Origin: Escherichia coli
Lineage (GTDB): Bacteria; Pseudomonadota; Gammaproteobacteria; Enterobacterales; Enterobacteriaceae
Length of the DNA stretch: 64,000 nucleotides
NCBI RefSeq assembly: GCF_013122565.1
Contig: NZ_CP053258.1
Direction: 5' to 3' (one strand)
In this document: one piece after another, positions 1-64,000 of the stretch
Position numbering within the stretch: position 1 is the stretch's first letter
Layout: every line of letters begins with the position of its first letter
The notes under the pieces: model-generated
What the model was told of the DNA's origin: nothing
Database searches by the model: none
The model's input: the letters and a program-made list of their open reading frames with translations, nothing else
Translations under genes and position numbers: made by a program

Positions 1-3000
1 CTTTGCCGTATCTTCTGCCACGGCGGTAATGGTCACCGTCACTGGCTTCATTTCGTACCCGCCATAGGTCAGGGCGTTAAATGTGAACGTATAGACACCA
101 GGCTTGCTGGTACTAAATGTACGCGTGATTTTTCCGCTCACGAAATGGTCATTTTTCGACGGCAGGAACTGATAATCCTTCTCCGTCACCCCTTCCGGCG
201 TCTGAATGTCGACCCACATATTCCCCCCAACGGGGTTGTTTGCCGACATCAGTGTCACCTCCAGCTTCGCAGTCGATTTCCCATCCGCCACCAGAGATTG
301 CACATCAGATGATGCGGTGAGTACCGCATTTTTATCATCCGCGACGAATTTAGATTCGGCAGTTTTCGTCGATACCTGACCGTTGTTCTGACTCACTTGC
401 GCCGTGAGTGTATATGTCGCCGCAACAGTAGTGGTAGCGGTGAAAATAGCCTGCCCTTGCTCATTCGTTGTCGCAGTGCCATTCGGTTCCAGGTTTAACG
501 AAGCCGGGCTGGCAGTCAGCGTCACTTCGCTATCTTTCAACAGGTTGTTATTGGCATCAGTCACCGTAACTTTATACGTTTGTTTGGCTTTGCCGTCCGC
601 CAGCGCATAGTTGCCAATCACCTCAATACCGGAGACGGTTGCGGTAGCCTTATCGGCTACAAACGTTATAGTCTGCGTATTCGAAGGCTGGCTATTCCCT
701 GCCGATGCCGTGATCTCATACGTTCCGGCAGTCACTGAAACCACCTGCAACTCTGCTTTCCCCTCATCGTTGGCTTTCACCCAGACATTATCGCCTGTAA
801 GCGGCTTGACACCCCGGGGCAGATTAAAGGTCACCAGGCTCCCTGGAACAGGGTTACCATTTTTATCCTCAACGGTCGCCGTCAGCGTAAAGGCATCTTT
901 GCCGTTTGCCACTTTTTGAACGGCGGTGTCTACCTGCAGGTTTGCCTGACCGGTGCTGGCATCCGCGTTGAATTTCACCGTGACCGTCTTCTGAGCACCA
1001 TTCACCGAAGCGGAAATATTGTGTTCTCCCGCAACCGTTGACATAAGCTCAATGTCCACTTTCCCTGCCGCATTGGTTGTTACTGTATTCCCCGTCTTGC
1101 TGGTCACACCCTGCGGTAAAGTCAGCGTAACTTCTTGCCCCTGCAACGGGTTACCATAGCTGTCCACGACGGTCAGGGTTATCTGGTTAGCAGACTGTCC
1201 ATTAGCCAGTTGGTTATTAACCTTCACTGTCATATCACGAATATCAGCCTGAGAAGCGTCCCCTGCAACGTTCAGCACCAGTGGCTGAGCAACAGCATTT
1301 TGGCCGTTCACTCGCGGCATCACAGACAACTGACCCGCAGCCGATCCCAGCGTTAAGGTCGCCACGTAGACCCCATTACCTTTCTCTGTCCAGTTTCCTG
1401 CTGAAGGACGCTCACTCCCCGTGCTGGCGGCACCGCTAAACACTGGTGCATCTGGCTTCAGCCCGGTGACCGGGTTCCCGTACGCATCCTTCACGGTGAA
1501 GGTGAGTTCCGTCGTCGTTTTGACGGTCGGAGCCTTATTGTCCGCAACAAGCGTAGAGTTCGCTGATGACATCTCTCCGGCGATGACCGTCAACTGCGCG
1601 GCTTCGGTGGCTGCTGGCTGGCCGTTGAAGAGCGGCATGACACGAAGCTCGCCCGTCTTTCCGCCTGTAGTCAACGTAGCAACATAGGAACCGTCACCTT
1701 TTTCGGTCCAACTGGAAACGGTCGCCCCTTCAGAGGCGGTCCCCGTCAAACTTGCCGACAACGCAAGACCACTGATAGCGTTGCCATGCGCATCTTTCGC
1801 CACCAGCATCACGGTTGTGCTTTCGCCGGCTTTTACGTGATCTTCTGCGACAGAGACTTTCGACTGGTTTGAAGATAACGCATCAGCCACCACGGTTACT
1901 TTTGCCGCATTTGCTGCCGCATCCTGTCCATTTAGCTTCGGCATAACTTCTAATTCACCCGCCGTAGAGCCGAGAGTAATCTGCGCAGTCCACGTCCCAT
2001 CACCATTATTTGTCCAGCCCGATGCCGTAGAACCTACAGCAGCGGCACCCGCTAATGACGGCGCTTCCGGCGTGAGGCTGGTCACAGGGTTGTCATAGGC
2101 ATCTTTTACCGTCCAGATTGCCGTAACTGTACCCCCAACCACCGGTTTATCAGGATTCAGGGTGATGGACGAATGTGCTGCATCAAGCGGCCCGGCAACA
2201 AACTTCAGCGTTTGTTGTAATGTGCCCAGCTGATACTGCTCGCTGAAGGCACGCACAACAACATTTCCTGCGCGAGTCGAAGAAACCGTAGCGCTGTAAA
2301 CCCCTGGTTTTATTTCCGAAATGGCACCAACGGTAACACCATTAATGTCTTGCGGAACAAGTCGCAGGCGGCTGGCTTCTCCCGTCACCGGATTACCCTC
2401 GGAGTCCACCGCAGTCAACGTCAACGTATAGGCTTGCTGACCATCAGCAACCACGTCACCTGACGGCTCGTTAGCGCTCAGGGTGGAGTTTGCCACATCC
2501 ATCATCGTGGCCCGCAGTTCTGCAGTGACGGTTTTGCTCATGCCATCAACGCTAACAGTAATCGTTGCCTCACCTGACTGCGTTCCGGTAGTAAAGACAG
2601 ACTGATACACCCCTGCTTCAGTTTCGGTGAACTCACCCAGTGTTGGCTTTGCCTGTGATTTAGTGGACTTCAGGGAACGAGTCACAATATTTCCAGCCGG
2701 TTTGAAGGCTAGTTCAGTCTTGATCTGATCTTTCATGCCCGTGACTGGCTGGCCCTCGGCGTCGCGCAGAGACAGCACCAGCGGTCTTTGCTCATTACCG
2801 TTAGCAAGCATTTGAATACGGCTCTGACCGTCAAGCGTTAACGCCGTGCGATCGGCACTCATACCTGCTCCGGTAATGACCACCTCTGTCTGCACGCGTT
2901 TTGAGGCATTGCCTTTGTTATCGTAGGCAACCGCAGAAATCGCATAATAATTGTCTTTGCCTGCCTGGTAAGCCGGGAGCGTCACTTGCCACTGATTACC

Positions 3001-4233
3001 CTGCCCCGTAATTTTTCCGCCTGCGGCCAGCAAAGACGGCGCTTCCCATTGAACATTTTTCAGACCGTGAGTTGCTTTACTCACCACAAGCCCCAGGGAA
3101 ACCGTCTGCCCGCCCTTGCCTTCAATACGTTCAGGCAGAGCAATACGGATCACTTCAGATTTGCGGTACTCAAGAACGATGTTGTTATTACGCTCAACCA
3201 GGTCATAGCGGCTGCCTGCCAGCATTCGACGCTCGCGAATGCTGTCTGTATCGAGTTGTTTTTGCAGAGGTTCGCCAATCCGATAATTAACTTCCAGGCC
3301 AAAGCGAGTGTCATTCTCACCACTCTTGCCCTGCTTATGCCCGGCACTCAGGGTCAGAAGAGGCACTGGCGTATAGGTCACCTCGGCAGAAATAGCATGC
3401 GGGTCTTTCTGGCGTTTATCTTTACCAAACAGCCCGACTTCATCGCCATAATACTGTTCATACATCAGGCTTGCGCCAAGCTGCGGCCAGGCGGGTAAAT
3501 AGCCCTCAGCACGAATATCCCAGCCATTCGCCGGGCGTTCCTGATAATCCTCAACATCCGGCGATTTTTTCCAGCCAGAAGCCCGGATATAACCATTGGC
3601 GCTCAGTTTCAAATAATCACGCCAGTATTCCGCACCAACACCAATGCGGGTATGACTACGGGATAAATCATGGTCGATAAAGGTGTTCACCCCCGCCATC
3701 CAGTCATTTCCTGAAAAATGACGCCAGCCAAAACCAATATTTGACTGAGTGCGATCATCTGTACGATGTATTGCCCCCTGAGTGAACAACATATTTGTCG
3801 GCGTATCATAAATAGGATAAAGCATTTCCAGAGAAGAATCCTTCAGCGAGAAATCTTTATCGACATTGAGTTTGACGCGCGCAGTACCGTATTTCCCGAG
3901 CCACTCCTGTATTTCCTGGTTAGCTTTAGCGGTGGCCATTCCGGTAATAAAGTTACGTGTCGCATCGCTATCTGGCTGACTGCTTAAAAAATTCCCAGCA
4001 TTTGCGGCAAACGACGCGACATTTTTCTCCACATTATTATCAGCAGCTACTGTGGTATTTTCCATGCTCAACCGTGGCTGAACCGCATGCTGCGCGCGTG
4101 CCGCCATTACTGGGGTAAAGGTGACCGCGAGTGGAAAAAGAACCTGAACAGAGATATTTGCCCACGCCACACAGCGGGCCAGAACTGAATAACGAAATCG
4201 TGGTTGTTTATGACCTGTTTTATAACGCGACAT
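1..4233 (-). CDS. eaeH: Intimin/invasin-like inverse-autotransporter adhesin with tandem bacterial Ig-like (Big) domains (EaeH/FdeC-like); start ATG at 4233-4231, 3' end runs off the window (>=1411 codons in window)
   Basis: Hand translation of minus strand from ATG at 4233 (AGGAAA RBS ~10 nt upstream) gives MSRYKTGHKQPRFRYSVLARCVAWANISVQVLFPLAVTF... then a beta-barrel-like region (GFGWRHFSGNDWMAGVNTFIDHD...) and many ~100-aa repeats of the type ...TLTVVDSYGNPLQGQEVTLTLPQG.... The ORF track omits it because it has no stop in the window. Frame continuity to position 1 was not checked codon by codon. Confidence 0.8.
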   Translation of the reverse strand, partial: MSRYKTGHKQPRFRYSVLARCVAWANISVQVLFPLAVTFTPVMAARAQHAVQPRLSMENTTVAADNNVEKNVASFAANAGNFLSSQPDSDATRNFITGMATAKANQEIQEWLGKYGTARVKLNVDKDFSLKDSSLEMLYPIYDTPTNMLFTQGAIHRTDDRTQSNIGFGWRHFSGNDWMAGVNTFIDHDLSRSHTRIGVGAEYWRDYLKLSANGYIRASGWKKSPDVEDYQERPANGWDIRAEGYLPAWPQLGASLMYEQYYGDEVGLFGKDKRQKDPHAISAEVTYTPVPLLTLSAGHKQGKSGENDTRFGLEVNYRIGEPLQKQLDTDSIRERRMLAGSRYDLVERNNNIVLEYRKSEVIRIALPERIEGKGGQTVSLGLVVSKATHGLKNVQWEAPSLLAAGGKITGQGNQWQVTLPAYQAGKDNYYAISAVAYDNKGNASKRVQTEVVITGAGMSADRTALTLDGQSRIQMLANGNEQRPLVLSLRDAEGQPVTGMKDQIKTELAFKPAGNIVTRSLKSTKSQAKPTLGEFTETEAGVYQSVFTTGTQSGEATITVSVDGMSKTVTAELRATMMDVANSTLSANEPSGDVVADGQQAYTLTLTAVDSEGNPVTGEASRLRLVPQDINGVTVGAISEIKPGVYSATVSSTRAGNVVVRAFSEQYQLGTLQQTLKFVAGPLDAAHSSITLNPDKPVVGGTVTAIWTVKDAYDNPVTSLTPEAPSLAGAAAVGSTASGWTNNGDGTWTAQITLGSTAGELEVMPKLNGQDAAANAAKVTVVADALSSNQSKVSVAEDHVKAGESTTVMLVAKDAHGNAISGLALSASLTGTASEGATVSSWTEKGDGSYVATLTTGGKTGELRVMPLFNGQPAATEAAQLTVIAGEMSSANSTLVADNKAPTVKTTTELTFTVKDAYGNPVTGLKPDAPVFSGAASTGSERPSAGNWTEKGNGVYVATLTLGSAAGQLSVMPRVNGQNAVAQPLVLNVAGDASQADIRDMTVKVNNQLANGQSANQITLTVVDSYGNPLQGQEVTLTLPQGVTSKTGNTVTTNAAGKVDIELMSTVAGEHNISASVNGAQKTVTVKFNADASTGQANLQVDTAVQKVANGKDAFTLTATVEDKNGNPVPGSLVTFNLPRGVKPLTGDNVWVKANDEGKAELQVVSVTAGTYEITASAGNSQPSNTQTITFVADKATATVSGIEVIGNYALADGKAKQTYKVTVTDANNNLLKDSEVTLTASPASLNLEPNGTATTNEQGQAIFTATTTVAATYTLTAQVSQNNGQVSTKTAESKFVADDKNAVLTASSDVQSLVADGKSTAKLEVTLMSANNPVGGNMWVDIQTPEGVTEKDYQFLPSKNDHFVSGKITRTFSTSKPGVYTFTFNALTYGGYEMKPVTVTITAVAEDTAK

Positions 4234-5128
4234 TGAGATAATTTCCTGATGAACGAATTAACGAACATATGCAGACACAAATAATGGCGTCTGCTTGTCA
4301 GAAAAACCGGGAATTTCCCGGTTTCCTTTTCCGCAGAAAAGGAAATACCTTTATGTAAGAAAGTGCACCGCCACCTAATATATTCAGTGTCTGTAGCCAC
4401 TCATCAGGTGGTTGGGCGCGGGATTATATTTTTATTTATGGGTGAAAATTTAGCTTTTTGTGCAAGTCATTAAAGTATGATTGTCACACTATATTCTCCG
4501 TTTAAATACAGTGAATATATTTTTATTTAAAGTGAATAATGATGTTCTGCTTTTAGTGACCACGATTAGAATTACGCCTAAAGAGGTATATGTTCATAAT
4601 AAGCCAATATTTTTTAAGGGTATTTATTTTCTTTCATCGGGCTATAAAATCCCGAAATATCGGATTTGCACAGCACCGATCAACAGTGCTTAAGCAGGCG
4701 GGTGCTGTTTACGACCAGGATAGTTAAGATAATATCCGGGAAAAGTTGGACATCAGCCCTGTAGAACCTGAATAAGTTCGCCTGACTTTACATAATCATG
4801 AACCGCGTTTTCGGAGCCACAGGCGGTACCAAAGTAAAAGGCTGGTGATGGGTACCTTTAGCCGAATCAGGTAGAAGTCATGAAATTCCCCCCTTAATCC
4901 ACAGCGTGTTCCTGAACTAACCATTCCGGATAGACTATTGGATCAAATTCAGGCATCGAAAGGAACAGGCTGTTTCCCGTTAAGGGATTAATTATCTATT
5001 TTCCTTAATAGATAACTGATGTAATACCTCTATTCAAATTTGTGATACATGTCAAAAAATTGGTTGACCAAACTCGTTATTTATATAAGGACACTTACGA
5101 AGTGCATTTTTAAAGCGAGGAAGTACCA

Positions 5129-5230
5129 ATGAAAGAGAATAAAGTACAGCAAATCAGTCATAAACTGATCAATATCGTTGTTTTTGTTGCAATAGTAGAA
5201 TACGCCTATTTATTTCTCCATTTCTATTAA
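5129..5230 (+). CDS. Small hydrophobic 33-aa protein (MKENKVQQISHKLINIVVFVAIVEYAYLFLHFY), predicted single-TM small membrane protein
   Basis: ATG preceded by GAGGAAG 8 nt upstream; polar N-terminus followed by one hydrophobic helix; inside an AT-rich intergenic region. Resembles the class of small membrane proteins annotated in the E. coli ykg region (possibly ykgR-like, from memory only). Confidence 0.4.
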   Translation: MKENKVQQISHKLINIVVFVAIVEYAYLFLHFY

Positions 5231-5290
5231 TAACGGCAATAAACTGTTCACTTTAGTGATATTTAAAATATGCATCCTTTTTCTGCTTTT

Positions 5291-5320
5291 CAAGCTGTTC
5301 AAGCTGTTCAAGCTGTTCAG
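5291..5320. repeat. Tandem repeat, 3.3 copies of the 9-bp unit CAAGCTGTT
   Basis: caagctgtt caagctgtt caagctgtt cag read directly in the AT-rich spacer. Confidence 0.9.
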
Positions 5321-5657
5321 CGGCGTAAGAGAAAGTATTGAGTATGAATTCGACGATTTAACCATATCTGTTTGATTGGTAATCATCCGTGATTAATGCT
5401 GGTCTATTGATTACGCCAGCATTAACCGCTTAGGGATGTATTCTTCCTGTTCATATACAGCCCTCGAAAAAGAGAGCAAATAAAACTGTGTCCAATATTA
5501 CTCTACCACTCCAGACCGAAGTATCGGTAGAATTAGCAGAACGGCTGGTACAGTAGATTGGGATAGCGTCATTTGTCAGGCATTCCATTGCCATAATAAT
5601 AATTATGAATCAATAGACGTGCTTCTTGATCATGTCTTAAAAATTATACCACGAGCC

Positions 5658-5888
5658 TTATGAAGCATCATTTTTACTGACTGGTGTTAACTTTGCTATC
5701 ATATAAACTCTGTTCTTAAAAAACGCGCCCAGAATTTTATATGATTTTCCTTGTTTTTCTGCCTGTAAAGAAATTTCTTTTTCAGTGCTGTCAATGGTTG
5801 AACCGACGGCAGTAATCGTTTTGGCGACGCTACTGAAAGATAATAAAGACAGTGTCATCACAACAATTAAAGAACAGATAGTATTCAT
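5658..5888 (-). CDS. Small secreted protein, DUF1471/YhcN-like (signal peptide + ~55-aa mature domain)
   Basis: ORF track 5658..5930; internal Met gives MNTICSLIVVMTLSLLSFSSVA (signal-peptide-like) then ...AEKQGKSYKILGAFFKNRVYMIAKL, matching the pattern of YahO/YjfY-type small periplasmic stress proteins. Start chosen at the internal Met; the printed sequence and ORF track appear to disagree by 1 nt here. Confidence 0.4.
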   Translation of the reverse strand: MNTICSLIVVMTLSLLSFSSVAKTITAVGSTIDSTEKEISLQAEKQGKSYKILGAFFKNRVYMIAKLTPVSKNDAS

Positions 5889-6103
5889 GCTAATTCTCCT
5901 GACAATTGAGAGGATGAGTTTTATATACATAGATATTAAACATGAGTCATATTTACTCCAAGAGAAAATACCCCTTCTGTAATTAAACCTTCATCTCCTT
6001 CGGAATGAGTAATGCATAATATAATGCATCTTGCTATGCAAAACAGTGGATATAAATTTTCCTCCCGACCTATTTAATAAAACGTGAATGTAAAAGTTAT
6101 TCT

Positions 6104-6841
6104 TCAGTTTGCAGATGCAGTGGGTCTGATGGTAATTTCGGTTGTATCAACGCTTTCGGGCGATTCAATAATATGCCTTACAGCACGGGCAATATCCGCA
6201 GGTTGAAGTGCAACAGAACGGTAGACATCCATTGCCTTCATGGTTTCCACATGGGTAATGGTTGAAGCCAGTTCACTTTCGACAACGCCAGGATTTACGC
6301 ATGTCACACGGATTTTCGAGCTTTCCTGCCGTAAGCCATCAGAAATAGCCCTTACTGCAAATTTTGATGCGCAATAGACTGCGCCTGTGGGCACAACAGA
6401 AAGGGCACCAATAGAACCAAGATTGATTATCTGACCGGAACCCTGTGCTTCCATCACCGGAAGTACAGCGCCAATTCCCCAAAGTACACCTTTGATATTC
6501 ACGTCTATAGTGAGCTCCCATTCATCCTGTTTTCCTGCTGCAAGCGGTGAAAGCGGCATAACGCCCGCATTATTGATAAGAACATCAACTCGCCCCCAGC
6601 TATCCAGCGCTGCTTGCACGAAATCGGCCATGGACTGTCGGTTTGTGACATCCAACTCCCGCGCTTTAGCAATTCCTCCTGCGCGGCAGATTTCGGTTGC
6701 AATGGCTTCGATACGCTCAACTCTGCGTGCGCCCAGTAAAACCTTTGCACCTGTCGTTCCCAGCGCTCTGGCAATACCTTCCCCAATACCACTTGATGCG
6801 CCGGTAATTAATATGACCTTATCCATTACGTTCTCCTTCAA
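6104..6841 (-). CDS. Short-chain dehydrogenase/reductase (classical SDR)
   Basis: ITGASSGIG Rossmann motif near N-terminus, NNAG, YCASK catalytic motif; 245 aa (alternative start at MDKVILITG). Confidence 0.85.
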   Translation of the reverse strand: MKENVMDKVILITGASSGIGEGIARALGTTGAKVLLGARRVERIEAIATEICRAGGIAKARELDVTNRQSMADFVQAALDSWGRVDVLINNAGVMPLSPLAAGKQDEWELTIDVNIKGVLWGIGAVLPVMEAQGSGQIINLGSIGALSVVPTGAVYCASKFAVRAISDGLRQESSKIRVTCVNPGVVESELASTITHVETMKAMDVYRSVALQPADIARAVRHIIESPESVDTTEITIRPTASAN

Positions 6842-6924
6842 ATGTGTTCGGAGAGAGAATAGAACTTTATGATTGGTTCCAGTATCCTGCTTTCAATGTA
6901 CTCAGTGGTTAGCGGCATTAAACA

Positions 6925-7824
6925 ATGAAAATCGATCTTAATCTTTTACCCATTTTTATCGCGGTAGCAGAAGAGAGTAATTTTAGTAAAGCCGCCGCAC
7001 GACTGGGCGTTACCCGTTCAGCGGTCAGTCAGGGAATAAGACGCCTTGAAGATGCATTCGGGACAATGCTTGTAATGCGGACCACGCGCTCAGTTAATTT
7101 GACGGAAGCGGGAGAACGGCTGCATAAATCGTTGTCATTACCTTTATCCGGTATTGAGGCAACGTTCGAAGAGATGGTTTCTGACCATGTGCCACGCGGA
7201 CTTCTCAGAATCGCGGTGACGTCGATAGCAGAAGAATTTCTTTCAGGTCCGCTAATCGCTTCGTTTGCAGCTGCCAATCCAGCCGTTACGCTTGATATTG
7301 TTGTAACGGATGAGGAATTCGATATCGTGGCCGCAGGTTACGATGCTGGCGTAAGGCTCGGAGAGGTCATTGAAAAAGACATGATTGCTGTGCCCATTAC
7401 CGGCAGGCAGCGTGAAATGGTCGTTGCCTCTCCCTCCTATCTCGCAGCCAACAGCACTCCTGTTCATCCGCGTGAACTTGTGAATCATAAGTGTATCGGC
7501 TGGCGTCAGTCCCCGGAGGTTGCGCCTTATCGCTGGCCATTTGAAGAAAACGGGAGAGCTTTCGACCTTGCGATTGAACCGCAGATTACGACTAATGATC
7601 TGCGTCTGATGTTGCGGCTGGCTCTTGCCGGTGGAGGAATAACAATTGCCACTCAGGAAACTTTCAGGCCGTATATTGAAAGCGGTAAGCTTGTATCGCT
7701 GCTTGATGACTTTCTTCCACAATTTCCGGGCTTCTATCTGTATTTCCCACAGCGTCGCAATATTGCACCAAAGCTCCGCGCCCTGATTGACCACGTCAAA
7801 GAATGGCGGCAGCAATTGACTTAA
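6925..7824 (+). CDS. LysR-family transcriptional regulator, divergent from the SDR gene
   Basis: N-terminal HTH (LNLLPIFIAVAEESNFSKAAARLGVTRSAVSQGIRRLE), 299 aa, LysR substrate-binding-like C-terminus; divergent 83-bp intergenic region with the SDR gene. Confidence 0.9.
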   Translation: MKIDLNLLPIFIAVAEESNFSKAAARLGVTRSAVSQGIRRLEDAFGTMLVMRTTRSVNLTEAGERLHKSLSLPLSGIEATFEEMVSDHVPRGLLRIAVTSIAEEFLSGPLIASFAAANPAVTLDIVVTDEEFDIVAAGYDAGVRLGEVIEKDMIAVPITGRQREMVVASPSYLAANSTPVHPRELVNHKCIGWRQSPEVAPYRWPFEENGRAFDLAIEPQITTNDLRLMLRLALAGGGITIATQETFRPYIESGKLVSLLDDFLPQFPGFYLYFPQRRNIAPKLRALIDHVKEWRQQLT

Positions 7825-8389
7825 ATGTCTGCACCTGCACGGCCTGATGTCAGAACAATATTTTGATGAATTGCCTACACCAGCTAGCCGCAGCACATTC
7901 TTGCATACGACATGTCTGCGGTTTACTTTTCACGCTCAAACCTTATGGTAAAGCACAATAATGATCCCCAGGGCTATATAAATGTTTTGTAATTAGCTCT
8001 TAAGACGAACTTTTCAGACTAACTTCTTTATTCATCCATAATGAAGACTGTATTAGGAAGTTCTCTAAAAACATGAATAACCACTGTCTTACAATGAATT
8101 TAGTTTACAGAACATTCTTATTGAGAAAAAACAACACTGTACACACCCAATAATATAGAAATGTAAATTTAAGTTTATTAATCTTTTGAATTATAATCAT
8201 AACTTTCTGTTAACCATTAGAATATCAATAGATTATAATCACTGAACACACATTTTTATAATTGCTATTCCCACACTCAAAATGCGCATCCCAATATCTT
8301 ATTTGACACTTTGTTGTTTGCTACTAGAGTTAATTGGGTGCTGACAAGGCACATGTTATTTACAAATTGGAAATCAGAGGAGAAATGAT

Positions 8390-8572
8390 ATGACCGAACA
8401 TCGTGGCGGTGCAGGTAATTTCGCTGAAGATCGACAAAAAGCTTCTGACGCAGGTCGTAAAGGTGGCCAACAAAGTGGTGGTAATTTTAAAAACGATCCA
8501 CAAAGAGCATCAGAAGCAGGGAAAAAAGGTGGTCAGAATAGCCATGGCGGCGGTCGTAAATCTGACTCTTAA
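8390..8572 (+). CDS. yciG: YciG/YmdF-like KGG-repeat general stress protein
   Basis: 60 aa, repeated GG..K...A.EAG.KGGQ motifs (RKGGQQSGGNF, KKGGQNSHGGGRK); preceded by 560 bp of AT-rich non-coding DNA; RBS GGAGAA. Confidence 0.8.
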   Translation: MTEHRGGAGNFAEDRQKASDAGRKGGQQSGGNFKNDPQRASEAGKKGGQNSHGGGRKSDS

Positions 8573-8645
8573 TTTTTCATCTCCCTAAATTCGTGAATAA
8601 CTGCAGCTAACTGCGAGCCTACGGGCTCGCAGGGACAACTCTGGA

Positions 8646-9152
8646 GTGATTATGCAAATTAAATCTGTTGAAGATATCTTCATCCATTTATTATCTGACA
8701 CATATAGTGCTGAGAAACAACTAACCAAGGCACTATCTAAACTTACTCGCTCCGCATATAGTGATAAATTAACCGCTGCTTTTCAGTCACATCTTGATGA
8801 GACACATGGTCAAATTGAACGCATCGACCAGGTTGTTGATTCTGAAGATGGTATTAAACTAAAAAGAATTAAGTGCGCCGCAATGGAAGGCCTTATTGAA
8901 GAGGCGAATGAGGTAATTGAAAGCACTGACAAAAATGAAATACGTGATGCTGCGTTGATTGCAGCAGCACAAAAAGTAGAACACTATGAAATTGCCAGTT
9001 ATGGCACCCTGGTAACACTTGCTGAGCAATTAGGATTTAAAAAAGCGGCTCAACTCCTGAAAGAAACTCTGGAAGAGGAAAAAGCTACTGATGTCAAATT
9101 AACAGACCTGGCATTTAATAATGTTAATAAAAAAGCTCAGGATAACTCCTGA
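8646..9152 (+). CDS. yciF: YciF-like DUF892 ferritin-like stress protein
   Basis: 168 aa; paralogous to the next gene; operon order yciG-yciF-yciE as in the known yciGFE(-katN) stress operon. Confidence 0.8.
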   Translation: MIMQIKSVEDIFIHLLSDTYSAEKQLTKALSKLTRSAYSDKLTAAFQSHLDETHGQIERIDQVVDSEDGIKLKRIKCAAMEGLIEEANEVIESTDKNEIRDAALIAAAQKVEHYEIASYGTLVTLAEQLGFKKAAQLLKETLEEEKATDVKLTDLAFNNVNKKAQDNS

Positions 9153-9186
9153 ACTATAGACTTCACTTTTTTAGGAGAAATATATT

Positions 9187-9693
9187 ATGAATAGCATTGA
9201 ACATTATCATGACTGGCTTCGTGACGCACACGCAATGGAGAAACAAGCGGAATCAATGTTGGAGTCTATGGCCAGCAGGATAGAAAACTATCCTGAGTTA
9301 CGTTCCAGAATTGAGCAGCACATTAGCGAAACAAAGAACCAGCTTTCACAGCTTGAAAGCATACTTGATCGTAATAATATTTCTCGCTCTGTCATTAAAG
9401 ACTCTATGAGTAAAATGGCCGCGTTTGGGCAATCTATTGGTGGAATTTTTCCATCTGATGAAATTGTCAAAGGTTCGATCAGTGGCTATGTTTTTGAACA
9501 ATTTGAAATTGCGTGCTACACATCTCTTCTCGCAGCAGCCAAAAATGCGGGTGATACAGCTTCAGTACCAATTATTGAAGCAATTCTTAATGAAGAAAAA
9601 CAAATGGCTGAATGGCTTCTTAACCATATTCCAGACACCACTGAGCAGTTTATGGTCAGATCTGAAATTGATGGCGCTGAAGCAAAAAAATAA
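9187..9693 (+). CDS. yciE: YciE-like DUF892 ferritin-like stress protein
   Basis: 168 aa, MNSIEHYHDWLRDAHAMEKQAESMLESMASRIENYPEL...; tight spacing to flanking genes. Confidence 0.8.
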   Translation: MNSIEHYHDWLRDAHAMEKQAESMLESMASRIENYPELRSRIEQHISETKNQLSQLESILDRNNISRSVIKDSMSKMAAFGQSIGGIFPSDEIVKGSISGYVFEQFEIACYTSLLAAAKNAGDTASVPIIEAILNEEKQMAEWLLNHIPDTTEQFMVRSEIDGAEAKK

Positions 9694-9711
9694 TTCTTTA
9701 GAGGAGGAATT

Positions 9712-10602
9712 ATGTTTAGACACGTGAAAAAACTTCAATATACAGTACGTGTAAGTGAACCAAACCCAGGCTTAGCTAATCTACTTTTAGAACAATTCGG
9801 CGGCCCACAGGGTGAGCTTGCAGCTGCATGCCGATACTTCACTCAAGGTTTAAGTGATGAAGATGCAGGTCGAAGGGATATGCTGATGGACATAGCAACA
9901 GAAGAACTAAGCCATCTCGAAATTATTGGTTCTCTTGTTGGTATGCTCAACAAAGGTGCAAAAGGAGCACTCGCTGAAGGAACTGAGAATGAAGCGGAGC
10001 TTTACCGTTCCTTAACTCAAAATGGCAATGACAGCCATATAACTTCTCTTCTCTACGGAGGAGGCCCAGCATTAACTAATTCAGCTGGAGTACCCTGGAC
10101 TGCAGCTTATGTTGATACTATTGGCGAAGTCACAGCCGATCTTCGTTCAAATATTGCAGCTGAAGCTCGTGCAAAGATCATTTACGAGCGTCTCATTAAT
10201 GTTACTGATGATCCTGGAGTGAAAGACACTCTGGCATTTTTAATGACCAGGGAAGCAGCACATATGCTTTCTTTTGAAAAAGCATTACATTCAATTCGTA
10301 ACACTTTTCCACCAGGAAAATTACCACCGATTGAGAAGTACAAAAACGTATATTACAACATGTCAGAAGGTGAAGATGTCAGAGGTAGTTGGAACAGTGA
10401 TGAAAACTTTGATTATGTTTCCGATCCAGTTCCAGCTGTTGACGGTGGGGATGGGAAGGCCTCGATAATTCTTTCGACCAAGCAAGAAGCTATGATAAAA
10501 GCTATGGCAACAAGGTTGAAATCCCATGAAGATATCAATCCTGTCACTGGCGCTGAGCTTGCTGAAGGAGAGCCACAAACAAAGGTAAATAGTAAAAACT
10601 AA
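9712..10602 (+). CDS. Manganese (non-haem) catalase, KatN-like
   Basis: 296 aa, ferritin-like di-metal fold with EELSHLEIIG and REAAH motifs typical of Mn catalases; fourth gene of a yciGFE-katN-type arrangement (known from Salmonella). Confidence 0.8.
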   Translation: MFRHVKKLQYTVRVSEPNPGLANLLLEQFGGPQGELAAACRYFTQGLSDEDAGRRDMLMDIATEELSHLEIIGSLVGMLNKGAKGALAEGTENEAELYRSLTQNGNDSHITSLLYGGGPALTNSAGVPWTAAYVDTIGEVTADLRSNIAAEARAKIIYERLINVTDDPGVKDTLAFLMTREAAHMLSFEKALHSIRNTFPPGKLPPIEKYKNVYYNMSEGEDVRGSWNSDENFDYVSDPVPAVDGGDGKASIILSTKQEAMIKAMATRLKSHEDINPVTGAELAEGEPQTKVNSKN

Positions 10603-10692
10603 TTATCTTCTGGTATTTAGCTATCTCTCATAAATTTTAATGGCCGCAGAGATATCCTAAGCTCTAGCCACTGAAAATACATTTATATTTCG

Positions 10693-10727
10693 AAGCCCGC
10701 GATATTATAAGCGGGCTTTTATTTTAA
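10693..10727 (+). terminator. Rho-independent terminator after the Mn-catalase gene
   Basis: AAGCCCGC-gatattataa-GCGGGCTT followed by TTATTTT. Confidence 0.6.
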
Positions 10728-11050
10728 CCTTCTGGTATTACAGGCCACTCAATATCCGGTGCTACTGATGGCTCAACACGATTCAACAACATCCGATATG
10801 TCTTCCATGCGGCCATTCAACATTTCGCAGAAATGCAACTAAGAGACATTACTGAATCAAAAATTTATTCAGCAATGCAGAAAATGACGAACCGGCGTCA
10901 TGAGGAAAACTGGAAACTCAGGGCAGAAGCATGCAGAAAAAAGGGAAACCTGTTCCAGAATACACGCCAAACCCAGCGTCTGTTGCAACGAAGGCTACGC
11001 ATCTTTCATTTATAAAAGCCCTGCTAAGAGCCGCAGAGCGTGAATAGAAA

Positions 11051-11718
11051 ATGCTGGATAAGGCACCAATTATTAAAGTGCCTCAACCGAAGAATAAACG
11101 GATCCGCTGGCTGGAACCTCATGAAGCACAAAGGCTGATTGATGAATGTCCGGATCCATTAAAGTCTGTTGTTGAATTTGCACTGGCAACAGGTTTAAGA
11201 CGCTCGAACATCATCAACCTTGAATGGCAACAAATAGACATGCAGCGCCGGGTGGCCTGGATAAACCCGGAAGAGAGTAAATCAAACTGCGCGATTTGCG
11301 TTGCGCTGAATGATACTGCATGTCGAGTATTGAAAAAACAAATCGGGAATCACACCGTTGGGTATTTGTGTAAAAGGAAAGCTGTACAAAACCAGACGGA
11401 ACGAAAGCGCCAACAGTCAGGAAGATGCAGTATGACGCAAACACAGCCAGGAAAACGGCGCTGAGACGAGCTGGTATTGATGATTTCAGATTTCACGACT
11501 TGAGACACACCTGGGCAAGTTGGCTGGTTCAAGCCGGAGTCCCGTTGTCAGTGTTACAGGAAATGGGAGGCTGGGAGTCTATCGAAATGGTTCGACAATA
11601 TGCTCACCTCGCACCTAATCACCTTACCGAACACGCACGGCAAATAGACTCGATCCTAAACCCATCGGTCCCAAATTTGTCCCAGTCAAAAAATAAGGAA
11701 GGTACTAACGATGTGTAA
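11051..11718 (+). pseudogene. Tyrosine-recombinase (phage integrase) remnant: catalytic C-terminal half only, with a frameshift near 11425-11464
   Basis: Two overlapping frames (11051..11464 and 11425..11718) together give an integrase catalytic domain ([19 protein letters not shown]...; [39 protein letters not shown]); N-terminal ~200 aa absent; ends 15 bp from the tRNA 3' end in convergent orientation. Confidence 0.7.
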
Positions 11719-11732
11719 CTTATTGATTTAAA

Positions 11733-11808
11733 TGGTGCCGATAAGAGGAGTCGAACCTCCGACCTTCGCATTACGAATGCGCTGCTCTACCAACTGAGCT
11801 ATATCGGC
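11733..11808 (-). tRNA. thrW: tRNA-Thr (anticodon CGU)
   Basis: Minus-strand sequence GCCGATATAGCTCAGTTGGTAGAGCAGCGCATTCGTAATGCGAAGGTCGGAGGTTCGACTCCTCTTATCGGCACCA folds as a canonical cloverleaf with CGT anticodon and CCA end. Confidence 0.95.
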
Positions 11809-11922
11809 CCTGAAAGGACATGTTCACGAACGTGAATCACGGTGGACAAGGTTAAAACTAACCGGGCGATGCGTCAATGGCCTTGTGAATCAAATGGCTA
11901 CTTTTGCATCACCCGGTTTTAT

Positions 11923-13176
11923 TTACGCACGAATGGTGTAATCACCAATGCCGATCCACTTGTAAGTGGTCAGTGCTTCCAGCCCCATTGGGCCACGCGC
12001 GTGGAGTTTTTGTGTGCTTACCGCCACTTCCGCACCCAGACCAAACTGGCCGCCGTCGGTAAAACGCGTAGAGGCGTTAACGTAAACAGCGGACGAATCC
12101 ACTTCGTTAACAAAACGCTGGGCGTTGCGCATATCGCGGGTCAGGATCGCATCGGAGTGTTGTGTGCCGTGTTCACGAATATGGGCGATGGCATCGTCAA
12201 GATCGCTGACGATTTTGACGTTCAAATCTAATGACAGAAACTCATCGTCATACTCTTCGGCTTTAACCGCCACCACCTTCGCGGGGCCTGTCTGCAACTG
12301 CGCCAGCGCAGCAGCATCTGCGTGTAACGTCACGCCGCTTTCCGCCATTTGCTTGCTTAATGCGGGCAGGAAGCTATCGGCGATGTTTTTATTTACCAGC
12401 AACGTTTCTACCGTATTACATGTGCTCGGACGCTGAGTTTTCGCGTTGACGATCACTTTTAATGCTTCAGCGATCTCTGCACTTTCATCAACGTAAATAT
12501 GGCATACGCCTATACCACCAGTGATCACCGGGATTGTCGACTGTTCGCGGCACAGTTTATGCAAACCAGCGCCACCACGCGGGATCAGCATGTCGATGTA
12601 TTTATCCATACGCAGCATTTCACTGACCAGCGCACGGTCAGGATTATCAATCGCCTGCACGGCACCCGCCGGTAAGCCACAGGATTTCAGGGCGTCCTGA
12701 ATCACCGCCACCGTTGCCGCGTTAGTGCGACAGGTTTCTTTGCCACCACGCAGGATCACCGCATTACCGGTTTTCAGGCACAGCGAAGCGACATCAACCG
12801 TCACGTTCGGGCGCGCTTCATAAATCACGCCAATAACCCCCAGCGGTACGCGACGACGCTCAAGACGCAGGCCGCTGTCCAGTACGCCGCCATCGATTAC
12901 CTGCCCCACCGGATCGGCGAGATTGCACACCTGGCGCACATCGTCGGCAATGCCTTTCAGCCGTGCGGGCGTCAGTGCCAGACGGTCAAGCATCGCTTCG
13001 CTAAGGCCATTGGCACGCGCGTCAGCAACATCCTGGGCGTTAGCGTTGAGGATGATTTCGCTTTGTGCTTCCAGTTCATCGGCGATTTTTTCCAGCACGC
13101 GATTTTTTTCGCGGCTGGAGAGTTGCGCTAATTTATACGAGGCTTGCTTCGCGGCAATGCCCATTTGTTCCAGCAT
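11923..13176 (-). CDS. proA: Gamma-glutamyl phosphate reductase
   Basis: 417 aa full-length match to ProA by recollection ([38 protein letters not shown]...); 11-bp spacing from proB. Confidence 0.95.
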
Positions 13177-13187
13177 CAGCCTGCTCC

Positions 13188-14291
13188 TTAACGGGTAATC
13201 ATGTCATCACGGTGAACGGCAACCGGGCCGTATTCATATCCCAGTATTGCATCAATTTCTTGCGAGTGGTGTCCGGCAATACGGCGTAATGCATCGCTGT
13301 TGTAACGACTGACGCCGTGAGCGATATCGCGACCTTCGAGGTTGCAAATGCGGATGACTTCACCACGCGAGAAATTGCCAGTCACGCTTTTAATGCCTTT
13401 CGGCAACAGGGAGCTGCCGCGTTCAAGAATGGCGGCAGTTGCCCCTTCATCTACCGTGATTTCACCCGCCGGCGGCGCACCGAAAATCCAGCGTTTACGG
13501 TTTTCAAGCGGAGTCGCCTGGGCATGGAACAACGTACCGACGGAAATGCCTTCCATCACATCACCAATAACGCCCGGCTTGCTGCCCGCGGCAATAATGG
13601 TGTCGATACCCGCACGGCAAGCCACGTCTGCGGCCTGCAATTTGGTACTCATGCCGCCAGTTCCGAGGCCTGAAACGCTGTCACCGGCAATCGCGCGCAG
13701 TGCGTCATCAATGCCGTAAACATCTTTAATCAGTTCTGCCTGCGGATTGCTGCGCGGGTCAGCGGTATACAAACCTTTTTGATCGGTCAGCAGCAACAGT
13801 TTATCGGCACCCGCCAGAATCGCCGCCAGCGCAGAAAGGTTATCGTTATCGCCGACCTTAATCTCTGCCGTAGCGACAGCATCGTTCTCATTGATTACCG
13901 GAACGATATTGTTATCGAGCAACGCTCGCAGGGTGTCGCGGGCGTTCAGGAAGCGTTCACGGTCTTCCATATCAGCACGGGTCAGCAGCATCTGCCCGAC
14001 GTGAATGCCATAAATCGAAAACAGCTGTTCCCACAGTTGAATCAGTCGACTCTGCCCTACCGCCGCCAGCAGTTGTTTCGAGGCGATAGTCGCTGGCAGT
14101 TCCGGGTAACCCAGGTGCTCACGTCCGGCGGCGATCGCGCCCGACGTCACAATAACAATCCGATGCCCGGCGGCATGTAACTGCGCGCACTGGCGAACAA
14201 GTTCAACGATATGGGCACGGTTCAGGCGGCGCGATCCGCCTGTTAGCACACTGGTGCCGAGTTTTACCACCAGCGTCTGGCTGTCACTCAT
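13188..14291 (-). CDS. proB: Glutamate 5-kinase
   Basis: 367 aa starting [19 protein letters not shown]; the ORF-track start (14378) is an upstream in-frame extension. Confidence 0.95.
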
Positions 14292-14479
14292 GATTCTCTG
14301 CCATTCAATTTTAGGAAAAATGATATCAAACGAACGTTTTAGCAGGACTGTCGTCGGTTGCCAACCATCTGCGAGCAAAGCATGGCGTTTTGTTGCGCGG
14401 GATCAGCAAGCGTAGCGGCAGTTGTTTACGCTTTTATTACAGATTTAATAAATTACCACATTTTCAGAATATTATTAAT

Positions 14480-14498
14480 CTGTAATATATCTTTAACA
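14480..14498 (+). promoter_or_regulatory. Pho box (PhoB binding site) upstream of phoE
   Basis: CTGTAATATATCTTTAACA matches the CTGTCATA-type direct-repeat Pho box about 80 bp upstream of the phoE start. Confidence 0.6.
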
Positions 14499-14578
14499 AT
14501 CTCAGGTTAAAAACTTTCCTGTTTTCAACGGGACTCTCCCGCTGAATATTCGCGCGTTAATTAAAATCAGGAATGAAA

Positions 14579-15634
14579 ATGAAAAAGAGCACTCTGGCAT
14601 TAGTGGTGATGGGCATTGTGGCATCTGCATCCATACAGGCCGCAGAAATATATAACAAAGATGGTAATAAACTGGATGTCTATGGCAAAGTTAAAGCCAT
14701 GCATTATATGAGTGATAATGACAGTAAAGATGGCGACCAGAGTTATATCCGTTTTGGTTTTAAAGGTGAAACACAAATTAACGATCAACTGACTGGTTAT
14801 GGTAGGTGGGAAGCAGAGTTTGCCGGTAATAAAGCGGAGAGTGATACTGCACAGCAAAAAACACGTCTCGCTTTTGCCGGATTGAAATATAAAGATTTGG
14901 GTTCTTTCGATTATGGTCGTAACCTGGGCGCGTTGTATGACGTGGAAGCCTGGACCGATATGTTCCCGGAATTTGGTGGCGACTCCTCCGCACAGACCGA
15001 CAACTTTATGACCAAACGCGCCAGCGGTCTGGCGACGTATCGGAACACCGACTTCTTCGGCGTTATCGATGGCCTGAACTTAACCCTGCAATATCAAGGG
15101 AAAAACGAAAACCGCGACGTTAAAAAGCAAAACGGCGATGGCTTCGGCACGTCATTGACATATGACTTTGGCGGCAGCGATTTCGCCATTAGTGGGGCCT
15201 ATACCAACTCAGATCGCACCAACGAGCAGAACCTGCAAAGCCGTGGCACAGGCAAGCGTGCAGAAGCATGGGCAACAGGTCTGAAATACGATGCCAATAA
15301 TATTTATCTGGCAACTTTCTATTCTGAAACACGCAAAATGACGCCAATAACTGGCGGCTTTGCCAATAAGACACAGAACTTTGAAGCGGTCGCTCAATAC
15401 CAGTTTGACTTTGGTCTGCGTCCATCGCTGGGTTATGTCTTATCGAAAGGGAAAGATATTGAAGGTATCGGTGATGAAGATCTGGTCAATTATATCGATG
15501 TTGGTGCTACGTATTATTTCAACAAAAATATGTCAGCCTTTGTTGATTATAAAATCAACCAACTGGATAGCGATAACAAATTGAATATTAATAATGATGA
15601 TATTGTCGCGGTTGGCATGACCTATCAGTTTTAA
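14579..15634 (+). CDS. phoE: Phosphate-starvation-inducible outer membrane porin PhoE
   Basis: 351 aa with signal peptide [21 protein letters not shown] and porin C-terminal ...VGMTYQF. Confidence 0.95.
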
Positions 15635-15642
15635 TGGATATT

Positions 15643-15663
15643 GCCGGATGTGATGCATCCGGC
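15643..15663. terminator. Hairpin between convergent phoE and crl (likely bidirectional terminator)
   Basis: GCCGGATG-tgatg-CATCCGGC inverted repeat immediately after the phoE stop. Confidence 0.45.
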
Positions 15664-15672
15664 ACATTTCAC

Positions 15673-16131
<459 letters not shown>

Positions 16132-17376
16132 TTAACACAAACGTTTTTCGATCCAGTCGGTGATTTCCTGAAGACCTTTGTCAAAATTCCGATACACCGG
16201 GTTAAATGGGATCTCTAATAATTTACCGTCAGCAGATGATGAGGTGATTAAGCGTGAGTCCTCTTCCGGGCTGAACGGATCGTTCTTCCAGTAGCCTGAT
16301 AACATTGGCGTTGGGCAGCGACGTCCCAGCAATCCTTGCACTTTTAATGAATAGCGATTCAGCTCCACGCGCAACGCTTCGTCGGAAGCATCATGCATCC
16401 CCAAACGACTCGCCAGAACGTCAAGATACATTTCCGGCACCTGTTGCTGGCACTTAAAATCACTCAACAGGGTATGAACTACCGGACCAAGACAGGCAAC
16501 CGCTTTCAGACGCGGCGATTCAAGGTATGCCAGACGCACTGCAACGTTAGCGCCGAAACGGAAACCAAAGGCCGCGACGCGAGTGTGATCCACCCACGGT
16601 ACGTTAGGCAGCGCCTTTAAGACGTGCTGATGCAACAGGCTGGAGTCCTGGGTGAGCTTCCATTTTGAAGAAAAGCCCACCGACGGCATATCAATAGTCA
16701 GCATCGCAATGCCGCGCGGCGCAAAATAACGTTCATACAGGCTGTAATAGTCCGTCTGCATCGCATCCAGACCACCACACATTAATACTGTCGGGAACGG
16801 GCCATCGCCTTTCGGCATATGCAAAAAGCCGGTGATGGGCGCACCGCCGGGTACGGTAAACTCCATCTGCCGCATCGTGCCCGGCAGACGCTGAGCGGCC
16901 TCTTCATAGGCGCGGTTTGACAAAGCCTGCGCTTGCTCAGCCAGGTCATCTCCTTTCAGATGAGGATAGGCGGCAATGTTGTACAACGTAGCCGCATGAA
17001 GCCAGTGTCGACCACTGAGTTGCGGATCTTCTTCCGCACAGGCTTTTTGTTGCCACACCATCGCCTGGGTGGCCCACTCATAAATCCAGTTGCCGCCGCG
17101 GTAGCCAATCACCGTATCGTATAAATCATCGTCGGTACGTTCGGCATCGCTCATCACAATACGGGCCTGGACGTCGAGGATTTCACGTGGGTCAATGCCG
17201 CGCCAGATCCACATCAGACGGTTAATCATGCGATACCAGTGAGGGATGGTTTTACCATCAAGGGCCGACTGCACAGGCGGTTGTGCGCCGTGATTAAAGC
17301 GGCGGACTAGCGTCGAGGTTTCAGGATGTTTAAAGCGGGGTTTGAACAGGGTTTCGCTCAGGTTTGCCTGTGTCAT
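16132..17376 (-). CDS. frsA: Esterase FrsA (alpha/beta hydrolase)
   Basis: 414 aa, [30 protein letters not shown].... Confidence 0.95.
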
Positions 17377-17467
17377 GGATGCAGCCTCCAGAATACTTAC
17401 TGGAAACTATTGTAACCTGCCTGAAGTTAAAAAGAACAACGCCCGGCAGTGCCAGGCGTTGAAAAGA

Positions 17468-17926
17468 TTAGCGACCGGAGATTGGCGGGACGAATACGAC
17501 GCCCATATCCCACGGCTGTTCGATCCAGGTATCTTGTGGGATATCAACAACATAATCATCAACCAGCGGACGACCAGCCGGTTTTGCGAAGATGGTGACA
17601 AAGTGCGCTTTTGGATACATTTCGCGGATTGCCACTGCAGTACCACCGGTATCCACCAGGTCATCAATTACGATGAAGCCTTCGCCATCGCCTTCTGCGC
17701 GTTTCAGCACTTTAAGCTCGCGCTGGTTGTCGTGATCGTAGCTGGAAATACAAACGGTATCGACATGACGAATACCCAGTTCACGCGCCAGTAACGCACC
17801 CGGTACCAGACCGCCACGGCTTACGGCAATAATGCCTTTCCATTGTTCAGAAGGCATCAGTCGGCTTGCGAGTTTACGTGCATGGATCTGCAACATGTCC
17901 CAGGTGACGATGTATTTTTCGCTCAT
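17468..17926 (-). CDS. gpt: Xanthine-guanine phosphoribosyltransferase
   Basis: 152 aa, [39 protein letters not shown].... Confidence 0.95.
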
Positions 17927-18186
17927 GTGAAGTGTCCCAGCCTGTTTATCTACGGCTTAAAAAGTGTTCGAGGGGAAAATAGGTTGCGCGAGATTATAGA
18001 GATCTGGCGCACTAAAAACCAGTATTTCACATGAGTCCGCGTCTTTTTACGCACTGCCTCTCCCTGACGCGGGATAAAGTGGTATTCTCAAACATATCTC
18101 GCAAGCCTGTCTTGTGTTGACAACATTTTCTGCTAACCCTGTGACCTGCAATACTGTTTTGCGGGTGATCGACAAGGAGACTTAAC

Positions 18187-19644
18187 GTGTCTGAACTGTC
18201 TCAATTATCTCCACAGCCGCTGTGGGATATTTTTGCCAAAATCTGTTCTATTCCTCACCCGTCCTATCATGAAGAGCAACTCGCTGAATACATTGTTGGT
18301 TGGGCAAAAGAGAAAGGTTTCCATGTCGAACGCGATCAGGTAGGTAATATCCTGATTCGTAAACCTGCTACCGCAGGTATGGAAAATCGTAAACCGGTCG
18401 TCTTACAGGCCCACCTCGATATGGTGCCGCAGAAAAATAACGACACCGTGCATGACTTCACGAAAGATCCTATCCAGCCTTATATTGATGGCGAATGGGT
18501 TAAAGCGCGCGGCACCACGCTGGGTGCAGATAACGGCATTGGTATGGCGTCTGCGCTGGCGGTTCTGGCTGACGAAAACGTGGTTCACGGCCCGCTGGAA
18601 GTGCTGCTGACCATGACCGAAGAAGCCGGTATGGACGGTGCGTTCGGCTTACAGAGCAACTGGTTGCAGGCTGATATTCTGATTAACACCGACTCCGAAG
18701 AAGAAGGTGAAATCTACATGGGTTGTGCGGGGGGTATCGACTTCACCTCCAACCTGCATTTAGATCGTGAAGCGGTTCCAGCTGGTTTTGAAACCTTCAA
18801 GTTAACCTTAAAAGGTCTGAAAGGCGGTCACTCCGGCGGTGAAATCCACGTTGGCCTGGGTAATGCCAACAAACTGCTGGTGCGCTTCCTGGCGGGTCAT
18901 GCAGAAGAACTGGACCTGCGTCTTATTGATTTCAACGGCGGCACACTGCGTAACGCCATCCCGCGTGAAGCCTTTGCGACCATTGCTGTCGCAGCTGATA
19001 AAGTCGACGCCCTGAAATCTCTGGTGAATACTTATCAGGAGATCCTGAAAAACGAGCTGGCAGAGAAAGAGAAAAATCTGGCCTTGTTGCTGGACTCTGT
19101 AGCGAACGATAAAGCTGCCCTGATTGCGAAATCTCGCGATACCTTTATTCGTCTGCTGAACGCCACCCCGAACGGTGTGATCCGCAATTCCGACGTGGCA
19201 AAAGGTGTGGTCGAAACCTCCCTGAACGTCGGTGTTGTAACCATGACCGACAACAACGTAGAAATTCACTGTCTGATCCGTTCTCTGATCGACAGCGGTA
19301 AAGACTACGTGGTGAGCATGCTTGATTCGCTGGGTAAACTGGCTGGCGCGAAAACCGAAGCGAAAGGCGCATATCCTGGCTGGCAGCCGGACGCTAATTC
19401 TCCGGTGATGCATCTGGTACGTGAAACCTATCAGCGCCTGTTCAACAAGACGCCGAACATCCAGATTATCCACGCGGGCCTGGAATGTGGTCTGTTCAAA
19501 AAACCGTATCCGGAAATGGACATGGTTTCTATCGGGCCAACAATCACCGGTCCACACTCTCCGGATGAGCAAGTTCACATCGAAAGCGTAGGTCACTACT
19601 GGACACTGCTGACTGAACTGCTGAAAGAAATTCCGGCGAAGTAA
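18187..19644 (+). CDS. pepD: Cytosol non-specific dipeptidase (aminoacyl-histidine dipeptidase), GTG start
   Basis: 485 aa, MSELSQLSPQPLWDIFAKICSIPHPSYHEEQLAEY...; M20 peptidase motifs. Confidence 0.95.
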   Translation: MSELSQLSPQPLWDIFAKICSIPHPSYHEEQLAEYIVGWAKEKGFHVERDQVGNILIRKPATAGMENRKPVVLQAHLDMVPQKNNDTVHDFTKDPIQPYIDGEWVKARGTTLGADNGIGMASALAVLADENVVHGPLEVLLTMTEEAGMDGAFGLQSNWLQADILINTDSEEEGEIYMGCAGGIDFTSNLHLDREAVPAGFETFKLTLKGLKGGHSGGEIHVGLGNANKLLVRFLAGHAEELDLRLIDFNGGTLRNAIPREAFATIAVAADKVDALKSLVNTYQEILKNELAEKEKNLALLLDSVANDKAALIAKSRDTFIRLLNATPNGVIRNSDVAKGVVETSLNVGVVTMTDNNVEIHCLIRSLIDSGKDYVVSMLDSLGKLAGAKTEAKGAYPGWQPDANSPVMHLVRETYQRLFNKTPNIQIIHAGLECGLFKKPYPEMDMVSIGPTITGPHSPDEQVHIESVGHYWTLLTELLKEIPAK

Positions 19645-19700
19645 TTATTTGATTTGCTGCCGGATGGCGTTCAATCACCTTCCGGCAGTTTCATCCTTCA

Positions 19701-20315
19701 TTATCCTTCGATAAAAGCCATCCCTGTAAATGTCCGTCGCGGGTTGCCACGTTCAATCTGGTGATGGAACATTCGCCGCTGCGATTTCAGCACCGCGCTA
19801 TTCTCCTGTTGCTGTTGTTCCAGCTTCCAGGCAATCAGCAATCGCGCCAGCCGTTTGTTAGCATGCTGGCTGCGCTCTGACTGAACCTTCACGCTAATAC
19901 CGGATGCCAGATGCGTGGCACGTACCGCCGAGTCGGTTTTATTGACATGTTGACCGCCCGGCCCCGACGAACGCAGCGTCTCATACCGGATCGCATCGGA
20001 TTGCCCCTGCTCATCAGCGGTAAAACGCCCAATGCCCAGAAACCAGTTTTTACGCCCGTGATGTGGGCGATACGGGCTCGGGCAAATCCACTGAATAGTG
20101 CCACACCAGCTTTCGCTTAACGCCCATGCGTTGTCGCCATCCAGAGAAATCAGCGCCGAACGCAGCGTGTCAGAGTAGCGGCCTGTTTCTGTTTCCAGCA
20201 CCGTTACCGCGACGTCTTGTCGGGCAGTTTCTTTAATTAGCCTGTCCAGCGCCTTTTTCACTGCGAGACAACATTCTTCCGGCCCCTGCGCTGAGGAGAG
20301 TTGTAGCAAGATCAT
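19701..20315 (-). CDS. prfH: Peptide chain release factor homologue PrfH (apparently full length, ~204 aa)
   Basis: Starts [19 protein letters not shown]...; contains GGQ motif ([17 protein letters not shown]); ATG overlaps the stop of the upstream RtcB-like gene (ATGA). ORF-track start at 20399 is an upstream extension. Confidence 0.85.
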
Positions 20316-21463
20316 CCTTTTTTCCCTCCACTGTTTTTGAGCGTTAGCACCGGACGCAGTCGCGCGACAGGAATAATTAACCCAGCCTGCACCAGACATT
20401 GCACCACGCTTTCAGCCGATTTATAAGCTTGTGGCGCTTCTTCAAAGATGAGTTGTTTATCGCGACAAATTACCCGGCTGCCAAGTTCAGTACGCGAGAG
20501 TTGCGTCACCGTGTATTTCGCTGCCAGACGCCCTTTACAATCGGTGCGCCCCCATTTACGCCCAGCCCCATGCGCCAGCGAATGCAATGTTTCCTCACTC
20601 CTGACGGGCTGAACCAGCCAGGAGTAATCACCGCGTGAACCGGGAATAACCACCAGACCACAGTCATCAGGCGTGGCACCTTTACGATGTAAGACCCCTT
20701 GTTGATCACCGATTCGACACGCGCTAACAAAGTTATGCGCCACATCCAGAACCGGACTTCCGGTGGCCTTAACCTGTTGCATTATGCGCAAAGCGATCAG
20801 CTGGCGATTAATACGCGCAAACGCCAGCGCATCGTCATGTTCCGCAATATAACGTAGCGCGTCGTCACTGCCTTCAGGCAAACCATGATGCGAAAACGAG
20901 GCAATATGCCGCTGTAAAATAGACTGCCCTAAACCACGCGAGCCGCTATGAACCAACAGTTGCAGATGCTGCGCATCCAGACCTGCCAGTGCAAACAGTT
21001 CAGCGTTGATGATTTGATCAACTTGTTGCAGTTCAGCGAAATGATTGCCGCCACCGATAGAGCCAAGCGAGCTGCGCCACGGATGCTGTGCAAATGCTGA
21101 CGGCAGGTTTTCCTCCAGCCAGCTTTCTTCAGCAACGTCATCCAAAGCTGATAATCGCTTTTCAAACTTATCGGCGTTGTATTTGCGAGCGAGAATATCT
21201 GTTTGCCATAGCGCCATGCCGCAGCCGATATCATTGCCGACCAGTGCCGGGTAAAAACGACCAACTGAGAAGAACGCTGCGCCAATCGGGTAGCCGCGTC
21301 CGGGATGTAAATCTGGCATCCCCACTACGCGCTGCATGTTGGGTAAATTTGCCGTGGTGTGTAATTGTTGGATCGCTAAACTCTCGATCCACAGGTCATC
21401 AGATGCGATGGTAAATACCGCATCGGATAAGGGACGAATATATTTGCCCATGTACCATTCCAT
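20312..21463 (-). CDS. RtcB-family RNA ligase paralogue (RtcB2-like), partner of PrfH
   Basis: 383 aa with RtcB hallmarks ([36 protein letters not shown]...HRKGA); translationally coupled to prfH. Confidence 0.85.
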
Positions 21464-21768
21464 TTATACTCGTCATACTTCAAGTTGCATGTACTGCGAC
21501 TGCGTTCGTTCACCCCAGTCACTTACTTTAGTAAGCTCCTGGCGATTCACTCGCTTGTCACCTTCCTGCAACTCGAATTATTTAGAGTATATAAATATTA
21601 AAAATCAGGAAATGGCAGACGAATCCAGGGCAAGAAAAAAGAATTAATCCTGGAAAGGTCTGCAAAGAGTCATTGATAAAGGATTTGTCATGATTTACCT
21701 CCTTGCAGTTTGTGGAATCAGAAAACGCGCACATACTAGGCGGGCGTTATTTTCATTGCAAGCTGGAT

Positions 21769-22221
21769 TTAATGTTGCGGTTTATATCGCATATAAAAAT
21801 TAGTAAACCACGCACCCCGGCATTCAACGCGCTGCTGCTTAACTGTCTGAAAACCATAACGTTCAAAAAAGGGTTTTGCGGTTATGCTGGCGTCCACCGT
21901 AAGTTCGGATTCAGACTTAATCCAAGGTTTTAACAAAGCACTGGCAACCCCACGGCGGGTGTATTCAGGGTCAACAAATAACATATCGATATAATGTTCA
22001 ATGCGGGAAATAAAACCAACCGGTTGTGCATTAATGACTGCAACCCGCACTTGTGATTTCGCGAGTTTCTCCTTCCAGCGAGATTCGTCAATCTGCGCCC
22101 AGACTGCAATTTGTTGTGGTGAATAATGCTCACTGGCTGTCATCGTAACCGCTCTAATGAAAATAGCGCATAGTTGCTGAAAATCGCCAGGCTGATAGTT
22201 TCTTATTTGTATGTTATTCAT
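21769..22221 (-). CDS. yafP: GNAT-family acetyltransferase YafP
   Basis: 150 aa, [25 protein letters not shown]...; start overlaps dinB stop by 4 nt. Confidence 0.9.
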
Positions 22222-23273
22222 AATCCCAGCACCAGTTGTCTTTCCATTTGAGGGTCAAGCAACGTCACATGCAGCCCCACCAGTCGCACACCGCGCCCGC
22301 CGCGGCGTTCATCCCAGGTTTTACGCGCGGTGGCGATTAGATCAGCTTTATTCAGCCGCGGCCAGACGTGCTCCTGGGTGGTTTGCTGAAAATCGTCGAA
22401 CTTTAATTTCACCCCCTGGCGAGCAATCAGTAAATCAGGTTTTACCTTTGCCAGACGGCGTTCAAGTTCCGGATACAGCCGCTCGATAATCGCTTCACAT
22501 TCAGACCAGTGATGAATATCTTCCGCCATCGTGCGTTCCACGCCGACGGATTTTCGCAACCGTTCGCTGTTAACATCGCGTTCGTCAATCCCCTGACTAC
22601 GCTCCCACAAAATGCGGCCAAATTTGCCAAAACGTTTAAGCAACGTCACCAGATCACACTTTTGTACATCACCGCAGGTCCGCAGCCCCATCGCTTCCAG
22701 TTTTGCCGCCGAGACTTTGCCGACGCCGGGGATTTTTGCCAGTGGTAAGGTTTGTAAAAATGCCGGAACTTCTGCCGGCGTAATCACAAACTGGCCGTTG
22801 GGTTTATTCATGTCGGAGGCGATTTTGGCGAGAAACTTTACTGGTGCCACGCCCGCAGACGCCGTCAGTTGCAGCTCGCTGAAAATCGTCTGGCGGATTT
22901 CCTGGGCGATGAGGGTCGCAGAACCGTGGCAATGGACGCTATCGGTGACATCGAGATAAGCCTCATCCAGTGACAACGGTTCAATACGCGAGGTGTAACG
23001 CGAGAAGATTTCACGGATATGATTTGAGGCTTCTTTGTAGGCGTCAAAGCGCCCCGGAAGCAAGGTGAGATGTGGGCATAATTTGAGCGCCATCCCAGTA
23101 GGCATAGCGCTACGTACGCCAAATTTACGCGCGGGATAATTGGCGGTGCTGATCACCCCCCGACGTTCGCGGCTGCCGCCAATAGCAATAGGGATATCGC
23201 GCAGGGCGGGATTGTCGCGCATCTCCACTGCGGCGAAAAAGCAGTCCATATCCACATGAATGATTTTACGCAT
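22218..23273 (-). CDS. dinB: DNA polymerase IV (Y-family translesion polymerase)
   Basis: 351 aa, [34 protein letters not shown].... Confidence 0.95.
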
Positions 23274-23289
23274 TGCTCACCTCTCAATA

Positions 23290-23305
23290 CTGGTAAAGTA
23301 TACAG
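23290..23305. promoter_or_regulatory. LexA (SOS) box in the dinB promoter
   Basis: CTGGTAAAGTATACAG (CTG-N10-CAG) about 17 bp upstream of the dinB start. Confidence 0.75.
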
Positions 23306-23343
23306 TGATTTCAGGGTTTGAGAAATGCGTAAAGATTCAGCAT

Positions 23344-23979
23344 TTAACGCGTTCGCTGCGAAAGCACCTGCTGCTTATCCAGCTTTTGCACCAGTGGCTG
23401 CACCACTTTATCCCCATGCTGACCAAAGTATTGATACAGCGTATCGGACGCACTTTTGGTCAGCACCATAATCTCAATACGCCGATTGCCCGCACTTTGC
23501 GGATTTTTCGCGTCCAGCAGCATCTGGTCCGCCATTGCGCTTACCTGCATCACTTTATCTTCCGGCATTCCTGCCTCTTCCAACACCCGACGAGCCGAAA
23601 GCGCGCGGTCACCCGAAAGGTTCCAGTTGTTGTAGATATTGTTTTTGTAAGCCATCGCATCGGTATGCCCGGTAATAATAATTTTGTTATCGAGCGAGTC
23701 GAACACTGGCGCGAGCTCCACCAGCAAAGTTTTAAAGAACGGCATAATCTGCGCGCTGCCGCGTTCGAACATATTGCGGTTCTGGTCGTCTTTAATCAGC
23801 ACGCGTAATCCCTGCGGGACAATCTCCATCTCCAGATTCGCTTCCATATGCGCATCACGGGCAATGGTGTTGATACTGGTTGCCAGCTCGCCAAGCTCGG
23901 TGGCGGATTTCTTCTTCAGCAGCGCCGTATTCTCGTTGACGTCGCGCGCTTTTTTCTCCGTCTCTTCCGGCACCGCCAC
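23344..23979 (-). pseudogene. lafU: lafU' remnant: MotB-like flagellar motor protein with OmpA-like C-terminal domain, 5'-truncated (Flag-2 deletion scar); upstream boundary approximate
   Basis: C-terminal OmpA/MotB peptidoglycan-binding domain (ITGHTDAMAYKNNIYNNWNLSGDRALSARRVLEEAGM...NRRIEIMVL); N-terminal part of the 296-aa ORF lacks a MotB-like TM segment. Confidence 0.65.
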
Positions 23980-24073
23980 GGTGGCAGGTTTTGGCGGATG
24001 AGACGGGCTGATTTTATTTAACGGCGACAACCCGCCACCATTGAAAATCGACTGCCCGTGCAGCGCGGCGATA

Positions 24074-25813
24074 ATGCTTTCACGCTCGGATTTACTGACG
24101 CTGTTGACAATCAACTTTATTGTCGTCACCAAAGGGGCCGAGCGTATTTCCGAGGTTTCCGCCCGCTTTACCCTGGACGCGATGCCCGGCAAACAGATGG
24201 CGATTGACGCCGACCTTAACGCCGGGTTGATCAACCAGGCGCAGGCGCAAACCCGGCGTAAAGATGTTGCCAGCGAGGCCGATTTCTACGGCGCGATGGA
24301 CGGGGCATCGAAGTTTGTGCGCGGGGACGCCATCGCCGGGATGATGATTCTGGCGATCAACCTGATCGGCGGCGTCTGTATCGGCATCTTCAAATACAAC
24401 CTGAGCGCCGACGCTGCCTTCCAGCAGTATGTGCTGATGACCATCGGCGACGGCCTGGTGGCGCAGATCCCTTCCCTGCTGCTCTCCACCGCGGCCGCGA
24501 TTATCGTCACCCGCGTCAGCGATAACGGCGATATCGCCCATGACGTGCGCCACCAGCTGCTGGCAAGCCCGTCGGTGCTCTACACCGCCACCGGGATCAT
24601 GTTCGTGCTGGCGGTGGTGCCGGGGATGCCGCATCTGCCGTTTTTGCTGTTCAGCGCCCTGCTTGGCTTTACCAGCTGGCGGATGAGCAAACGCCCGCAG
24701 GCGGCGGAGGCGGAAGAGAAAAGCCTCGAAACGCTGACCCGCACTATCACCGAAACCAGCGAGCAACAGGTCAGTTGGGAAACCATTCCACTGATCGAGC
24801 CCATCAGCTTAAGCCTTGGCTACAAGCTGGTGGCGCTGGTGGACAAAGCACAGGGTAACCCGCTCACCCAACGTATTCGCGGCGTGCGGCAGGTGATTTC
24901 TGACGGCAACGGCGTGCTGCTGCCGGAGATCCGCATTCGGGAAAACTTCCGCCTTAAGCCGAGCCAGTACGCCATTTTCATCAACGGCATTAAGGCTGAT
25001 GAAGCAGATATTCCGGCGGATAAACTGATGGCCCTGCCCTCCAGCGAAACCTACGGCGAGATTGACGGCGTGCTGGGGAACGACCCGGCGTACGGGATGC
25101 CGGTGACCTGGATCCAGCCCGCGCAGAAAGCGAAGGCGCTGAATATGGGGTATCAGGTAATCGACAGCGCCAGCGTGATTGCCACCCATGTGAACAAGAT
25201 TGTGCGCAGCTATATTCCTGATTTATTTAATTATGATGACATCACGCAGTTGCATAACCGTTTGTCGTCGATGGCACCGCGCCTGGCGGAGGATTTAAGC
25301 GCGGCGCTCAATTACAGCCAGTTGCTGAAAGTGTACCGGGCGCTGCTGACCGAAGGCGTTTCCCTGCGCGATATTGTCACCATCGCCACCGTGCTGGTCG
25401 CCAGTAGCACAGTGACCAAAGATCATATTCTGCTGGCGGCCGATGTGCGCCTGGCGCTGCGGCGCAGCATTACCCATTCGTTCGTTCGCAAGCAGGAGCT
25501 GGCGGTGTATACGCTGAATAATGAGCTGGAAAATCTGCTGACCAACGTGGTGAATCAGGCGCAACAGGGCGGCAAAGTGATGCTCGACAGCGTGCCGGTG
25601 GACCCGAATATGCTCAACCAGTTCCAGAGTACGATGCCGCAGGTAAAAGAGCAGATGAAAGCGGCGGGGAAAGACCCGGTGCTGCTGGTGCCGCCGCAGT
25701 TGCGCCCTTTGCTGGCGCGCTACGCAAGGTTGTTTGCGCCGGGGCTGCATGTGCTGTCGTATAACGAAGTGCCGGATGAGCTTGAGTTGAAGATTATGGG
25801 GGCGTTGAGTTGA
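24074..25813 (+). pseudogene. lfhA: lfhA' remnant: FlhA-like flagellar export protein lacking about 120 N-terminal residues (Flag-2 deletion scar)
   Basis: Homology to FlhA begins mid-protein (IVVTKGAERISEVSARFTLDAMPGKQMAIDADLNAGLI...); divergently oriented and overlapping the lafU' ORF. Confidence 0.7.
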
Positions 25814-25849
25814 TGGCTTTTAAGAAACGCAATACGATGACATCAATTT

Positions 25850-26248
25850 ATGACGTCAGGGATTGATAAGATGATGAAAACGCGTTCATTAATATCTCAA
25901 GCATCGAACATTATCACAATTAAAGGTCAACCAGCCGCAGTGACATTTGAAGCCGATATCAACGCATTTCGCGGCAAGTTCCTCAATGTAAACGGTTATT
26001 GTGACTTTGTAGCCACAAGTATTGAGGCATTATATCGTGAAGGCGAAAGCGCGCTGGATGAGTGGATGGCGGATTGTGAAGAGGACGGTATTGCCCCTTT
26101 TCGTGAAGAAGAAGAGCAAAAACGCCTGACGCTTCGTGTTCCTCATCACATTGATTCGCGGCTGACCATCGTCGCCAGACAACATTCCATTTCAAAAAAC
26201 CAGCTCATTATTGATGTCTTAGAACGTGAGTTTTCAGCCCAGATGTAA
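25850..26248 (+). CDS. HicB-like antitoxin-type protein with C-terminal ribbon-helix-helix DNA-binding domain (orphan; no hicA seen)
   Basis: 132 aa; N-terminal HicB-like segment (AAVTFEADINAFRGKFLNVNGYCDFVATSIEALYREGESALDEWMADCEEDGIAPF), C-terminal RHH-like KRLTLRVPHHIDSRLTIVARQHSISKNQLIIDVLEREF. Confidence 0.45.
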   Translation: MTSGIDKMMKTRSLISQASNIITIKGQPAAVTFEADINAFRGKFLNVNGYCDFVATSIEALYREGESALDEWMADCEEDGIAPFREEEEQKRLTLRVPHHIDSRLTIVARQHSISKNQLIIDVLEREFSAQM

Positions 26249-26250
26249 AC

Positions 26251-26282
26251 AGGTCGGATGCCGCGTGGCATCCGACCTTTTG
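26251..26282. terminator. Rho-independent terminator / REP-like hairpin between the HicB-like gene and yafL
   Basis: AGGTCGGATGCC-gcgt-GGCATCCGACCT followed by TTTT. Confidence 0.6.
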
Positions 26283-26304
26283 CCAGTTCGTCAATATTAC
26301 CCAT

Positions 26305-27054
26305 TTACAAAATCGTCTCTTCCGTCAAAATCCGCCGCGCGCCTAAAAAATGATCCTGCCAGAAAGGTTCAGCTAATCGGCTTATCCGAATGGTTTCGCC
26401 GGTACGTGGTGACTCGATAAACTGACCGTCTCCCAGATACACCCCCATATGATCGGCTATCTCGCGGCTGTGAATATGGAAAAACAGCAAATCTCCCCGG
26501 CGCAGGTCGTTATTCGCCACAATCGTTGCCCGACGGTAGTGATACATCTCATTAGCCGTGCGCGGGAGTTTCGCCTCGAGGATCTTGTTGTAGGCATAAA
26601 AAACCAACCCGCTACAGTCGAAGCCTTGATCGGGCCGTGTGCCGCCCCAGACGTAAGGCTTGCCAAGCTGCTGCTCCAGGCGGTGGATCGCCACTTCGGT
26701 GATGTTATGCAGGTGATCGCTGCTTAAAAAGTGGTTGTTTTCCGCCAGCGCCTGCCAGCGTCTGTCACTCGCCTTGAGCGGTGCAGGAAACCATTCTGGA
26801 TGCTGTTTTATCTGCTCCCGGTTGTGCTGGCGCAGCGCCCTTCTGCTTTCGGCATTGCCTTCCACAATATAGCTGGCCTGTTTTTTCAGATGGGTTTGGT
26901 ACTGTTTTAATAACCGCGCACGGTTTTGCATCCGCTGGCGGGCGGCGTAGCTGAAAGAGATGTGTGATGTGGTGGCGCTGGCAAATGAAGAAAACGGCAA
27001 GCAAAGCAACAGTAATCCCGACAACACAAAGGATGGAATCGACGGCAAGGACAT
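26305..27054 (-). CDS. yafL: NlpC/P60-family peptidoglycan endopeptidase lipoprotein YafL
   Basis: 249 aa from MSLPSIPSFVLSGLLLLCLPF...; NlpC/P60 motifs (GFDCSGLVFYAY, H...GVYLGDGQFIESP). Confidence 0.9.
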   Translation of the reverse strand: MSLPSIPSFVLSGLLLLCLPFSSFASATTSHISFSYAARQRMQNRARLLKQYQTHLKKQASYIVEGNAESRRALRQHNREQIKQHPEWFPAPLKASDRRWQALAENNHFLSSDHLHNITEVAIHRLEQQLGKPYVWGGTRPDQGFDCSGLVFYAYNKILEAKLPRTANEMYHYRRATIVANNDLRRGDLLFFHIHSREIADHMGVYLGDGQFIESPRTGETIRISRLAEPFWQDHFLGARRILTEETIL

Positions 27055-27231
27055 ACTCAATAATGGCTGGTCATGCTTTAATGTTGCAGTGTATCCCGGA
27101 TCGTTTCTGAACAAACTTAATAAACCATTATTATAAAATTAACAGATATATTTCAGTGGATTATGTAAATACATCAGTTTATTAAATTGCTCATGAATTG
27201 CCGCTGTTGCTCAATTGAGCTACAATTCAAG

Positions 27232-27247
27232 CTGAATATATATACAG
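27232..27247. promoter_or_regulatory. LexA (SOS) box upstream of dinJ-yafQ
   Basis: CTGAATATATATACAG, a near-consensus CTG-N10-CAG box about 17 bp upstream of the dinJ ATG. Confidence 0.8.
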
Positions 27248-27263
27248 CACAGGAGATACCCCA

Positions 27264-27524
27264 ATGGCTGCTAACGCATTTGTTCGCGCCCGAATCGATG
27301 AGGATTTGAAGAATCAGGCGGCGGACGTACTGGCCGGGATGGGGCTGACCATCTCTGACCTGGTTCGCATAACCCTCACAAAGGTCGCGCGTGAAAAGGC
27401 ATTGCCGTTTGATTTACGCGAGCCTAATCAATTAACTATTCAATCAATCAAAAACAGCGAAGCTGGCGTTGGTGTTCATAAGGCCAAAGACGCCGATGAT
27501 TTATTTGATAAATTAGGAATTTAA
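27264..27524 (+). CDS. dinJ: Antitoxin DinJ (RHH family)
   Basis: 86 aa, MAANAFVRARIDEDLKNQAADVLAGMGLTISDLVRITL.... Confidence 0.95.
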   Translation: MAANAFVRARIDEDLKNQAADVLAGMGLTISDLVRITLTKVAREKALPFDLREPNQLTIQSIKNSEAGVGVHKAKDADDLFDKLGI

Positions 27525-27526
27525 AT

Positions 27527-27805
27527 ATGATTCAAAGGGATATTGAATACTCGGGACAATTTTCAAAGGATGTAAAACTTGCACAAAAGCGTCATAAGGA
27601 TATGAATAAATTGAAATATCTTATGACGCTTCTTATCAATAATACTTTACCGCTTCCAGCTGTTTATAAAGACCACCCGCTGCAAGGTTCATGGAAAGGT
27701 TATCGCGATGCTCATGTCGAACCGGACTGGATCCTGATTTACAAACTTACCGATAAACTTTTACGATTTGAGAGAACTGGAACTCACGCGGCGCTCTTTG
27801 GGTAA
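27527..27805 (+). CDS. yafQ: Toxin YafQ (RelE-family ribosome-dependent mRNA interferase)
   Basis: 92 aa, MIQRDIEYSGQFSKDVKLAQKRHKDMNKLKYLM...; 2-nt spacing after dinJ. Confidence 0.95.
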   Translation: MIQRDIEYSGQFSKDVKLAQKRHKDMNKLKYLMTLLINNTLPLPAVYKDHPLQGSWKGYRDAHVEPDWILIYKLTDKLLRFERTGTHAALFG

Positions 27806-27960
27806 AGCCCGCTTCCGATGAAATTTGTAAACCCTGCGCCGACAGGCTTGCGTAAAACTCTTTTGGTGATAATGTGAGCCTTCCAAATCCAGACTATTCC
27901 GATTTGGGATCTATTTTGCCGTCCTGGCGTGTGTAACCGTTTTATCAAGGAATAAGCAGT

Positions 27961-28701
27961 ATGCGTAAAATCGCATTAATTCTTGCGATGTTGTTGATCC
28001 CGTGCGTTTCGTTTGCCGGTTTGCTGGGCAGCAGTAGCTCGACCACGCCAGTGAGCAAAGAGTATAAGCAGCAGTTGATGGGATCCCCTGTCTACATCCA
28101 GATCTTCAAGGAAGAACGTACGCTCGATCTCTACGTCAAAATGGGCGAGCAATATCAACTGCTCGACAGCTATAAAATCTGTAAATATTCCGGCGGCTTA
28201 GGGCCAAAACAGCGTCAGGGCGATTTCAAAAGCCCGGAAGGGTTTTATAGCGTCCAGCGTAATCAGTTAAAACCAGACAGCCGTTACTACAAAGCGATTA
28301 ATATTGGTTTCCCCAATGCCTATGACCGTGCGCATGGTTATGAAGGGAAATACCTGATGATCCACGGCGATTGTGTTTCCATCGGCTGCTACGCGATGAC
28401 CAATCAGGGTATTGATGAGATCTTCCAGTTCGTTACTGGTGCGCTGGTGTTTGGTCAGTCAAGTGTGCAGGTGAGTATTTACCCGTTCCGCATGACCGAC
28501 GCCAACATGCAGCGCCATAAATATTCCAACTTTAAGGACTTCTGGGAGCAACTGAAGCCGGGTTATGACTACTTTGAGCAAACCCGTAAGCCACCGACCG
28601 TTTCTGTGGTCAATGGTCGTTACGTGGTCAGCAAGCCGTTAAGCCACGAAGTTGTGCAGCCACAACTGGCATCAAACTACACGCTCCCCGAGGCAAAATA
28701 A
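27961..28701 (+). CDS. yafK: L,D-transpeptidase-like periplasmic protein YafK
   Basis: 246 aa with signal peptide; YkuD-like domain ([21 protein letters not shown]). Confidence 0.9.
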
Positions 28702-29439
28702 GCGCCATTCGCCTGGCATAATCTTTTGCCAGGTTTCATTGCCCGTCAGCGGCTGTGTCGCAATCACCGTGACCACATCATTCGGTGTGGTCTGCGAGCT
28801 GAAGTCGATTTCCACATCCTGATCCAGCAACGTTGCCACGCCAAACGGTGCGCGGCGGGTGATCCAGTGCAGATTGGTCGAGCAATACGCCATTACATAG
28901 CGCCCATCCGAAAGCAGCATGTTGAAAACGCCCTTCTGCCGCAGTTCGTCCGCCAGTGAAGCGATATATTTAAACACTGCTGCCATGTTGCCCGGCGTGC
29001 GCGGGTAACGCTGCGTTAATTTATGCAGCAGCCAGCAGAAGGCTTTTTCGCTGTCGGTTTCACCGACCGGGCGGAAGTTGCCGGTTTCCAGTGATTTGTA
29101 GCCCGTCAGTTGTCCGTTATGGGCATAAGTCCAGTTACGCCCCCATAACTCGCGGGTAAATGGGTGAGTATTTTCCAGCGCCACCTCGCCCCGATTAGCC
29201 TGGCGAATATGAGCCACCACCGAACAGGATTTTATCGGGTAGTCCTGGACAAGTTTGGCGATGGGGGAATTAAAGCTGGGTTGTGGATCTTTAAATGTGC
29301 GACAGCCTTTACCTTCGTAAAAGGTAATGCCCCAGCCATCTTTATGTGGCCCGGTTCCACCACCACGCTGTACAAGTCCGGTGAAACTAAAGCAGATATC
29401 GGTAGGGACGTTGGCGCTCATCCCGAGCAATTCGCACAT
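28672..29439 (-). CDS. yafJ: Class II glutamine amidotransferase-like protein YafJ
   Basis: 255 aa starting [19 protein letters not shown] (N-terminal Cys nucleophile); 3' ends of yafK and yafJ overlap convergently by 30 nt. Confidence 0.9.
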
Positions 29440-29501
29440 GGGTAACCTCCACAACAGCGGGAGCGCATGGCCCCCGGCGAAGATTGATTTAAGAATTTTC
29501 A

Positions 29502-29637
29502 GGTCGGATGCGGCGTGAACGCATTATTCGGCCTTCGGTTCGCGTACAGATTTGTAGGCATGATAAGACGCGTCAGCGTCGCATCAGGCATCAGCGCACA
29601 AATGCTGGATGCGGCGTAAACGCCTTATCCGGCCTAC
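29502..29637. repeat. REP/BIME cluster (repetitive extragenic palindromes) between yafJ and gmhA
   Basis: Three REP-like units: GGTCGGATGCGGCGTGAACGC..., inverted CGTCAGCGTCGCATCAGGCA, and GCTGGATGCGGCGTAAACGCCTTATCCGGCCTAC. Confidence 0.8.
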
Positions 29638-29644
29638 GCCAGAC

Positions 29645-30223
29645 TTACTTAACCATCTCTTTTTCAATTAACTGGATCAGGATATGGATCACTTTAATGT
29701 GGATCTCCTGAATGCGGTCGGCATAACCAAAGTGCGGAACGCGAATTTCGATATCCGCCGTGCCAGCCATTTTGCCGCCGTCTTTACCGGTCAGGGTGAT
29801 CACTTTCATCCCCTTCTCACGCGCCGCTGCGATCGCTTTGATCACGTTTGCAGAGTTACCGGAAGTGGAGATCCCCAGCAGTACATCGCCTTCGCGACCT
29901 ACCGCTTCAACGTAACGGGAGAAAATATCATTGAAACCGAAATCATTACCGACGCAGGAAATATGACTAACGTCAGAAATAGCAATCGCCGGGTAGCCCG
30001 GACGGTTTTCACGGTAGCGACCGGTCAACTCTTCGGCAAAGTGCATGGCGTCGCAATGGGAGCCGCCGTTGCCGCAGGAAAGCACTTTACCACCGGCTTT
30101 AAAGCTGTCTGCTAACAGGACCGCCGCGCGCTGAATGGCGTGAATATTGGCGTCATCTTTTAAAAAGTTAGCCAGCGTTTCCGCCGCTTCGTTCAGTTCG
30201 TTACGAATAAGATCCTGGTACAT
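29645..30223 (-). CDS. gmhA: Phosphoheptose (sedoheptulose-7-phosphate) isomerase
   Basis: 192 aa from [21 protein letters not shown]...; SIS domain. ORF-track start is an upstream extension. Confidence 0.95.
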
Positions 30224-30462
30224 GAGGATATCCTTCAGCATAAATGTAATAGACAAAATGCAGTGTACCGGATACCGCCAAAAGCGAGAAGTACGGGCAG
30301 GTGCTATGACCAGGACTTTTTGACCTGAAGTGCGGATAAAAACAGCAACAATGTGAGCTTTGTTGTAATTATATTGTAAACACATTGCTAAATGTTTTTA
30401 CATCCACTACAACCATATCATCACAAGTGGTCAGACCTCCTACAAGTAAGGGGCTTTTCGTT

Positions 30463-32907
30463 ATGATGATTTTGAGTATTCTCGCTACGGTTGTCCTGCT
30501 CGGCGCGTTGTTCTATCACCGCGTGAGCTTATTTATCAGCAGTCTGATTTTGCTCGCCTGGACAGCCGCCCTCGGCGTTGCTGGTCTGTGGTCGGCGTGG
30601 GTACTGGTGCCTCTGGCCATTATCCTCGTGCCATTTAACTTTGCGCCTATGCGTAAGTCGATGATTTCCGCGCCGGTATTTCGCGGTTTCCGTAAGGTGA
30701 TGCCGCCGATGTCGCGCACTGAGAAAGAAGCGATTGATGCGGGCACCACCTGGTGGGAGGGCGACTTGTTCCAGGGCAAGCCGGACTGGAAAAAGCTGCA
30801 TAACTATCCGCAGCCGCGCCTGACGGCTGAAGAGCAAGCGTTTCTCGACGGCCCGGTAGAAGAAGCCTGCCGGATGGCGAATGATTTCCAGATCACCCAT
30901 GAACTGGCGGATCTGCCGCCAGAGTTGTGGGCGTACCTTAAAGAGCATCGCTTCTTCGCGATGATCATCAAAAAAGAGTACGGCGGACTGGAGTTCTCGG
31001 CTTATGCCCAGTCTCGTGTGCTGCAAAAACTCTCCGGCGTGAGCGGGATCCTGGCGATTACCGTCGGCGTGCCGAACTCATTAGGCCCGGGCGAGCTACT
31101 GCAACATTACGGCACTGATGAGCAGAAAAATCACTATCTGCCGCGTCTGGCGCGTGGTCAGGAGATCCCTTGCTTTGCACTGACCAGCCCGGAAGCGGGT
31201 TCCGATGCGGGCGCGATTCCGGACAACGGGATTGTCTGCATGGGTGAATGGCAGGGCCAGCAGGTGCTGGGGATGCGTCTGACCTGGAACAAACGCTACA
31301 TTACGCTGGCACCGATTGCGACTGTGCTTGGGCTGGCGTTTAAACTCTCCGACCCGGAAAAATTGCTGGGTGGTGCAGAAGATTTAGGTATTACCTGTGC
31401 GCTGATCCCGACCACCACGCCGGGCGTGGAAATTGGTCGTCGCCACTTCCCGCTGAATGTGCCGTTCCAGAACGGACCGACGCGCGGTAAAGATGTCTTC
31501 GTACCGATCGACTACATTATCGGCGGGCCGAAAATGGCCGGGCAAGGCTGGCGGATGCTGGTGGAGTGCCTCTCGGTGGGCCGCGGCATCACCCTGCCTT
31601 CCAACTCAACCGGCGGCGTGAAATCGGTAGCGCTGGCAACCGGCGCGTATGCGCACATTCGCCGTCAGTTCAAAATCTCTATTGGTAAGATGGAAGGGAT
31701 TGAAGAACCGCTGGCGCGTATTGCCGGTAATGCCTATGTGATGGATGCTGCGGCGTCGCTGATTACCTACGGCATTATGCTCGGCGAAAAACCTGCCGTG
31801 CTGTCGGCTATCGTTAAGTATCACTGTACCCACCGCGGGCAGCAGTCGATTATTGATGCGATGGATATCACTGGTGGTAAAGGCATTATGCTCGGGCAAA
31901 GCAACTTCCTGGCCCGTGCTTACCAGGGCGCACCGATTGCCATCACCGTTGAAGGGGCTAACATTCTGACCCGCAGCATGATGATCTTCGGCCAGGGGGC
32001 GATTCGTTGCCATCCGTACGTGCTGGAAGAGATGGAAGCGGCGAAGAACAATGACGTCAACGCGTTCGATAAACTGTTGTTCAAACATATCGGTCACGTC
32101 GGTAGCAACAAAGTTCGCAGCTTCTGGCTGGGCCTGACGCGCGGTTTAACCAGCAGCACGCCAACCGGCGATGCCACTAAACGCTACTATCAGCACCTGA
32201 ACCGCCTGAGCGCCAACCTCGCCCTGCTTTCTGATGTCTCGATGGCAGTGCTGGGCGGCAGCCTGAAACGTCGTGAGCGTATCTCGGCACGTCTGGGTGA
32301 TATTTTAAGCCAGCTTTACCTCGCCTCTGCCGTTCTGAAGCGTTATGACGACGAAGGCCGTAATGAAGCCGATCTGCCGCTGGTGCACTGGGGCGTACAG
32401 GATGCGCTGTATCAGGCAGAACAGGCGATGGACGATTTACTGCAAAACTTCCCGAACCGCGTGGTTGCCGGGCTGCTGAATGTGGTGATCTTCCCGACCG
32501 GACGTCATTATCTGGCACCGTCTGACAAGCTGGATCATAAAGTGGCGAAGATTTTACAAGTGCCGAATGCCACCCGTTCACGTATTGGTCGCGGTCAGTA
32601 CCTGACGCCAAGCGAGCATAACCCGGTTGGTTTACTGGAAGAGGCGCTGGTGGATGTAATTGCCGCCGACCCAATTCATCAGCGGATCTGTAAAGAGCTG
32701 GGTAAAAACCTGCCGTTTACCCGTCTGGATGAACTGGCGCACAACGCGCTGGCGAAGGGGCTGATTGATAAAGATGAAGCCGCTATTCTGGTGAAAGCTG
32801 AAGAAAGCCGTCTGCGCAGTATTAACGTTGATGACTTTGATCCGGAAGAGCTGGCGACGAAGCCGGTAAAGTTGCCGGAGAAAGTGCGGAAAGTTGAAGC
32901 CGCGTAA
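30463..32907 (+). CDS. fadE: Acyl-CoA dehydrogenase FadE
   Basis: 814 aa from [24 protein letters not shown]...; N-terminal membrane segment and ACAD domains. Confidence 0.95.
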
Positions 32908-32913
32908 TTGAAT

Positions 32914-32940
32914 AACGGAGCCGAAAGGCTCCGTTTCTTT
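32914..32940. terminator. Bidirectional Rho-independent terminator between fadE and ivy
   Basis: AACGGAGCC-gaaa-GGCTCCGTT followed by TCTTT. Confidence 0.65.
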
Positions 32941-32949
32941 ATCGGCTAA

Positions 32950-33423
32950 TTATTTAAAATTAAAGCCATCCGGATGGTTTTCCAGGCTGCCGGTCAACGC
33001 CGCGAACAGCACCGTTTTACCATCAATCGAAAGCGCATCGTTCACATTCAACCAGGTGAGTTTCTCTTGCGACGTTTTCTCATCAATAGTCGAGAACAGC
33101 CCCGTCATCTGATTAGATTTCTCGGACCACATCACAGCGATACGTTGCGAGCCACAGTCATGCGGTTTGCACGCGCTCATCACCTGATACGTCTCATCTC
33201 CCAACGTTACGGTTTGTGCGGGAGTATAAGTACCGCCTTTCATCACCCAGGCAGGCAGCTTATGCCCTTGCACCATCTGATTAAACGCAGCTTTGGTGGT
33301 TTCGCCCTTTGCAAGGCTGCTAATGGTTAAATCATCCTGCGCCATTGCACTGGTGGCGATGACCAGAGCGGCGACTGTCGTTATTGCCTTAAACATCATT
33401 CCTCCCGGGCTTATCCTGCCCAT
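32950..33423 (-). CDS. ivy: Periplasmic inhibitor of vertebrate C-type lysozyme
   Basis: 157 aa with signal peptide; SACKPHDCGSQRIAV... Ivy loop motif region. Confidence 0.9.
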   Translation of the reverse strand: MGRISPGGMMFKAITTVAALVIATSAMAQDDLTISSLAKGETTKAAFNQMVQGHKLPAWVMKGGTYTPAQTVTLGDETYQVMSACKPHDCGSQRIAVMWSEKSNQMTGLFSTIDEKTSQEKLTWLNVNDALSIDGKTVLFAALTGSLENHPDGFNFK

Positions 33424-33576
33424 GTTATTAACCTCCTAAAGCCTGGCGATAACACGATAATTTGCAAATCAGATATTTCCAATATCAGCATTTGTTATCA
33501 ATTTATTCTGCGCTAAGGCAACTGCCTGATAAGGTGTTAAAGTTATAAAACCCTTCGCATAAAGGAGTTGTACACC

Positions 33577-34347
33577 GTGCCTGGTTTGAAGATTACGCTT
33601 TTGCAGCAACCACTGGTGTGGATGGATGGTCCTGCCAACCTGCGCCATTTTGATCGTCAACTGGAAGGTATTACCGGGCGCGATGTGATCGTTCTACCGG
33701 AGATGTTTACCAGCGGCTTTGCCATGGAAGCGGCAGCTTCGTCGCTAGCACAAGATGACGTAGTGAACTGGATGACAGCTAAGGCGCAGCAGTGCAATGC
33801 GCTGATTGCAGGCAGTGTTGCATTACAAACGGAGTCTGGTTCGGTTAACCGCTTTTTGCTGGTTGAGCCGGGCGGCACGGTACATTTTTATGATAAGCGT
33901 CATCTGTTCCGCATGGCAGATGAGCATCTACATTATAAAGCGGGCAATGCGCGAGTGATTGTGGAATGGCGCGGCTGGCGTATTTTGCCGTTGGTGTGCT
34001 ACGACTTACGTTTTCCGGTGTGGTCGCGCAATCTCAACGATTATGACCTCGCCATCTACGTTGCCAACTGGCCTGCTCCGCGCTCTCTGCACTGGCAGGC
34101 CTTGCTGACAGCCCGCGCGATTGAGAATCAGGCGTATGTGGCGGGATGCAATCGCGTCGGCAGCGATGGCAACGGCTGCCATTATCGCGGTGACAGCCGG
34201 GTGATTAACCCGCAGGGCGAGATTATCGCTACTGCCGACGCGCATCAGGCAACACGCATTGATGCGGAGCTGTCGATGGTGGCATTGCGGGAATATAGAG
34301 AAAAGTTTCCGGCATGGCGGGATGCGGATGAGTTTAGGTTGTGGTGA
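33577..34347 (+). CDS. yafV: Carbon-nitrogen hydrolase (omega-amidase, nitrilase superfamily) YafV, GTG start
   Basis: 256 aa; E-K-C catalytic triad context (LPEMF..., HYDKRHLF, VCYDLRFP); AAGGAG RBS 9 nt upstream of GTG. Confidence 0.9.
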   Translation: MPGLKITLLQQPLVWMDGPANLRHFDRQLEGITGRDVIVLPEMFTSGFAMEAAASSLAQDDVVNWMTAKAQQCNALIAGSVALQTESGSVNRFLLVEPGGTVHFYDKRHLFRMADEHLHYKAGNARVIVEWRGWRILPLVCYDLRFPVWSRNLNDYDLAIYVANWPAPRSLHWQALLTARAIENQAYVAGCNRVGSDGNGCHYRGDSRVINPQGEIIATADAHQATRIDAELSMVALREYREKFPAWRDADEFRLW

Positions 34348-34449
34348 GTGGGTGTTGTGTTTAAGGCCGGGGAAGACTACGAAAGCCCCTAACTTAAACA
34401 CAATATTACGCCAGAAGTCACCATTTCCAAAACACAGCGCCGCTGTACC

Positions 34450-34683
34450 GTGGGTTATCTGCCCAACCGCAGCGACACGCCGGTGATCAAAATCAGCGCC
34501 AAATGGCTGAGAGAAGCGGGATTTGCGATCGGCACGGGCGTTACCGTGAGGATCTCGGAAGGCTGCCTGATCCTGCTTGCGGATAACAACGAAGTACAGG
34601 AACTGCGCAGGGAACTTTATCAGGTTAAACAGTCAGTTAAGGGGATGCGTGACGGGATGTTTAGTGTGCTGAACGAGAGTTAA
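34450..34683 (+). CDS. SymE-like (AbrB/SpoVT-fold) toxin-family protein, short form (77 aa, GTG start); possibly an N-terminally shortened remnant
   Basis: PVIKISAKWLREAGFAIGTGVTVRISEGCLILLADN resembles the core of K-12 SymE ([34 protein letters not shown], from memory); followed by an imperfect hairpin at 34690-34725. Confidence 0.5.
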   Translation: MGYLPNRSDTPVIKISAKWLREAGFAIGTGVTVRISEGCLILLADNNEVQELRRELYQVKQSVKGMRDGMFSVLNES

Positions 34684-34729
34684 ATAATAAAAAGCCGGGA
34701 AGATTTTATTTCCTACCCGGCTTTTAACA

Positions 34730-35179
34730 TTAATGCTTCAAGGGGAATGACTTCATCAGTAATTCTTCTAAAGAAGAATATAAAAATTCCATTTCATAAG
34801 AGTCATGCAGAAAAACAAATATCTTACCATCTGTATTCATAAGAATAGGGTTTCCGCAGCCATCATCTGAAATAGCATAAAATGAATTCAATATATTTTT
34901 ATCAAGATCTTTATATATTTCCCTAAACTTCAGAGTAAGATCAACTACAGAAGCCTTTCCTACTAAGGAACCATTTTTAAAGGCATGTATAGCTATGCCA
35001 CCAAAGGCCCCACCAAATTTCTTAATAAACTCAATATATTGTATATTGAATTTAATATTTAATATTTTTTCAGCCTGAATGATCTCCTCATCAGAAGCTG
35101 GTATACCATATAGGACCATATCTTGGTCAGATGTTATCTCATCTCTGACTCTTGCTAGCAATTCTTCATTCATACGCAA
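34730..35179 (-). CDS. Predicted immunity protein for orphan toxin 4 (SMI1/KNR4, SUKH-like)
   Basis: 149 aa, AT-rich, directly downstream of an rhs C-terminal toxin module; IQYIEFIKKFGGAFGG motif typical of SUKH immunity proteins. Confidence 0.6.
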   Translation of the reverse strand: MRMNEELLARVRDEITSDQDMVLYGIPASDEEIIQAEKILNIKFNIQYIEFIKKFGGAFGGIAIHAFKNGSLVGKASVVDLTLKFREIYKDLDKNILNSFYAISDDGCGNPILMNTDGKIFVFLHDSYEMEFLYSSLEELLMKSFPLKH

Positions 35180-36297
35180 CCGCCCCCTCTATTGCTTAAA
35201 ACTTTTTCAGCTTGTGATTTCCAGAATTCTTTTTTCCACAGGTTAAATTCTTGACGATTATTTATACCTGAACCTTTTTTATTTCCATTTGGGTGCTGAC
35301 CAGCGTTATTTGTACTTGAACCATGATGTTTATCTGGCATAGCAGTAATTGGCCCTTGTGATTGCTGCCTGTCATGGTGCAATACTATTACATTCCCTTG
35401 CCTATCGCTCGGAGATAAACCAAATGGATGAGGAGCATCATCACTGTTCATAAAAATAATTCTATTAAGCTCGGAATCACTTAAGTGACTTAAATCCGTG
35501 TAACCTGATACATCTAAAGTTAATCCTCTGCTATCAGTAAAAGTAACAGTTAAACCCAGAGGATCGATCCAACTTATTGGATTAGGCGCATATTGGTATA
35601 AGTTTATCCCACCCGCCAGCCCTATCGGGTCCTGACTGATAAACCTCCCGCACTCCGGCGCATAATACCTGAACAGATTGTAATGCAGTCCCGTCTCTTC
35701 ATCATAATACTGCCCCGGCAGCCGCAGCGGTTGCTCAAAGTACGCCCCGCTGTTGCTGATGTCGCCCCGGTTTTCACCAAATCCCGCCTGATAGCCCGCC
35801 CACACCAGCGTCCCGTCCGCCGCGGTCACCTCCTGTACCGTGCCCGTCAGGTCCGTGTGGTAATACCAGATTTTTTGACTCTCTCCGCGCCCGGTGATGG
35901 CGGCCACCGGCGTGTACGGCTGTTCCGCGTCGTACAGGTATGTCCGCTTTCCCTGCCACGTTGTCTCCTGCAACAGCCGGAACCCTTCCCACACAAACGT
36001 TGTCCGGCTTCGTTCTCCCCGGTCGGTATGGAGATTGCTGGTCGCCTTGCTGATGCGCCTGCCCAGCGCATCATACTGATACCGCGTCTCGCTGTTGCTG
36101 CTGATGACCCGCGTTAACTGACCCTGCGCGTTCCACTCCAGCTGTTGGTCCCTGCGCTCTGTCAGTTCGCCCCATTCGTTATAGCGGTAACGGTCACGCC
36201 CGTAGCCCGGCAGGCGGTTATCCGGCACCGCTCCCTGATGCTCATCCGTCAGCAGGTTGCCCGCTTTGTCGTAATAATAATGGTCATGGTCGTACAT
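35170..36297 (-). CDS. Orphan rhs C-terminal toxin module 4: 5'-truncated Rhs core (to DPLGL) plus LHH/HNH-like nuclease-type tip
   Basis: Rhs core homology from about 36345 down to the DPxGL motif, then a divergent ~125-aa tip containing VIVLHHDRQ...KHHG...N...H (HNH/LHH-like). Confidence 0.65.
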   Translation of the reverse strand: MYDHDHYYYDKAGNLLTDEHQGAVPDNRLPGYGRDRYRYNEWGELTERRDQQLEWNAQGQLTRVISSNSETRYQYDALGRRISKATSNLHTDRGERSRTTFVWEGFRLLQETTWQGKRTYLYDAEQPYTPVAAITGRGESQKIWYYHTDLTGTVQEVTAADGTLVWAGYQAGFGENRGDISNSGAYFEQPLRLPGQYYDEETGLHYNLFRYYAPECGRFISQDPIGLAGGINLYQYAPNPISWIDPLGLTVTFTDSRGLTLDVSGYTDLSHLSDSELNRIIFMNSDDAPHPFGLSPSDRQGNVIVLHHDRQQSQGPITAMPDKHHGSSTNNAGQHPNGNKKGSGINNRQEFNLWKKEFWKSQAEKVLSNRGGGCV

Positions 36298-36376
36298 CTG
36301 CCCCGTGCGACTGGTCAGCCAGCCGCTGCGATCATACGCAAAATGCCCCCATCCGCATGCAAGCAGTATTTATCCT

Positions 36377-36682
36377 TTAGGAAAAGAGATTTATAGCTTT
36401 CTCTTGAAGTTCTATACCTATATCCTCAAGTTTGATCAGCTCGTCCTTACTGTACATTCCCTCCCGAAAAGAAAACATTCCATATACATCCATTAGTGCC
36501 AATCCTAAAACTTTTGGAACCATAATTTCATCAGCATATATTTCCGCCAAAAAATCCAGCGCCTTATATAATTCTTCAATTTCATTATCAAAAAAATCTT
36601 TCTTGAGTCTTAATCTAACAGGTATTGAATCATCTCCTAATAATTTATCGACCACTATTTTCAATGCAATCTCTTTATCCAT
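36377..36682 (-). CDS. Predicted immunity protein for orphan toxin 3
   Basis: 101 aa, AT-rich, immediately downstream of orphan module 3. Confidence 0.55.
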   Translation of the reverse strand: MDKEIALKIVVDKLLGDDSIPVRLRLKKDFFDNEIEELYKALDFLAEIYADEIMVPKVLGLALMDVYGMFSFREGMYSKDELIKLEDIGIELQEKAINLFS

Positions 36683-36698
36683 ATATCATTTCCTGTCT

Positions 36699-38315
36699 TT
36701 AACAAGATCTAATAGCATTTGATGGGACATGGCCTTCCACAAGTACTTCTCCAGAACTAACTGCATAGTTACGGGCTGGTCCTTTTAATCCAGCATCCGT
36801 TGCTTTCTCTACCGTGGATAAGTCAATAATATTCCGATTACCTTTAACATCAGGAATAACATCGTCAGTATCAAATGTAACTGTAGTTTGGCCTGGTTCA
36901 CGGTATCGTACTGCTACATATTCATTTACGGTAGTTGAAATGAATTGTGAGCCTTTAAACGAATCATTACTACCATTTCTAACATGACCAGCAGCGCTCA
37001 TTCCTCGCCCCGGGTTCTTTGCAGATAGCCCCTCACTAATAGATTCATCCGCACGAATATTTCGAAATACCTTGATTAAGCCAAGAGGATCAATCCAGCT
37101 AATCGGATTCGGCGCATACCTGTAAAGATTCAGACCGCCACGGATCGAAATCGGATCCTGACTGATAAACCTCCCGCACTCCGGCGCATAATACCTGAAC
37201 AGATTGTAATGCAGCCCCGTCTCTTCATCATAATACTGCCCCGGCAGCCGCAGTGGTTGCTCAAAGTACGCCCCGCTGTTGCTGATGTCGCCCCGGTTTT
37301 CGCCAAATCCCGCCTGGTAGCCCGCCCACACCAGCGTCCCGTCCGGCGCGGTCACCTCCTGTACCGTGCCCGTCAGGTCCGTGTGGTAATACCAGATTTT
37401 TTGACTCTCTCCGCGCCCCGTGATGGCTGCCACCGGCGTGTACGGCTGTTCCGCGTCGTACAGGTATGTCCGCTTCCCCTGCCACGTTGTCTCCTGTAAC
37501 AGCCGGAACCCTTCCCACACAAACGTCGTCTGCCGCTGTTCCCTCTGGTCCGTATGGCGGCCATATGTCGCCTTGCTGATGCGCCTGCCCAGCGCATCAT
37601 ACTGATACCGCGTCTCGCTGTTGCTGCTGATGACCCGCGTTAACTGGCCCTGCGCGTTCCACTCCAGTTGCTGGTCCCTGCGCTCTGTCAGTTCGCCCCA
37701 TTCGTTATAGCGGTAGCGGTCACGCCCGTAGCCCGGCAGGCGGTTATCCGGCACCGCTCCCTGATGCTCATCCGTCAGCAGATTGCCCGCTTTGTCGTAA
37801 TAATAATGGTCATGGTCGTACATCTGACCCGTGCGACTGGTCAGCCAGCCGCTGCGGTCATAGCTGAACACCAGGCAACCGCGCAGTTTGTCATTGATGC
37901 CGCCGACTTCACCGTCTGCGTTCCAGATATAATCCCGCGCTGTCACGCTGTCTTTCTGCGCCGGGGGGTTACCGGCCTGCTGCGGATTCTGGCTGCCGCC
38001 TGGCAGGCTGCGCTGCCAGCTTAACCGGTTATCGGCGTTGTAGCCGCTGAACGTCGCCAGTTTCCCCTGGGTGCGCATCACCTGACGGTGCAGGCTGTCA
38101 CGCTCATATTCACTGACCGTGATACCGTCCAGTGCCGTCTGGAGCAGATGCCCGCTGCCGTAGTAAAGATGGCTGAGATGCTGCCCGTCCGGCAGGGTAA
38201 TGCCGGTGGGATTGCCCAGCGCGTCACGCTGATATTTTATGCTGCCGTGCACGCTGTGCTCTGCCGTCAGCCAGCCGCTGCGGTCATACGCAAAACGCAC
38301 CGTGTCCGCCTGCAA
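36699..38315 (-). CDS. Orphan rhs C-terminal toxin module 3: 5'-truncated Rhs core plus unique ~125-aa tip (possible ADP-ribosyltransferase-like R/STT motifs)
   Basis: Starts inside the rhs core ([17 protein letters not shown]...), ends DPLGL + IKVFRNIRADESISEGL...GSQFISTTVNEY.... Confidence 0.65.
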   Translation of the reverse strand: MQADTVRFAYDRSGWLTAEHSVHGSIKYQRDALGNPTGITLPDGQHLSHLYYGSGHLLQTALDGITVSEYERDSLHRQVMRTQGKLATFSGYNADNRLSWQRSLPGGSQNPQQAGNPPAQKDSVTARDYIWNADGEVGGINDKLRGCLVFSYDRSGWLTSRTGQMYDHDHYYYDKAGNLLTDEHQGAVPDNRLPGYGRDRYRYNEWGELTERRDQQLEWNAQGQLTRVISSNSETRYQYDALGRRISKATYGRHTDQREQRQTTFVWEGFRLLQETTWQGKRTYLYDAEQPYTPVAAITGRGESQKIWYYHTDLTGTVQEVTAPDGTLVWAGYQAGFGENRGDISNSGAYFEQPLRLPGQYYDEETGLHYNLFRYYAPECGRFISQDPISIRGGLNLYRYAPNPISWIDPLGLIKVFRNIRADESISEGLSAKNPGRGMSAAGHVRNGSNDSFKGSQFISTTVNEYVAVRYREPGQTTVTFDTDDVIPDVKGNRNIIDLSTVEKATDAGLKGPARNYAVSSGEVLVEGHVPSNAIRSC

Positions 38316-38488
38316 CTAGCTGTTCAGATGGTGAATTTAACTACACCTTCTGGTTATCACCGTATTCAAGTGCCGCGATGCAACTACTGGGAAACTACAC
38401 TCATTCTCTTATTATTTTTAGAAATTTTCATCTATTAAATAATACACATGACCGATATTATTTAACCCTGCTGGGTATAACTGAAAAA

Positions 38489-39340
38489 TTATTTATTTTT
38501 AATTAAATTCATTAAATCCCAAACATTGCTATCATAATGATTGAAACCTTGAATCACAAGATAAGACAATGCTTTCATATCCAACAAAAATCTGATTTTC
38601 CCGTCTATAATTTTTGTATTTTCCGTTATAAACAATCGTTCCAATTTAACAAGATTACTTATTTTAGCTACGCTTGGAATATCACCCATTTTTGAAAAAG
38701 ATATTTTTTTAATTGAAGGTAATTTACTTACATCTTCAATGATTGACACTGCCATTTTTTTGCATAAAGATAAAGACACTTCTTCTATATTTTTCAAACC
38801 ATCTAAAAAAGTCGTGTCCGAAGCCTTAGATAATCCAGATAACTTGATGCTCCTTAAAGTCTTGATAGATGATAAATTAGGGATTGTTTGAATATTGCTA
38901 TTTTTTATCTCTAATGATTGCAAGAATGATCTCCCCGCAACATGCTCTTTTTTTTCTTTAAAATCTATCAATGTTATTTTTTCCAGAGTTCTGTGATTAA
39001 ACAAATTATCAATTCCATTTCGACCTATTAATACAGCCTCTTTTAAAAATGGGAAATATGATAAATCAAGTCTCATTTTATCATCATTCAAAAGATGGAT
39101 GAGTTGTATTTTTTTCAACGAATACAGTTGTGATATATCCTTTATTTTATTGCCTGTGATATATATTTCATTAATGAAATTAATTTCATCAAGAAATGAT
39201 AAATCAGTTATAAGCGGTGACAAAACCAACCCGTTAACTTTCTTTTCCTTCATCGTGTCAACAATATGACTTGTATCGTCATGCTTTTCATACACAAGGA
39301 CACGACTTCCCCGTACACCATAATTTTCCACTAGTCTCAT
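38489..39340 (-). CDS. Leucine-rich-repeat protein (283 aa), positioned as the immunity gene of orphan toxin 2
   Basis: AT-rich; repeated L..L..L.L..N.I LRR-like units (LSFLDEINFINEIYITGNKIKDISQLYSLKKIQLIHLLND..., IQTIPNLSSIKTLRSIKLSGL); 20 bp downstream of orphan module 2. Confidence 0.55.
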   Translation of the reverse strand: MRLVENYGVRGSRVLVYEKHDDTSHIVDTMKEKKVNGLVLSPLITDLSFLDEINFINEIYITGNKIKDISQLYSLKKIQLIHLLNDDKMRLDLSYFPFLKEAVLIGRNGIDNLFNHRTLEKITLIDFKEKKEHVAGRSFLQSLEIKNSNIQTIPNLSSIKTLRSIKLSGLSKASDTTFLDGLKNIEEVSLSLCKKMAVSIIEDVSKLPSIKKISFSKMGDIPSVAKISNLVKLERLFITENTKIIDGKIRFLLDMKALSYLVIQGFNHYDSNVWDLMNLIKNK

Positions 39341-39359
39341 ATATTTCCCCTTAAATAAA

Positions 39360-40820
39360 TCAACACTCCCCCTTCACTCTAAAATCTTGATCTGAAACAT
39401 TTCCTGTATTTGGTGGTCGTTTTTCATTACTGGTTACTCCTCTTCCTCCATTTTTAGCTATTTTCATTGCCTCTAAATTATTTAGCCATTGTTTACTAAT
39501 TCCAGCATATTTATCAAAATTCAACGAATCCAACATTGCCTGAGTTAACTTTCCACTTCGGGCATGTTGCAACATTCTCTGATATAGATTTTTTGTTTGA
39601 CCTGCATACATTTTACCCGCACCTTCATCAAAAAACTCATAAATTGCTTGCCCTTTATATTTTGCAGTAACATCTCTTATTTGTTCTAAAAAATCACTAG
39701 CGAGTCTTACTAATCCCCAAGGATCAATCCACCTCAGCGGATTCGGCGCATACCTGTAAAGATTCAGCCCACCCCGGATCGAAATCGGGTCCTGGCTTAT
39801 GAACCTTCCGCACTCCGGCGCATAATACCTGAACAGATTGTAATGCAGCCCCGTCTCTTCATCATAATACTGCCCCGGCAGCCGCAGCGGTTGCTCAAAG
39901 TACGCCCCGCTGTTGCTGATGTCGCCCCGATTTTCTCCAAATCCCGCCTGGTAGCCCGCCCACACCAGCCTCCCGTCCGGCGCGGTCACCTCCTGTACCG
40001 TGCCCGTCAGGTCCGTGTGGTAATACCAGATTTTTTGACTCTCTCCGCGCCCGGTGATGGCCGCCACTGGCGTGTACGGCTGTTCCGCGTCGTACAGGTA
40101 TGTCCGCTTTCCCTGCCACGTTGTCTCCTGCAACAGCCGGAACCCTTCCCACACAAACGTCGTCCGCCGCTGTTCCCTCTGGACCGTATGGCGGCCATAT
40201 GTCGCCTTGCTGATGCGCCTGCCCAGCGCATCATACTGATACCGCGTCTCGCTGTTGCTGCTGATGACCCGCGTTAACTGGCCCTGCGCGTTCCACTCCA
40301 GTTGCTGGTCCCTGCGCTCTGTCAGTTCGCCCCATTCGTTATAGCGGTAACGGTCACGCCCGTAGCCCGGCAGGCGGTTATCCATCACCGCGCTCTGATA
40401 CTCGTCCGTCAGCAGATTGCCCGCTTTGTCGTAATAATAATGGTCATGGTCGTACATCTGCCCCGTGCGGCTGGTCAGCCAGCCGCTGCGGTCATACGCA
40501 AAGCGCACCGTGTCCGCCTGCATGTGGTGCAGCCGTTCCCCTTCTTTCGTCGGGGTGAGCGTCACTTCCGTTATCTGGTCAAGACGGTTGTAGCTGAAGG
40601 TCCGTGTACTGTGCTGCGTGTCACTGCGCAACAGGCGGCCCAGCGCATCACGCTCCTGCCGCTCATTACGCCCCCCGCCTTCTGTACCCTGCGTCTGGAT
40701 GATGACCGGATACCCGCCCGCATTCAGCGCCAAATGGCTGAGAGAAGCGGGATTTGAGATCGGCACGGGCGTTACCGTGAAGATCTCGGAGGGATGTCTG
40801 ATCCTGCTTGCGGATAACAA
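39360..40820 (-). CDS. Orphan rhs C-terminal toxin module 2: 5'-truncated Rhs core with an internal deletion, plus GIY-YIG nuclease-like tip
   Basis: Core homology starts at ...[14 protein letters not shown] (40727); lacks ~130 codons between the two YDRSGWLT repeats; after DPWGL the tip reads AIYEFFDEGAGKMYAGQTKNLYQRMLQH (GIY...YIG...R...H pattern). Confidence 0.65.
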   Translation of the reverse strand: MLSASRIRHPSEIFTVTPVPISNPASLSHLALNAGGYPVIIQTQGTEGGGRNERQERDALGRLLRSDTQHSTRTFSYNRLDQITEVTLTPTKEGERLHHMQADTVRFAYDRSGWLTSRTGQMYDHDHYYYDKAGNLLTDEYQSAVMDNRLPGYGRDRYRYNEWGELTERRDQQLEWNAQGQLTRVISSNSETRYQYDALGRRISKATYGRHTVQREQRRTTFVWEGFRLLQETTWQGKRTYLYDAEQPYTPVAAITGRGESQKIWYYHTDLTGTVQEVTAPDGRLVWAGYQAGFGENRGDISNSGAYFEQPLRLPGQYYDEETGLHYNLFRYYAPECGRFISQDPISIRGGLNLYRYAPNPLRWIDPWGLVRLASDFLEQIRDVTAKYKGQAIYEFFDEGAGKMYAGQTKNLYQRMLQHARSGKLTQAMLDSLNFDKYAGISKQWLNNLEAMKIAKNGGRGVTSNEKRPPNTGNVSDQDFRVKGEC

Positions 40821-40914
40821 CGAAGTACAGGAACTGCGCAGGGAGCTTTATCAGGTTAAACAGGCAGTTAAGGGGATGCGGGACGGGATGTTTAGTGTGC
40901 TGAACGAAAGTTAA
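40728..40914 (+). pseudogene. SymE-like gene, 5'-truncated copy (3' ~190 bp plus hairpin duplicated from 34497-34725)
   Basis: ...SAKWLREAGFEIGTGVTVKISEGCLILLADNNEVQELRRELYQVKQAVKGMRDGMFSVLNES nearly identical to the 34450 copy; upstream part of the track ORF is antisense rhs sequence; perfect hairpin at 40923-40955. Confidence 0.55.
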
Positions 40915-40975
40915 ATAATAAAAAAGCCGGGAAGGTAAATAAGCTTCCCGGCTTTCCACAACAATTTTAACTTAA

Positions 40976-41464
40976 TTAATCATAAGCATCGCCGTAATTT
41001 TCATATTTCCAATAAATATATTTACCACCTGAGCTATATAATTTATGCAATAATTCTGTAAAAGTCATTGCAATAATTGGACAACTACCTACAACGCCAT
41101 GTATCTCATAATTGCTATCATAACAGCGTCCATTTCTTTCTGTAGAAAAATCAATGGATAAATAATCATTATTATCGGTCCTGCAAATTAAGTACCATGA
41201 AGATGATATATCATCCTCACATGGCTCACCAACTATAAATTTATTTGCCTGTAATATTTCATTATTTTTCAAAATAGTGAAGGAGATTTCCTGCTCTTCA
41301 GAGCAAAACAATTTTATTCCATTACATATTTTGTAAAAACGAACAACATCATCAGGATATTTTAAATAATCAGATGGTAATAAAGGCAAATTACCATCTG
41401 GTGGAATAACTTCACATCTGTTATCATTTTTTATCAAGTCAAGTAATTCATCAATGCCATTCAT
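40976..41464 (-). CDS. Predicted immunity protein for orphan toxin 1
   Basis: 162 aa, AT-rich, immediately downstream of orphan module 1. Confidence 0.55.
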   Translation of the reverse strand: MNGIDELLDLIKNDNRCEVIPPDGNLPLLPSDYLKYPDDVVRFYKICNGIKLFCSEEQEISFTILKNNEILQANKFIVGEPCEDDISSSWYLICRTDNNDYLSIDFSTERNGRCYDSNYEIHGVVGSCPIIAMTFTELLHKLYSSGGKYIYWKYENYGDAYD

Positions 41465-41473
41465 ATTACCACC

Positions 41474-43312
41474 TTAAAAAATAACAGTATCAAACTTCCC
41501 AGAGTATATAAACTGGTTCAATGCCCGGTAATATGCTTCCCTACTGGCAACAGGAACATTTGCGGCATCAAACATTCGTTCAGTAAGATCTTTCATTTCT
41601 CTGCTACTTACTGTTGTCCAATCCACTTTCCCACCAACTCTTCTTCCGGTTTTCTGCTCTAACCAATCTCTATATACTTTTTTTGTTGCAGCATGATTAG
41701 CCTCGGATAATGCAATTGTTGGTGACTTTGAAGGATATTTCCCTCCATAAGATGGCACATTCTTAGACATCCAAATATCAAGCACACCATGATGGTTTTC
41801 TAAAGAGGAATTAATTGGTCGATAAGGAACAACATCAAACTCTTTAACTTCACCGCACTTAAGTCCAAGGGGATCTATCCACCCCAGCGGATTCGGCGCA
41901 TAAGCATACTGGTTCAGCCCACCCGCCAGCCCTATCGGGTCCTGGCTTACGAACCGCCCGCACTCCGGCGCATAATACCTGAACAGATTATAGTGCAGCC
42001 CCGTCTCTTCATCATAATACTGCCCCGGCAGCCGCAGCGGCTGTTCAAAGTACGCCCCGCTGTTGCTGATATCGCCCCGGTTTTCGCCAAATCCCGCCTG
42101 GTAGCCCGCCCACACCAGCGTCCCGTCCGCCGCGGTCACCTCCTGTACCGTGCCCGTCAGGTCCGTGTGGTAATACCAGATTTTTTGACTCTCTCCGCGC
42201 CCCGTGATGGCGGCCACCGGCGTGTACGGCTGTTCCGCGTCGTACAGGTATGTCCGCTTTCCCTGCCACGTTGTCTCCTGCAACAGCCGGAACCCTTCCC
42301 ACACAAACGTTGTCCGGCTTCGTTCTCCCCGGTCCGTATGGCGGCCATATGTCGCCTTGCTGATGCGCCTGCCCAGCGCATCATACTGATACCGCGTCTC
42401 GCTGTTGCTGCTGATGACCCGCGTTAACTGGCCCTGCGCGTTCCACTCCAGCTGCTGGTCCCTGCGCTCTGTCAGTTCGCCCCATTCGTTATAGCGGTAG
42501 CGGTCACGCCCGTAGCCCGGCAGGCGGTTATCCATCACCGCTCCCTGATATTCATCCGTCAGCAGGTTGCCCGCTTTATCGTAATAATAATGGTCATGGT
42601 CATACATCTGCCCCGTGCGGCTGGTCAGCCAGCCGCTGCGGTCATAGCTGAACACCAGGCAACCGCGCAGTTTGTCATTGATGCCGCCGACTTCACCGTC
42701 TGCGTTCCAGATATAGTCCCGCGCTGTCACGCTGTCGCTGTGTGACGGGGGTGTGGCTGTCTGCTGTGGGTTCTGGCTGCCGCCTGGCAGGCTGCGCTGC
42801 CAGCTTAACCGGTTGTCGGCGTTGTAGCCGCTGAACGTCGCCAGTTTCCCCTGGGTGCGCATCACCTGACGGTGCAGACTGTCACGCTCATATTCACTGA
42901 CCGTGATACCGTCCAGTGCCGTCTGGAGCAGATGTCCGCTGCCGTAGTAAAGATGGCTGAGGTGCTGCCCGTTCGGTAACGTGATGTCGGTGGGATTGCC
43001 CAGCGCGTCACGCTGATATTTTATGCTGCCGTGCACGCTGTGCTCTGCCGTCAGCCACCCGCTGCGGTCATACGCAAAGCGCACCGTGTCCGCCTGCATG
43101 TGGTGCAGCCGTTCCCCTTCTTTCGTCGGGGTGAGCGTCACTTCCGTTATCTGGTCAAGACGGTTGTAGCTGAAGGTCCGTGTACTGTGCTGCGTGTCAC
43201 TGCGCAACAGGCGGCCCAGCGCATCACGCTCCTGTCGCTCATTACGCACCCCGCCTTCTGTACCCTGCGTCTGGATGATGACCGGATACCCGCCCGCATT
43301 CAGCACAAACAT
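41474..43312 (-). CDS. Orphan rhs C-terminal toxin module 1: 5'-truncated Rhs core (~1.6 kb retained, homology up to ~43468) plus unique ~130-aa tip
   Basis: Core identical in register to the main rhs from ...[12 protein letters not shown] to DPLGL; tip KCGEVKEFDVVPYRPINSSLENHHGVLDIWMSK... (possible xHH nuclease-like motif, weak). Confidence 0.65.
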   Translation of the reverse strand: MFVLNAGGYPVIIQTQGTEGGVRNERQERDALGRLLRSDTQHSTRTFSYNRLDQITEVTLTPTKEGERLHHMQADTVRFAYDRSGWLTAEHSVHGSIKYQRDALGNPTDITLPNGQHLSHLYYGSGHLLQTALDGITVSEYERDSLHRQVMRTQGKLATFSGYNADNRLSWQRSLPGGSQNPQQTATPPSHSDSVTARDYIWNADGEVGGINDKLRGCLVFSYDRSGWLTSRTGQMYDHDHYYYDKAGNLLTDEYQGAVMDNRLPGYGRDRYRYNEWGELTERRDQQLEWNAQGQLTRVISSNSETRYQYDALGRRISKATYGRHTDRGERSRTTFVWEGFRLLQETTWQGKRTYLYDAEQPYTPVAAITGRGESQKIWYYHTDLTGTVQEVTAADGTLVWAGYQAGFGENRGDISNSGAYFEQPLRLPGQYYDEETGLHYNLFRYYAPECGRFVSQDPIGLAGGLNQYAYAPNPLGWIDPLGLKCGEVKEFDVVPYRPINSSLENHHGVLDIWMSKNVPSYGGKYPSKSPTIALSEANHAATKKVYRDWLEQKTGRRVGGKVDWTTVSSREMKDLTERMFDAANVPVASREAYYRALNQFIYSGKFDTVIF

Positions 43313-43517
43313 CCGTATCAGACCGTCCGGGCGCTGTTCTCCCGTCAGCCGTCCGTCCGCATCGTGACTGAACCGGTAAAGCGCTCCGTTGCCGTTGCTC
43401 AGACTGGCAATCCATCCCTCCGCGGTATAATGCCAGCGCGTCTCCCGTTTCTCTTCATCCGTGTGGCACGCCAGTTAACATACGTCTACTGACAAAACCA
43501 TTAGTCCAAACAAAATC

Positions 43518-48474
<4,957 letters not shown>

Positions 48475-48497
48475 AGAAAAATTCCTTTTATATTTTT

Positions 48498-50711
48498 TTA
48501 TTCAGAAACGTCCGGGGTAGGTAACGGGGCAATATCATCCGCAGTCATGGCTGTGCCGCCATCCGGATTCATATCAATGCCACTGCCAATGAGTTGCATA
48601 ACATCGCTGGTGTGCAGTAAAAGTTGTTTTCCGCAAAACTCAATCGAGCCATCCTTGTGTAATACAAGCGCTGCATTGCCGCAACGAAGGGTAAATTGAT
48701 CGCCAACATCCAGACGATATGTCGTTCCGACATTGATGGTTTGAGCCAGTTTGACGGAAAGACCATCATTTTTTGTGATGGTGGCATTACGGTCTTCTCC
48801 CACGCTGATGGTTTCATTTTTGACAATGGTTTTTATGCGATCGACCATGACCGTGTGGGTTTCATTGTTTTTTACCGTGGTATTGAGGTCTTTTTCCGCA
48901 TGGAACTTCACCTCTTCTGCCCCCGTTTTATCGTCAAAGCGCAGCATGTTTCCGTTGGTCGGCCCGCCATACAGCGAGTGGCTGAATATCCCGCTCTGCG
49001 AGGCCATACCCGGCAGTCCCCACGGCGGCATGGTGTCCTGGTTATAGGTGCGCCCTACAATGATCGGTAAATCCGGGTCGCCGTTTTTGAAATCCACCAG
49101 CACTTCCTGACCGATGCGCGGGATCTGGATCATGCCGAATCCTTTCCCTGCCCACGGATAGCTGACGCGGATCCAGCAGGAGCTGTTTTCGTCATTATTA
49201 CCGTAACGATCCCAGCCAAACTGCACCTTCACCCGTCCATATTTGTCCGTCCAGATTTCCTGCCCCGCCGGGCCGGTGACGATGGCGCTCTGCGGGCCTT
49301 TGGTGTGGGGTTTGCTCAGGGTTCGCTGTGGGCGGTAAACTTCGCTGGTTGGGTGCAGTTCAAACGTGGTGACATAGGTAAAATGCTGATCCTGGCCGCT
49401 GTGCTGCGCATTGTCCCGTAAAAACAGCGTGGTCTGTACCAGCAGGTATTCCTGATTAATTTCTGCCGTCGGGTGATTCATCAATGTAAAGGTGTACCCG
49501 GTCATGAGGGTACGGATATGACCGGCCCCATGTGCCCGGCTGCCTGGGCTACGCTGCGCTTCCATACGAATACGCGTCAACATCTCGCCTTCGCCCGTAG
49601 TGAAGTAATCACCAGGCCATTCGTAATGCTCGTATTCAGCATGACCGGTATCACGCGGACTGGCCACGGTACTTTTAAGCAGCGAACGAGGCTTCATAAA
49701 ATCAAAATCGTCCATCACCCACTTTCCAGTACGCAGCCTCTCACTGGCCGTAATGGTGTGAATAAATTCCTTATCCAGTTTCAGCCCTTCCTGGTGCCAC
49801 TCCACCAGTGGCGAGTCAGGGCACGCTTTATGACCATTGATGGCATCCGCCAGCACCAGCGTGTGGCTGTTCTCGCTGTGCTCAAACCACCAGTAAATTC
49901 CCCACTCCTGCATCAGGCGCTGGATGAAATCAAAATCCGTTTCACCGTACTGTACCTGCCAGGCACGAGGTGGATAATTTTCCACCAGCCGTTTTTCCAC
50001 CGGAAAGGAATATTCATCCAGTACTTCATCGAGAATATCCACCACGGTTTTATTCTGGAACGCTTTGTAGTCGCTGGTGTGGGTCAGCAGTTTCAGCCAC
50101 GGTTCAATGCGTAATTCATACGTTACCGAGCGGCCCTCATGGCCCACCACCCGCGCCGCTGTCACCAGCCCGCTGATATGCCGTTTGCCGCCGCCGTCCA
50201 GTTCGATATTGACGCACAGATCTTTGCCCACCATGGGCTGAAGCGGCAGGTTAGCAGCGGGGGAAACGTACCCCAGGTTCAGGGCGTCCGGCGTTTTAAG
50301 CTGTACTGTGTAGGAAAACAGATTCCCAAGCCCTTCCGAACCATTCATGCCTGCAAACAAAAGCATCTGCGGCGGCACCGCACTACCACTTACTGTGACG
50401 TTATGCGCCCCCGGACCACCTGCAGCAAGCGACGCCGCCGCATCCTGAACTGCACCAGCCATATCCGATATCCCTGCTGCGGCGGCTGCGGCTTGCGCAG
50501 CAGCTACTGCGGCTTTAACCAGACCTGACGGTTCCGGCAACGCACCAAACAGGTCCGCCGCTGCCTGTTCTACCATCTGCTCGGCTGCATCAGCTACATC
50601 GGTTGCGGCTGAACCAGGGCTTATACCACCACTTTCGCCAGCTATTGGTGGTGTGGTGATGACGGGTCCACCGTTTCCAACTGGTTTATTACCCGTAGAT
50701 ACAAAACTCAT
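48498..50711 (-). CDS. vgrG: T6SS spike protein VgrG (737 aa as the longest ORF, includes a ~100-aa Ala/Gly-rich N-terminal extension; true start uncertain)
   Basis: gp27/gp5-like VgrG body ([25 protein letters not shown]..., C-terminal ...[19 protein letters not shown]...); N-terminal [22 protein letters not shown]...[10 protein letters not shown] segment precedes the conserved start of the VgrG fold. Confidence 0.85.
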
Positions 50712-50735
50712 GATATTTGCTCCTTTAATACCGGA

Positions 50736-51122
50736 TTAAAATCTAGCCCCTGGTGGCCAAAAAATATAAGTAATAACTCTCCATTGCCCGTCTTTATAAT
50801 GAAACCAACATGTCAGATTCAAATCCCCCTGCAAATTCCAGAACATTTCCTTAATAGGAACATCTTGAAATTCAGGATCTGTTATGCGATAAGTTTGATT
50901 CAAGCCGATATAATACTCACCAACAAATTTATATCGTGGCCTCACGAACTCATGAGCAGGCGGCCCATATTTTTTCATAAAAAAGATGTCATTACTTCCA
51001 TCATGTATATCATTTTCTTCATAATATTTGGTGGATTGAGCAACTGCAGAAGGCTTGAAAACATTCACTGTAGTTATGTAAGTTATTGAAAGAAAAATCA
51101 CTATAATGCAGAAAAATTTCAT
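50736..51122 (-). CDS. Predicted periplasmic immunity protein 1 (signal peptide; paralogue of 52819..53181)
   Basis: 128 aa, MKFFCIIVIFLSITYITTVNVF... signal peptide; shares ...EFQDVPIKEMFWN..DLNLTCW.HYK.GQW.VI...WPPG..F with the paralogue; 4-nt overlap with upstream effector gene. Confidence 0.6.
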   Translation of the reverse strand: MKFFCIIVIFLSITYITTVNVFKPSAVAQSTKYYEENDIHDGSNDIFFMKKYGPPAHEFVRPRYKFVGEYYIGLNQTYRITDPEFQDVPIKEMFWNLQGDLNLTCWFHYKDGQWRVITYIFWPPGARF

Positions 51123-51820
51123 TTGGTTACATTCAATAAAGTAAATTTAGTTTCAGGCATTATGACATTCAACGTTATAGTTGCGTTTTTAAGGTATCGT
51201 TCCCGAAGCTCCATTCCCACATTCATCAACCCACTAATATCTCCAACATACGGAGACGAAGAATCATAATCATCATCTAAGTAACCAAGTACATGTCCGG
51301 CTTCATGAGGTATATTTACTTGCAACGTATTGTTACAGTTAATACATTTCGCTACTTTTTCCAGGTCCGCTGAATCAACATGAACCGTACTGTTTTTAAA
51401 ATCAACATATGTTCTTAAATCAGCACCAGGCAAAACCTTTGTTGCAATAACCAACCAGTCTTCATTCTGAGATGCAGAAATTATTCTTACATCAAAAGGC
51501 AAAGCTTTACCCTGAAATTTTTTAGCGAACTCAGATTCACCGGAAACAGAATAAGTTATTTTCCCATTCCATGCCTGCTGAACAGATAAATATATCGCTC
51601 GCATAAAAATAGCTTTTTCCCATATAGTCCAGTCATCTGTAACGGTATTATCCTTATACCACTCATACTTCCATCTTATCACAGCCGTAATCGAACCAGT
51701 ATTTTGATTTAATAAATACGTCCTCCTACCATCCTTATGTATAATGATATCGCCATCAATATTTGTTTTTTCATAGTATTCGGCCAGCAAACTATTCTCA
51801 TCATATTTAAGCTTGGTCAT
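51119..51820 (-). CDS. Candidate T6SS effector 1: HExxH zinc-metallopeptidase-like protein (233 aa)
   Basis: HEAGHVLGY motif plus conserved block LMNVGMELRERYL shared with the 268-aa paralogue; AT-rich; no signal peptide; followed by a signal-peptide protein. Confidence 0.6.
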   Translation of the reverse strand: MTKLKYDENSLLAEYYEKTNIDGDIIIHKDGRRTYLLNQNTGSITAVIRWKYEWYKDNTVTDDWTIWEKAIFMRAIYLSVQQAWNGKITYSVSGESEFAKKFQGKALPFDVRIISASQNEDWLVIATKVLPGADLRTYVDFKNSTVHVDSADLEKVAKCINCNNTLQVNIPHEAGHVLGYLDDDYDSSSPYVGDISGLMNVGMELRERYLKNATITLNVIMPETKFTLLNVTK

Positions 51821-52032
51821 TTTACTCTCATTAAATAATAATTATTTGTATCGAAAATATTATTTTATATATTACGAGTATTGCCCCTTCAGCCGCAGCG
51901 CATCCACATACCGTCCTTCACTGCAGGGCAAGATTACGAAAGCCCGCCCCCCGCAAGGACTGACGCGAGGTAGTTTCTGTCCATGGCTGCTTTTCTCATC
52001 TTACGTCTTAACCCTGCCTTGGTTTCGCCGTA

Positions 52033-52794
52033 CTACACCTGCCAGGCGCGGGGGGGATAATTTTCCACCAGCCGTTTTTCCACCGGAAAGGAATATTCAT
52101 CCAGTACTTCATCGAGAATATCCACCACGGTTTTATTCTGGAATGCTTTGTAGTCGCTGGTATGGGTCAGCAGCTTCAGCCATGGCTCAATGCGTAATTC
52201 ATACGTTACCGAACGGCCCTCATGGCCGACCACCCTCGCCGCCGTCACCAGCCCGCTGATATACCGTTTTCCGCCACCGTCCAGTTCAATGTTGACGCAC
52301 AGGTCTTTGCCCACCATGGGCTGAAGCGGCAGGTTAGCAGCGGGGGAAACGTACCCCAGGTTCAGGGCGTCCGGCGTTTTAAGCTGTACTGTGTAGGAAA
52401 ACAGATTCCCAAGCCCTTCCGAACCATTCATGCCTGCAAACAAAAGCAGCTGCGGCGGCACCGCACTACCACTTACTGTGACGTTATGCGCCCCCGGTCC
52501 ACCGGCAGCAATCGACGCCGCCGCATCCTGAACTGCACCAGCCATATCCGATATCCCTGCTGCGGCGGCTGCGGCTTGCGCAGCAGCTACTGCGGCTTTA
52601 ACCAGACCTGACGGTTCCGGCAACGCACCAAACAGGTCCGCCGCTGCCTGTTCTACCATCTGCTCGGCTGCATCAGCGACATCGGTTGCGGCTGAACCAG
52701 GGCTTATACCACCACTTTCGCCAGCTATTGGTGGTGTGGTGATGACGGGTCCACCGTTTCCAACTGGTTTATTACCCGTAGATACAAAACTCAT
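52033..52794 (-). pseudogene. vgrG: vgrG 5' fragment (N-terminal ~255 codons duplicated; body replaced)
   Basis: Near-identical to the first ~780 bp of vgrG at 49935-50711, including the Ala-rich N-terminal segment; homology breaks near 52017-52036. Confidence 0.75.
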
Positions 52795-52818
52795 GATATT
52801 TGCTCCTTTAATACCGGA

Positions 52819-53181
52819 TTAAAATTTGGATCCTGGCGGCCAATAAACTCGGGATATAACTATCCATTTACCATTTTTATAATGAAGCCAACATGTTAAA
52901 TTTAGATCTTTATTAACATTCCAAAACATCTCCTTAATAGGAACATCTTTAAATTCAGGATTATTTGAAGGGTAAGTCCGTTCTATGCCACCATAATAAA
53001 TACCTACAAAATCATGCCTTGGGTTTATAAAATAATGTTCAGGAGAACCATATTTTCTCACTAGTGAATCTTCATCATCCCCCCACTGAACATCTTTGTT
53101 ATGCATCTCACTGGCAAAAATATCTAGAGTTACAAGCAATATCAATAACGTAAAAAATAGAGCGATTTTCTTCTGGATCAT
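52819..53181 (-). CDS. Predicted periplasmic immunity protein 2 (signal peptide; paralogue of 50736..51122)
   Basis: 120 aa, MIQKKIALFFTLLILLVTLDIFA signal peptide; conserved C-terminal block with paralogue. Confidence 0.6.
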   Translation of the reverse strand: MIQKKIALFFTLLILLVTLDIFASEMHNKDVQWGDDEDSLVRKYGSPEHYFINPRHDFVGIYYGGIERTYPSNNPEFKDVPIKEMFWNVNKDLNLTCWLHYKNGKWIVISRVYWPPGSKF

Positions 53182-53984
53182 TTTATTACACTCGCAACAG
53201 AAAACGTAGTTAAGGGATATACTAAATTCAAGTCAATACAGACACCTTCCAGGTAGCGTTCCCGAAGTTCCATCCCAACATTCATTAACGCGGCAGTATC
53301 TATTTTATATTTAGACACAGGCTTACCAAACTTATCAAGTTCATATTCATCCTCCAGATAACGAATCATATGTCCAATTTCATGAACTATATTTACCTGA
53401 TAAAAACCACATATTGACTGATTCTCTGGAGCACATTTTTCTGATAACGAAGTATCTTTAAAATAAAAATGAGCAAACCGATTTTTCCAGTTAACATAAG
53501 GCCTGCCATCATCATTACCAGGAACGGTTCTTAATACGTCTACATTCCAGTGTTCTTTTTGATGGACCGGAATCATATTTATGCTGAAAGGCAATCTTTT
53601 ACTCTTGAATTTCTCAGCAAAATCAGAGTCCCCTGAGACAGATAAAAATATCTTATCATTCCATCCATAACAGATTGCAGAAAATGATTCATATATAAAA
53701 CTAACTTCATCCAGGTATGTCCAGTTATCTCCTACATTGTTCTGATTCACCCAGTTAAATTTCCATCTCATTAATAATGCAATGTCGCCTGTATCACTAT
53801 TCAGGATATATTCGCCATGTTCTGTATTCATCCTGAGACACTTCCCATCTTCTACGGTGTCAGGGCAAAACTTATGCATGAGTTTAATAAAGAATTCATG
53901 CGATAGATTTATTTTACTCTCTCCAACAACACCATCTACATGTGTTGTGAGCGAACCAGATTTATTCCCTGAAGAAGAACTCAT
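53178..53984 (-). CDS. Candidate T6SS effector 2: HExxH zinc-metallopeptidase-like protein (268 aa)
   Basis: HEIGHMIRY motif and LMNVGMELRERYL block; first ~10 codons and the 25 bp upstream resemble the vgrG 5' end (MSSSSGNKSGS vs [11 protein letters not shown]). Confidence 0.6.
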   Translation of the reverse strand: MSSSSGNKSGSLTTHVDGVVGESKINLSHEFFIKLMHKFCPDTVEDGKCLRMNTEHGEYILNSDTGDIALLMRWKFNWVNQNNVGDNWTYLDEVSFIYESFSAICYGWNDKIFLSVSGDSDFAEKFKSKRLPFSINMIPVHQKEHWNVDVLRTVPGNDDGRPYVNWKNRFAHFYFKDTSLSEKCAPENQSICGFYQVNIVHEIGHMIRYLEDEYELDKFGKPVSKYKIDTAALMNVGMELRERYLEGVCIDLNLVYPLTTFSVASVIK

Positions 53985-54311
53985 GCTATTGACTCCTTTA
54001 ATACTGGGGTAGAGATTTAGCCCACGACAGTCGTATTCCTGTTTTTTACATCCAATAAAATAGAATATTAATAAATTAGGATAATATTTTTACTTTACTC
54101 ACTCTACTTTCAATCTGAGTTCTCCGTACAATCGGGTTCTGACATTGAACCTTCCGACTGAAATACACCACTCCCCCCTCTATCCAGTCGCAACGCATCC
54201 ACATACCGCCCCCTTGCTGTTCTGCTGCCAGAACCATCCATGCCCCTGCTGCGCCTGCGTTAACATTTTTGCTAGCCAGCACGGTCACGGCAGGCAATTC
54301 CATGACATGTA

Positions 54312-54773
54312 CTACTCATCCGTACAACCCAGCCCCCGGCGCTGAACCACTTCACTGGCAAACGTTGCTCCGGTTTTTTTCATTATTCCCTGCTGGATTT
54401 TTTGTAACTCCGGGTATACAACCCGCTCACATTCATTTATTTCCCATATGTCACCCGTCTTAGGACTAACCGAAAACAACCCTAAATAGTCTGTTGCTCC
54501 AGCAGTCGGCGTATCATAGCCAAGACTAAAATCATAATATCCGGGATGAGGCGCATTGCCCTGACCATCCTGTAAATCTCCATCAATAAAAATCCCTTCC
54601 AGCGATAAATTATACTTTTGGTGCCTGAGTACAATAATAAGCAGTTTTTCCGCCTGTGCTTTCGTCATCCCTTCGCGGTTTATATCTGATAAATTAAATT
54701 CAGACGTATTCCCCTGAACGTAGCAAACCGCAGAGGCAAGAAGAAAAAAAACAAATATTATTTTACGGGGCAC
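54312..54773 (-). CDS. Predicted periplasmic immunity protein for the glucosaminidase-like effector (signal peptide)
   Basis: 153 aa, MPRKIIFVFFLLASAVCYVQG signal peptide; overlaps the upstream effector stop. Confidence 0.55.
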   Translation of the reverse strand: MPRKIIFVFFLLASAVCYVQGNTSEFNLSDINREGMTKAQAEKLLIIVLRHQKYNLSLEGIFIDGDLQDGQGNAPHPGYYDFSLGYDTPTAGATDYLGLFSVSPKTGDIWEINECERVVYPELQKIQQGIMKKTGATFASEVVQRRGLGCTDE

Positions 54774-55228
54774 GCCATTCTCCTTCCGACCATAATAATA
54801 ATGTCAGCAGTTTTTTTGGCATAATTATCTGTTCCGCCTGTGCTACTATCTCCAGAATTAAATCCGGCCTTTACCAGAGCATCACAGAAAGCCAAAGCAT
54901 CCTTTATGTCTCTGGCTGCATTACCATATTTTATTGCAAAAGATCGTGCACAGATTGAAAAAGACGGAAAAGTAGCCACCCGGGTTTTCTTGTTACCGTG
55001 CGGACGGATTTCGCCTGACTGAAATGATGCAGGGGCATGCAGGGAGAAATAGTTGTTATATTCCCTGGCAATACGGCCTGTACCATACTGGCTCTCCGCC
55101 GCGGCAAGCCCCAGAATATTTTCCACAGGAACATTAAGTTGTTTAGCGATTAATTCACATTCTTTCAGATGCTGCTGAACAAACCTTACTGCATTAACAT
55201 CATTACAGGCTTTGTCATAAGACCCCAT
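54758..55228 (-). CDS. Candidate T6SS glycoside-hydrolase effector (GH73 / FlgJ-type glucosaminidase-like, Tge-like)
   Basis: 156 aa; ILGLAAAESQYGTGRIAREYNNYFSLHA matches the GH73 catalytic-Glu region pattern (A..ES.wG.......NN.FG); no signal peptide; followed by a signal-peptide protein. Confidence 0.55.
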   Translation of the reverse strand: MGSYDKACNDVNAVRFVQQHLKECELIAKQLNVPVENILGLAAAESQYGTGRIAREYNNYFSLHAPASFQSGEIRPHGNKKTRVATFPSFSICARSFAIKYGNAARDIKDALAFCDALVKAGFNSGDSSTGGTDNYAKKTADIIIMVGRRMACPVK

Positions 55229-55255
55229 GATCCACTACTCCTTATCTGATTATTT

Positions 55256-56029
55256 TTAATGCTGCCGGATATCCAGCCGCAACGCATCCACATACCGCCC
55301 CTCGCTGTTCTGCTGCCAGAACCAGCCCTGCCCCTGCTGCGCCTGCGTCAGCATTTTGTCCGGCCAGCCCGGCCACGGCAGGTGGCGCACACCGGGCAGT
55401 TCCACTACCGGCACGTCCGGCAGGCCGGTGAGTTCCCGGCTACGCTGCGGTACACGTCGTAAGCCGCGTAGCCACTGCGCCCAGCGCGGCCCCGGTCGCC
55501 ACATCGCCCAGAGCTGGTCTGTCTGCTCCGCCAGTCGACCGCAGCGTTCTGTCTGTGGTGAGACATGAGCTGCCGTCAACTGCGCCAGCCAGTACAGCCA
55601 GCCCTTTGTGTCATCCAGGCTCTCTTCCAGCCATTCCCGCCCGGCACGCTGGTAAATCACCAGTGGCCACGACCTGCCCGTACTGTCACGTGAGGCGGTC
55701 AGCACCCCGGTCAGCCACTCATCGCGCCCGCCAATGGGGAGAAATCCCGGCGATAATACAAAGCTCCACGGTAGCGGATGGTGTTCCGGCACCTCCGTTT
55801 TCTCGCGCGGTGACAGGTGCATCCAACCGTCATTTACTCCGGTTTTCGCAGCATCCGTTCCTTCCGGCAGAACAATATGCCGCCCCTGTCCCAGCCACGT
55901 CTGCTGGTTCAGCCACGCCTGCCACACCTGCCCATCGTTCGCGCTCACCCGCCAGCGCACGTAGTCCCGCTGATCCGGCAGTCTGCCGAACATCGCCGGA
56001 ACCGATACCACCGCAGCCCGGCGCATCAC
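55256..56029 (-). CDS. tagF: T6SS-associated protein TagF-like (DUF2094)
   Basis: 257 aa directly downstream of and overlapping tssM; 3'-end sequence recurs as ~30-100 bp remnants at 54196-54300 and 51888-51912. Confidence 0.6.
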   Translation of the reverse strand: MMRRAAVVSVPAMFGRLPDQRDYVRWRVSANDGQVWQAWLNQQTWLGQGRHIVLPEGTDAAKTGVNDGWMHLSPREKTEVPEHHPLPWSFVLSPGFLPIGGRDEWLTGVLTASRDSTGRSWPLVIYQRAGREWLEESLDDTKGWLYWLAQLTAAHVSPQTERCGRLAEQTDQLWAMWRPGPRWAQWLRGLRRVPQRSRELTGLPDVPVVELPGVRHLPWPGWPDKMLTQAQQGQGWFWQQNSEGRYVDALRLDIRQH

Positions 56030-59000
56030 AGCGCTCGCTCCGGGCAGGCGAAGCGTTGCAGTAGCCCACGGTTCACCGGGTCAAAATCCCGTCCTGCGGT
56101 GATTTCCAGCACCACCCGCCGCCCGTCAAAGCTATATTCAACCTGCTGTGTTCCCCGTACCGCCGTCTCCTGCGCGTTACCCGCATCCAGCAGGTGAAAC
56201 AGCGCCCACGGTCCGTTAGTCAGCAGCGTCGAGGTGTCCTGGCGGATGCGCGGGCTGGCGGTGATTTCCGCCATTGAGCCGTTGCGCGGCCCCGGCCAGT
56301 TCACTTTCAGCGGTCTGACCGGGCCGTGAGCGTAACGCAGCACCTGACCGTCGATATCAATCACCAGTTCAGTGATTGCAGGGTCCATATCCACGACGCG
56401 GACCTGCATCGCCCAGGAAAACTTTTTCCCGCCTTCACCGTTAAAAAAAACGCTGCGGATCTGTTTCGCCTCCTGAAACGGCGTCAGGTCCGGCCCCTGT
56501 AAGGTCATGTTGCCTTCGGTCGGTTTGTAGCGCCACGGGTTGCTGGCGGTGTCCGCCAGCGGGGCCAGTTGCTTCGTCCAGAACGCATCCAGCACACCGC
56601 CGCTGGCAAAGATATGGTTAAAATCGTCCGCGCTGACCTCCTGCGGGCTGTCGGTAAAGGGGTAGCGCCCGTCAATAGCATCACGGCACTCATCGCCAAT
56701 CACCGCTTCCATCTGCGCGTTCAGCACTTCACCGGTGCCGGCGTTGATTTTGCGCGTTCCCTGCTGCGTGAGATCCAGCAAAATATTTTTCAGCGGTGCG
56801 GGCAGTTTTGCCGCCTCCAGTTGCAGTTTATCCGCCGCCGAAATACGGCCAGGTAATGTGCTCGCTGCCAGCGCGCTGTCGGCGATGGTGAGCTGGGTGT
56901 AATATTCATTGAGCATTGTCAGCAGCGAATTTAACTGCGGCGCGCCACCAGTCTGCCCGCTGTCTGTCCGCCCGGAAACCACTTCCCGCAAGGCGGCGAA
57001 ACGGTCATCCACCAGTGATTTCTCCAGCCGCTCTTCCGGGTGGATGTCCTGTAACAGCTTTGCCGTCTGCCCCGCTTTTCCCACATTGCCGGAGAGCCGG
57101 TCCTGCGCACGCTGGGCCATCTGCTTTTGTCTGGCCTGCGCATCCAGCGGCGGCACCAGCGTGGTCTGCTCCACCACCGCTTTACTCAGGCGCATCAGCG
57201 GGGAATCCGGCGAGGCCAGGGTACGCAGCACCTGAAGGTCATACGCCAGCCCGGGACTGCCGTCTTCCCCGGCACTGTTGATGCTGTGAATACTTGCCAG
57301 AAAATCCTGCCAGCGGCGGGCATATTCAGCCAGGTACAGGCGGCGTACCTCACGGGTAACCGGGAGTTCCTGCCCCGGCAACTGGCTCATCACAATATCC
57401 GTTGTTTTTTTTTGCGCGTTTTCCCGGCCCATCACCCAGGCATCGTCCGCTGATGCGGCTGCGACAAACTCCGACAGCCGTTTGTCGAACAGTTCCCGGT
57501 AGCCTTCGCGAGTGAAGATGCCGGGCACGCCCCTATCCAGCGGCGCGCCATCCGTGCGGACAAAAACCGTTCCCGCATCCGCGCCCACAGCGCGAACCAG
57601 CGAAAACTCCTGCGGTGCTTCGCTCTCCATGGAAGCCAGGGCTCGAGTGTAGATACGCTCGGTGCTGGTATGGCCGTCAAGGAAGGCTCGCGCCTGGCGG
57701 ATCAGCCCCTCATCTTTTTCCCAGGGCGAATGCACCACGCGGCTGCCGTCAAACAGGGCATCGATATGCTCCAGCACGGCGGCGCGACCGCCGAACTCCG
57801 CCACGCTGTCGCGGTTGTCCAGGTCGTTCAGCACCCAGGCGTGGATCTCCGCCGCGTTGTATTTATCCTCGTGGTCCTTATCGAGGTTCAGCAACAGATA
57901 AACATGCAGGGCGTCATAGGCGGCTTTGCTGTCCTGACGCGCAATCGCATCCGAAAGCACGTATTCCATGCGTTTCACCAGCGGTGGCAGCAGTAACTGG
58001 TCCAGCAGGCGGTCATACAGGGATGCGACGCTCTCCATCACCGGCGGAACGCTGTAAAGACCATAACGCCAGGCCAGCGGCGGCGAGTCCGGGTCCAGTC
58101 CCGGCCAGGCAGAGAGCGCCCGTGCCTGGTTCAGCAGGGCCGGAACAGGCTGCATAGCAGGTTTTCCGGTATAGGCTTTGACATCACCATCCAGTTGGGT
58201 CGTCCGGCTGGCGATTTCATTCAGATAACCGCTGTTACCCTGCTGGCTGCCCTGCATTCCCTGCCACAACCAGAAAGCCAGCGCCAGTACCAGCAGATGC
58301 CCGCCAGTGCGCAGCAGGCGGTAACGCCAGGCCCACTGAAGGTTCGGCTCCACCAGGTGCGCTTCGCGGAAGATAAACTGCGTCAGTAGATCGTGCAGGA
58401 AATAGCTGCGGTTGCCGTCCGGCAGGGTATGGGATGGGGAATCAGCCTTCCCTTTGATAGCACGGACAAAACGCTGCCAGATGCCCGTCTTGTCAGCCAC
58501 GGCGTCTGCCTGCGCCTGCGCGGCGCTGGTAAAAAATACGCCGCGCAGGGTGTTGTTAAGCTGGGTGGCGTCAAATTTTGAATCGAGGAAAATCTGCTCA
58601 ATGGCTTCCAGCAGCGGCGCACCCAGCGCGGCAAATTCACGCGGGAAGCGATAGAGCCGCTGGCGGCTTTTAAGGTCGTACTCTTCCTGCAACCGGGTAT
58701 CCAGCCCCTGATCCAGCCGCAGGGTCAGGTTTGCCAGTTCCTGGCTACAGAGCGCATGCAGCGACTGCGGATCGCTGGCGTGACGCCTGCGGCTGTATGG
58801 CAGAGTAAAGCCCCAGACCTGGGCGCGCAGGTGGCTGGTCAGCCCGTGGAAATACTCCGTAAAGCCCGGCAGCAGATCCATCTTGGTGACAACCAGATAG
58901 ACCGGAAAACGAATACCCAGCGTCTCCCGCAGTTCCGCCAGCCGCGCACGCAGGGCCGCACAGGCAGCCAGCCGTTCCGCCGGGGACTGCGCAGTCAGAT

Positions 59001-59892
59001 CCGCCACGTTCAGCGTCAGGATCACGCCGTTGAGCGGTGCGCCGGGGCGGTGTTTACGCAGCAGTCCCAGAAACCCGTGCCACTCCCCGGCGTTGCGCTG
59101 GGTCGCGCTGATTTCGCCACCGTCATCGTGACGGGCATAGCGCCCGGCGGTGTCAATAAGCACTGCTTCGTTGGTAAACCACCAGTCGCAATGCAGCGTT
59201 CCGCCGCCCGGCACGGTGAGGATATGCGCGGTTTGCTCCATCTGCTCCGCCAGCGGAAACTGCAATCCGGTGTTGAGCAGTGCTGTGGTTTTACCGTCGC
59301 CGGGGCTACCGATAACCATGAACCAAGGCAGTTCGTACAGAAAACGTTTTCCTTCCAGTACGTTACGCCAGCCCGGCAGGTCTACGCGCAGCTGTTTCAG
59401 TTGCCGAATAGCGCGAGTGACAATATGGCTGACGGTGCGTAAGTCGGCTTTAATTTCCCCGGCCACCGGTACGTCTTCCCCGCGCGGATGCAGGAAACGG
59501 CGCAGCAGTTGTTCGTCCAGACGCAGCGCCCGCCACAGCCGGTACAGGCCATACAGCGCATAAGACAGAAGGATCAGGCCGATAAGCGTCAGACGCAGCC
59601 ACAGCGGCGCAAATGGATGAACATCACCGAAAGCCAGCAACGGTGAGACAAAGCCGATAACCAGGCACAGAACCGTAACGCCAATGATGCTCATAGACCA
59701 GTTAACCAGCCACAGTGCGAGGAACATCAGTAACAGAACGATGGTGACTAACCGACTTCCCACGGACGCGAGTGGATGCAGGGTGTCAAACGCGACCAGC
59801 GGCCCAATAAACCAGACCAGCAACGCCAGCATTACCAGGCCAACAATGGCCAGCGCGCGGCGGGAAAACAGCATACTGAGAAATTTTTGCAT
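56026..59892 (-). CDS. tssM: T6SS membrane core protein TssM (IcmF-like)
   Basis: 1288 aa; N-terminal TM helices, Walker A GSPGDGKTT, large periplasmic C-terminal region; GC-rich. Confidence 0.9.
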   Translation of the reverse strand: MQKFLSMLFSRRALAIVGLVMLALLVWFIGPLVAFDTLHPLASVGSRLVTIVLLLMFLALWLVNWSMSIIGVTVLCLVIGFVSPLLAFGDVHPFAPLWLRLTLIGLILLSYALYGLYRLWRALRLDEQLLRRFLHPRGEDVPVAGEIKADLRTVSHIVTRAIRQLKQLRVDLPGWRNVLEGKRFLYELPWFMVIGSPGDGKTTALLNTGLQFPLAEQMEQTAHILTVPGGGTLHCDWWFTNEAVLIDTAGRYARHDDGGEISATQRNAGEWHGFLGLLRKHRPGAPLNGVILTLNVADLTAQSPAERLAACAALRARLAELRETLGIRFPVYLVVTKMDLLPGFTEYFHGLTSHLRAQVWGFTLPYSRRRHASDPQSLHALCSQELANLTLRLDQGLDTRLQEEYDLKSRQRLYRFPREFAALGAPLLEAIEQIFLDSKFDATQLNNTLRGVFFTSAAQAQADAVADKTGIWQRFVRAIKGKADSPSHTLPDGNRSYFLHDLLTQFIFREAHLVEPNLQWAWRYRLLRTGGHLLVLALAFWLWQGMQGSQQGNSGYLNEIASRTTQLDGDVKAYTGKPAMQPVPALLNQARALSAWPGLDPDSPPLAWRYGLYSVPPVMESVASLYDRLLDQLLLPPLVKRMEYVLSDAIARQDSKAAYDALHVYLLLNLDKDHEDKYNAAEIHAWVLNDLDNRDSVAEFGGRAAVLEHIDALFDGSRVVHSPWEKDEGLIRQARAFLDGHTSTERIYTRALASMESEAPQEFSLVRAVGADAGTVFVRTDGAPLDRGVPGIFTREGYRELFDKRLSEFVAAASADDAWVMGRENAQKKTTDIVMSQLPGQELPVTREVRRLYLAEYARRWQDFLASIHSINSAGEDGSPGLAYDLQVLRTLASPDSPLMRLSKAVVEQTTLVPPLDAQARQKQMAQRAQDRLSGNVGKAGQTAKLLQDIHPEERLEKSLVDDRFAALREVVSGRTDSGQTGGAPQLNSLLTMLNEYYTQLTIADSALAASTLPGRISAADKLQLEAAKLPAPLKNILLDLTQQGTRKINAGTGEVLNAQMEAVIGDECRDAIDGRYPFTDSPQEVSADDFNHIFASGGVLDAFWTKQLAPLADTASNPWRYKPTEGNMTLQGPDLTPFQEAKQIRSVFFNGEGGKKFSWAMQVRVVDMDPAITELVIDIDGQVLRYAHGPVRPLKVNWPGPRNGSMAEITASPRIRQDTSTLLTNGPWALFHLLDAGNAQETAVRGTQQVEYSFDGRRVVLEITAGRDFDPVNRGLLQRFACPERAL

Positions 59893-60179
59893 TATTGTTC
59901 AGAACTCCATGCGATAATCAGTAATAGCAAAATGCCGCAAGCTGAAAAAATCCTTCCAGTACGGGCTACTGAAAGAAAATAAAGAGCAATCTGAACAATT
60001 ATCAAAATAAAATAAATCAACATTTTGATTATTTCTCTGTTCCCATTTCCCTGAGGCAACGTTGTCATTGAAGGATCCATATCCTGCATCCATTGATACT
60101 CATTCCCGGAAAAAAGCATGATGATGATCAGACCCATAATGAATAACAACCATCCTGATATCTGAATTATTCTTCTCAC
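59892..60179 (-). CDS. Small polytopic membrane protein (95 aa), candidate immunity/accessory protein
   Basis: Two to three hydrophobic helices (WLLFIMGLIIIMLF, IYFILIIVQIALYFL, ACGILLLLIIAW); AT-rich; stop overlaps the tssM start. Confidence 0.5.
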   Translation of the reverse strand: MRRIIQISGWLLFIMGLIIIMLFSGNEYQWMQDMDPSMTTLPQGNGNREIIKMLIYFILIIVQIALYFLSVARTGRIFSACGILLLLIIAWSSEQ

Positions 60180-60187
60180 GAAGACTC

Positions 60188-60871
60188 CTAATGGGCGATG
60201 AGTAAATTAGAGAAATGCAACCAGTTGTTGACAATAAAATTGCCATAGCTGGTATCTTCCTTTATTTTCTCCAGAGTAAGCGACATACCCCGGTTATAAC
60301 GGGCACCAATAATTCTTATCTGCTCTTTCGTCAGGTGTGGTAAGGAGGACTGAAATTCATCTCTTTCAGCTAATTTATAAATATGTCTGGCCACAAGTTG
60401 AATATTAAAAATATCATGCTGGAGGCAATTTGCCAGTTCACGCAATTGAGAGGTATCCATTTTTGACTCATCAAGCCCAAGCGTTCTGGCTGCGGTTCGC
60501 AATTGCATACTCACTGCACCAAAAGATGTTTTTTCTGGTCTCGAAGTTATTGTGATATGTTCATCAATCCACTCAGGCCCACTCCAGTCAATAGTCCGAG
60601 CATCAAATGCCAGCATATCTACAATACTGGGATCCCCCCCGACTTCTATCCAACACACACCTGCCAGTAAAGGTGCTGGCAAATTATATGTATTGGCAGC
60701 CGACGTTATCAGAAGATGGTTATGTTTTACCCAGCCATCTTTGAAATAACGCCCAAACGGTACACCACCGCCCCATTTTTTTGGCGCTAATTTCCAGAAA
60801 AGAAATTCGGTCACGCCCCATACCGGTGAATGATTCGATGCATTGCAGTCCAGATTATTCATTTTTCTCAC
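60188..60871 (-). CDS. Unknown 227-aa protein inserted between tssL and tssM (candidate effector or peptidoglycan-remodelling accessory protein)
   Basis: AT-rich (~40% GC) in a GC-rich operon; contains LLAGVCWIEVGG and FGAVSMQLRTA, loosely reminiscent of lytic transglycosylase / Cys-hydrolase motifs; no confident family assignment. Confidence 0.5.
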   Translation of the reverse strand: MRKMNNLDCNASNHSPVWGVTEFLFWKLAPKKWGGGVPFGRYFKDGWVKHNHLLITSAANTYNLPAPLLAGVCWIEVGGDPSIVDMLAFDARTIDWSGPEWIDEHITITSRPEKTSFGAVSMQLRTAARTLGLDESKMDTSQLRELANCLQHDIFNIQLVARHIYKLAERDEFQSSLPHLTKEQIRIIGARYNRGMSLTLEKIKEDTSYGNFIVNNWLHFSNLLIAH

Positions 60872-62184
60872 TCCACCACCAGAATTTCCACCCGACGGTT
60901 CTGCGCCCGTCCGGTTTTAGTGCTGTTATCGGCCACCGGTACGGTATCTCCTTTCCCGACGACCCGAATCCGGCTGACCGGAACACCACCGGACGTCAGC
61001 AGTGAAGCCACTTCCGTCGCCCGTTTTTCCGACAACACCTGGTTGGAGGGGAATTCAGCGGAGTGGATCGGCTGACTGTCGGTGTGTCCGGTCACCGTCA
61101 CCGCGCCGCCCACACGCGCAATCTCTCGCGCGGCCTTATCAATCACCGGGCTTAGCGCATCATTCACGGTTTTCTGCCCTGGTATAAACATCGTATCGCC
61201 ACGAAAGATTACACGGCTGTGATGGTCATCTTCCTCCACCGTCAGCAGGCCACGGGCGATTTCGTTCGCCAGCAGGATTTTCAGCCGCAGTTTATGCACT
61301 GGAACGGGTGGCGGCGGTAGATTTTTACCAATGGCGTCGATACGCTGTTGTACGGTTTCGGTAGCGAGGTTCATCCGGTGGCTGTAAAGGCCAAACAGCG
61401 TCAGCATCACCAGCAGAGCGATTCCGGCGCTCAGCCAGACCGGCACCCGGCGCATCCGCCGCATTCGCCCACTGACGGCACCGGCAAAACCCGGCGAGAG
61501 CATCGGCGTGATTGGATCGCGACGCTGGACCAGTTGAGTCAGCAGTTGCTGACGGATATCGTCCAGTTGCTTACGCCCGTCAGGCCGTACACTGTAGCGG
61601 CCTTCAAAACCCAGCCCCAGAATGTGGTAGATGATCTCCAGTACATCGTTGTGCTCCTGGAAGCTTGCGGCCAGACGCCCAATTATCTGAAACAGCTTGA
61701 TGCCGCCTTCACTTTCGCCATGAAAAGTGACCAGCAGGCTTTTTCCAGCCCAGACACCGCGCCGTCCCCAGGTGGTGTTGTTGGCGGCTTCGTCCAGCGA
61801 AGTGCATAGGCAATAACGCACAGCCAGCACATGTTCGCGGCGAAGGTTTGCTTGATCGCATAACGTCTGATATCGACGAACTTCACGCTCCAGTAGGGCG
61901 CGATAATGTTCGACAAAACCAGGGGATAGTTCACGGGGCATTTGCGCCAGCGCGCATAACAGAGGGCTGGCCGCCGCCAGGAGAGGATTCACAGCACCAG
62001 TGATCTCAGCCAAACGGAGCTTCAAATCTGGCCCGTCTTCAACCACCACCTTTATATCTTCCCTGCGAAGGCTGTCCTGGATGAGCGTATCGTAACCTTC
62101 ATTATCAGGCGACCTTGTTCCCTTCATTGAAGTCTGTAATGGCAGAGTATTCACCGCAGGTTGCGTCAGAATATCGTCGGTCAT
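60868..62184 (-). CDS. tssL: T6SS membrane protein TssL (DotU-like) with C-terminal OmpA-like peptidoglycan-binding extension
   Basis: 438 aa; DotU-like N-terminal domain, TM helix (VWLSAGIALLVMLTLFGL), C-terminal OmpA-like domain (VTVTGHTDSQPIHSAEFPSNQVLSEKRATEVASLL...NRRVEILVVE). Confidence 0.85.
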   Translation of the reverse strand: MTDDILTQPAVNTLPLQTSMKGTRSPDNEGYDTLIQDSLRREDIKVVVEDGPDLKLRLAEITGAVNPLLAAASPLLCALAQMPRELSPGFVEHYRALLEREVRRYQTLCDQANLRREHVLAVRYCLCTSLDEAANNTTWGRRGVWAGKSLLVTFHGESEGGIKLFQIIGRLAASFQEHNDVLEIIYHILGLGFEGRYSVRPDGRKQLDDIRQQLLTQLVQRRDPITPMLSPGFAGAVSGRMRRMRRVPVWLSAGIALLVMLTLFGLYSHRMNLATETVQQRIDAIGKNLPPPPVPVHKLRLKILLANEIARGLLTVEEDDHHSRVIFRGDTMFIPGQKTVNDALSPVIDKAAREIARVGGAVTVTGHTDSQPIHSAEFPSNQVLSEKRATEVASLLTSGGVPVSRIRVVGKGDTVPVADNSTKTGRAQNRRVEILVVE

Positions 62185-63524
62185 TTATCGCGAACTCCCC
62201 ACAGCTCCAGCTCCAGGCCTGGAAACTCTCCGGCGGTATGCATTGCCATACCGCCATAGCGGGCGATATGTTCCCACAACACGCCGTCGCGGCGGATGTC
62301 GTAATAGATGTAACCGGACTGAAACGGGATCTGACGCGGTGGCACTGGCAGCACCTGTAGAACAAGACCAGGAAGGTGCGAGCGAATTAGTTCCGGCAGG
62401 CGTTCTGACGGCCCTATTTTGGTCTGAGCCGAAAAATGTTGTAGTAAGGTGTCGGCGGACATCTGTGCCTTCACCGCCAATACTAACGAGCTGAAATCTG
62501 ACAGTTCGGTAGGTTCAACCACCGCATTGAGAATACCGTAAATTCCCTCTTCCAGAGGGATTCGCTGCGCCCCACGTATTAGCACAGCATTCAGCAGATA
62601 CTGAACCTCGTCCACTACCGATTTCAGCCCGGCATAGGGCGTCAAATGCTTATATTCTTTATATTCTTCCGGACGGCGTGTTTGCGGGCGCACGTAGGTA
62701 GAGAGTTCTCCGGCAAGTGCGCAGAGGTTACGATACAGCACCTCAGGCGACAGCGGTGTTTTCGACATATGGATCAGTAAGGGGCCGAAACGATTAAGAA
62801 CTTGCAGAAGCAGGTAATCAGACACTTCCGCCGCTTCATGACCGTGTTTGTCGCTCCCCGTCAATCGTTCCGCCAGTGAATTTGCACGCATTTTTATCAG
62901 ATCGTTAATCCACGATAGCCAGGTACATATCAGCGTACTGGCCTGGTAGTTCGCCACTGGCGGGATCAACTCTTTGTCTATATCGACCCGACCATCGGGA
63001 TGCAGCGCCGTGATGCGTGTCAGCGGCAGGCCGATCCACGCGTCTGTCACCGCCTTTTCCGGTAATAGTCGCAAGCGTAGGTGGCTAAGTTGCAGCAGTT
63101 GCGCGCCGCGCCCTAGCGAATTGGCATCACGGATTTCATTTTCATGCACCGAAAAGCGTGCCAGTGATTCAGGGTTATTGTCGAAGCTTGTTTCTTCACT
63201 GTTCGGCGTACGTATTGGCACAGCCAGATAAATCAACTGGTTAAGATGTTCTGGAAGGATGGTCAGAGGCGGCGGGAGTGGTGTGTGACCCGGCGCATTA
63301 AAAGGAGTACCGTCAGCAAATACTCCGGAAGCCTTTGTAAGTACCAGTTTTCCGATGTTCAGCGCCTCACTACCAATTCCATACTCATTGAACCCCCAGA
63401 AAAAAGGTGAAAGAGGCAAACTGCGATAATGAATGACATGTTCCAGATAGCGTTCCTGCTGCTGAAACATCTGTGGCAGCAAAAATTGTCCTTCACTCCA
63501 GACCACCCGGTTATTCCAACTCAT
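62181..63524 (-). CDS. tssK: T6SS baseplate protein TssK
   Basis: 447 aa, MSWNNRVVWSEGQFLLPQMFQQQERY... typical TssK N-terminus. Confidence 0.9.
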   Translation of the reverse strand: MSWNNRVVWSEGQFLLPQMFQQQERYLEHVIHYRSLPLSPFFWGFNEYGIGSEALNIGKLVLTKASGVFADGTPFNAPGHTPLPPPLTILPEHLNQLIYLAVPIRTPNSEETSFDNNPESLARFSVHENEIRDANSLGRGAQLLQLSHLRLRLLPEKAVTDAWIGLPLTRITALHPDGRVDIDKELIPPVANYQASTLICTWLSWINDLIKMRANSLAERLTGSDKHGHEAAEVSDYLLLQVLNRFGPLLIHMSKTPLSPEVLYRNLCALAGELSTYVRPQTRRPEEYKEYKHLTPYAGLKSVVDEVQYLLNAVLIRGAQRIPLEEGIYGILNAVVEPTELSDFSSLVLAVKAQMSADTLLQHFSAQTKIGPSERLPELIRSHLPGLVLQVLPVPPRQIPFQSGYIYYDIRRDGVLWEHIARYGGMAMHTAGEFPGLELELWGVRDK

Positions 63525-63527
63525 AAT

Positions 63528-64000
63528 TTACTCATCCCGTTCTTTAATCACTATGGCGCTTTGCTCTATGCCAGCATCCAGTTCGACTTTTTTCTTCGGC
63601 ATAAAGCGGCTGTACCAACTTTTTTCCGGTGGCTCAGGAATTTTATATGTAGCCCGCCAGACCGATTTTCCCAGATTGCGGTATCCGGCGAGGATCCCCA
63701 GCGTGGTGGTTTCCTTATTGAGGGCGCGGCGCAATTTTTTCTCCTCGCCCGGACGCAGGATAAAGCTGTCGCGGTGGAGTAAATCATCAGCAAGAACAGC
63801 CTTGTCATTGTCCTGAAGGGACCACCAGTCCGCCGCCGTGAAAGCTGCATCATTTTTCAGTTCATAAACGCGTATCTCTATGGGCGCGGCTTTTTTCTGA
63901 TTGTCAGGATTCACCTTATCGGAAGCCTTAATCACCAGATCGAGTCTTTGTGACATCAGGTCCGGCACGTCGTCGCTGTCAATGCTGCACCCGGAAAGCA
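63528..64000 (-). CDS. tssJ: T6SS outer-membrane lipoprotein TssJ (5' end off-window)
   Basis: Minus-strand frame continues past the window end through a lipobox (...LSGCSIDSDDVPDLMSQ...); the track ORF start MPDLMSQ is internal. Confidence 0.75.
   Translation of the reverse strand, partial: LSGCSIDSDDVPDLMSQRLDLVIKASDKVNPDNQKKAAPIEIRVYELKNDAAFTAADWWSLQDNDKAVLADDLLHRDSFILRPGEEKKLRRALNKETTTLGILAGYRNLGKSVWRATYKIPEPPEKSWYSRFMPKKKVELDAGIEQSAIVIKERDE

Follow-up and report, generated by a model that had tools for sequence, protein, structure and literature searches.

Four Orphan rhs Modules Lie Downstream of a Full-Length T6SS rhs Gene

A 64,000-nt stretch of an Escherichia coli contig (the window) carries four orphan rhs-CT/rhsI modules in series, and we consider it highly probable that this array was formed by displacement and recombination beside a single deliverable Rhs toxin gene. 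Its VgrG, chaperone and Rhs domains, together with synteny to annotated E. coli T6SS loci, mark the locus as the effector end of the T6SS-1 cluster in E. coli, adjoining yafV-ivy-fadE. On the minus strand, vgrG is followed by an Eag/DcrB-type chaperone gene, a prePAAR rhs gene and then four 5′-truncated rhs copies. The genes preceding the orphans are:

48498..50711, minus strand: vgrG, 737 aa, T6SS spike protein predicted to carry the main Rhs (TIGR03361, E = 2e-166)
48031..48474, minus strand: DcrB-related/Eag-type (DUF1795) chaperone gene, 147 aa
43871..48010, minus strand: main full-length rhs, 1379 aa, exact protein WP_250880426.1 (E. coli)
43518..43877, minus strand: I0, presumed immunity gene of the main tip, 119 aa, 31% GC, overlapping the rhs stop

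At homologous loci, the vgrG counterparts are annotated as 'type VI secretion system Vgr family protein', and the chaperone-gene homologue is a 'DcrB-related protein' in all related loci. An NCBIfam search gave no match for the 147-aa protein, which we presume to be a chaperone from its position between vgrG and the prePAAR Rhs. The main Rhs comprises a prePAAR motif, hydrophobic helices, a PAAR-like region, a YD-repeat core, DPLGL (44272..44258) and a tip, with domain matches to RHS_core, YD repeats, Rhs_assc_core and the PAAR domain. Its 128-aa tip is deaminase-like (Deam_C, E = 3.6e-14, HAE...CxxC); I0, for which domain-family searches found no match, occurs together with this tip in two E. 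coli genomes. We propose that this full-length prePAAR Rhs is the product of the only deliverable toxin gene, that the Eag/DcrB-type chaperone would help it to ride on VgrG, and that it would enclose the deaminase-like tip, to be released at the DPxGL autocleavage site.

The downstream DNA was aligned with the main rhs (48010..43871, minus strand) by blastn. The cores of orphans 1 to 4 (O1–O4) are all gapless and collinear with the main core, at 92–97% DNA identity, as the first-pass annotation had assumed. That annotation had described four 5′-truncated copies, each ending in DPxGL, its own tip and a small AT-rich ORF, and all of these are present. Its description of four orphan rhs-CT/immunity modules with differing core lengths was borne out and fits the definition given in PMC3150448; the four downstream units are orphan rhs-CT/rhsI modules:

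41474..43474, minus strand: O1, core of main nt 2140–3743, Tox-SHH tip
40976..41464, minus strand: I1, putative SUKH/SMI1-KNR4 immunity gene, 162 aa, 30% GC (SMI1_KNR4, E = 2.6e-5)
39360..40728, minus strand: O2, main nt 2310–2564 joined to nt 2968–3754
38489..39340, minus strand: I2, leucine-rich-repeat protein, presumed immunity gene, 283 aa, 29% GC, weak LRR matches
36699..38315, minus strand: O3, core of main nt 2516–3743
36377..36682, minus strand: I3, presumed immunity gene, 101 aa, 32% GC, exact protein WP_171459789.1
35170..36361, minus strand: O4, remnant of main nt 2516–2564, then nt 2968–3756
34730..35179, minus strand: I4, putative SUKH/SMI1-KNR4 immunity gene (SMI1_KNR4, E = 8.6e-14)

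The end motif is DPWGL in O2 and DPLGL in all other copies, after which the sequences run into unrelated tips of 116–128 aa. The orphan tips are AT-rich and differ from one another (Tox-SHH in O1, a weak GIY-YIG match in O2, Rhs-toxin-like in O3, LHH in O4). Each orphan retains its toxin tip intact, its immunity gene and part of the 3′ core (263–534 codons across the set). The orphans lack at least the first 713 residues, which hold the prePAAR motif and the TM helices as well as the PAAR region and the front part of the Rhs shell, and a proper start signal is absent too; since these parts are missing, the orphans could not be loaded onto the secretion system alone. In O1, O3 and O4, an in-frame stop coincides with the 5′ boundary or lies no more than three codons from it.

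The ORFs downstream of the five copies have 29–32% GC, against about 60% in the core. These small ORFs, previously taken to be coding, are longer than expected by chance: in 2000 shuffles per ORF, an open frame of the same length never arose for four of the five (I0, I1, I2 and I4), and that of the 101-codon I3 was equalled in 13/2000. SUKH/SMI1-KNR4 proteins adjoin both HNH-type tips (O1 and O4), a pairing that is typical of polymorphic toxin systems.

Boundaries and Tips of the Individual Modules

In O1, main nt 2140–3743 match 43474..41871 at 95.8% (blastn). Its frame is open for 666 codons from a TAA at 43477..43475, and both homology and open frame start right after this stop, at 43474, 54 codons before the first ATG (43312). 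O1 and O2 had been thought to begin at the same core position, which is wrong, O1 starting from main nt 2140 and O2 from nt 2310. After DPLGL (41875..41861) comes a 128-aa Tox-SHH (HNH/EndoVII) tip (E = 2.1e-25), whose homologues include YokI-type toxins, the nearest being a partial Shigella flexneri protein (95%). The exact I1 protein is WP_171459792.1, 'SMI1/KNR4 family protein', from a cluster with members chiefly from Escherichia marmotae and Shigella flexneri; the O1 tip with I1 gave no megablast match among 5426 complete E. coli genomes.

Two segments make up the O2 core, main nt 2310–2564 (40728..40474, 98.8%) and nt 2968–3754 (40496..39710, 95.2%; both blastn). The in-frame deletion in O2 was correctly placed between YDRSGWLT repeats in the first-pass annotation, although its size is 426 nt, or 142 codons, and not about 130 codons. 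It is flanked by 23-nt direct repeats (22/23 identical) encoding YDRSGWLT at main residues 848 and 990, with the junction repeat at 40496..40474, which supports the repeat-mediated origin suggested earlier. The 31 codons ahead of 40728 are antisense symE and not rhs, and the listed O2 TTG start (40820) falls there. DPWGL (39725..39711) precedes a 116-aa tip with weak matches to GIY-YIG (E = 0.0019) and group I intron endonuclease (E = 0.0019); a PDB search with this tip returned no match. The exact I2 protein is WP_171459790.1, and the homologous stretch is split into several shorter annotated ORFs in strains GF3-3 and HCP5S3_I2.

O3 matches main nt 2516–3743 at 38314..37087 (97.2%, blastn). 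At its 5′ end, a TTG replaces the main Met839 codon, with a TAG directly upstream, and DPLGL lies at 37091..37077. The 125-aa tip matches DUF7587 (E = 0.017) and, weakly, PDB 9zdm_B, 'Probable Rhs-family protein' (E = 0.002). Domain-family searches with I3 found no match; the gene is 98–99.6% conserved beside the same tip in six E. coli genomes, which annotate it as a CDS of 306 nt.

The main part of O4 corresponds to main nt 2968–3756 at 36336..35548 (92.1%, blastn), preceded by a degenerate remnant of nt 2516–2564 with a 1-nt indel (36361..36314). The start formerly given at MYDHDH is incorrect, as homology begins about 40–65 nt upstream. O4 has the 5′ boundary of O3 (TTGCAGGCGGA, nt 2516) and the deletion of O2, at YDRSGWLT; neither the O2-type deletion in O4 nor the boundary common to O3 and O4 was noted in the first-pass annotation. 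DPLGL (35565..35551) is followed by a 126-aa tip with an LHH (HNH/EndoVII) domain (E = 1.4e-8). The module is 99.9% identical in PapRG-06-5, where it is annotated as 'HNH/ENDO VII family nuclease'. The true start of I4 is likely the ATG at 35173, which gives 147 aa, and its homologue in PapRG-06-5 has an SMI1/KNR4 annotation and a gene length of 444 nt.

A symE Seam Divides the Array

Besides the rhs modules, the array contains two symE-family features and Ssr1-like sequence, as follows:

40729..40955, plus strand: truncated symE-family gene and hairpin terminator, the last 61 of 77 codons at 40729..40914
34450..34683, plus strand: full-length symE-family gene, 77 aa, GTG start (NF010128, E = 1.3e-10, below cutoff)
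34420..34730, minus strand: partial match to the 3′ half of Rfam Ssr1, antisense to symE

The full-length symE runs towards the array and forms its distal limit beside yafV (33568..34347); its homologues in GF3-3 and HCP5S3_I2 are annotated as 'SymE family type I addiction module toxin'. The truncated gene was identified by aligning it to the full copy and to symE of GF3-3 (NF010128 SymE, E = 1.6e-8, below cutoff), and it is joined to O2 rhs core nt 2310 at a TCAGC microhomology. Since one symE is fused to O2 and the other lies at the end of the array, the array consists of two blocks joined at this seam. The same junction is present in three of 5426 genomes (PE164, E105 and PapRG-06-5), where the neighbouring tips differ. 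We propose that symE was joined to core nt 2310 at the 5-nt microhomology in one step, by tandem duplication or homology-facilitated illegitimate recombination, after which the array would have consisted of two concatenated blocks, each terminated by symE. Both symE features were absent from the first-pass annotation of the array.

The Ssr1 match scores 292 bits (E = 1.5e-85), short of the gathering score of 820 since the model is covered in part only, and a second, partial copy lies at 40674..41138. In Shigella, the sRNA Ssr1 has been located between yafV and an rhs gene (PMC4782007).

Modules Are Shared between Strains and Core Copies Are Mosaic

In E. coli LHM10-1, VE-T9 and CP52E, a full-length rhs linked to VgrG has the O3 tip and I3 at its 3′ end (99.6% identity). 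Moreover, the segment of LHM10-1 that runs from the 3′ end of its main gene across I3 into its first orphan core aligns collinearly with the window from O3 through I3 to the O4 core (2772 nt, 95.5%). No full-length rhs with the tip of O1, O2 or O4 was found in the genome collection searched, so a history as a displaced main tip applies demonstrably to O3 only. In HCP5S3_I2, the stretch from the O2 tip to the O4 core is a single 4.2-kb block, and the O2 tip there carries just 81–150 nt of core, which indicates that core lengths change by recombination.

Among the core copies, mosaic zero-mismatch tracts of several hundred nt, up to about 400 nt, link different pairs. The dN/dS between copies is 0.11–0.21, and core differences therefore accumulated while the genes were functional and under purifying selection. 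We suggest that repeated displacement, duplication and recombination within the conserved core gave rise to the modules, and that any stored tip could be fused to the main delivery part when an orphan core recombines with the main core in a RecA-dependent manner (789–1604 bp, 92–97% identity). In Salmonella, experiments showed main/orphan recombination where the homology spanned only 522 bp (95% identity; Koskiniemi 2014, PMC3967940). The earlier view of the array as a reservoir of displaceable tips has, hence, indirect support, from the O3 tip elsewhere, the identity tracts and the Salmonella experiments. An exchange within the 255 nt upstream of the O2 deletion would bring the loss of 142 codons into the main gene, probably to the detriment of the shell.

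Alternative Explanations

The array might be kept solely for its immunity genes, as a defence island whose toxin fragments are inert and never redeployed. We regard this as possible but doubtful. Immunity-gene arrays left by sequential effector displacement have been described for Vibrio cholerae (PMC5361080), related E. coli have the same tips on core remnants of 81–150 nt that are poor recombination substrates, and the O4 5′ remnant is degenerate with an indel. However, the tips are intact in all four orphans and 99.3–99.9% identical in copies elsewhere, the retained cores are long (0.8–1.6 kb, 92–97% identity), and the zero-mismatch tracts point to recent exchange with the main gene; the O3 tip sits on a full-length gene in other strains, and redeployment has been observed in Salmonella (PMC3967940). 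It is less probable still, and compatible with a reservoir, that the orphans and the main tip act chiefly as chromosomal toxin-antitoxin modules, expressed independently of the T6SS from core-internal promoters and internal starts. Transcription of the main and orphan rhs of Salmonella Typhimurium starts 89 nt upstream of the PxxxxDPxGL-coding sequence, with toxic products from an internal CTG (Starsta et al. 2020, PMC7043789), and in the window long open frames with intact tips are kept in 4/4 orphans and the pre-tip core region is conserved in 5/5 copies. Against this, the consensus scan detected no minus-strand sigma-70-like site within any core copy and no overall excess (17 sites, with 16.3 expected from shuffled sequence in this simple promoter scan). 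Constraint on the retained core (dN/dS well below 1 over its full length) also exceeds what a toxin-antitoxin module would need, an objection softened in that it may just reflect an earlier life in full-length genes.

Identical tracts of up to about 400 nt among five cores can confuse short-read assemblers, which would collapse or wrongly expand repeats. Such an artefact is extremely improbable here, given that every copy has its own 5′ junction, tip and polymorphisms, that independent complete genomes contain the same multi-kilobase blocks, each two or three modules long, and that the encoded proteins come from a 4.82-Mb contig.

Relation to Known Systems

Displacement and recombination remain our preferred origin, and the array fits the published orphan rhs-CT/rhsI model. 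Jackson and colleagues are said to have put forward, in 2009, a 'C-terminal displacement' model for enterobacterial rhs. The SPI-6 T6SS rhs main/orphan pair of Salmonella Typhimurium LT2 (STM0291/STM0292; PMC3967940, PMC7043789) likewise has a full-length T6SS-linked gene followed by a 5′-truncated fragment with the common core, a different tip and its own immunity gene, without initiation and export signals. LT2 differs in having one orphan instead of four and 522 bp of homology instead of 789–1604 bp; the nested boundaries, shared internal deletion and symE seam distinguish the E. coli array. Orphan modules of Dickeya dadantii 3937 rhsC and Yersinia pseudotuberculosis show the same abrupt divergence after DPxGL and also keep variable lengths of upstream rhs, sometimes with in-frame stops (Poole et al. 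2011, PMC3150448); here, by contrast, the setting is the E. coli T6SS-1/yafV locus, and one orphan boundary is a symE-family fusion and not immunity-gene flanking DNA. In cdiA-CT/cdiI orphan arrays, tandem tip/immunity modules similarly lie downstream of a large delivery gene, each behind a conserved-region fragment that allows recombination (Poole et al. 2011, PMC3150448), although they rely on two-partner secretion and VENN rather than on the T6SS and DPxGL. Vibrio cholerae T6SS clusters (PMC5361080) also retain earlier immunity genes, in order, after successive effector replacement, but keep mostly immunity genes, whereas the E. coli array keeps complete toxin tips and long core fragments.

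In summary, the storage of spare toxins in truncated copies is well known in bacteria, and this array is real but ordinary. Its orphan immunity genes may guard the cell against relatives that deploy the matching toxins, and a fusion of the main gene with an orphan would change the strain's weapon.

The main rhs gene and its surroundings

In annotated E. coli genomes, the syntenic region is the effector end of the T6SS-1 cluster, adjoining yafV-ivy-fadE, and the housekeeping genes flanking the locus here reach a best identity of 98.4% among 5426 complete E. coli genomes. The locus is laid out as follows:

50711..48498 (-), vgrG, VgrG profile match E=2e-166
48474..48031 (-), 147-aa DcrB-related/Eag-type gene between vgrG and the main rhs
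48010..43871 (-), main rhs, full-length, 1379 aa
reaching down to 34730 (-), five repeats of GC-rich core end, AT-rich tip and AT-rich small ORF
34450..34683 (+), symE-family gene of 77 codons, convergent with the array
33568..34347, yafV, beyond the distal symE

GC content is about 0.60 in the core copies and drops to 0.26-0.38 across the tips and small ORFs, alternating along the repeats. At its N-terminus, the main Rhs protein carries a ten-residue prePAAR motif and a PAAR domain match (E=4.7e-7, below the cutoff). The YD repeats are recognized by TIGR01643 (E=9.7e-54) and the RHS core by NF041261 RHS_core (E=4.2e-79), the latter with a score under the equivalog cutoff, so that the protein matches as a relative and not as a classical RhsA-E core. 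The RHS repeat-associated core (TIGR03696, E=7.7e-25) is followed by DPLGL (44272..44258) and then by the variable tip. A homologue of the upstream chaperone-type gene is annotated as "DcrB-related protein", which was counted as DUF1795-type. Judged by these sequence features, the main gene is a predicted T6SS-delivered Rhs/YD-repeat polymorphic toxin. Proteins identical to the main Rhs and to three of the small ORF products have been deposited for E. coli under generic names.

Upstream of the full vgrG lies a fragment encoding 253 N-terminal VgrG residues (52033..52794, -), flanked by unassigned ORFs at 53178..53984, 51119..51820 and 50736..51122 (region 50736-53984, -). In related genomes it is annotated as a partial "phage late control D family protein", and this arrangement suggests an analogous displaced vgrG/effector remnant.

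Four orphan cores are collinear with the main gene

A blastn comparison of the main rhs with the downstream DNA gave gapless, collinear matches to four 5′-truncated copies (orphans O1 to O4, numbered away from the main gene).

Table. Matches of the orphan cores to the main rhs (main nt, position in that gene; window coordinates on the minus strand; identity).
O1: main nt 2140-3743; 43474..41871; 95.8%
O2, part 1: main nt 2310-2564; 40728..40474; 98.8%
O2, part 2: main nt 2968-3754; 40496..39710; 95.2%
O3: main nt 2516-3743; 38314..37087; 97.2%
O4: main nt 2968-3756; 36336..35548; 92.1%
O4, degenerate remnant: main nt 2516-2564; 36361..36314; 81.6%

In every copy, the homology ends at the DPxGL codons (nt 3743-3756) and gives way to an unrelated tip, which is far beyond chance and bears out the core of the first-pass annotation, an array of four truncated copies. 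The open frames of O1 to O4 begin at main residues 714, 770, 839 and about 990, respectively.

The 5′ boundaries differ from those first proposed. O1 and O2 had been said to begin at the same core position, yet their DNA homology starts 170 nt apart. In O1, both homology and open frame begin at 43474, right after a TAA and 54 codons upstream of the ATG originally chosen; in O2, homology begins at 40728 (main nt 2310), and the TTG start listed at 40820 lies in unrelated sequence. The ten residues that the two seemed to share correspond to the first ATG of O1 and to the true boundary of O2. The deletion in O2 does lie between the two YDRSGWLT repeats, as had been noted, but it removes exactly 426 nt, or 142 codons in frame, rather than some 130. 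It is flanked by two 23-nt direct repeats (22/23 match) which encode YDRSGWLT at main residues 848 and 990.

O4 had been taken to begin at MYDHDH. A simple truncation there was rejected, since the DNA upstream of its YDRSGWLT codons, although degenerate and altered by a 1-nt indel, matches nt 2516-2541 (TTTGCG) and not nt 2942-2967. The 5′ boundaries of O3 and O4 both read TTGCA where the main gene has ATGCA. Hence, the remnant and the YDRSGWLT junction together indicate that O4 unites the 5′ boundary of O3 with the deletion of O2.

Near-identical 144-aa ORFs on the plus strand recur in every core copy (for example 35683..36117, 39843..40277 and 41993..42427). These were regarded as mirror ORFs antisense to GC-rich coding DNA, and are most likely non-genes, repeated because the core is repeated.

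Toxin tips and small downstream ORFs

The orphan tips after DPxGL are 116-128 aa long and unrelated to the main tip. In this repertoire, the main tip is deaminase-like, two of the orphan tips are HNH-type, a third is GIY-YIG-like and the fourth has no assigned activity.

Table. Profile and structure-database matches of the tips.
Main tip: Deam_C, E=3.6e-14; HAE and CxxC motifs visible
O1 tip: Tox-SHH, E=2.1e-25
O2 tip: weak GIY-YIG, E=0.0019
O3 tip: weak DUF7587; weak match (E=0.002) to PDB 9zdm_B, "Probable Rhs-family protein"
O4 tip: LHH, E=1.4e-8

PDB sequence searches with the O2 and main tips gave nothing useful, the main tip having no sequence match there. Each tip is followed, 0-19 nt from its stop codon, by a small ORF, a presumed immunity gene (I0 after the main tip, I1 to I4 after the orphan tips). 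I1 and I4, which follow the two HNH-type tips, encode SMI1/KNR4 (SUKH) proteins, and I2 has weak leucine-rich-repeat matches. Profile searches found no family for I0 and I3, and the NCBIfam search of the immunity proteins returned nothing except weak LRR matches. In a shuffle test, the observed open length was reached in 0/2000 shuffles for four of the small ORFs and in 13/2000 for the 101-codon I3; six other genomes, in addition, keep I3 beside its tip and annotate it as a CDS. Shuffle lengths and I3 conservation thus support the earlier view that these ORFs are coding. For the O2, O3 and O4 modules, the tip and its adjacent small ORF co-occur in other genomes. Read from sequence, the orphans combine a truncated collinear core, DPxGL with an unrelated tip and an adjacent small ORF, features that define rhs-CT/rhsI modules, and are, as first annotated, putative orphan toxin/immunity modules.

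I2 (38489-39340, -) is a single intact ORF of 283 codons in the window, and the homologous stretch in strains GF3-3 and HCP5S3_I2 (96.6-99.3% identical; L002 4521-5372 and L004 10749-11600) is annotated as two or three hypothetical proteins.

Modules are rare, shared between strains and bear traces of past exchange

Each module is present in only 0-6 of the 5426 complete E. coli genomes: the O1 tip with I1 in none, O2 in three, O3 in six and O4 in one (with three further 82% matches at another locus). The main tip (43871-44257, -), a cytidine-deaminase-like Deam_C, occurs together with its 119-aa downstream ORF in two of them.

The O3 tip and I3 recur, at 99.6% identity, as the 3′ end of a full-length, VgrG-linked rhs in strains LHM10-1, VE-T9 and CP52E. 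In LHM10-1, the main 3′ end, I3 and the first orphan core are collinear with the O3-I3-O4 core of the window over 2772 nt. This shows directly that a module that is an orphan here is the armed tip elsewhere. The O4 module is also an orphan in strain PapRG-06-5, and the O2 tip was not found on a full-length rhs among the complete E. coli genomes. For the O1 tip, no full-length carrier was found either: a megablast of O1 tip plus I1 against the 5426 genomes gave zero matches, and a protein search returned just short or partial proteins of at most 222 aa, too short to reveal a full-length Rhs. Most recorded members of the I1 cluster (90% identity) belong to Escherichia marmotae, unclassified Escherichia and Shigella flexneri, which points to a transfer of O1 tip and I1 (40976-41870, -) between Escherichia lineages.

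Larger blocks are shared as well. A single 4.2-kb block in HCP5S3_I2 runs from the O2 tip to the O4 core, and GF3-3 has in common with the window the part that extends from the O2 tip to the O3 core. In both strains the O2 tip carries only 81-150 nt of core, so that one tip bears different core lengths in different strains. Such blocks, common to independent genomes, together with the copy-specific junctions, exclude an assembly artefact as the source of the array.

Within the window, main and O1 have zero mismatches over nt 2200-2620, main and O3 over nt 2980-3160 and nt 3340-3700, and O1 and O4 are identical over nt 3280-3400, while elsewhere the same core pairs differ at 8-24 positions per 60 nt. 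Mosaic identity of this kind is a hallmark of repeated recombination or gene conversion. The dN/dS between core copies is 0.11-0.21, implying that the core differences arose under purifying selection, in working genes, and not by decay in place.

A symE seam divides the array

The first-pass annotation overlooked that O2, at its 5′ boundary, is fused to a symE-family gene that is truncated and runs in the opposite direction. Nucleotides 40729..40914 encode the last 61 of 77 SymE-family codons and, except for the last residue, are identical to a GF3-3 SymE-family protein; a hairpin terminator follows, and the join to rhs nt 2310 lies within a TCAGC microhomology. A full copy of the same symE with its terminator ends the array (34450..34704). 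With a truncated symE at the seam and a full one at the end, the array consists of two symE-terminated blocks placed end to end, main plus O1 and O2 plus O3 plus O4. The symE/rhs nt 2310 junction was found in 3 of the 5426 complete genomes (PE164, E105 and PapRG-06-5), with different tips on either side and without the O2 deletion, suggesting that the join is old and inherited and that the deletion is the younger event. Exactly this arrangement would result either from a tandem duplication from rhs nt 2310 to symE codon 16 or from homology-facilitated illegitimate recombination in which imported DNA was anchored in symE/yafV.

The flanking genes match the SymE profile NF010128 as relatives only (41.1 and 34.4 bits; cutoff, 132), and PGAP names their homologues "SymE family type I addiction module toxin". 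In E. coli D6 (L006, NZ_CP010148.1, 282-13842), near ybgA, symE-family genes end tandemly repeated units made up of an HTH gene, a DNA primase, a XerC-type recombinase and three small ORFs, and the present symE sequence has about five matching places in many genomes. Genes of the symE family may, more generally, be end markers of small mobile or recombining units.

The 3′ half of Rfam Ssr1 (RF02627) matches the strand antisense to both symE copies (34420-34800 and 40674-41138, -; 292 bits, E=1.5e-85); the match being partial, its score is below the gathering score, and a weak isrA match is also present. Ssr1 is an acid-responsive sRNA of Shigella flexneri mapped between the Rhs-family gene SF0268 and yafV (PMC4782007), which places the published "sRNA" at the distal end of a homologous rhs array, antisense to a symE-family gene.

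Proposed working of the array

Orphan rhs-CT/rhsI modules have been defined as expanding the toxin repertoire (Poole 2011, PMC3150448). In passaged Salmonella, an orphan toxin is brought back into use when the main and orphan rhs recombine, probably following a duplication of the locus that keeps the main immunity gene, and as little as 522 bp at 95% identity sufficed (Koskiniemi 2014, PMC3967940); the tracts in the window, in comparison, span 789-1604 bp at 92-97% identity. Only the main gene would be deliverable here, the orphans having no prePAAR motif, TM helices, PAAR region or first 713-990 residues of the shell, and no credible start signal. A crossover downstream of nt 2990 would join an intact shell to any of the four tips, whereas one within the 255 nt that precede the O2 deletion would transfer that deletion to the main gene. 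The immunity genes are presumably expressed and would protect the cell.

The array could instead have been retained for its immunity genes alone. Given that the tips are intact, the cores long and the exchange with the main gene recent, this is a poor fit. It might also be expressed in a toxin-antitoxin-like manner from inside the cores, as reported for Salmonella, where Rhs elements act as type II TA modules and a core promoter lies some 89 nt before the sequence encoding PxxxxDPxGL (Starsta 2020, PMC7043789). A crude consensus promoter scan found no site in the cores or at that distance and no excess, and promoter and terminator counts were at or below the shuffle expectation; the scan, by its own rules, also missed the symE hairpins.

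A broader reading, which we consider unlikely, would combine whole-block capture, with symE as a recurrent right-hand anchor, and an Ssr1-like transcript that couples the array to type I toxin control. Under whole-block capture, homology-facilitated illegitimate recombination would duplicate or import segments that extend from an rhs core fragment as far as symE, and these would then be concatenated, the convergent symE and its terminator serving as the recurrent homology anchor, so that the array would grow by blocks and not only by single-tip displacement. The Ssr1-like transcript would leave the last immunity gene antisense to symE and thereby link array transcription to type I toxin control.

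Significance

The locus is of a well-described kind and conceptually nothing new. The first-pass observation holds once corrected, and its interpretation finds support. To our knowledge, its composition and symE seam have not been described before, which leaves the concept unchanged. As an example it is both clear and well preserved: the boundaries are nested, a repeat-mediated deletion is shared, conversion tracts form a mosaic and the symE seam is dated. It could serve as a test bed for tip-switching rates. The occurrence of I1 mostly in E. marmotae and Shigella illustrates exchange across species. Arrays of this type determine which neighbours a strain can kill or resist, and hence their repertoire matters for the competition between E. 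coli strains in the gut.

What the first reader, a model, noticed from the sequence alone, without database searches (positions are those of the whole stretch)
35170..35560. LHH/HNH-like nuclease motif in the tip of orphan Rhs toxin 4, paired with a SUKH-like immunity gene
The tip contains VIVLHHDRQQSQGPITAMPDKHHG...N...H, resembling HNH-superfamily toxins of the LHH type; the downstream 149-aa ORF has the SMI1/KNR4 (SUKH) motif IQYIEFIKKFGGAFGG, a family known to neutralise nuclease toxins.
Basis: partly seen in the sequence, partly recalled or inferred. Interest (0 to 1): 0.45.

Follow-up and report, generated by a model that had tools for sequence, protein, structure and literature searches.

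The report
Orphan Rhs nuclease toxin with immunity
This is an ordinary, already-annotated spare toxin cassette behind an E. coli type VI secretion Rhs gene: a C-terminal LHH-family (HNH-type) nuclease tip followed by its SUKH-family immunity gene.

Summary
On the minus strand, ORF 35170..36297 is a 5'-truncated Rhs fragment. It ends in the [12 protein letters not shown] cleavage motif, followed by a 126-aa tip (35173-35550). The tip matches Pfam LHH PF14411 (E 6e-9, nearly the whole model). It keeps every near-invariant residue seen across 139 homologues: L57, H58, H59, Q62, H76, H86, R99 and W110. The next gene (34730..35173) overlaps the toxin stop as ATGA and matches SMI1_KNR4/SUKH (E 2e-15). 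Relatives elsewhere show the same Rhs-LHH then SUKH order. RefSeq already calls the 99.9% identical copy in E. coli PapRG-06-5 "HNH/ENDO VII family nuclease" plus "SMI1/KNR4 family protein". The LHH-SUKH pairing is the founding observation of Zhang et al. 2011.

There are three caveats:
- The fold was not confirmed. A confident AlphaFold model (pLDDT 90) found no nuclease in three PDB fold searches.
- The substrate is open. The only assayed LHH toxin, YobL, acted as an RNase in E. coli but caused DNA loss in B. subtilis.
- The query sits in a sub-clade that lacks the family's signature Glu.

The cassette is rare (4 of 5426 complete E. coli genomes) and under purifying selection (dN/dS 0.07 and 0.10). 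Interest is low.

The parts
35551..36361 (-). 5'-truncated Rhs core fragment of orphan 4. The first ATG of the open frame is at 36297, and homology to Rhs cores starts at about 36361 with ...[10 protein letters not shown]. There is no PAAR domain and no N-terminal YD shell.
   Evidence: It is 91-93% identical over 782-812 bp to the equivalent 3' core segment of the main rhs gene (44255-45043) and of orphans 1-3. It matches NCBIfam RHS_core at model positions 1154-1261 and Rhs_assc_core, and Pfam RHS and RHS_repeat. The in-frame upstream stop is shown.
35551..35586 (-). [12 protein letters not shown], the PxxxxDPxGL motif that ends the Rhs core. In characterised Rhs proteins this is the autoproteolytic boundary that releases the tip (established knowledge, not tested here).
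   Evidence: The motif is located. The DNA homology among all five Rhs copies ends here.
35173..35550 (-). Toxin tip of 126 aa (ORF aa 250-375), with its stop codon at 35170-35172. It has an N-terminal beta-beta-alpha sub-domain (tip residues 1-41) plus the LHH nuclease domain.
   Evidence: 160 representative clusters match at E<=1e-3. The AlphaFold model has pLDDT 89.6 and pTM 0.85. dN/dS is 0.07 against the JNE120442 allele.
35206..35421 (-). The stretch matched by Pfam LHH PF14411 (ORF aa 293-364).
   Evidence: E 6.1e-9, score 36.4, model positions 9-75 of 76. Nearly all homologues found with the family profile carry PF14411 in the precomputed annotation.
35374..35382 (-). The L57-H58-H59 triad (ORF aa 306-308). 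H58 is the predicted metal ligand and H59 the predicted general base.
   Evidence: L is conserved at 91%, H58 at 99% and H59 at 98% across 139 homologues. The roles are taken from Zhang et al. 2011 (PMC3113570). The HH dyads align in register with colicin E7 ELHH in hhalign, but weakly (P 0.0021).
35293..35328 (-). H75-H76 (35323-35328) through N82 to H86 (35293-35295). H76 and H86 are the two further conserved histidines, predicted to be metal ligands. H75 is specific to the sub-clade.
   Evidence: H76 is conserved at 94%, N82 at 83% and H86 at 99%. H75 occurs in 13 of 18 sub-clade members against 1 of 121 in the main clade.
34730..35173 (-). SUKH (SMI1/KNR4) immunity gene of 147 aa counted from ATG 35173 (149 aa from the TTG at 35179). 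Its ATG overlaps the toxin stop as ATGA, and a GAGGGGG Shine-Dalgarno-like run lies inside the toxin's last codons.
   Evidence: It matches SMI1_KNR4 at 2e-15 (model 1-124 of 125), SUKH_5 at 9e-13 and SUKH_6 at 3e-12. The overlap and the upstream sequence are shown. The same gene order is seen in L002, L003 and L004. dN/dS is 0.10.
34684..34725 (-). Hairpin followed by a U-run directly after the immunity stop. It is a likely intrinsic terminator, shared with the convergent symE-like gene.
   Evidence: The RNA fold gives -19.3 kcal/mol, z -5.1, with 0 of 200 shuffles folding as well. The consensus scan missed it, apparently because of how its stem and loop are arranged, though I did not check this against the scan's criteria.

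Best explanation
This is a silent 'orphan' Rhs toxin/immunity cassette, the last of four behind a T6SS-linked PAAR-Rhs gene. It encodes an LHH-family (HNH/EndoVII, His-Me finger superfamily) metal-dependent nuclease tip and its cognate SUKH immunity protein.

Shown here:
- family membership of both proteins;
- integrity of all near-invariant residues;
- translational coupling through the ATGA overlap;
- purifying selection on both genes;
- truncation of the delivery part;
- about 790 bp of 92% identical core shared with the main rhs gene.

Inferred:
- As it stands, the fragment cannot be delivered, because it lacks PAAR and the shell.
- The immunity protein, if transcribed by read-through or a weak promoter, protects against neighbours that fire this toxin.
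- RecA-dependent recombination between the shared core segments can graft the LHH tip onto the full-length Rhs. The tip would then be loaded on VgrG with the DcrB-like chaperone, cleaved after DPLGL, injected, and would kill by cutting nucleic acid.
- In the active site, H59 would act as general base and H58, H76 and H86 would hold the metal.
- The SUKH protein would neutralise the toxin by direct binding.
For: Pfam finds LHH at E 6.1e-9 plus RHS and RHS_repeat, and SMI1_KNR4, SUKH_5 and SUKH_6 at 2e-15 to 3e-12. PGAP gives the same names to the 99.9% identical copy and to three 82% identical copies. The tip keeps G44, L57, H58, H59, Q62, G66, H76, H86, P87, R99 and W110, all conserved at >=90% in 139 homologues. 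Rhs-LHH followed at once by a SUKH gene recurs in unrelated contigs L003 and L004. dN/dS is 0.07 for the toxin and 0.10 for the immunity gene at dS of about 0.9-1.0. The context is tssM, VgrG, a DcrB-related protein and a full-length PAAR-Rhs, then four fragments. Core identity to the main rhs is 92% over 789 bp, with a 72-bp exact run. From the literature: the LHH-SUKH link (PMC3113570); Tox-LHH listed with T6SS, RHS and Imm-SUKH (PMC3482391); N. cinerea Rhs-LHH Nte3, toxic in E. coli and rescued by Nti3 (PMC8263058); and orphan Rhs activation by recombination in Salmonella (PMC3967940).
Confidence: 0.8

Rival explanations
1. The architecture is the same, but the tip kills mainly as an RNase (rRNA cleavage) rather than a DNase.
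For: The only biochemically examined PF14411 toxin, B. subtilis YobL-CT, is listed as an rRNase that cleaves rRNA in vivo when expressed in E. coli (review PMC9990079; PMC6562991).
Against: Induction of YobL in B. subtilis caused chromosomal DNA loss and anucleate cells, and the authors concluded it acts as a DNase there (PMC8321402). Most His-Me finger toxins are DNases (PMC9990079). The query is only 25-45% identical to main-clade LHH domains, so neither result transfers safely.
Confidence: 0.2
2. The orphan works in place as an internal type II toxin-antitoxin-like module. A short toxin would be made from an internal promoter and start codon without delivery, and would be held in check by the SUKH protein.
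For: Salmonella main and orphan rhs genes express toxic C-terminal products from internal promoters and behave as TA modules (PMC7043789). PGAP calls a stand-alone 92-93-aa CDS starting at the internal Met (MNSDD/MNGDD...) in the other E. coli copies, and a 92-aa K. aerogenes protein has the same extent. Purifying selection acts on the toxin even though both compared copies are orphans.
Against: No promoter-like site above the shuffled expectation was found. On my reading of the sequence, the bases just upstream of that internal Met are AT-rich with no Shine-Dalgarno-like run, though I did not run a specific test. The 93-aa product would lack the conserved N-terminal sub-domain present in about 130 of 139 homologues. 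The short CDS calls are explained more simply as the way PGAP handles fragmented genes.
Confidence: 0.1
3. The toxin half is an evolutionary leftover that is never used. Only the immunity gene matters, as an orphan immunity against foreign LHH toxins.
For: The delivery part is truncated. There is no detectable promoter. The cassette is rare, in 4 of 5426 complete E. coli genomes. In L002 only about 55 aa of Rhs core remain. Orphan immunity genes are known to protect against non-self effectors (abstract of PMC10539506).
Against: The toxin reading frame is intact and keeps every conserved residue. Its dN/dS of 0.07 is as low as that of the immunity gene, which is not what a neutral relic would show. 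The core segment still shares a 72-bp exact run with the main rhs gene, so recombination remains feasible.
Confidence: 0.15
4. The LHH domain is not a His-Me finger nuclease at all, and the histidines serve some other chemistry or fold.
For: Three fold searches with confident models returned no nuclease. hhalign against colicin DNase gives probabilities of only 5-13%. No LHH structure or in vitro enzymology is available in the libraries searched.
Against: Zhang et al. 2011 and Jablonska et al. 2017 independently place LHH in the HNH/His-Me superfamily by profile-profile methods. The predicted element order is beta54-59, beta68-72, then a short helix, with HH at the end of strand 1 as in HNH proteins. 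The HH dyads align in register with colicin ELHH. YobL expression degrades nucleic acids in vivo. A 30-residue beta-beta-alpha motif is below what global fold search can detect.
Confidence: 0.05

Closest known systems
Tox-LHH / Pfam PF14411 toxins with Imm-SUKH immunity (Zhang, Iyer & Aravind 2011, PMC3113570; Zhang et al. 2012, PMC3482391)
   Same: The tip gives a significant PF14411 match. The LHH triad, two downstream histidines and a Trp are conserved. The domain sits at the C-terminal tip of an RHS polymorphic toxin, and a SUKH gene lies immediately downstream.
   Different: The family-signature Glu in strand 2 is Ala. The query belongs to a minority sub-clade (18 of 139 representatives) in which E70, N75, Y109 and R113 are replaced together by A/G, H, F and Q.
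Neisseria cinerea Nte3/Nti3 (Rhs effector with Tox-LHH; PMC8263058)
   Same: It is an Rhs protein with a PF14411 tip in a T6SS context, and its toxicity in the E. coli cytoplasm is relieved by the adjacent immunity gene.
   Different: Nte3 has a long Rhs domain (695-735 aa) and is treated as a deliverable effector, whereas the window copy is a truncated orphan. Sequence relatedness to Nte3 was not measured here. The paper does not state which family Nti3 belongs to.
Bacillus subtilis YobL-CT/YobK (LXG, T7SS toxin; PF14411 according to PMC9990079)
   Same: It has the same toxin family, a small immunity protein encoded downstream, and bicistronic expression.
   Different: It is delivered by T7SS through an LXG domain rather than by T6SS and Rhs. 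It is the only member with activity data, and those data conflict: rRNase in E. coli against DNA loss in B. subtilis.
Orphan Rhs-CT/immunity modules (Poole et al. 2011, PMC3150448; Koskiniemi et al. 2014, PMC3967940)
   Same: It is a 5'-truncated rhs fragment downstream of a main rhs gene. It retains the conserved core end, a distinct low-G+C tip and an immunity gene. It is homologous enough to the main gene to recombine with it.
   Different: It belongs to an array of four orphans rather than being a single one. Recombination was not observed here.
Colicin/pyocin DNase domains (PF21431; colicins E2, E7, E8 and E9)
   Same: They share an ELHH/VLHH strand with the HH dyads in register, and a FxxFRKxFW-like helix. 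Both are toxin nucleases with dedicated immunity proteins.
   Different: The similarity is weak (probability 5-13%), and the two segments occur in opposite order along the chain. Colicin immunity proteins are not SUKH. There is no HxxxH helix in LHH; the histidines are 10 residues apart.

Membership tests
Tox-LHH (Pfam PF14411, His-Me finger clan) | Significant match to the family profile over most of its length | tested here: met
   E 6.1e-9, 36.4 bits, model positions 9-75 of 76. Nearly all homologues recovered with the family alignment carry PF14411.
Tox-LHH (Pfam PF14411, His-Me finger clan) | Signature residues LHH, H, H and W (Zhang 2012 lists 'N, LHH, E, H, H, W') | tested here: met
   L57, H58, H59, H76, H86 and W110 (plus W105) are present. 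Each is conserved at >=88% in 139 homologues. I could not map the leading 'N' to a single column.
Tox-LHH (Pfam PF14411, His-Me finger clan) | Signature Glu in the second strand (IIEMP) | tested here: not met
   The query has Ala (ITAMP). Glu is present in 121 of 139 homologues. The 18 exceptions form the query's own sub-clade and also change N75 to H, Y109 to F and R113 to Q. This may reflect one lineage event rather than independent covariation.
Tox-LHH (Pfam PF14411, His-Me finger clan) | HNH/EndoVII (beta-beta-alpha-metal) fold | tested here: inconclusive
Tox-LHH (Pfam PF14411, His-Me finger clan) | Metal-dependent nuclease activity abolished by mutating the HH dyad | not testable with these tools
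   This needs expression and enzymology. The literature data on YobL conflict over the substrate.
Tox-LHH (Pfam PF14411, His-Me finger clan) | C-terminal position in a polymorphic toxin, after a pre-toxin or processing motif | tested here: met
   The tip starts directly after [12 protein letters not shown] at the end of the Rhs core.
Imm-SUKH (SMI1_KNR4 PF09346, SUKH_5, SUKH_6) | Full-length match to SUKH profiles | tested here: met
   SMI1_KNR4 at 2e-15 (model 1-124 of 125), SUKH_5 at 9.2e-13 and SUKH_6 at 2.7e-12. There is no close solved structure by sequence.
Imm-SUKH (SMI1_KNR4 PF09346, SUKH_5, SUKH_6) | Encoded immediately downstream of the toxin on the same strand, with the linkage conserved in relatives | tested here: met
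   The ATGA overlap is at 35170-35173. The same order is seen in L002, L003 and L004, and the immunity proteins are 37-81% identical.
Imm-SUKH (SMI1_KNR4 PF09346, SUKH_5, SUKH_6) | Specific binding and neutralisation of the cognate toxin | not testable with these tools
   No complex prediction with interface scores was available, so this needs co-expression rescue and pull-down.
Orphan Rhs-CT/immunity module | Lacks the N-terminal delivery region but keeps the conserved 3' core, homologous to a full-length rhs upstream | tested here: met
   Homology starts at about 36361. It is 92% identical over 789 bp to main rhs 44255-45043, with a 72-bp exact run. The main Rhs has PAAR and a full YD shell and lies next to VgrG.
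Orphan Rhs-CT/immunity module | Can be activated by recombination with the main rhs gene | not testable with these tools
   This is inferred by analogy with Salmonella (PMC3967940). Junction PCR or long-read population sequencing is needed.

The most novel reading that the evidence does not exclude
The most novel reading not excluded is that this Glu-less LHH sub-clade (A70, H75, F109, Q113) is a rewired His-Me finger. It may have an altered metal site or substrate preference, possibly RNA. The LHH fold as a whole may be a circularly permuted relative of colicin DNases, since its C-terminal helix corresponds to the colicin N-terminal FxxFRKxFW helix. That would explain why a confident model has no structural neighbour in the PDB.
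Probability: 0.12. Interest if true: 0.4.

Novelty: already known. Interest (0 to 1): 0.12.

Why it matters
It matters little beyond cataloguing. The result confirms that the raw-sequence reader identified a toxin family and its immunity partner correctly. It adds one more documented tip (LHH) to a five-tip E. coli T6SS Rhs array: deaminase-like, SHH, a weak GIY-YIG-like match, unknown, and LHH. The residual value lies at family level. LHH toxins still have no solved structure, and their substrate data conflict. A small, well-behaved 126-aa tip with a 147-aa immunity partner from E. coli would be a convenient pair for settling both questions.

Tried and rejected
- **PDB sequence searches.** Searches with the tip and with its family profile gave only artefacts. 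The GFP fusion and LolA hits are non-significant. The 7rt7 RhsP2 hit aligns the LHH motif to a His-tag (HHHHHHSQDPAGP), so it was rejected.
- **hhalign against colicin DNase.** Comparisons of the LHH alignments with colicin E7 and with a 14-sequence colicin/pyocin DNase alignment gave only weak, non-collinear local matches. I recorded this as an idea, not as evidence.
- **Ntox47 (PF15540).** The weak hit at E 0.024 was rejected. It covers the shared Rhs end and DPxGL region, and it recurs on the main Rhs, whose tip is unrelated.
- **NCBIfam.** It has no model for either the tip or the immunity protein.
- **Plasmids.** A protein search of the plasmid collection found no match.
- **Word-indexed protein search.** It found only 4 close relatives. 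The exhaustive representative search was needed to build the family alignment.
- **Promoter scan.** It found no enrichment over shuffled sequence.
- **Orphan 1 immunity candidate.** Comparison with the SUKH alignment showed no detectable similarity.
- **Holberger et al. 2012 (PMC3259279).** The paper is not held in the library, so YobL activity is cited second-hand from a review and two later papers.

Full report
**1. What is at the coordinates**

All features are on the minus strand. ORF 35170..36297 (375 aa) is an Rhs fragment. NCBIfam places it at positions 1154-1261 of the 1261-position RHS_core model and finds the Rhs-associated core domain. Pfam finds RHS, RHS_repeat and a piece of the YD shell.

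At the DNA level, 35548-36336 is 91-93% identical to the equivalent 3' core segment of the full-length rhs gene (44255-45043) and of three other fragments. That homology stops at the DPLGL codons (35551-35565).

The 126 residues after DPLGL (35173-35550) are the tip. The quoted string VIVLHHDRQQSQGPITAMPDKHHG is there (LHH at 35374-35382). G+C falls from about 60% in the core to 30-40% in the tip and the next gene, as at the other four tips.

**2. Family of the tip**

Pfam gives LHH (PF14411, 'nuclease of the HNH/ENDO VII superfamily with conserved LHH') at E 6.1e-9, covering model positions 9-75 of 76.

- An exhaustive search of 1.84 billion representative proteins found 160 clusters at E<=1e-3.
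- In an alignment of 139 of them, the near-invariant positions are G44, L57, H58, H59, Q62, G66, H76, H86, P87, R99 and W110 (tip numbering). The query has all of them.
- A search with the family alignment returned proteins that almost all carry PF14411 and are named 'HNH/ENDO VII family nuclease' where a name exists.

Zhang et al. 2011 assign the first His of the HH dyad to metal binding and the second to water activation. They assign two later histidines to the remaining metal ligands (PMC3113570).

**3. Family of the downstream gene**

ORF 34730..35173 (147 aa from the ATG; 149 aa from the TTG the scanner lists) matches SMI1_KNR4 at 2e-15 over the whole model, plus SUKH_5 and SUKH_6.

- Its ATG overlaps the toxin stop as ATGA, and a GAGGGGG run lies just upstream. 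This is the usual arrangement for translational coupling.
- A strong hairpin with a U-run follows the stop codon (-19.3 kcal/mol, z -5.1).
- The protein is acidic (pI 4.8).

**4. Is the pairing conserved?**

Yes. A 742-aa Rhs-LHH protein (58% identical tip) and a 337-aa one (64%) are each followed directly by a SUKH gene. So are the three 82% identical E. coli copies. The four immunity proteins are 37-81% identical and share the FGG...SDDG.GN core.

Between the window and the JNE120442 allele, dN/dS is 0.07 for the tip and 0.10 for the immunity gene, at dS of about 0.9-1.0. Both have therefore been kept as working proteins, although both copies compared are orphans.

**5. Context and likely mode of action**

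The window carries, in order: a T6SS cluster (tssM, TagF-like genes, VgrG, a DcrB-related protein); a full-length PAAR-Rhs (43871..48010); four 5'-truncated Rhs fragments, each with its own tip and small downstream gene; a symE-like gene; and then yafV, ivy and fadE.

Orphan 4 has no PAAR, no shell and no promoter-like site above background, so by itself it cannot be delivered. It shares 789 bp at 92% identity with the main gene, including a 72-bp exact run.

By analogy with Salmonella, where such recombination switches on an orphan Rhs toxin (PMC3967940), I infer that it is a reserve tip that recombination can graft onto the main Rhs. Meanwhile the immunity gene may protect against neighbours. 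These steps are inference, and nothing here tests them.

**6. What did not confirm**

An AlphaFold model built on 59 sequences is confident (pLDDT 89.6, pTM 0.85). It shows strands 2-5 and 11-16, helix 25-34, strands 54-59 and 68-72, and helix 99-122. A core-only model adds a short helix at tip residues 79-85. The order strand, strand, short helix, with HH at the end of strand 1, fits a His-Me finger.

However:
- Foldseek against the PDB found nothing at E<1e-3.
- No LHH protein has a solved structure by sequence or profile search. The one apparent hit, 7rt7, is a His-tag artefact.

The catalytic motif is about 30 residues long, below what global comparison detects. I therefore score this test inconclusive, not failed. 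The superfamily assignment rests on Pfam and on two published profile-profile analyses.

My own hhalign against a colicin/pyocin DNase alignment gave only weak local matches:
- G.aP.d..G..IvLHH..Qn..GP against colicin G.aP......fELHH.kpIsq.G, with the HH dyads in register (P 0.0021, probability 13%).
- The LHH C-terminal helix R..FN.WR.eYW against the colicin N-terminal helix F.nFD.FRk.FWeE (P 0.0074).

The two segments lie in swapped order. This hints at a permuted relationship, but it is not evidence.

**7. Two further qualifications**

*A missing signature residue.* Zhang et al. 2012 list the Tox-LHH signature as 'N, LHH, E, H, H, W'. The Glu (IIEMP, 121 of 139 sequences) is Ala in the query (ITAMP). 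The 18 sequences without Glu are the query's closest relatives. They also change N75 to H (13 of 18 against 1 of 121), Y109 to F (14 of 18 against 1 of 121) and R113 to Q (12 of 18 against 0 of 121).

A joint replacement of Glu in strand 2 with Arg and Tyr in the C-terminal helix suggests a structural contact rather than a catalytic residue. It may still be a single lineage event, and I could not inspect the model's coordinates.

*The substrate.* The only LHH toxin with activity data, B. subtilis YobL, is listed as an rRNase when expressed in E. coli (PMC9990079). It caused chromosomal DNA loss and anucleate cells in B. subtilis (PMC8321402). N. cinerea Nte3, an Rhs-LHH effector, is toxic in E. 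coli and is rescued by its immunity gene, but its substrate was not determined. 'Nuclease' is safe; 'DNase' is not.

**8. Comparison with what is known, and novelty**

The LHH-SUKH association is the founding observation of the SUKH paper. It is repeated in the His-Me finger classification. Tox-LHH on RHS proteins delivered by T6SS is tabulated in Zhang et al. 2012.

RefSeq already names the 99.9% identical genes in E. coli PapRG-06-5, and the 82% identical genes in three other strains, 'HNH/ENDO VII family nuclease' and 'SMI1/KNR4 family protein'. The cassette is rare: 4 of 5426 complete E. coli genomes at megablast sensitivity, and none on plasmids.

Nothing about its architecture departs from the known kind, so I rate it already known and of low interest. 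The only open points are at family level: no structure, conflicting substrate data, and the Glu-less sub-clade.

Noticed in passing
window 34450-34683 (+); L001 15779-15934; L002 7664-7993 and 560-802: A symE-like gene (NCBIfam SymE, E 1.3e-10) converges on the SUKH gene and shares its terminator hairpin. symE-family genes sit in the same position next to this cassette in two other E. coli strains. DNA similarity to those loci runs through symE (window 34397-35697 against L002, and 34493-36336 against L001). The gene therefore seems to travel with Rhs orphan cassettes.
   Followed up: partly
window 43871-44800 (-), tip of the full-length Rhs: The currently deployed tip of the main PAAR-Rhs matches Pfam Deam_C (putative cytidine deaminase C-terminal domain) at E 9.4e-15. 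A 119-aa gene (43518..43877) lies downstream and has no family match.
   Followed up: partly
window 41474-43312 (-) and 40976-41464 (-): Orphan 1 carries a Tox-SHH tip (PF15652, E 1.9e-25), a second and different HNH/EndoVII-superfamily toxin in the same array. Its 162-aa downstream gene has no NCBIfam match and no detectable similarity to the SUKH alignment, although LKYPDDVVRFYKICNG looks SUKH-like by eye.
   Followed up: partly
window 39360-40820 (-) and 38489-39340 (-): The tip of orphan 2 has only a weak GIY-YIG match (E 1.3e-3). The gene in the immunity position encodes an unusually large (283 aa), very AT-rich, leucine-rich-repeat-like protein with weak internalin-type hits.
   Followed up: no
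window 36699-38315 (-) and 36377-36682 (-): The tip of orphan 3 (about 125 aa after DPLGL) has no significant family (DUF7587 at E 0.012), and its 101-aa downstream gene has none either. By eye the tip has an R...STT...E pattern reminiscent of ADP-ribosyltransferases. This was not tested.
   Followed up: no
window 36314-36362, compared with 38266-38315, 43050-43098 and 45447-45495: Orphans 3 and 4 begin with the same ~49-bp sequence encoding [10 protein letters not shown]. In orphan 4 this is joined directly to core sequence that lies about 450 bp further in within orphan 3, where a second YDRSGWLT repeat occurs. This looks like a deletion between two YD-repeat copies. Similarity to the longer PapRG-06-5 copy also ends at 36336.
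   Followed up: partly
tip residues 1-41 (window 35428-35550, -): A beta-beta-alpha sub-domain (consensus F.G.EVRAVRDLSHL....L..M) precedes the Pfam LHH region. It is conserved in about 130 of 139 homologues but is not covered by the PF14411 model. PGAP's 92-93-aa stand-alone 'nuclease' CDS calls in other strains start after it.
   Followed up: no
L001 (E. coli PapRG-06-5) 11701-15934: In the near-identical strain, the same yafV-side end of the array carries extra material that the window lacks: an ISEc1 (ISAs1-family) transposase and two further Rhs fragments. The distal end of the array therefore varies between close relatives.
   Followed up: no

Follow-up and report, generated by a model that had tools for sequence, protein, structure and literature searches.

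A leucine-rich-repeat protein as candidate immunity partner of a GIY-YIG toxin tip in an Escherichia coli orphan Rhs array

What is a gene for a leucine-rich-repeat (LRR) protein doing in the place of the immunity gene of an orphan Rhs toxin? The question was raised by the initial annotation of the stretch of Escherichia coli DNA analyzed here (64,000 nucleotides, termed the window), which noticed such a gene directly behind the second orphan toxin of an Rhs array and considered that an LRR scaffold would be an unusual architecture for a toxin inhibitor. We examined the locus, the toxin tip, the fold of the LRR protein and the occurrence of the pair in other bacteria.

The orphan Rhs array and its AT-rich gene

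The genes flanking the locus are gmhA/lpcA, fadE, ivy, yafV and a symE-like gene, and upstream of the orphan array are found a full-length Rhs gene, vgrG and T6SS genes. This gene content places the locus in the aspV-linked T6SS island of Escherichia (the aspV/yafV island). The features of the array are listed in Table 1. Each of the four other Rhs units is accompanied by an immunity-type ORF in the same position as the LRR gene, and two of these ORFs belong to the SUKH/SMI1_KNR4 family. At 101 to 162 amino acids the four ORFs agree with the small size that had been given as usual for Rhs immunity proteins, and the order of the array bears out the labels "orphan toxin 2" and "immunity position" under which the pair was first described.

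Table 1. Features of the Rhs array, in window coordinates
Feature	Position	Strand	Basis or content
Main Rhs, full-length, 1379 aa	43871..48010	(-)	ORF list; followed by 119-aa ORF
Main Rhs tip	43871-44260	(-)	Putative cytidine-deaminase toxin
119-aa ORF after main Rhs	43518..43877		No family match
Orphan 1	41474..43312	(-)	ORF list; followed by 162-aa ORF
Partner of orphan 1	40976-41464		SUKH/SMI1_KNR4 immunity
SymE-like ORF, second copy	40618-40914	(+)	
Orphan 2	39360..40820	(-)	ORF list; followed by LRR ORF
Orphan 2 Rhs core fragment	39711..40820	(-)	YD repeats and Rhs-associated core ending PNPLRWIDPWGL; NCBIfam, ORF list
Orphan 2 toxin tip, 116 aa after DPWGL (ORF residues 371-486), and stop codon	39360..39710	(-)	GIY-YIG (URI) nuclease domain
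Intergenic spacer, 19 nt	39341..39359	(-)	Holds Shine-Dalgarno sequence; direct sequence reading
Candidate LRR immunity gene, 283 aa	38489..39340	(-)	ORF, LRR homology, AF2, Foldseek, repeat register, dN/dS
Orphan 3	36699..38315	(-)	ORF list; followed by 101-aa ORF
Partner of orphan 3, 101 aa	36377-36682		No family match
Orphan 4	35170..36297	(-)	ORF list; followed by 149-aa ORF
Partner of orphan 4	34730-35179		SUKH immunity
SymE-like ORF	34450-34683	(+)	

The LRR gene is an intact ORF with an ATG start. Its GC content is 0.29 across the gene, whereas the Rhs core DNA on either side is at about 0.60. Within the gap between the TGA stop of orphan 2 and the LRR start, AAGGGG at 39347-39352 provides a Shine-Dalgarno sequence; 6 nt separate it from the ATG at 39340. 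A scan for promoters and terminators around the gene gave no signal above shuffled background. Because dN/dS is 0.16 to 0.25 in comparisons with homologues at 83%, 64% and 55% identity, we conclude that the LRR gene evolves as a protein-coding gene; the corresponding value against the nearest intact allele is 0.58. Intact alleles include the window copy, a 92%-identical allele that represents 71 member sequences, and the 83% allele.

Several observations concern the neighbors of this gene. The main Rhs tip matches Pfam Deam_C (PF24241, 2.7e-14), and the HAE...CxxC motif is visible in its sequence; toxins of the deaminase kind attract interest as scaffolds for base editors. The orphan 1 tip matches Tox-SHH (1.6e-25), the orphan 4 tip matches the LHH nucleases (1e-8), and for the orphan 3 tip there is a weak match to DUF7587 (0.012). 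The orphan 2 tip differs from all four. Two SymE-like ORFs are found within the orphan array, and the equivalent gene in E. coli is annotated as "SymE family type I addiction module toxin". The second of these copies overlaps the 5' end of the orphan 2 Rhs ORF in antisense and may mark a recombination or insertion boundary of a duplicated block. In two related E. coli loci (L037, 10363-11463; L042, 522-1622) the immunity position of the main Rhs is occupied by a 366-aa ankyrin-repeat protein, a second case within this island family of an immunity built on a repeat scaffold (Imm-Ank-like).

Toxin tip and LRR fold

Orphan 2 is without the N-terminal PAAR/delivery region. Its core is recognized by the NCBIfam models RHS_core, TIGR03696 Rhs_assc_core (9e-25) and YD_repeat (1e-11), and PNPLRWIDPWGL, read in the orphan 2 sequence at the core end, conforms to the demarcation motif PxxxxDPxGL. 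The tip that follows matches the Pfam families GIY-YIG (9.8e-5) and Eco29kI, a GIY-YIG restriction enzyme (3.7e-3), and an NCBIfam model of group I intron endonucleases matches residues 392-430 of the orphan 2 ORF. Among the conserved residues of the tip are Y394, Y405, R415, H419, E450 and N465 (ORF numbering). In alignments of 13-25 toxins that include the window tip, every sequence has the Y, Y, G, R, E and N residues, and almost all have the H. The catalytic residues of I-TevI are Y6, Y17, R27, H31, E75 and N90, and the spacing in the tip (Y-11-Y-10-R-4-H and E-15-N) equals that of I-TevI. Searched against the PDB, the profile of the toxin family matches the catalytic domain of I-TevI (6e-3) and the N-terminal domains of UvrC (0.09). 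The orphan 2 tip looks like an active URI-type DNase, and since it keeps the Y, Y, R, H, E and N residues at I-TevI spacing, an inhibitor would be needed. Matches to the HNH regions of colicin E7 and pyocin S2 were also obtained (E 0.017-0.08, profile positions 35-88, in the C-terminal half); as the GIY-YIG catalytic set and its spacing are complete, we judge these to be probably spurious.

An LRR profile search had been proposed as a check on the neighboring gene. This search returned only generic LRR families in Pfam (LRR_14 at 3e-4), and, with phmmer against the PDB, the LRR region of a Chlorobium Roco protein (E 3e-14) and internalin A (5e-8). Pfam LRR_14 is matched at E<=1e-3 by 32 of 52 family members. 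NCBIfam contains no specific model for the protein: its internalin models reach only 22-25 bits, where the cut-offs stand at 1050-1600. Neither Pfam nor NCBIfam holds a profile dedicated to the LRR family, which is matched by generic LRR models alone.

The protein consists of an N-terminal cap formed by a beta-hairpin and helix (about residues 1-32), 11 units of SDS22/internalin type with 20-26 amino acids each (residues 33-283), and a C-terminal helix cap. AF2, run on an alignment of 52 relatives, gives a very confident model (pLDDT 95.4, pTM 0.91) with 11 parallel strands spaced 20-25 residues apart. In a Foldseek search of the PDB with this model, InlA, Roco and SDS22 were matched at E 1e-8 to 1e-6, with InlF also among the best matches; a YopM-cap chimera, too, is among the best sequence and fold matches in the PDB. 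SDS22 (PDB 6obn, 6mky) is the best global structural match, at TM 0.63-0.69. The protein is a genuine LRR solenoid of tandem units with an LxxLxLxxN/C-type core, and the first description of a 283-aa, AT-rich ORF built of LRR-like repeats was exact in its ORF, its base composition and its fold. An assignment to the RI-like class of LRR proteins was rejected, given repeats of 20-26 aa, a pI of 9.3, and best structural matches to internalin, Roco and SDS22. No signal peptide or TM segment is visible in the LRR protein, and its N-terminus is hydrophilic.

Occurrence of the pair and the case for immunity

A search of a representative library identified 334 LRR clusters at E<1e-10. Most are single-domain proteins of 270-310 aa with 22-35% identity to the query, and they share the C-terminal signature [ED]xTxIxDG[DK]L...RxHY together with a CKK[IM] motif. 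An alignment of the close clade found no relative among the GTDB representative genomes. With a profile of a mid-diversity subset of the family, 28 loci bearing LRR homologues of about 285 aa were found in GTDB species genomes. They fall in at least 8 phyla, the taxa being Planctomycetota, Bacteroidota, Acidobacteriota, Myxococcota, Chloroflexota, Actinomycetota, two CPR lineages and Xenorhabdus.

We built a toxin HMM from the tails of the ORFs upstream of these LRR genes and ran it on all loci, translated in six frames. In 23 of the 28 loci one and the same GIY-YIG domain lies directly ahead of the LRR gene, in the same orientation and with its end within about 100 nt; the other 5 loci lack it. 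It is usually the C-terminus of a protein of 770 to >1650 aa. The window tip matches this HMM at 7e-10, and so do the tips upstream of metagenomic LRR homologues at 83%, 35% and 27% identity. The junction between the two genes is -4 or -1 nt (an ATGA or TGATG overlap) for 14 of the 25 pairs listed. Pairwise distances among toxins and among LRR proteins are correlated (Mantel r 0.77), and none of 2000 permutations gave a value as high.

Other LRR homologues are found where no toxin is present. At L004 (819-4407) the 55% homologue stands at the end of a row of five small AT-rich ORFs, which encode 93-171 aa, have no Pfam matches on record, and adjoin a sugar-kinase-like (kdgK-like) gene; there is no toxin gene, and the array looks like a poly-immunity island. 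The 64% homologue is found alone, beside an AIDA-type fragment. Both look like orphan immunity genes. In a further locus, from an Acidobacteria MAG (L020, 5847-6725), a second ORF with the GIY-YIG toxin domain lies directly downstream of the LRR gene; no second LRR gene was detected within that locus, and this ORF could be a tandem or orphan toxin cassette. Judged from sequence comparison, the pairing of LRR and GIY-YIG genes is an ancient, phylum-spanning module, which the present analysis adds, and the LRR family appears to be tied to one GIY-YIG clade.

The locus in the window has the features of an Rhs cassette: an Rhs/YD core with its motif, a variable C-terminal toxin, and a downstream gene on the same strand that co-varies with the toxin. 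The LRR ORF very probably encodes the cognate cytoplasmic immunity protein of the orphan Rhs 2 GIY-YIG DNase tip. This reading is strongly supported by the order of toxin and LRR genes, by their co-divergence, and by the toxin-less homologues in arrays. The proposal that the protein occupies the immunity position and is a candidate inhibitor of the orphan 2 tip thus gains from the comparative data, including the coupling-type junctions and the toxin directly upstream in most loci.

It is less evident that the cassette is in use in E. coli. The LRR gene and tip are present in only 3 of 5426 complete E. coli genomes. In all three carriers a nonsense mutation cuts the LRR reading frame short: GF3-3 carries Q141* and two pig isolates carry E129*, which makes two independent events. 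The orphan Rhs/GIY-YIG tip beside the gene is reduced to fragments. Premature stops from two events, together with the degraded toxin, suggest that the module is dispensable and decaying in Escherichia. Our search for a full-length Rhs with the exact window tip yielded partial E. coli fragments only. RefSeq annotates the LRR copies of E. coli GF3-3 (L001, 9001-9852) and E. coli HCP5S3_I2 (L037, 9001-9852) as two "hypothetical proteins" each. The enterobacterial cassette seems to be a rarely used, decaying orphan.

The window copy might itself be such a silent cassette, with an ORF that is intact by sampling chance, unused in the source strain, and on its way to becoming a pseudogene. The damage seen in all three complete carriers, the orphan Rhs without a delivery domain, the promoter and terminator scan that gave nothing above background, and the dN/dS of 0.58 against the closest allele all fit this explanation. 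However, tip and LRR ORF are both full length in the window and the LRR gene has a good Shine-Dalgarno sequence, the 92% allele with its 71 member sequences and the 83% allele are intact, and dN/dS falls to 0.16-0.25 at greater depth. We regard a relic as unlikely. It would in any case be compatible with the immunity reading, because it concerns present-day use and not the identity of the protein.

Adjacency and co-divergence give a functional link between the two genes, not the sign of that link. The LRR protein could in principle be an accessory factor of the toxin, such as a chaperone, loading adaptor or activator, with the true immunity gene elsewhere; the LRR protein is not acidic, and a fused AF2 model of the pair (pTM 0.63, described below) contains no confident inhibitory interface. 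This is nevertheless very improbable. No other candidate immunity ORF lies between or after the pair, the next gene downstream being the following orphan Rhs, and the LRR gene begins right after the toxin stop, or overlaps it, in most of the 23 toxin-paired loci. Homologues persist without the toxin, in poly-immunity-like arrays or alone, and the genes of the known Rhs chaperones (Eag/DUF1795 type) lie upstream, their products binding the N-terminus. Hardly credible is a secreted host-interaction or surface factor unrelated to the toxin (an internalin or a YopM/IpaH-type effector), as the best PDB sequence and fold matches and the weak NCBIfam internalin matches might suggest, since the NCBIfam score is 25 bits against a curated cut-off of 1600, the protein has no signal peptide and ends at its LRR cap without LPXTG or NEL domain, and its relatives come from CPR and from free-living bacteria of soil and water, with the GIY-YIG toxin adjacent in 23 of 28 loci. 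The internalin/LRR type III effector class was likewise rejected as an assignment for the protein itself, with scores far below cut-offs and capped LRRs only.

Returning to the cognate immunity protein, we propose that the toxin tip and LRR genes form one toxin-immunity cassette, AT-rich and probably acquired horizontally, which was then parked downstream of the main T6SS-linked Rhs. Since the toxin here is an orphan without a delivery domain, the immunity gene would mainly protect against neighbors that fire the GIY-YIG toxin. Its own cell would be protected as well should the cassette move into the main rhs gene by recombination. The idea of such recombination draws on what is established for orphan Rhs cassettes: the core sequence common to the main Rhs and the orphan could let the tip/immunity cassette recombine to yield a toxin that is expressed and delivered.

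The LRR solenoid most likely binds the nuclease domain of about 100 residues in a 1:1 complex, and the bound solenoid would block access of the nuclease to DNA, at either the active site or the DNA-binding face. By analogy to SDS22-PP1 and RI-RNase A, the binding face is probably the concave beta-sheet. We infer binding, binding face and stoichiometry here, as well as expression in the source strain. When the tip and the LRR protein were joined by a (GGGGS)6 linker and modeled by AF2, with 25 natural toxin-LRR pairs as the paired alignment, both domains were folded, but the pTM of 0.63 is too low for a confident interface to be claimed or dismissed. The toxin domain of this model (pLDDT 85-92) has the β-β-α-α-β-α order expected of GIY-YIG.

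The charge of the two proteins is unexpected for a nuclease-inhibitor pair, as both are basic: the LRR protein has a net charge of +8, and the pI of the toxin tip is 9.4. Across the LRR family the median pI is 8.2, with acidic values in only 6 of 26 members. Barstar, the colicin Im proteins and RI act as acidic mimics of the substrate. The LRR protein is basic where these classic nuclease inhibitors are acidic, which makes simple DNA mimicry unlikely, and we have rejected an acidic DNA-mimic mode for this protein, most of its family also being basic. Its binding mode may differ from that of the acidic nuclease inhibitors.

A broader interpretation is offered only tentatively. The LRR protein could belong to a pan-bacterial, uncurated family of about 285 aa, with several hundred clusters at 50% identity and the signature ESTNIxDGDLSxL...RxHY, that serves a single clade of GIY-YIG DNase toxins. 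It might then be the first prokaryotic LRR enzyme inhibitor, possibly one that neutralizes its target by a means other than mimicry (exosite clamping, DNA co-binding).

Relation to known immunity systems

The LRR architecture is unusual when set against the typical small immunity proteins, as the initial annotation held. As a class it is rare but already catalogued, and to that extent its novelty was overstated: Imm-LRR has been described (PMC3482391), and LRR immunity has been predicted, in a bioRxiv preprint of 2026, for UvrC-like Rhs-CTs (doi 10.64898/2026.07.13.738213). In other respects the LRR gene is what one would expect to find in a polymorphic toxin locus. We found no LRR immunity protein characterized structurally or biochemically in the searchable literature. 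The small cassette described here (a 116-aa toxin and a 283-aa immunity protein), present in Escherichia and with many natural variants, would be a convenient model for LRR inhibition of a GIY-YIG DNase and for the co-evolution of specificity; the unexplained basic charge of the candidate inhibitor is a further point of value. A rule for annotation also follows from the family-wide pairing in 23 of 28 loci across phyla: an LRR protein of about 285 aa that ends ...TxIxDG...HY and is encoded directly after a GIY-YIG tip would be annotated as an immunity protein, and not as "internalin-like" or "hypothetical".

The name Imm-LRR dates from 2012, when it was given to one of a small number of immunity classes made of general protein-interaction repeats, along with Imm-Ank and Imm-HEAT (Zhang, de Souza, Anantharaman, Iyer and Aravind; PMC3482391). 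Imm-LRR was listed next to T5SS toxins and in poly-immunity loci, and the immunities listed for Tox-URI1 and Tox-URI2 were Imm14/26/44/51 and Imm9/12/39/44, respectively, with LRR absent (PMC3482391). Compared by description, the window protein resembles Imm-LRR in being an LRR protein found by polymorphic toxins and in heterogeneous poly-immunity loci, with predicted protein-protein binding. The gene adjoins toxins in 23 of the 28 loci, and in L004 five small ORFs and an LRR gene occur without a toxin. The two differ in that the partner in the window is a GIY-YIG tip, of a kind carried on Rhs and giant toxins in at least 8 phyla, whereas Imm-LRR was listed beside T5SS toxins.

A further parallel is the LRR protein "314" of Stenotrophomonas rhizophila, a bacterium treated in two papers from 2026. 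The protein is encoded in the vgrG6 Rhs poly-immunity cluster and was detected by proteomics; AlphaFold3 predicts that it blocks "UvrC-like" Rhs-CT endonucleases (doi 10.64898/2026.07.13.738213; PMC13340143). Again compared by description, both are low-GC candidate LRR immunity genes in T6SS Rhs loci with a predicted target of GIY-YIG type. Protein 314 comes from another genus, is larger (38.4 kDa) and is an orphan immunity, whereas the window LRR gene is still beside its putative cognate orphan-Rhs toxin. In Salmonella, a PAAR-Rhs-GIY-YIG effector pairs with a CdiI-type immunity protein; GIY-YIG toxins therefore use several immunity folds.

Within Rhs nuclease loci, SUKH (SMI1/KNR4) and Imm-Ank proteins have the same genomic position and role as that proposed for the LRR protein. 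They have other folds, and SUKH is promiscuous across toxin types, whereas the LRR family seemingly serves one GIY-YIG clade. SDS22 bound to PP1 offers a structural analogy only: it is an LRR protein of similar length with a metallo-enzyme on its concave face, but it is a eukaryotic phosphatase regulator and its sequence identity to the window protein is 19%. Mammalian RI is an LRR horseshoe that inhibits a small secreted nuclease (RNase A/angiogenin) by tight 1:1 binding, and by analogy the proposed logic in the window is the same, an LRR protein inhibiting a nuclease. The two have no homology beyond the LRR superfamily. RI has Cys-rich repeats of 28-29 residues, is strongly acidic and targets the RNase A fold, whereas the window protein has repeats of 20-26 residues, a pI of 9.3 and, as its probable target, a GIY-YIG DNase.

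What the first reader, a model, noticed from the sequence alone, without database searches (positions are those of the whole stretch)
39360..39730. GIY-YIG nuclease-like motif in the tip of orphan Rhs toxin 2
After DPWGL the tip reads ...AIYEFFDEGAGKMYAGQTKNLYQRMLQH..., matching the GIY-(10-11)-YIG-...-R-...-H arrangement of GIY-YIG endonucleases. This predicts a DNase toxin.
Basis: partly seen in the sequence, partly recalled or inferred. Interest (0 to 1): 0.5.

Follow-up and report, generated by a model that had tools for sequence, protein, structure and literature searches.

The report
GIY-YIG nuclease tip on orphan Rhs
The end of this silent spare Rhs toxin gene in E. coli very probably encodes a small DNA-cutting (GIY-YIG) toxin, with a leucine-rich-repeat antidote gene next to it; this is an ordinary, untested member of a known class of bacterial warfare toxins.

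Summary

**The toxin tip**
- The minus-strand ORF 39360-40820 is a truncated "orphan" Rhs gene.
- After PLRWIDPWGL it ends in a 116-aa, AT-rich tip.
- The tip carries AIY-x10-YAG-x7-R-x3-H. An invariant Glu and Asn lie further downstream.
- Pfam matches GIY-YIG weakly (E about 1e-4).
- A family profile compared with an I-TevI family profile gives 96% probability (E 2.6e-9).

**The immunity gene**
- The 283-aa LRR ORF (38489-39340) starts 19 nt downstream, behind a ribosome-binding site.
- Homologous LRR genes follow homologous tips in Acinetobacter, Xenorhabdus and two metagenome contigs.

**Deployment**
- In other E. coli the same tip and LRR module ends a full-length prePAAR-PAAR-Rhs gene next to VgrG.
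- It is therefore a T6SS effector/immunity pair that sits in reserve position in this window.

**Novelty**
- NCBI already names fragments of this tip "GIY-YIG nuclease family protein".
- Rhs-GIY-YIG effectors and LRR immunity proteins are both described.
- Nuclease activity and protection by the LRR protein are untested.
- Interest is low.

The parts
39360..40820 (-). Orphan Rhs ORF (486 codons from a TTG). It has no PAAR domain and lacks most of the Rhs shell. Its first ~31 codons are antisense to a SymE-like gene and are not Rhs sequence.
   Evidence: ORF list. NCBIfam RHS_core, Rhs_assc_core and YD repeat hits only in the C-terminal part. No Shine-Dalgarno sequence is visible before the TTG.
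39711..40728 (-). Retained GC-rich Rhs core (60% GC), with an internal deletion of about 400 nt relative to the main rhs. Window 39715-40496 is 95.4% identical to main rhs 44261-45043, which makes it a substrate for homologous recombination.
   Evidence: blastn within the window; GC content.
39711..39740 (-). PLRWIDPWGL, the PxxxxDPxGL boundary motif that ends the Rhs core and marks the autoproteolytic release site of the toxin.
   Evidence: Translation. The role of the motif is taken from established knowledge of Rhs and Tc proteins.
39360..39710 (-). 116-aa toxin tip plus stop codon (35% GC).
   Evidence: Homologues.
39417..39647 (-). GIY-YIG catalytic core (tip residues 22-98). Codons: Y24 39639-39641, Y35 39606-39608, G37 39600-39602, R45 39576-39578, H49 39564-39566, E80 39471-39473, N95 39426-39428. 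The family-specific S52-G-K54-L55 motif is at 39546-39557.
39346..39352 (-). AAGGGGA, a Shine-Dalgarno-like sequence 5 nt before the ATG of the LRR gene, inside the 19-nt spacer (39341-39359).
   Evidence: Read directly from the sequence.
38489..39340 (-). 283-aa leucine-rich-repeat protein (29% GC), the predicted cognate immunity protein.
   Evidence: Pfam LRR_14 3.3e-4. The model has pLDDT about 95 and matches Roco LRR, internalin A and SDS22. Homologous LRR genes (23-32% identity) follow homologous tips in L002, L004, L007 and L008. The same gene follows the full-length Rhs in L012 and L013.
44261..45043 (-). Segment of the main prePAAR-PAAR-Rhs gene (43871-48010) that is 95.4% identical to the orphan core. 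It is the likely crossover partner that would put the GIY-YIG tip onto the deliverable protein.
   Evidence: The mechanism comes from PMC3967940.

Best explanation
The tip is a small GIY-YIG-fold nuclease domain, the toxic cargo of a type VI secretion Rhs effector. The LRR protein encoded 19 nt downstream is its cognate immunity protein.

**Shown here**
- The tip has the motifs, the conserved residue set and the predicted fold of GIY-YIG nucleases.
- The tip and LRR pair is conserved across distant bacteria.
- In other E. coli the same 2.2-kb module ends a full-length prePAAR-PAAR-Rhs gene next to VgrG and a DcrB/Eag-type chaperone.

**Inferred from established knowledge of Rhs effectors and GIY-YIG enzymes**
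- On a full-length Rhs, the tip is enclosed in the Rhs shell and cut free at the DPxGL site.
- It is carried on VgrG through the PAAR domain and fired into a neighbouring cell.
- There it cuts DNA using one Mg2+ held by Glu80, with Tyr24, Tyr35, Arg45 and His49 around the scissile phosphate and Asn95 in a structural role.
- It has no separate DNA-binding domain, so the cutting is probably not sequence-specific. Death would follow from DNA damage.
- The LRR protein binds the tip and blocks it in cells that carry the gene.

**State in this window**
- The module is an orphan. It has no PAAR domain, no full shell and no evident translation start, so it is probably not delivered.
- It would serve as a spare cassette that can recombine into the main rhs through 782 nt of 95% identity. 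It would also be a source of immunity against kin that deploy this toxin.
For: **Motif and chance:**

**Sequence profiles**
- Pfam GIY-YIG i-E 1.9e-4 and 9.8e-5, and RE_Eco29kI 4e-3.
- NCBIfam group I intron endonuclease 2.3e-4.
- 5 of 7 relatives match PF01541, best 5.8e-7.

**Family conservation**
- The 28-sequence alignment has Y, G, Y, G, R and E invariant, and H at 90% or more.
- In the 7-sequence set, Y24, Y35, G37, R45, H49, E80 and N95 are all invariant.

**Comparison with solved GIY-YIG enzymes**
- With the 28-sequence profile, all 13 PDB sequence hits at E<1 are GIY-YIG enzymes: UvrC, I-TevI, UPF0213, SLX1 and EndoII. With the 7-sequence profile, the 9 hits with E<1 are all GIY-YIG proteins.
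- hhalign against the I-TevI family gives probability 96.2%, E 2.6e-9.
- The relaxed alignment places E80 on E75 and N95 on N90 of I-TevI.

**Structure**
- AlphaFold model: pLDDT 88.6, pTM 0.75, order alpha-beta-beta-alpha-alpha-beta-alpha.

**Immunity protein:**

**Deployable form**
- P0197 (1367 aa) differs from the window tip by one residue.
- Gene order there is VgrG, DcrB, Rhs, 283-aa LRR.
- 2194 nt are 94.85% identical to the window.

**Precedents**
- N. cinerea Nte4, an Rhs with a GIY-YIG domain, is toxic in E. coli and is neutralised by Nti4 (PMC8263058).
- Orphan Rhs tips are activated by recombination (PMC3967940).
Against: - No activity data exist for this subfamily.
- The single-sequence Pfam score is borderline. 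The precomputed Pfam entry for the tip cluster is empty.
- Sequence profiles align confidently only over the N-terminal half. The Glu and Asn equivalence rests on a low-confidence relaxed alignment plus the fold match.
- Foldseek E-values are weak, 0.09-0.4.
- The first motif is AIY, not GIY.
- The [RK]xxE signature of Tox-URI1 is not met (the tip has NNLE).
- The fused tip-linker-LRR model gave pTM 0.68 with no read-out of the interface, so binding is not shown.
- In the three complete E. coli genomes that carry the module, at least one gene of the pair has a premature stop: the LRR gene in all three, and the tip as well in HCP5S3_I2, with a Leu-to-Pro change in the GF3-3 tip. Orphan copies therefore decay.
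- In Burkholderia aenigmatica the gene after a homologous tip is not an LRR gene.
Confidence: 0.82

Rival explanations
1. The tip has the GIY-YIG fold but is a dead relic in this strain. It is never translated or delivered, is on the way to becoming a pseudogene, and has no present function. Only the LRR gene, if anything, matters.
For: - It sits in orphan position with no PAAR domain, a partial shell, a TTG start with no ribosome-binding site, and 31 non-Rhs codons at the 5' end.
- The three complete E. coli genomes with this module carry premature stops in the LRR gene, and one also in the tip.
- The module is rare, 3 of 5426 complete genomes.
- LRR homologues occur alone, without a toxin.
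Against: - Both ORFs are intact here, and every conserved catalytic residue is kept.
- The tip differs by one residue from the copy on a full-length Rhs.
- 782 nt of 95% identity to the main rhs keep it recombinable.
- Orphan rhs tips in Salmonella are functional and can be activated or expressed internally (PMC3967940, PMC7043789).
Confidence: 0.12
2. The orphan pair acts inside the cell as a toxin-antitoxin-like growth regulator, expressed from promoters and start sites within the rhs ORF, and is not a delivered weapon.
For: This has been shown for the main and orphan rhs of Salmonella Typhimurium (PMC7043789). In-frame Met codons exist in the orphan core. Promoter-like hexamers lie within the tip and the LRR gene.
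Against: Promoter-like sites are no more frequent than in shuffled sequence (7 found against 5.5 +/- 2.1). The same module is clearly a T6SS effector in other strains. There are no expression data.
Confidence: 0.08
3. The domain has the GIY-YIG fold but its lethal substrate is not bulk DNA. It could be RNA or a specific DNA structure, with the family-specific SGKL motif and the RPPNTG tail setting a new specificity.
For: The SGKL motif is invariant or nearly so in the family. The I-TevI sequences aligned here lack it at the corresponding position. A conserved RPPNTG tail occurs only in the Rhs-linked subgroup. An LRR inhibitor recalls the ribonuclease inhibitor.
Against: From my own knowledge, the characterised GIY-YIG enzymes act on DNA. 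All structural neighbours found here are DNA enzymes.
Confidence: 0.07
4. The motif is a chance resemblance in a tip of unrelated fold.
For: The single-sequence Pfam and NCBIfam scores are below the curated cut-offs.
Confidence: 0.01

Closest known systems
Rhs/T6SS effectors with a C-terminal GIY-YIG nuclease domain: N. cinerea Nte4/Nti4 (PMC8263058); Salmonella SPI-6 PAAR-RhsA-GIY-YIG candidates (PMC10469887, PMC11669294); GIY-YIG Rhs tips in Dickeya and Stenotrophomonas surveys (10.1101/2025.05.08.652813, 10.64898/2026.07.13.738213)
   Same: A PAAR-Rhs carrier, a tip directly after DPxGL, the GIY-YIG motif set, and an immunity gene immediately downstream. Nte4 is toxic in E. coli and is neutralised by Nti4.
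   Different: Those tips reach the CDD or InterPro thresholds, whereas this one is borderline in Pfam. The Salmonella candidates are paired with a CdiI-like immunity gene, not an LRR gene. I could not retrieve those sequences to measure identity. Here the module is an orphan, not on the main gene.
Tox-URI1 and Tox-URI2, the URI (GIY-YIG) fold toxins of polymorphic toxin systems (Zhang et al. 2012, PMC3482391)
   Same: A URI-fold nuclease at the end of Rhs/T6SS toxins, with the signature Y, YxG, R, E, N.
   Different: The [RK]xxE element is absent in the window tip (NNLE). The listed immunity partners are Imm14, Imm26, Imm44 and Imm51, not LRR proteins. Pfam gave no Tox-URI2 hit.
Catalytic domains of I-TevI and UvrC (PDB 1ln0/1mk0, 1ycz/1yd6)
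   Different: 15-23% identity. The tip has no linker or DNA-binding domain as in I-TevI, and no UvrB-binding or second nuclease domain as in UvrC. It has 13 fewer residues than I-TevI between the H and E regions. It carries the SGKL motif and the RPPNTG tail.
LRR immunity proteins of polymorphic toxin systems (Imm-LRR, PMC3482391); Stenotrophomonas LRR gene 314, predicted to block 'UvrC-like endonuclease' Rhs tips (10.64898/2026.07.13.738213)
   Same: A repeat-solenoid protein of about 280 aa encoded next to a nuclease toxin. The Stenotrophomonas case pairs an LRR protein with a UvrC-like (that is, GIY-YIG) Rhs tip by AlphaFold3 modelling.
   Different: Zhang et al. listed LRR immunity only next to T5SS toxins. 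None of these pairs, including this one, has been tested biochemically, as far as the papers I could search show.
Orphan rhs-CT/rhsI modules (Poole 2011, PMC3150448; Koskiniemi 2014, PMC3967940)
   Same: A truncated core, tip and immunity cassette lying downstream of the main rhs. It shares high-identity core sequence that allows replacement of the main tip.
   Different: None in principle. This locus has four such cassettes in a row.

Membership tests
GIY-YIG nuclease superfamily (Pfam PF01541) | GIY and YIG motifs separated by 10-11 residues on two adjacent beta strands | tested here: met
   AIY-x10-YAG. Both Tyr and the Gly of YIG are invariant in 28 relatives. The motifs lie on strands 24-31 and 36-42 of the model. 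The first Gly is Ala in this copy.
GIY-YIG nuclease superfamily (Pfam PF01541) | Conserved Arg about 10 residues after the YIG Tyr, and His or Tyr 4 residues later, on the first helix | tested here: met
   R45 is invariant and H49 is kept in 90% or more of relatives. They align to R27 and H31 of I-TevI and to R39 and Y43 of UvrC.
GIY-YIG nuclease superfamily (Pfam PF01541) | Metal-binding Glu on the helix after the third strand, and a downstream Asn | tested here: met
   E80 is invariant in 28 of 28 relatives, and N95 in the 7 closest and in at least 70% overall. E80 lies on helix 76-89 after strand 67-71. The relaxed and global hhalign runs place E80 on E75 and N95 on N90 of I-TevI, with low per-column confidence.
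GIY-YIG nuclease superfamily (Pfam PF01541) | Significant match to the family profile | tested here: met
   Single sequence: i-E 1.9e-4 and 9.8e-5, 22-23 bits, N-terminal half only, which is borderline. Family level: 5 of 7 members match, best 5.8e-7. PDB profile hits with E<1 are all GIY-YIG enzymes. hhalign gives 96.2%, E 2.6e-9.
GIY-YIG nuclease superfamily (Pfam PF01541) | Three-stranded sheet flanked by helices (the GIY-YIG fold) | tested here: met
GIY-YIG nuclease superfamily (Pfam PF01541) | Divalent-metal-dependent cleavage of DNA | not testable with these tools
   Needs a nuclease assay.
Rhs C-terminal toxin with immunity protein, delivered by T6SS | Variable, AT-rich tip directly after the PxxxxDPxGL end of a GC-rich Rhs core | tested here: met
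   PLRWIDPWGL at 39711-39740. GC is 60% in the core and 35% in the tip.
Rhs C-terminal toxin with immunity protein, delivered by T6SS | Small ORF immediately downstream that co-varies with the tip | tested here: met
   19-nt spacer with a Shine-Dalgarno-like sequence. Homologous LRR genes follow homologous tips in 4 of 5 other loci.
Rhs C-terminal toxin with immunity protein, delivered by T6SS | Carried by a full-length PAAR-Rhs next to VgrG | tested here: not met
   Not met in this window: the ORF lacks PAAR and most of the shell, so it is an orphan. Met for the same module in other E. coli, L012 and L013. I therefore file it as an orphan copy of such an effector.
Rhs C-terminal toxin with immunity protein, delivered by T6SS | Toxicity of the tip and specific neutralisation by the downstream protein | not testable with these tools
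   The fused-chain AlphaFold run was uninformative on binding.
Tox-URI1 (Zhang et al. 2012) | Signature Y, YxG, R, [RK]xxE, N | tested here: inconclusive
   Y, YxG, R, E and N are present. [RK]xxE is not, since the window has NNLE, though many relatives have REIAE. No public profile of Tox-URI1 was available to test.
Tox-URI2 (which I recall as Pfam PF15653) | Match to the Tox-URI2 profile (signature Y, KxG, [EQ]) | tested here: not met
   No Tox-URI2 hit at E<=10 in the Pfam scans of the tip or of its relatives.
LRR-type immunity protein (Imm-LRR) | Leucine-rich-repeat solenoid encoded next to a polymorphic toxin | tested here: met
   Pfam LRR_14 3.3e-4 plus several weaker LRR families. The model has pLDDT about 95 and matches Roco LRR (1e-8), InlA and SDS22. 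Position and synteny are as given above.

The most novel reading that the evidence does not exclude
This divergent GIY-YIG subfamily, marked by the invariant H-x2-SGKL motif and, in Rhs-linked members, an RPPNTG tail, might have a substrate preference not seen in other GIY-YIG enzymes. Its roughly 285-aa LRR partner might then be the first worked example of a bacterial LRR protein that inhibits a DNase by clamping it in its concave face. That would be a bacterial counterpart of the mammalian ribonuclease inhibitor. My evidence does not exclude this, but does not point to it either.
Probability: 0.15. Interest if true: 0.45.

Novelty: new member of a known kind. Interest (0 to 1): 0.22.

Why it matters
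The finding adds one more predicted DNase to the E. coli T6SS arsenal. It also gives a clean, testable toxin/immunity pair.

- **Small, well-predicted toxin:** the domain is 116 aa and has a defined set of residues to mutate.
- **Unusual antidote:** the partner is a repeat-protein (LRR) rather than a small globular immunity protein.
- **Same cassette in two positions:** the identical module is found as the main effector in some strains, as an intact orphan here, and with premature stops in at least the LRR gene in three complete genomes. This makes the locus a convenient natural series for studying how Rhs cassettes are swapped in, kept in reserve and lost.

It does not change how these systems are understood.

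Tried and rejected
- **Single-sequence PDB search:** it gave only chance hits to glucosamine-6-phosphate deaminase (E 0.7-1). The same family appears in NCBIfam at E 0.078. I treated these as noise.
- **Ntox47:** the Pfam hit (E 0.74) covers the Rhs core/tip junction and is noise.
- **Spurious hits in the library-wide search:** ten of its 17 hits (P0004, P0006-P0010, P0012, P0015, P0016, P0018) are long tandem-repeat proteins (...SGDVYAIAYRGPGNDGFLKTV...IDTLEFD...). They match through repetition, so I excluded them from all alignments.
- **Species-representative genomes:** The scan with A6 found 105 pattern matches but no confirmed relative.
- **Plasmids and phages:** tblastn of the tip found nothing.
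- **Profile alignment of the C-terminal half:** standard hhalign and HMMER alignments stop after the Arg/His helix. Only relaxed or global settings reach the Glu and Asn.
- **Fused tip-linker-LRR prediction:** I tried this as a substitute for a complex prediction. It gave pTM 0.68. The alignment was slightly contaminated at the junctions and there was no interface read-out, so I draw no conclusion on binding.
- **Promoter and terminator scan:** the counts did not exceed those in shuffled sequence.
Full report
**What is in the sequence**

The minus strand of 39360-40820 holds a 486-codon ORF. NCBIfam recognises only Rhs core features in it. These are YD repeats and the RHS repeat-associated core domain, which ends at residue 370.

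The translation of 39360-39740 reads PLRWIDPWGL, then a 116-residue tip: VRLASDFLEQIRDVTAKYKGQAIYEFFDEGAGKMYAGQTKNLYQRMLQHARSGKL...RPPNTGNVSDQDFRVKGEC, then a stop.

Composition changes at the boundary in the way typical of Rhs loci. GC is 60% in the core, 35% in the tip and 29% in the next gene.

A relaxed pattern for GIY-x9-12-YIG-x7-9-R-x3-[HY] occurs once in all six frames of the window, at this site. It never occurred in 400 shuffles.

**Context**

The window is E. coli. Its fadE is 98.2% identical to many strains, and the neighbouring genes dpaA, yafJ, lpcA, fadE, ivy and yafV are in the same order.

Downstream of a T6SS cluster lie a VgrG gene (48498-50711) and a full-length PAAR-Rhs gene (43871-48010). 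Four truncated rhs cassettes follow: 41474-43312, 39360-40820, 36699-38315 and 35170-36297. Each has its own AT-rich tip and a small downstream ORF.

The cassette under study is the second of these. Three features mark it as an orphan:
- It lacks the PAAR domain and most of the shell.
- Its first ~31 codons are antisense to a SymE-like gene, not Rhs sequence.
- Its only possible start at the 5' end is a TTG with no ribosome-binding site.

**Is the tip a GIY-YIG domain?**

Single-sequence evidence is weak but all points the same way:
- Pfam GIY-YIG, i-E 1.9e-4 and 9.8e-5, 22-23 bits, covering the N-terminal half of the model.
- Pfam RE_Eco29kI, a GIY-YIG restriction enzyme, 4e-3 to 6e-3.
- NCBIfam group I intron endonuclease, 2.3e-4, well below its cut-off.

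A search of 1.84 billion representative proteins found 17 hits. Ten were tandem-repeat proteins that I rejected after reading them. The real relatives are few:
- Rhs tips at 30-44% identity.
- Short stand-alone or N-terminally extended proteins from metagenomes.

A profile search added about 50 more. Several carry a precomputed PF01541 hit or the NCBI name "GIY-YIG nuclease family protein".

In the 7-sequence alignment the invariant columns are Y24, F26, Y35, G37, R45, H49, S52, K54, L55, E80, G88 and N95. In the 28-sequence alignment the two Tyr, two Gly, the Arg and the Glu stay invariant. His and G-K-L are kept in at least 90% of sequences. This is the catalytic set of GIY-YIG enzymes.

Profiles built from these alignments find only GIY-YIG proteins among PDB sequences with E<1: UvrC, I-TevI, BH0048, SLX1 and T4 EndoII.

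I built a small I-TevI family alignment from phage genomes. My remembered I-TevI sequence matched phage T4 at 100%. Profile against profile, it scores 96.2% probability, E 2.6e-9.

That confident alignment covers only the GIY...YIG...R...H half. With relaxed or global settings it extends. It then places E80 on E75 and N95 on N90 of I-TevI, at low per-column confidence.

The AlphaFold model built on the 28-sequence alignment is confident (pLDDT 88.6, pTM 0.75). Its element order is helix, strand, strand, helix, short helix, strand, helix. The motifs sit on the elements where GIY-YIG enzymes have them.

Foldseek ranks the same proteins first but with weak E-values.

I conclude that the tip belongs to the GIY-YIG superfamily. 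It is a divergent subfamily with its own H-x2-SGKL motif and, in Rhs-linked members, an RPPNTG tail.

**The LRR gene**

ORF 38489-39340 starts 19 nt after the tip's stop codon. AAGGGGA lies 5 nt before its ATG.

It has weak hits to several Pfam LRR families (best LRR_14, 3.3e-4). Its model has pLDDT about 95. That model matches the Roco LRR domain, internalin A and SDS22.

The strongest argument that it is the antidote is comparative. Homologous tips are each followed by a homologous LRR gene at 23-32% identity to this one in:
- Acinetobacter bereziniae.
- Xenorhabdus indica.
- Two metagenome contigs.

The one exception is Burkholderia aenigmatica, where a 127-aa protein that is not an LRR protein follows the tip.

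The LRR family has about 45 close members, mostly 280-295 aa long. Some occur without a toxin. One lies next to a ydhQ-like gene and one in a run of small ORFs. Orphan immunity genes behave in this way.

My attempt to model the pair as one fused chain gave pTM 0.68 and no read-out of the interface. It says nothing either way about binding.

**Is it a real weapon?**

The 90%-identity cluster of the tip contains a 1367-aa E. coli protein, WP_407227926.1. It is a full-length prePAAR-PAAR-Rhs that ends in this tip with a single V-to-I change.

In two assemblies the gene order is VgrG, DcrB-family chaperone, this Rhs, then the 283-aa LRR gene after 19 nt. Other orphan cassettes follow. Window 38303-40496 aligns to that locus over 2194 nt at 94.85% identity.

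So the cassette is the deployed effector in some strains and a spare in this one.

The orphan core shares 782 nt at 95.4% identity with the main rhs (44261-45043). Recombination across such homology replaced the main tip in evolved Salmonella (PMC3967940).

Among 5426 complete E. coli genomes only three carry the module. In all three it is damaged:
- The LRR gene has a premature stop in every case.
- The tip has a premature stop before the catalytic Glu in HCP5S3_I2.
- The tip has a Leu-to-Pro change next to the catalytic Arg in GF3-3.

The copy in the window is intact in both genes.

**Mechanism**

The following are shown here:
- The motif set, the fold and the conserved pairing with the LRR gene.
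- The position after DPxGL.
- The existence of a full-length carrier in other strains.

The following are inferred from what is established for Rhs effectors and GIY-YIG enzymes:
- Encapsulation of the tip in the Rhs shell and autoproteolytic release.
- PAAR/VgrG-mediated delivery into a neighbouring cell.
- One-metal phosphodiester hydrolysis, with Glu80 binding Mg2+ and the Tyr, Arg and His residues at the scissile phosphate.
- Non-specific DNA damage.
- Blockade of the tip by the LRR protein.

In this strain the orphan is most likely silent as a toxin. Whether the LRR gene is expressed is unknown. The promoter scan was not above background.

**Comparison with what is known**

- URI/GIY-YIG toxins on Rhs and T6SS carriers were predicted in 2012, in the same paper that listed LRR proteins as an immunity class (PMC3482391).
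- An Rhs effector with a GIY-YIG domain, N. cinerea Nte4, is toxic in E. coli and is neutralised by its partner (PMC8263058).
- Salmonella SPI-6 has PAAR-RhsA-GIY-YIG candidates (PMC10469887, PMC11669294).
- A 2026 preprint predicts that a Stenotrophomonas LRR protein blocks "UvrC-like endonuclease" Rhs tips (10.64898/2026.07.13.738213).
- NCBI already names fragments of this exact tip "GIY-YIG nuclease family protein".

**Verdict**

The finding is a correct call on an untested but ordinary member of a known kind. Its modest points of interest are:
- The divergence of the subfamily.
- The LRR antidote.
- The natural series of deployed, spare and decayed copies.

Noticed in passing
window 43871-44257 (-), tip of the main PAAR-Rhs gene: After DPLGL, the main Rhs tip contains ...DMHAEIDAM...x26...CGFCKRS..., that is H-A-E followed by C-x-x-C (about 44027-44125). 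This is the zinc-binding signature of nucleic-acid deaminases. If real, the deployed toxin of this strain would be a deaminase. A sequence search of the PDB found nothing.
   Followed up: partly
window 35170-35550 (-), tip of the fourth orphan; 34730-35179 (-), next ORF: The tip matches Pfam LHH (HNH/EndoVII nuclease) at 6.8e-10. In L012 an LHH orphan is followed by a SUKH/SMI1-KNR4 immunity gene. The 149-aa ORF downstream in the window was not scanned.
   Followed up: partly
window 36699-37076 (-), tip of the third orphan: Its only hit is a weak Pfam DUF7587 match (5.8e-4). Its function is unassigned. The 101-aa ORF 36377-36682 downstream has no NCBIfam hit.
   Followed up: partly
window 40618-40914 (+) and 34450-34683 (+): There are two SymE-like (type I toxin) ORFs; the one tested, 40618-40914, gives NCBIfam SymE 2.2e-8. 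One overlaps, in antisense, the 5' end of the orphan-2 ORF. The first 97 nt of the orphan-2 ORF (window 40724-40820) are 94.8% identical to window 34493-34589, within the second SymE-like ORF (34450-34683), beside yafV. SymE genes also sit between rhs cassettes in other E. coli. They may mark cassette boundaries.
   Followed up: partly
window 40474-40496 (-), inside the orphan-2 core: Orphan 2 lacks about 400 nt that are present in the main rhs and in orphans 1 and 3. The junction falls at the repeated peptide YDRSGWLT, which suggests a deletion by recombination between the two repeats.
   Followed up: partly
L001 (E. coli GF3-3) 8430-9666; L005 (E. coli HCP5S3_I2) 9001-10237: In the only complete E. 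coli genomes that carry this module it is damaged. The LRR gene has a premature stop in each. The tip has a stop before the catalytic Glu in HCP5S3_I2 and a Leu-to-Pro change next to the catalytic Arg in GF3-3. Only 80-150 nt of Rhs core remain.
   Followed up: yes
L009 6001-6867; L011 3529-4407: LRR homologues at 64% and 55% identity occur without any adjacent toxin. One lies next to a ydhQ-like AIDA-repeat gene near the ydhT-ydhX region, and one in a run of small unannotated ORFs. They may be orphan immunity genes.
   Followed up: partly
tip residues 49-55 (window 39546-39566) and 98-103 (39402-39419): The H-x2-S-G-K-L motif is invariant or nearly so across the whole subfamily. The RPPNTG tail is conserved in the Rhs-linked members. 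Neither has a counterpart in the I-TevI alignment, and neither is explained.
   Followed up: no

Follow-up and report, generated by a model that had tools for sequence, protein, structure and literature searches.

A repeated vgrG 5' end around an effector-immunity cassette in an Escherichia coli type VI secretion locus: probable cassette gain or loss by recombination

How did the start of vgrG come to stand on both sides of a toxin cassette in an E. coli type VI secretion system (T6SS) locus, and what has the repetition done since? We addressed this in a window of 64,000 nucleotides, the whole stretch of contig NZ_CP053258.1 (RefSeq assembly GCF_013122565.1) that was analysed. All genes of the repeat and cassette locus lie on the minus strand; the conserved genes, the two repeat copies and the two related cassettes are as follows.

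48010-43871, minus: PAAR-Rhs gene, after the DcrB/DUF1795 gene (RHS protein in relatives)
48474-48031, minus: DcrB/DUF1795 (Eag-type) gene, downstream of vgrG (DcrB-related protein in relatives)
48498-50711, minus: full-length vgrG, an ORF of 737 aa (type VI secretion system Vgr family protein in relatives)
49939-50760, minus: repeat copy A, comprising the imm1 3' end, RBS and nt 1-773 of full vgrG (local alignment, blastn)
50736-51122, minus: imm1, predicted periplasmic immunity protein, 128 aa, 4-nt overlap with eff1
51119-51820, minus: eff1, predicted zinc metallopeptidase effector (HEAGH), 233 aa
52022-52843, minus: repeat copy B, comprising the imm2 3' end, RBS and truncated vgrG' (local alignment, blastn)
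52819-53181, minus: imm2, predicted periplasmic immunity protein, 120 aa, 4-nt overlap with eff2
53178-53984, minus: eff2, predicted zinc metallopeptidase effector (HEIGH), 268 aa
55256-56029, minus: full-length tagF (TIGR03373 TagF, E 5e-10; TagF domain protein in E. coli relatives)

A classical orphan rhs array is found in the same window, downstream, at 34,700-45,900.

A first-pass annotation had described a near-identical direct repeat of the vgrG 5' region at 49935-50711 and 52017-52794, flanking the eff1/imm1 cassette. The repeat is there, and eff1 and imm1 do sit between its copies: local alignment and in-window blastn pair 49939-50760 with 52022-52843 collinearly and without gaps, with 791 of 822 bases identical (96.2%, above the ~85% that the annotation had set as its floor) and a start-to-start spacing of 2,083 bp. 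Its boundaries needed correction at both ends. The distal end had been drawn 4-5 nt too long, and the repeat does not stop at the ATG but reaches 49 nt farther upstream; it contains vgrG nt 1-773 with its RBS, preceded by the final 25 nt of the immunity gene upstream (imm1 or imm2). Identity is uneven, ~99% over the ATG-proximal 520 nt and ~93% over the distal 300 nt, and similarity runs on beyond the repeat to 50878/52961 at ~78%, because the C-terminal halves of imm1 and imm2 are homologous. In-window blastn found no third copy in the window. We give practically no credence to an assembly artefact, such as a mis-joined or collapsed vgrG paralogue: short-read contigs with identical Eff2 do stop right after imm2, at the repeat start, which marks the region as hard to assemble, but 31 positions distinguish the two copies, their flanks are distinct, and the same architecture and junction recur in independent complete genomes from several laboratories.

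The differences between the vgrG copies comprise 22 synonymous and four nonsynonymous changes (pN/pS 0.063) and therefore accumulated in functional alleles; to judge by this pattern, the copies look like imported functional alleles rather than a decaying duplicate. The upstream copy as it now stands is a pseudogene scar. Its ORF (52794-52033, minus strand, 253 aa) is ended by a CAG>TAG change at codon 254 that occurs in the window only, the frame in relatives being open and running into an insertion sequence (IS) remnant. Where a complete VgrG/TssI has gp27-like and gp5-like domains, this copy meets the stop codon and then IS sequence, and it scores 83.6 bits against TIGR03361 VgrG (cutoff 186), with residues 112-253 matching profile positions 7-139 of 513. 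Could the 253-aa protein still be a functional product, for example a regulator or decoy, held by selection? An intact RBS, ~96-99% identity to the functional allele and the open frame of relatives would suit this idea. We nonetheless find it most improbable, since the gp27-like domain is only partial and falls below the TIGR03361 cutoff, the window copy has a premature TAG, the gene is frameshifted in R32_14_1F and carries deletions in remnant loci, and exchange with the full vgrG copy accounts for its conservation.

The cassettes on either side of this scar are related, Eff2 being 39% identical to Eff1 (E 3e-55) and Imm2 44% identical to Imm1 (E 8e-42). Neither effector has a significant Pfam, NCBIfam or PDB sequence match; the best PDB match, to an M64-type peptidase (E 0.03), is confined to its HEFGH...DEY motif, and profile searches returned no family match for imm1. 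H172, E173 and H176 of the HExxH motif, like D183 and Y185, are invariant in 80 diverse family members and are all carried by Eff2 (Eff1 numbering). The fold is predicted to be metzincin-like. The immunity proteins of both cassettes have a signal-like N-terminus in their translations, hydrophobic in Imm2; distant family members retain the overlapping two-gene module; a few Eff relatives have LysM or PG_binding_1 domains; and the eff-imm pair always lies between tagF and vgrG in the E. coli and Enterobacter loci compared. Gene context, the 4-nt overlaps, the signal-like immunity N-termini and the LysM/PG_binding_1 relatives make Eff1/Imm1 and Eff2/Imm2 candidate T6SS antibacterial effector-immunity pairs, and we predict that Eff1 and Eff2 are zinc metallopeptidases that act in the periplasm, and that the immunity gene just downstream of each encodes a secreted protein that neutralises it. 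The eff1-imm1 pair is kept in ~28 complete genomes that have lost the T6SS.

tagF, in which PF09867 TagF_N is recorded at loci L013/L014, is conserved and flanks the variable cassette region upstream. Three polymorphic effector-immunity modules stand in tandem between these conserved T6SS genes, as tagF-Tge-Tgi, tagF'-eff2-imm2-vgrG' and tagF''-eff1-imm1-vgrG, and they are bracketed by relics of both flanking genes: the 773 nt of vgrG', a vgrG-start relic at eff2, and tagF 3' relics of 114 and 34 nt. The remaining features, with Pfam assignments of cassette 1 taken from the L013/L014 records, which have the identical arrangement, are these.

51890-51923, minus: tagF'', 34-bp tagF 3' relic (88% identity over 34 nt to 55274-55307)
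51924-52021, minus: 98-bp 3'-end remnant of an ISAs1-family (H-repeat) element (mapped onto K-12 ydcC)
53961-54023, minus: fused relic at the eff2 5' end, comprising an immunity 3' end, RBS and vgrG start (blastn)
54181-54294, minus: tagF', 114-bp tagF 3' relic (88.6% identity over 114 nt to 55270-55382)
54312-55228, minus: cassette 1 (effector and immunity)
54773-54312, minus: Tgi2PP-type immunity protein of cassette 1, 153 aa (PF21576 T6SS_Tgi2PP)
55228-54758, minus: glucosaminidase effector of cassette 1, 156 aa (PF01832 Glucosaminidase; weak FlgJ-type matches in NCBIfam)

The tagF' relic, annotated in relatives as an incomplete TagF/cytoplasmic protein pseudogene, forms with the real tagF 3' end a direct repeat around cassette 1. 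Together the tagF 3' relics show that tagF has apparently served as a second recombination flank, a role that the first-pass annotation had overlooked.

The start of effector 2 had also been said to resemble that of vgrG, RBS context included, and this likeness (~65 nt at 76% identity) is well above chance. By blastn, 66 nt at the eff2 start match 50685-50749 (76% identity, E 7e-6), and the local score of 30 exceeds the best scores, 17-19, among 2,000 shuffles and 608 window tiles. Shared are an immunity-gene 3' relic, the AAAGGAG RBS and the first ~11 codons (MSFVSTGNK / MSSSSGNK). The best-conserved core, the RBS (TATTAAAGGAG) and ATGAGT, is of a kind that selection on expression could maintain, so that a convergent or selected translation-initiation region with no recombination behind it has to be weighed. 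We consider this unlikely: the likeness, in an alignment with one 3-nt gap, reaches ~39 nt upstream, where the sequence matches an immunity gene's final codons and stop, and takes in ~27 nt of coding sequence; it is absent from the eff1 and eff3 homologues, where the extra N-terminal residues of Eff2 have no counterpart; and equivalent vgrG-start relics lie behind cassettes in Enterobacter loci.

Between the repeat copies lie two scars absent from the first-pass annotation, the ISAs1 remnant and tagF''. ISAs1-family (H-repeat) elements are classically associated with Rhs elements. A full element would have a transposase gene and both terminal inverted repeats, whereas the window holds the last 98 bp only, 94-98% identical to ISAs1-family transposase 3' ends in >2,500 E. 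coli genomes. Its right edge is a genuine IS terminus (...CTTGCCCTG), abutted by tagF'' and then by the native tagF-eff1 intergenic region, and tagF'' aligns collinearly with the tagF-eff1 junction, which is intact in E. coli 06-00048 (locus L008). These alignments show that the right end is an IS terminus and that the insertion went into tagF, at its 3' end, in a locus of the order tagF-eff1-imm1-vgrG. The left edge is an internal IS breakpoint, joined to vgrG nt 773 with 1-nt microhomology, and the junction is therefore illegitimate. Its vgrG'|IS|tagF'' breakpoints are identical in the window and in seven E. coli loci, every carrier that we compared, and it therefore formed once. The duplication junction itself is not a product of homologous recombination but a single-origin, IS-associated illegitimate junction, a role for the IS that we infer from the 98-bp remnant. 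Of 5,426 complete E. coli genomes, 33 have the junction. Three upstream contexts precede it: eff2 (the window), eff3 with Tge (L002, L003, L010) and eff3 with Tae4 (L005). None of the 5,426 combines eff2 with eff1 as the window does, and the window's history is accordingly inferred from relatives only ~97.5% identical to it.

Among those relatives, two pairs of single- and double-cassette genomes differ by exactly one repeat unit. E. coli VE-T9, LHM10-1 and CP52E have tagF-Tge-Tgi-tagF'-eff2-imm2-vgrG with a single vgrG, one repeat unit shorter than the window (5,619 bp vs 7,701 bp of query). That vgrG equals the window's truncated copy upstream of nt ~651 and its full copy downstream of nt ~740, a chimera such as a crossover inside the repeat would give. 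The second pair sets AR_0077 (eff3-imm3-vgrG'-IS-eff1-imm1-vgrG) against 2017.09.02CC, which has identical Eff3/Imm3 and a single vgrG, likewise chimeric, with a different crossover interval at nt ~507-519. The comparison thus yields chimeric single-copy vgrG genes, two crossover intervals and conversion-like blocks, the last being variants common to both copies within a genome and differing between genomes (nt 85-477 in L005; 50253-50325 in the window); such shared blocks indicate probable conversion or exchange. These pairs support the view put forward on first reading, that recombination at the vgrG 5' repeat is a likely route of cassette gain or loss; a chimeric single vgrG would be expected equally whether a double array had lost a unit or a single array had gained one.

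Each module also stands alone or in primary position elsewhere: eff2 in VE-T9, eff3 in 2017.09.02CC, and the eff1-type cassette in 06-00048, in an undisturbed tagF-eff1-imm1-vgrG arrangement, and directly after tagF in Enterobacter. Loci of that genus also show vgrG-start relics behind successive cassettes, plus a tagF 3' relic, and in a more distant locus two eff-imm cassettes are separated by a near-complete ISAs1-family element. A simple tandem duplication of eff-imm-vgrG 5' in place, the units then diverging with no exchange between strains, would explain why the units are collinear and eff1/eff2 and imm1/imm2 homologous. It is nevertheless very unlikely. Divergence is discordant, the effector and immunity proteins being 39-44% identical and the vgrG 5' ends 96% at the nucleotide level; the mostly synonymous differences, at a pN/pS of 0.06, ill suit a pseudogene drifting in place; the same downstream module stands behind unrelated upstream cassettes in other genomes; and every cassette type is also found alone beside a full vgrG.

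We therefore regard it as probable that a single illegitimate, IS-associated junction allowed tagF 3'-effector-immunity-vgrG 5' units to be stacked, and that homologous recombination then exchanged them. The tagF-vgrG region of the aspV/yafV-linked enterobacterial T6SS cluster would be an effector-immunity cassette array in which each cassette moves with relics of the conserved genes beside it, from tagF the 3' end and from vgrG the 5' end. An imported or sister-chromatid [IS-tagF''-eff1-imm1-vgrG] segment would have found a homology anchor in vgrG and been joined illegitimately at its other end, so that a second cassette was added whole while the upstream vgrG copy was cut short to vgrG'. The 822-bp repeat may since have been a substrate for RecA-type homologous recombination: a crossover between its copies would delete IS-eff1-imm1, a double crossover with foreign DNA would add the module behind any resident cassette or swap the upstream cassette, and gene conversion would homogenise the two copies.

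An alternative departs from this explanation only in how the first junction arose, namely by illegitimate exchange between sister chromatids in place (IS in tagF x vgrG nt 773), with the upstream unit, including the IS-disrupted tagF, later swapped by homologous recombination for the eff2 and eff3 alleles. The genuine transposition junction in tagF at the right end of the remnant, the internal breakpoint with 1 nt of microhomology at its left, the single origin of the junction and the variety of upstream cassettes among genomes are all in keeping with it. As it requires an extra step, repair of tagF by allelic replacement, and as its intermediate (tagF::IS upstream of two identical eff1 units) occurs in no genome examined, we hold this origin to be possible but doubtful. 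Stacking followed by exchange also leads to a wider picture that we offer tentatively, with less than even confidence: the aspV/SPI-6-type tagF-vgrG interval might be an integrase-free cassette array, its [tagF 3'-effector-immunity-vgrG 5'] units exchanged across genera, with ISAs1-family elements repeatedly providing illegitimate joints and unit loss counter-selected because recombinants lose immunity to their siblings, and Eff1/Eff2/Eff3 might form a widespread family, not described before, of metzincin-like toxins that act in the periplasm and are directed at peptidoglycan (377 clusters at 50% identity).

The locus records the acquisition of extra toxins, and since every junction bears a scar (an IS end, or a relic of the tagF 3' or vgrG 5' end), one can reconstruct, and put to the test, in what order and by what mechanism the events took place. 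The repeat predicts a measurable spontaneous loss of eff1-imm1, after which recombinants would be killed by their own siblings, and it offers a simple experimental system for the stabilisation of toxin/immunity arrays. In annotation, the small fragments labelled "hypothetical" or "cytoplasmic protein" in many E. coli genomes can be read, like vgrG', as scars of cassette stacking, and unannotated HExxH proteins beside vgrG'/tagF scars as candidate antibacterial toxins. The retention of eff1-imm1 in genomes devoid of the T6SS bears on the idea that retained immunity genes protect against neighbours.

A duplicated vgrG start around a toxin cassette belongs to an ordinary, known style of T6SS evolution. 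In Vibrio cholerae, displacement of effector-immunity modules leaves orphan immunity arrays (Kirchberger et al. 2017, PMC5361080), a stacking attributed to homology-facilitated illegitimate recombination with a conserved-flank anchor, plus frequent homologous recombination (PMC5361080). As there, polymorphic modules adjoin conserved T6SS genes, closely match primary-position modules of other strains, and keep relics of earlier occupants. Unlike there, whole effector-immunity pairs are retained rather than immunity genes only, vgrG, a structural gene, stands downstream of the array and offers its 5' end as the anchor, the truncated vgrG' pseudogene being the result, and the illegitimate junction is marked by an IS remnant. 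Orphan Rhs/CDI toxin-immunity arrays (Koskiniemi et al. 2014; Jackson et al.), as far as they are presented through citation in PMC5361080, likewise have direct repeats of conserved-gene fragments that bracket toxin-immunity modules, and recombination between the repeats deletes or activates modules. On that account their repeated fragment is the rhs 3' core and ours the vgrG 5' end, and their toxins are C-terminal domains while those described here are free-standing cargo, so that the outcome of recombination here is a cassette more or less, not a protein with a new tip. For the toxins themselves the comparison is with metallopeptidases such as the C-terminal domain of VgrG2b of P. aeruginosa (PMC6899460): Eff1 and Eff2 share with such metzincin-type toxins the HExxH motif, a predicted metzincin-like catalytic fold, predicted periplasmic action and a secreted immunity protein, but here the toxin is a free-standing protein of ~230 aa rather than a VgrG extension.

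The distal part of a type VI secretion system (T6SS) cluster lies in the window, adjoining yafV-ivy-fadE-gmhA, and the minus strand is the coding strand for all the genes relevant here. E. coli relatives have the same cluster, or its remnant, between tRNA-Asp (aspV) and yafV. Among 5,426 complete E. coli genomes none exceeds 98.2% identity to the fadE-ivy segment, which places the source in a sparsely sampled lineage of E. coli, taken in the broad sense. In transcription order the genes are:

tssJ, tssK, tssL, a 227-aa ORF (60188-60871), then tssM (59892-56026), minus
56029-55256, minus: tagF, after tssM
55228-54312, minus: glucosaminidase effector and Tgi2PP-type immunity protein, after tagF
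53984-53178, minus: eff2
53181-52819, minus: imm2
52794-52033, minus: vgrG', a truncated copy of vgrG
51820-51119, minus: eff1
51122-50736, minus: imm1
50711-48498, minus: full vgrG, with a DcrB/DUF1795 gene, then PAAR-Rhs and a series of orphan rhs ends behind it

The 227-aa ORF, located between tssL and tssM, has no match in Pfam, NCBIfam or PADLOC and may encode another accessory protein or effector. A promoter and terminator scan of 50600-56200 returned a site count not above that of shuffled controls. Downstream of the main PAAR-Rhs gene (48010-43871) lies a classical orphan rhs array (34700-45900): at least four rhs 3' fragments whose C-terminal ends differ, with a small immunity-like ORF behind each, share rhs-core direct repeats of 0.8-1.6 kb at 92-97% identity. 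Full-length VgrG has an Ala/Gly-rich N-terminal extension of ~100 aa (residues 1 to ~105, window 50711-50400) ahead of the gp27-like domain, and its TIGR03361 match begins at residue 112. In L023, a distant locus without this extension, VgrG has 633 aa and begins at the equivalent of residue ~102; ahead of it is a 17-codon mini-ORF that shares the MSFVSTGN start.

The first-pass annotation had proposed that the vgrG 5' region is duplicated around the predicted effector/immunity pair eff1/imm1, and pairwise alignment confirms the duplication: there is one ungapped direct repeat of 822 bp, 96.2% identical (49939-50760 versus 52022-52843), with a start-to-start spacing of 2,083 bp and no third copy within the window. 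The distal end had been placed to within 5 nt; the other end, which had been set at the ATG, lies 49 nt further out. The repeat comprises vgrG nt 1-773, a 24-nt spacer with the RBS and the final 25 nt of the immunity gene, and beyond it ~78% similarity extends into the immunity genes as far as 50878/52961. Identity is uneven, at ~99% in the ATG-proximal 520 nt and ~93% in the distal 300 nt.

The two copies differ by 22 synonymous and 4 nonsynonymous changes (pN/pS 0.063), which argues that the differences accrued in functional vgrG alleles of separate lineages, not in a decaying duplicate. Such an origin fits the very unequal divergence within the unit, with protein identities of 39% for the effectors and 44% for the immunity proteins against 96% nucleotide identity for the vgrG 5' region. 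A plain in-place duplication, in which the copies diverged where they stand, was rejected as a reading of the repeat, as was an assembly artefact. In two short-read assemblies encoding an identical Eff2 (L013 and L014), contigs stop at most ~25 nt past imm2, exactly at the start of the vgrG repeat; these ends fit repeat-induced assembly breaks, and draft genomes will therefore under-report this architecture.

One of the four nonsynonymous changes is a CAG>TAG stop at codon 254 of vgrG' (52033-52035), present in no other genome; in seven related loci without this stop the ORF continues into an insertion sequence (IS) remnant. A functional VgrG' was rejected: it scores under the VgrG family cutoff, spans only part of the gp27-like domain and is interrupted in several genomes. 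vgrG' is a scar.

At the junction, the vgrG homology stops at 52022. The adjoining 98 bp (52021-51924) match, at 94-98% identity, transposase-gene 3' ends of the ISAs1 family (H-repeat) found in over 2,500 E. coli genomes. Mapped on K-12 ydcC, the fragment covers the last 88 nt of the transposase gene and 10 nt past its stop; comparison with K-12 and the ISAs1-family element of L023 shows that it ends at the exact IS terminus (...CTTGCCCTG). Abutting the terminus is a 34-nt relic of the tagF 3' end (51923-51890, 88% identical to 55274-55307), and behind it comes the intergenic sequence that also follows the intact tagF of E. coli strain 06-00048, a genome with an undisturbed tagF-eff1-imm1-vgrG order. 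On the right side, then, an IS has genuinely inserted into the 3' end of tagF. On the left side, the IS interior is joined to vgrG nt 773 with a single base in common, which marks this joint as illegitimate. The tagF 3' end has left another relic, of 114 nt (54181-54294; 88.6% identity to 55270-55382), behind the glucosaminidase cassette; in relatives it is annotated as incomplete TagF or a 'cytoplasmic protein' pseudogene. Direct repeats of this tagF end thus flank the glucosaminidase/Tgi2PP cassette as well. Compared with the seven related loci, the window has a specific 15-bp deletion between short direct repeats in the AT-rich spacer upstream of eff1 (51840-51860).

Full coverage of a 1,551-nt stretch over the junction is seen in 33 of the 5,426 complete genomes of E. 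coli; one more, 06-00048, exceeds 80% coverage and is without the junction. The breakpoints are identical base for base in the window and seven aligned loci, and the junction thus formed once. The cassettes ahead of it vary: eff2-imm2 in the window; the pair eff3-imm3 plus the glucosaminidase cassette in OZ197100, PapRG-06-5 and R32_14_1F; and eff3-imm3 with Tae4/Tai4 in AR_0077. Single cassettes beside a full vgrG are also found, of the eff2 type in VE-T9, LHM10-1 and CP52E, of the eff3 type in 2017.09.02CC and of the eff1 type in 06-00048. The annotation pattern of a degraded island at aspV occurs in ~28 complete genomes. In the three inspected (ET151, JMF1 and LR-31) the T6SS is mostly lost, with vgrG', the IS remnant, eff1-imm1 and the first bases of vgrG kept; these islands may have retained an immunity gene, possibly together with its toxin, after loss of the weapon. 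They adjoin rhs fragments and ISAs1 pieces.

Comparable arrangements exist further afield. An Enterobacter locus reads tagF, an eff1-like gene, imm, a vgrG-start relic, Tai4, Tae4, an immunity fragment with a second vgrG-start relic, a tagF 3' relic, another gene pair and vgrG. In L020 (Enterobacter sp.) the segment made up of immunity 3' end, RBS and vgrG start occurs three times (8050-8133, 10317-10421 and 11732-11836), two of these being relics behind successive cassettes, with a tagF 3' relic at 10448-10539. L023 (like L022) has a T6SS cluster with 77-79% nucleotide identity to the window and two effector-immunity cassettes of the same family as Eff1 and Eff2, separated in L023 by a near-complete ISAs1-family element (5540-6909) with DDE_Tnp_1_assoc and DDE_Tnp_1 ORFs and inverted termini CAGGGCAAGAT/ATCTTGCCCTG, the 3' end of which matches window 51924-51961. 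Stacking of tagF 3'-effector-immunity-vgrG 5' units with ISAs1 at the joints is therefore not peculiar to the window.

The vgrG alleles themselves carry traces of exchange. VE-T9 corresponds to the window minus one repeat unit (5,619 bp matched, for a query of 7,701 bp). At copy-discriminating sites its vgrG agrees with the truncated copy from the start codon through nt 651 (window 50061) at the least, and with the full copy from nt 740 (49971) on. The same chimerism, here with a switch at nt 507-519, relates AR_0077 to 2017.09.02CC, two genomes whose Eff3 and Imm3 proteins are identical. Homogenisation is seen as well: the two AR_0077 copies are identical over nt 85-477 and both unlike the single-copy genome, and the window copies have a common variant block (50253-50325) distinct from both copies of other genomes. 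Chimeric and homogenised alleles would be the expected product of crossovers or conversion in the repeat, and are silent on whether the single-cassette state came first. Together, the single and double pairs of relatives and the chimeric alleles support recombination at the vgrG 5' end as a route of cassette gain or loss, as suggested at first pass.

We infer the following course of events. In a tagF-eff1-imm1-vgrG locus, the 3' end of tagF would have received an IS; a segment beginning within this IS would next have been fused, by an illegitimate event, to vgrG nt 773 in a locus already bearing a cassette, with its other end resolved by homology in vgrG; and the module would later have spread and been lost through ordinary homologous recombination across the vgrG 5' repeat. 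The junction could have arisen by import of foreign DNA through homology-facilitated illegitimate recombination, as proposed for arrays in Vibrio cholerae (PMC5361080), or by unequal exchange between sister chromatids, after which the upstream unit would have undergone allelic replacement.

The resemblance of the eff2 start to that of vgrG, RBS context included, was likewise borne out. Approximately 65 nt align at 76% identity (E 7e-6, search within the window), with a local score of 30 against a maximum of 17-19 among shuffles and window tiles. The alignment begins in what seem to be the final codons and stop codon of an immunity gene (GGGCTAGATTTTAA versus GGGCTAAATCTCTA), crosses the RBS and ends near codon 11. 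Eff1 and Eff3 homologues are without a vgrG-like leader, and the extra N-terminal residues of Eff2 have no counterpart there. We read the eff2 leader as a probable relic of an older imm-vgrG' junction fused to eff2.

Eff1, Eff2, Imm1 and Imm2 gave no match in Pfam, NCBIfam or PADLOC scans. A word-indexed homologue search returned only eight close clusters, all 'hypothetical', and an exhaustive HMM profile search yielded 377 representative clusters, mostly free-standing proteins of ~215-280 aa. Across 80 diverse members the consensus is HEFGHxxG...DEY, with H172, E173, H176, D183, Y185 and G202 invariant; a few members of the family have LysM or PG_binding_1 domains, and several match reprolysin-like, M6 or M64 families weakly. 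A PDB profile search matched the metal-binding motif only (E 0.03-0.08), and we did not adopt an M64 or M12 assignment. Imm1 and Imm2 have signal-like hydrophobic N-terminal segments, and their genes overlap the effector genes by 4 nt; an overlapping small gene downstream is kept by distant family members, on contigs too short to show T6SS linkage. Judging from context and motifs, Eff1 and Eff2 are predicted to be periplasm-acting zinc metallopeptidase toxins with secreted immunity proteins, possibly directed at the cell wall. A candidate new toxin family is a by-product of the study of this locus.

In the literature covered, searches turned up no T6SS effector of the Eff1/Eff2 family and no truncated-vgrG duplication in E. 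coli, nor an account of this arrangement, which is weak evidence of novelty. The closest described processes are two: effector-immunity modules being displaced and stacked in the T6SS clusters of V. cholerae, and orphan Rhs/CDI arrays (PMC5361080 and works cited in it). A textbook orphan rhs array lies downstream in the same window. Unlike these modules and arrays, the locus keeps complete pairs, its array sits upstream of vgrG, its anchors are the vgrG 5' end and the tagF 3' end, and an IS end is preserved at the joint. The locus is a well-preserved new example of a known mode of T6SS toxin repertoire evolution.
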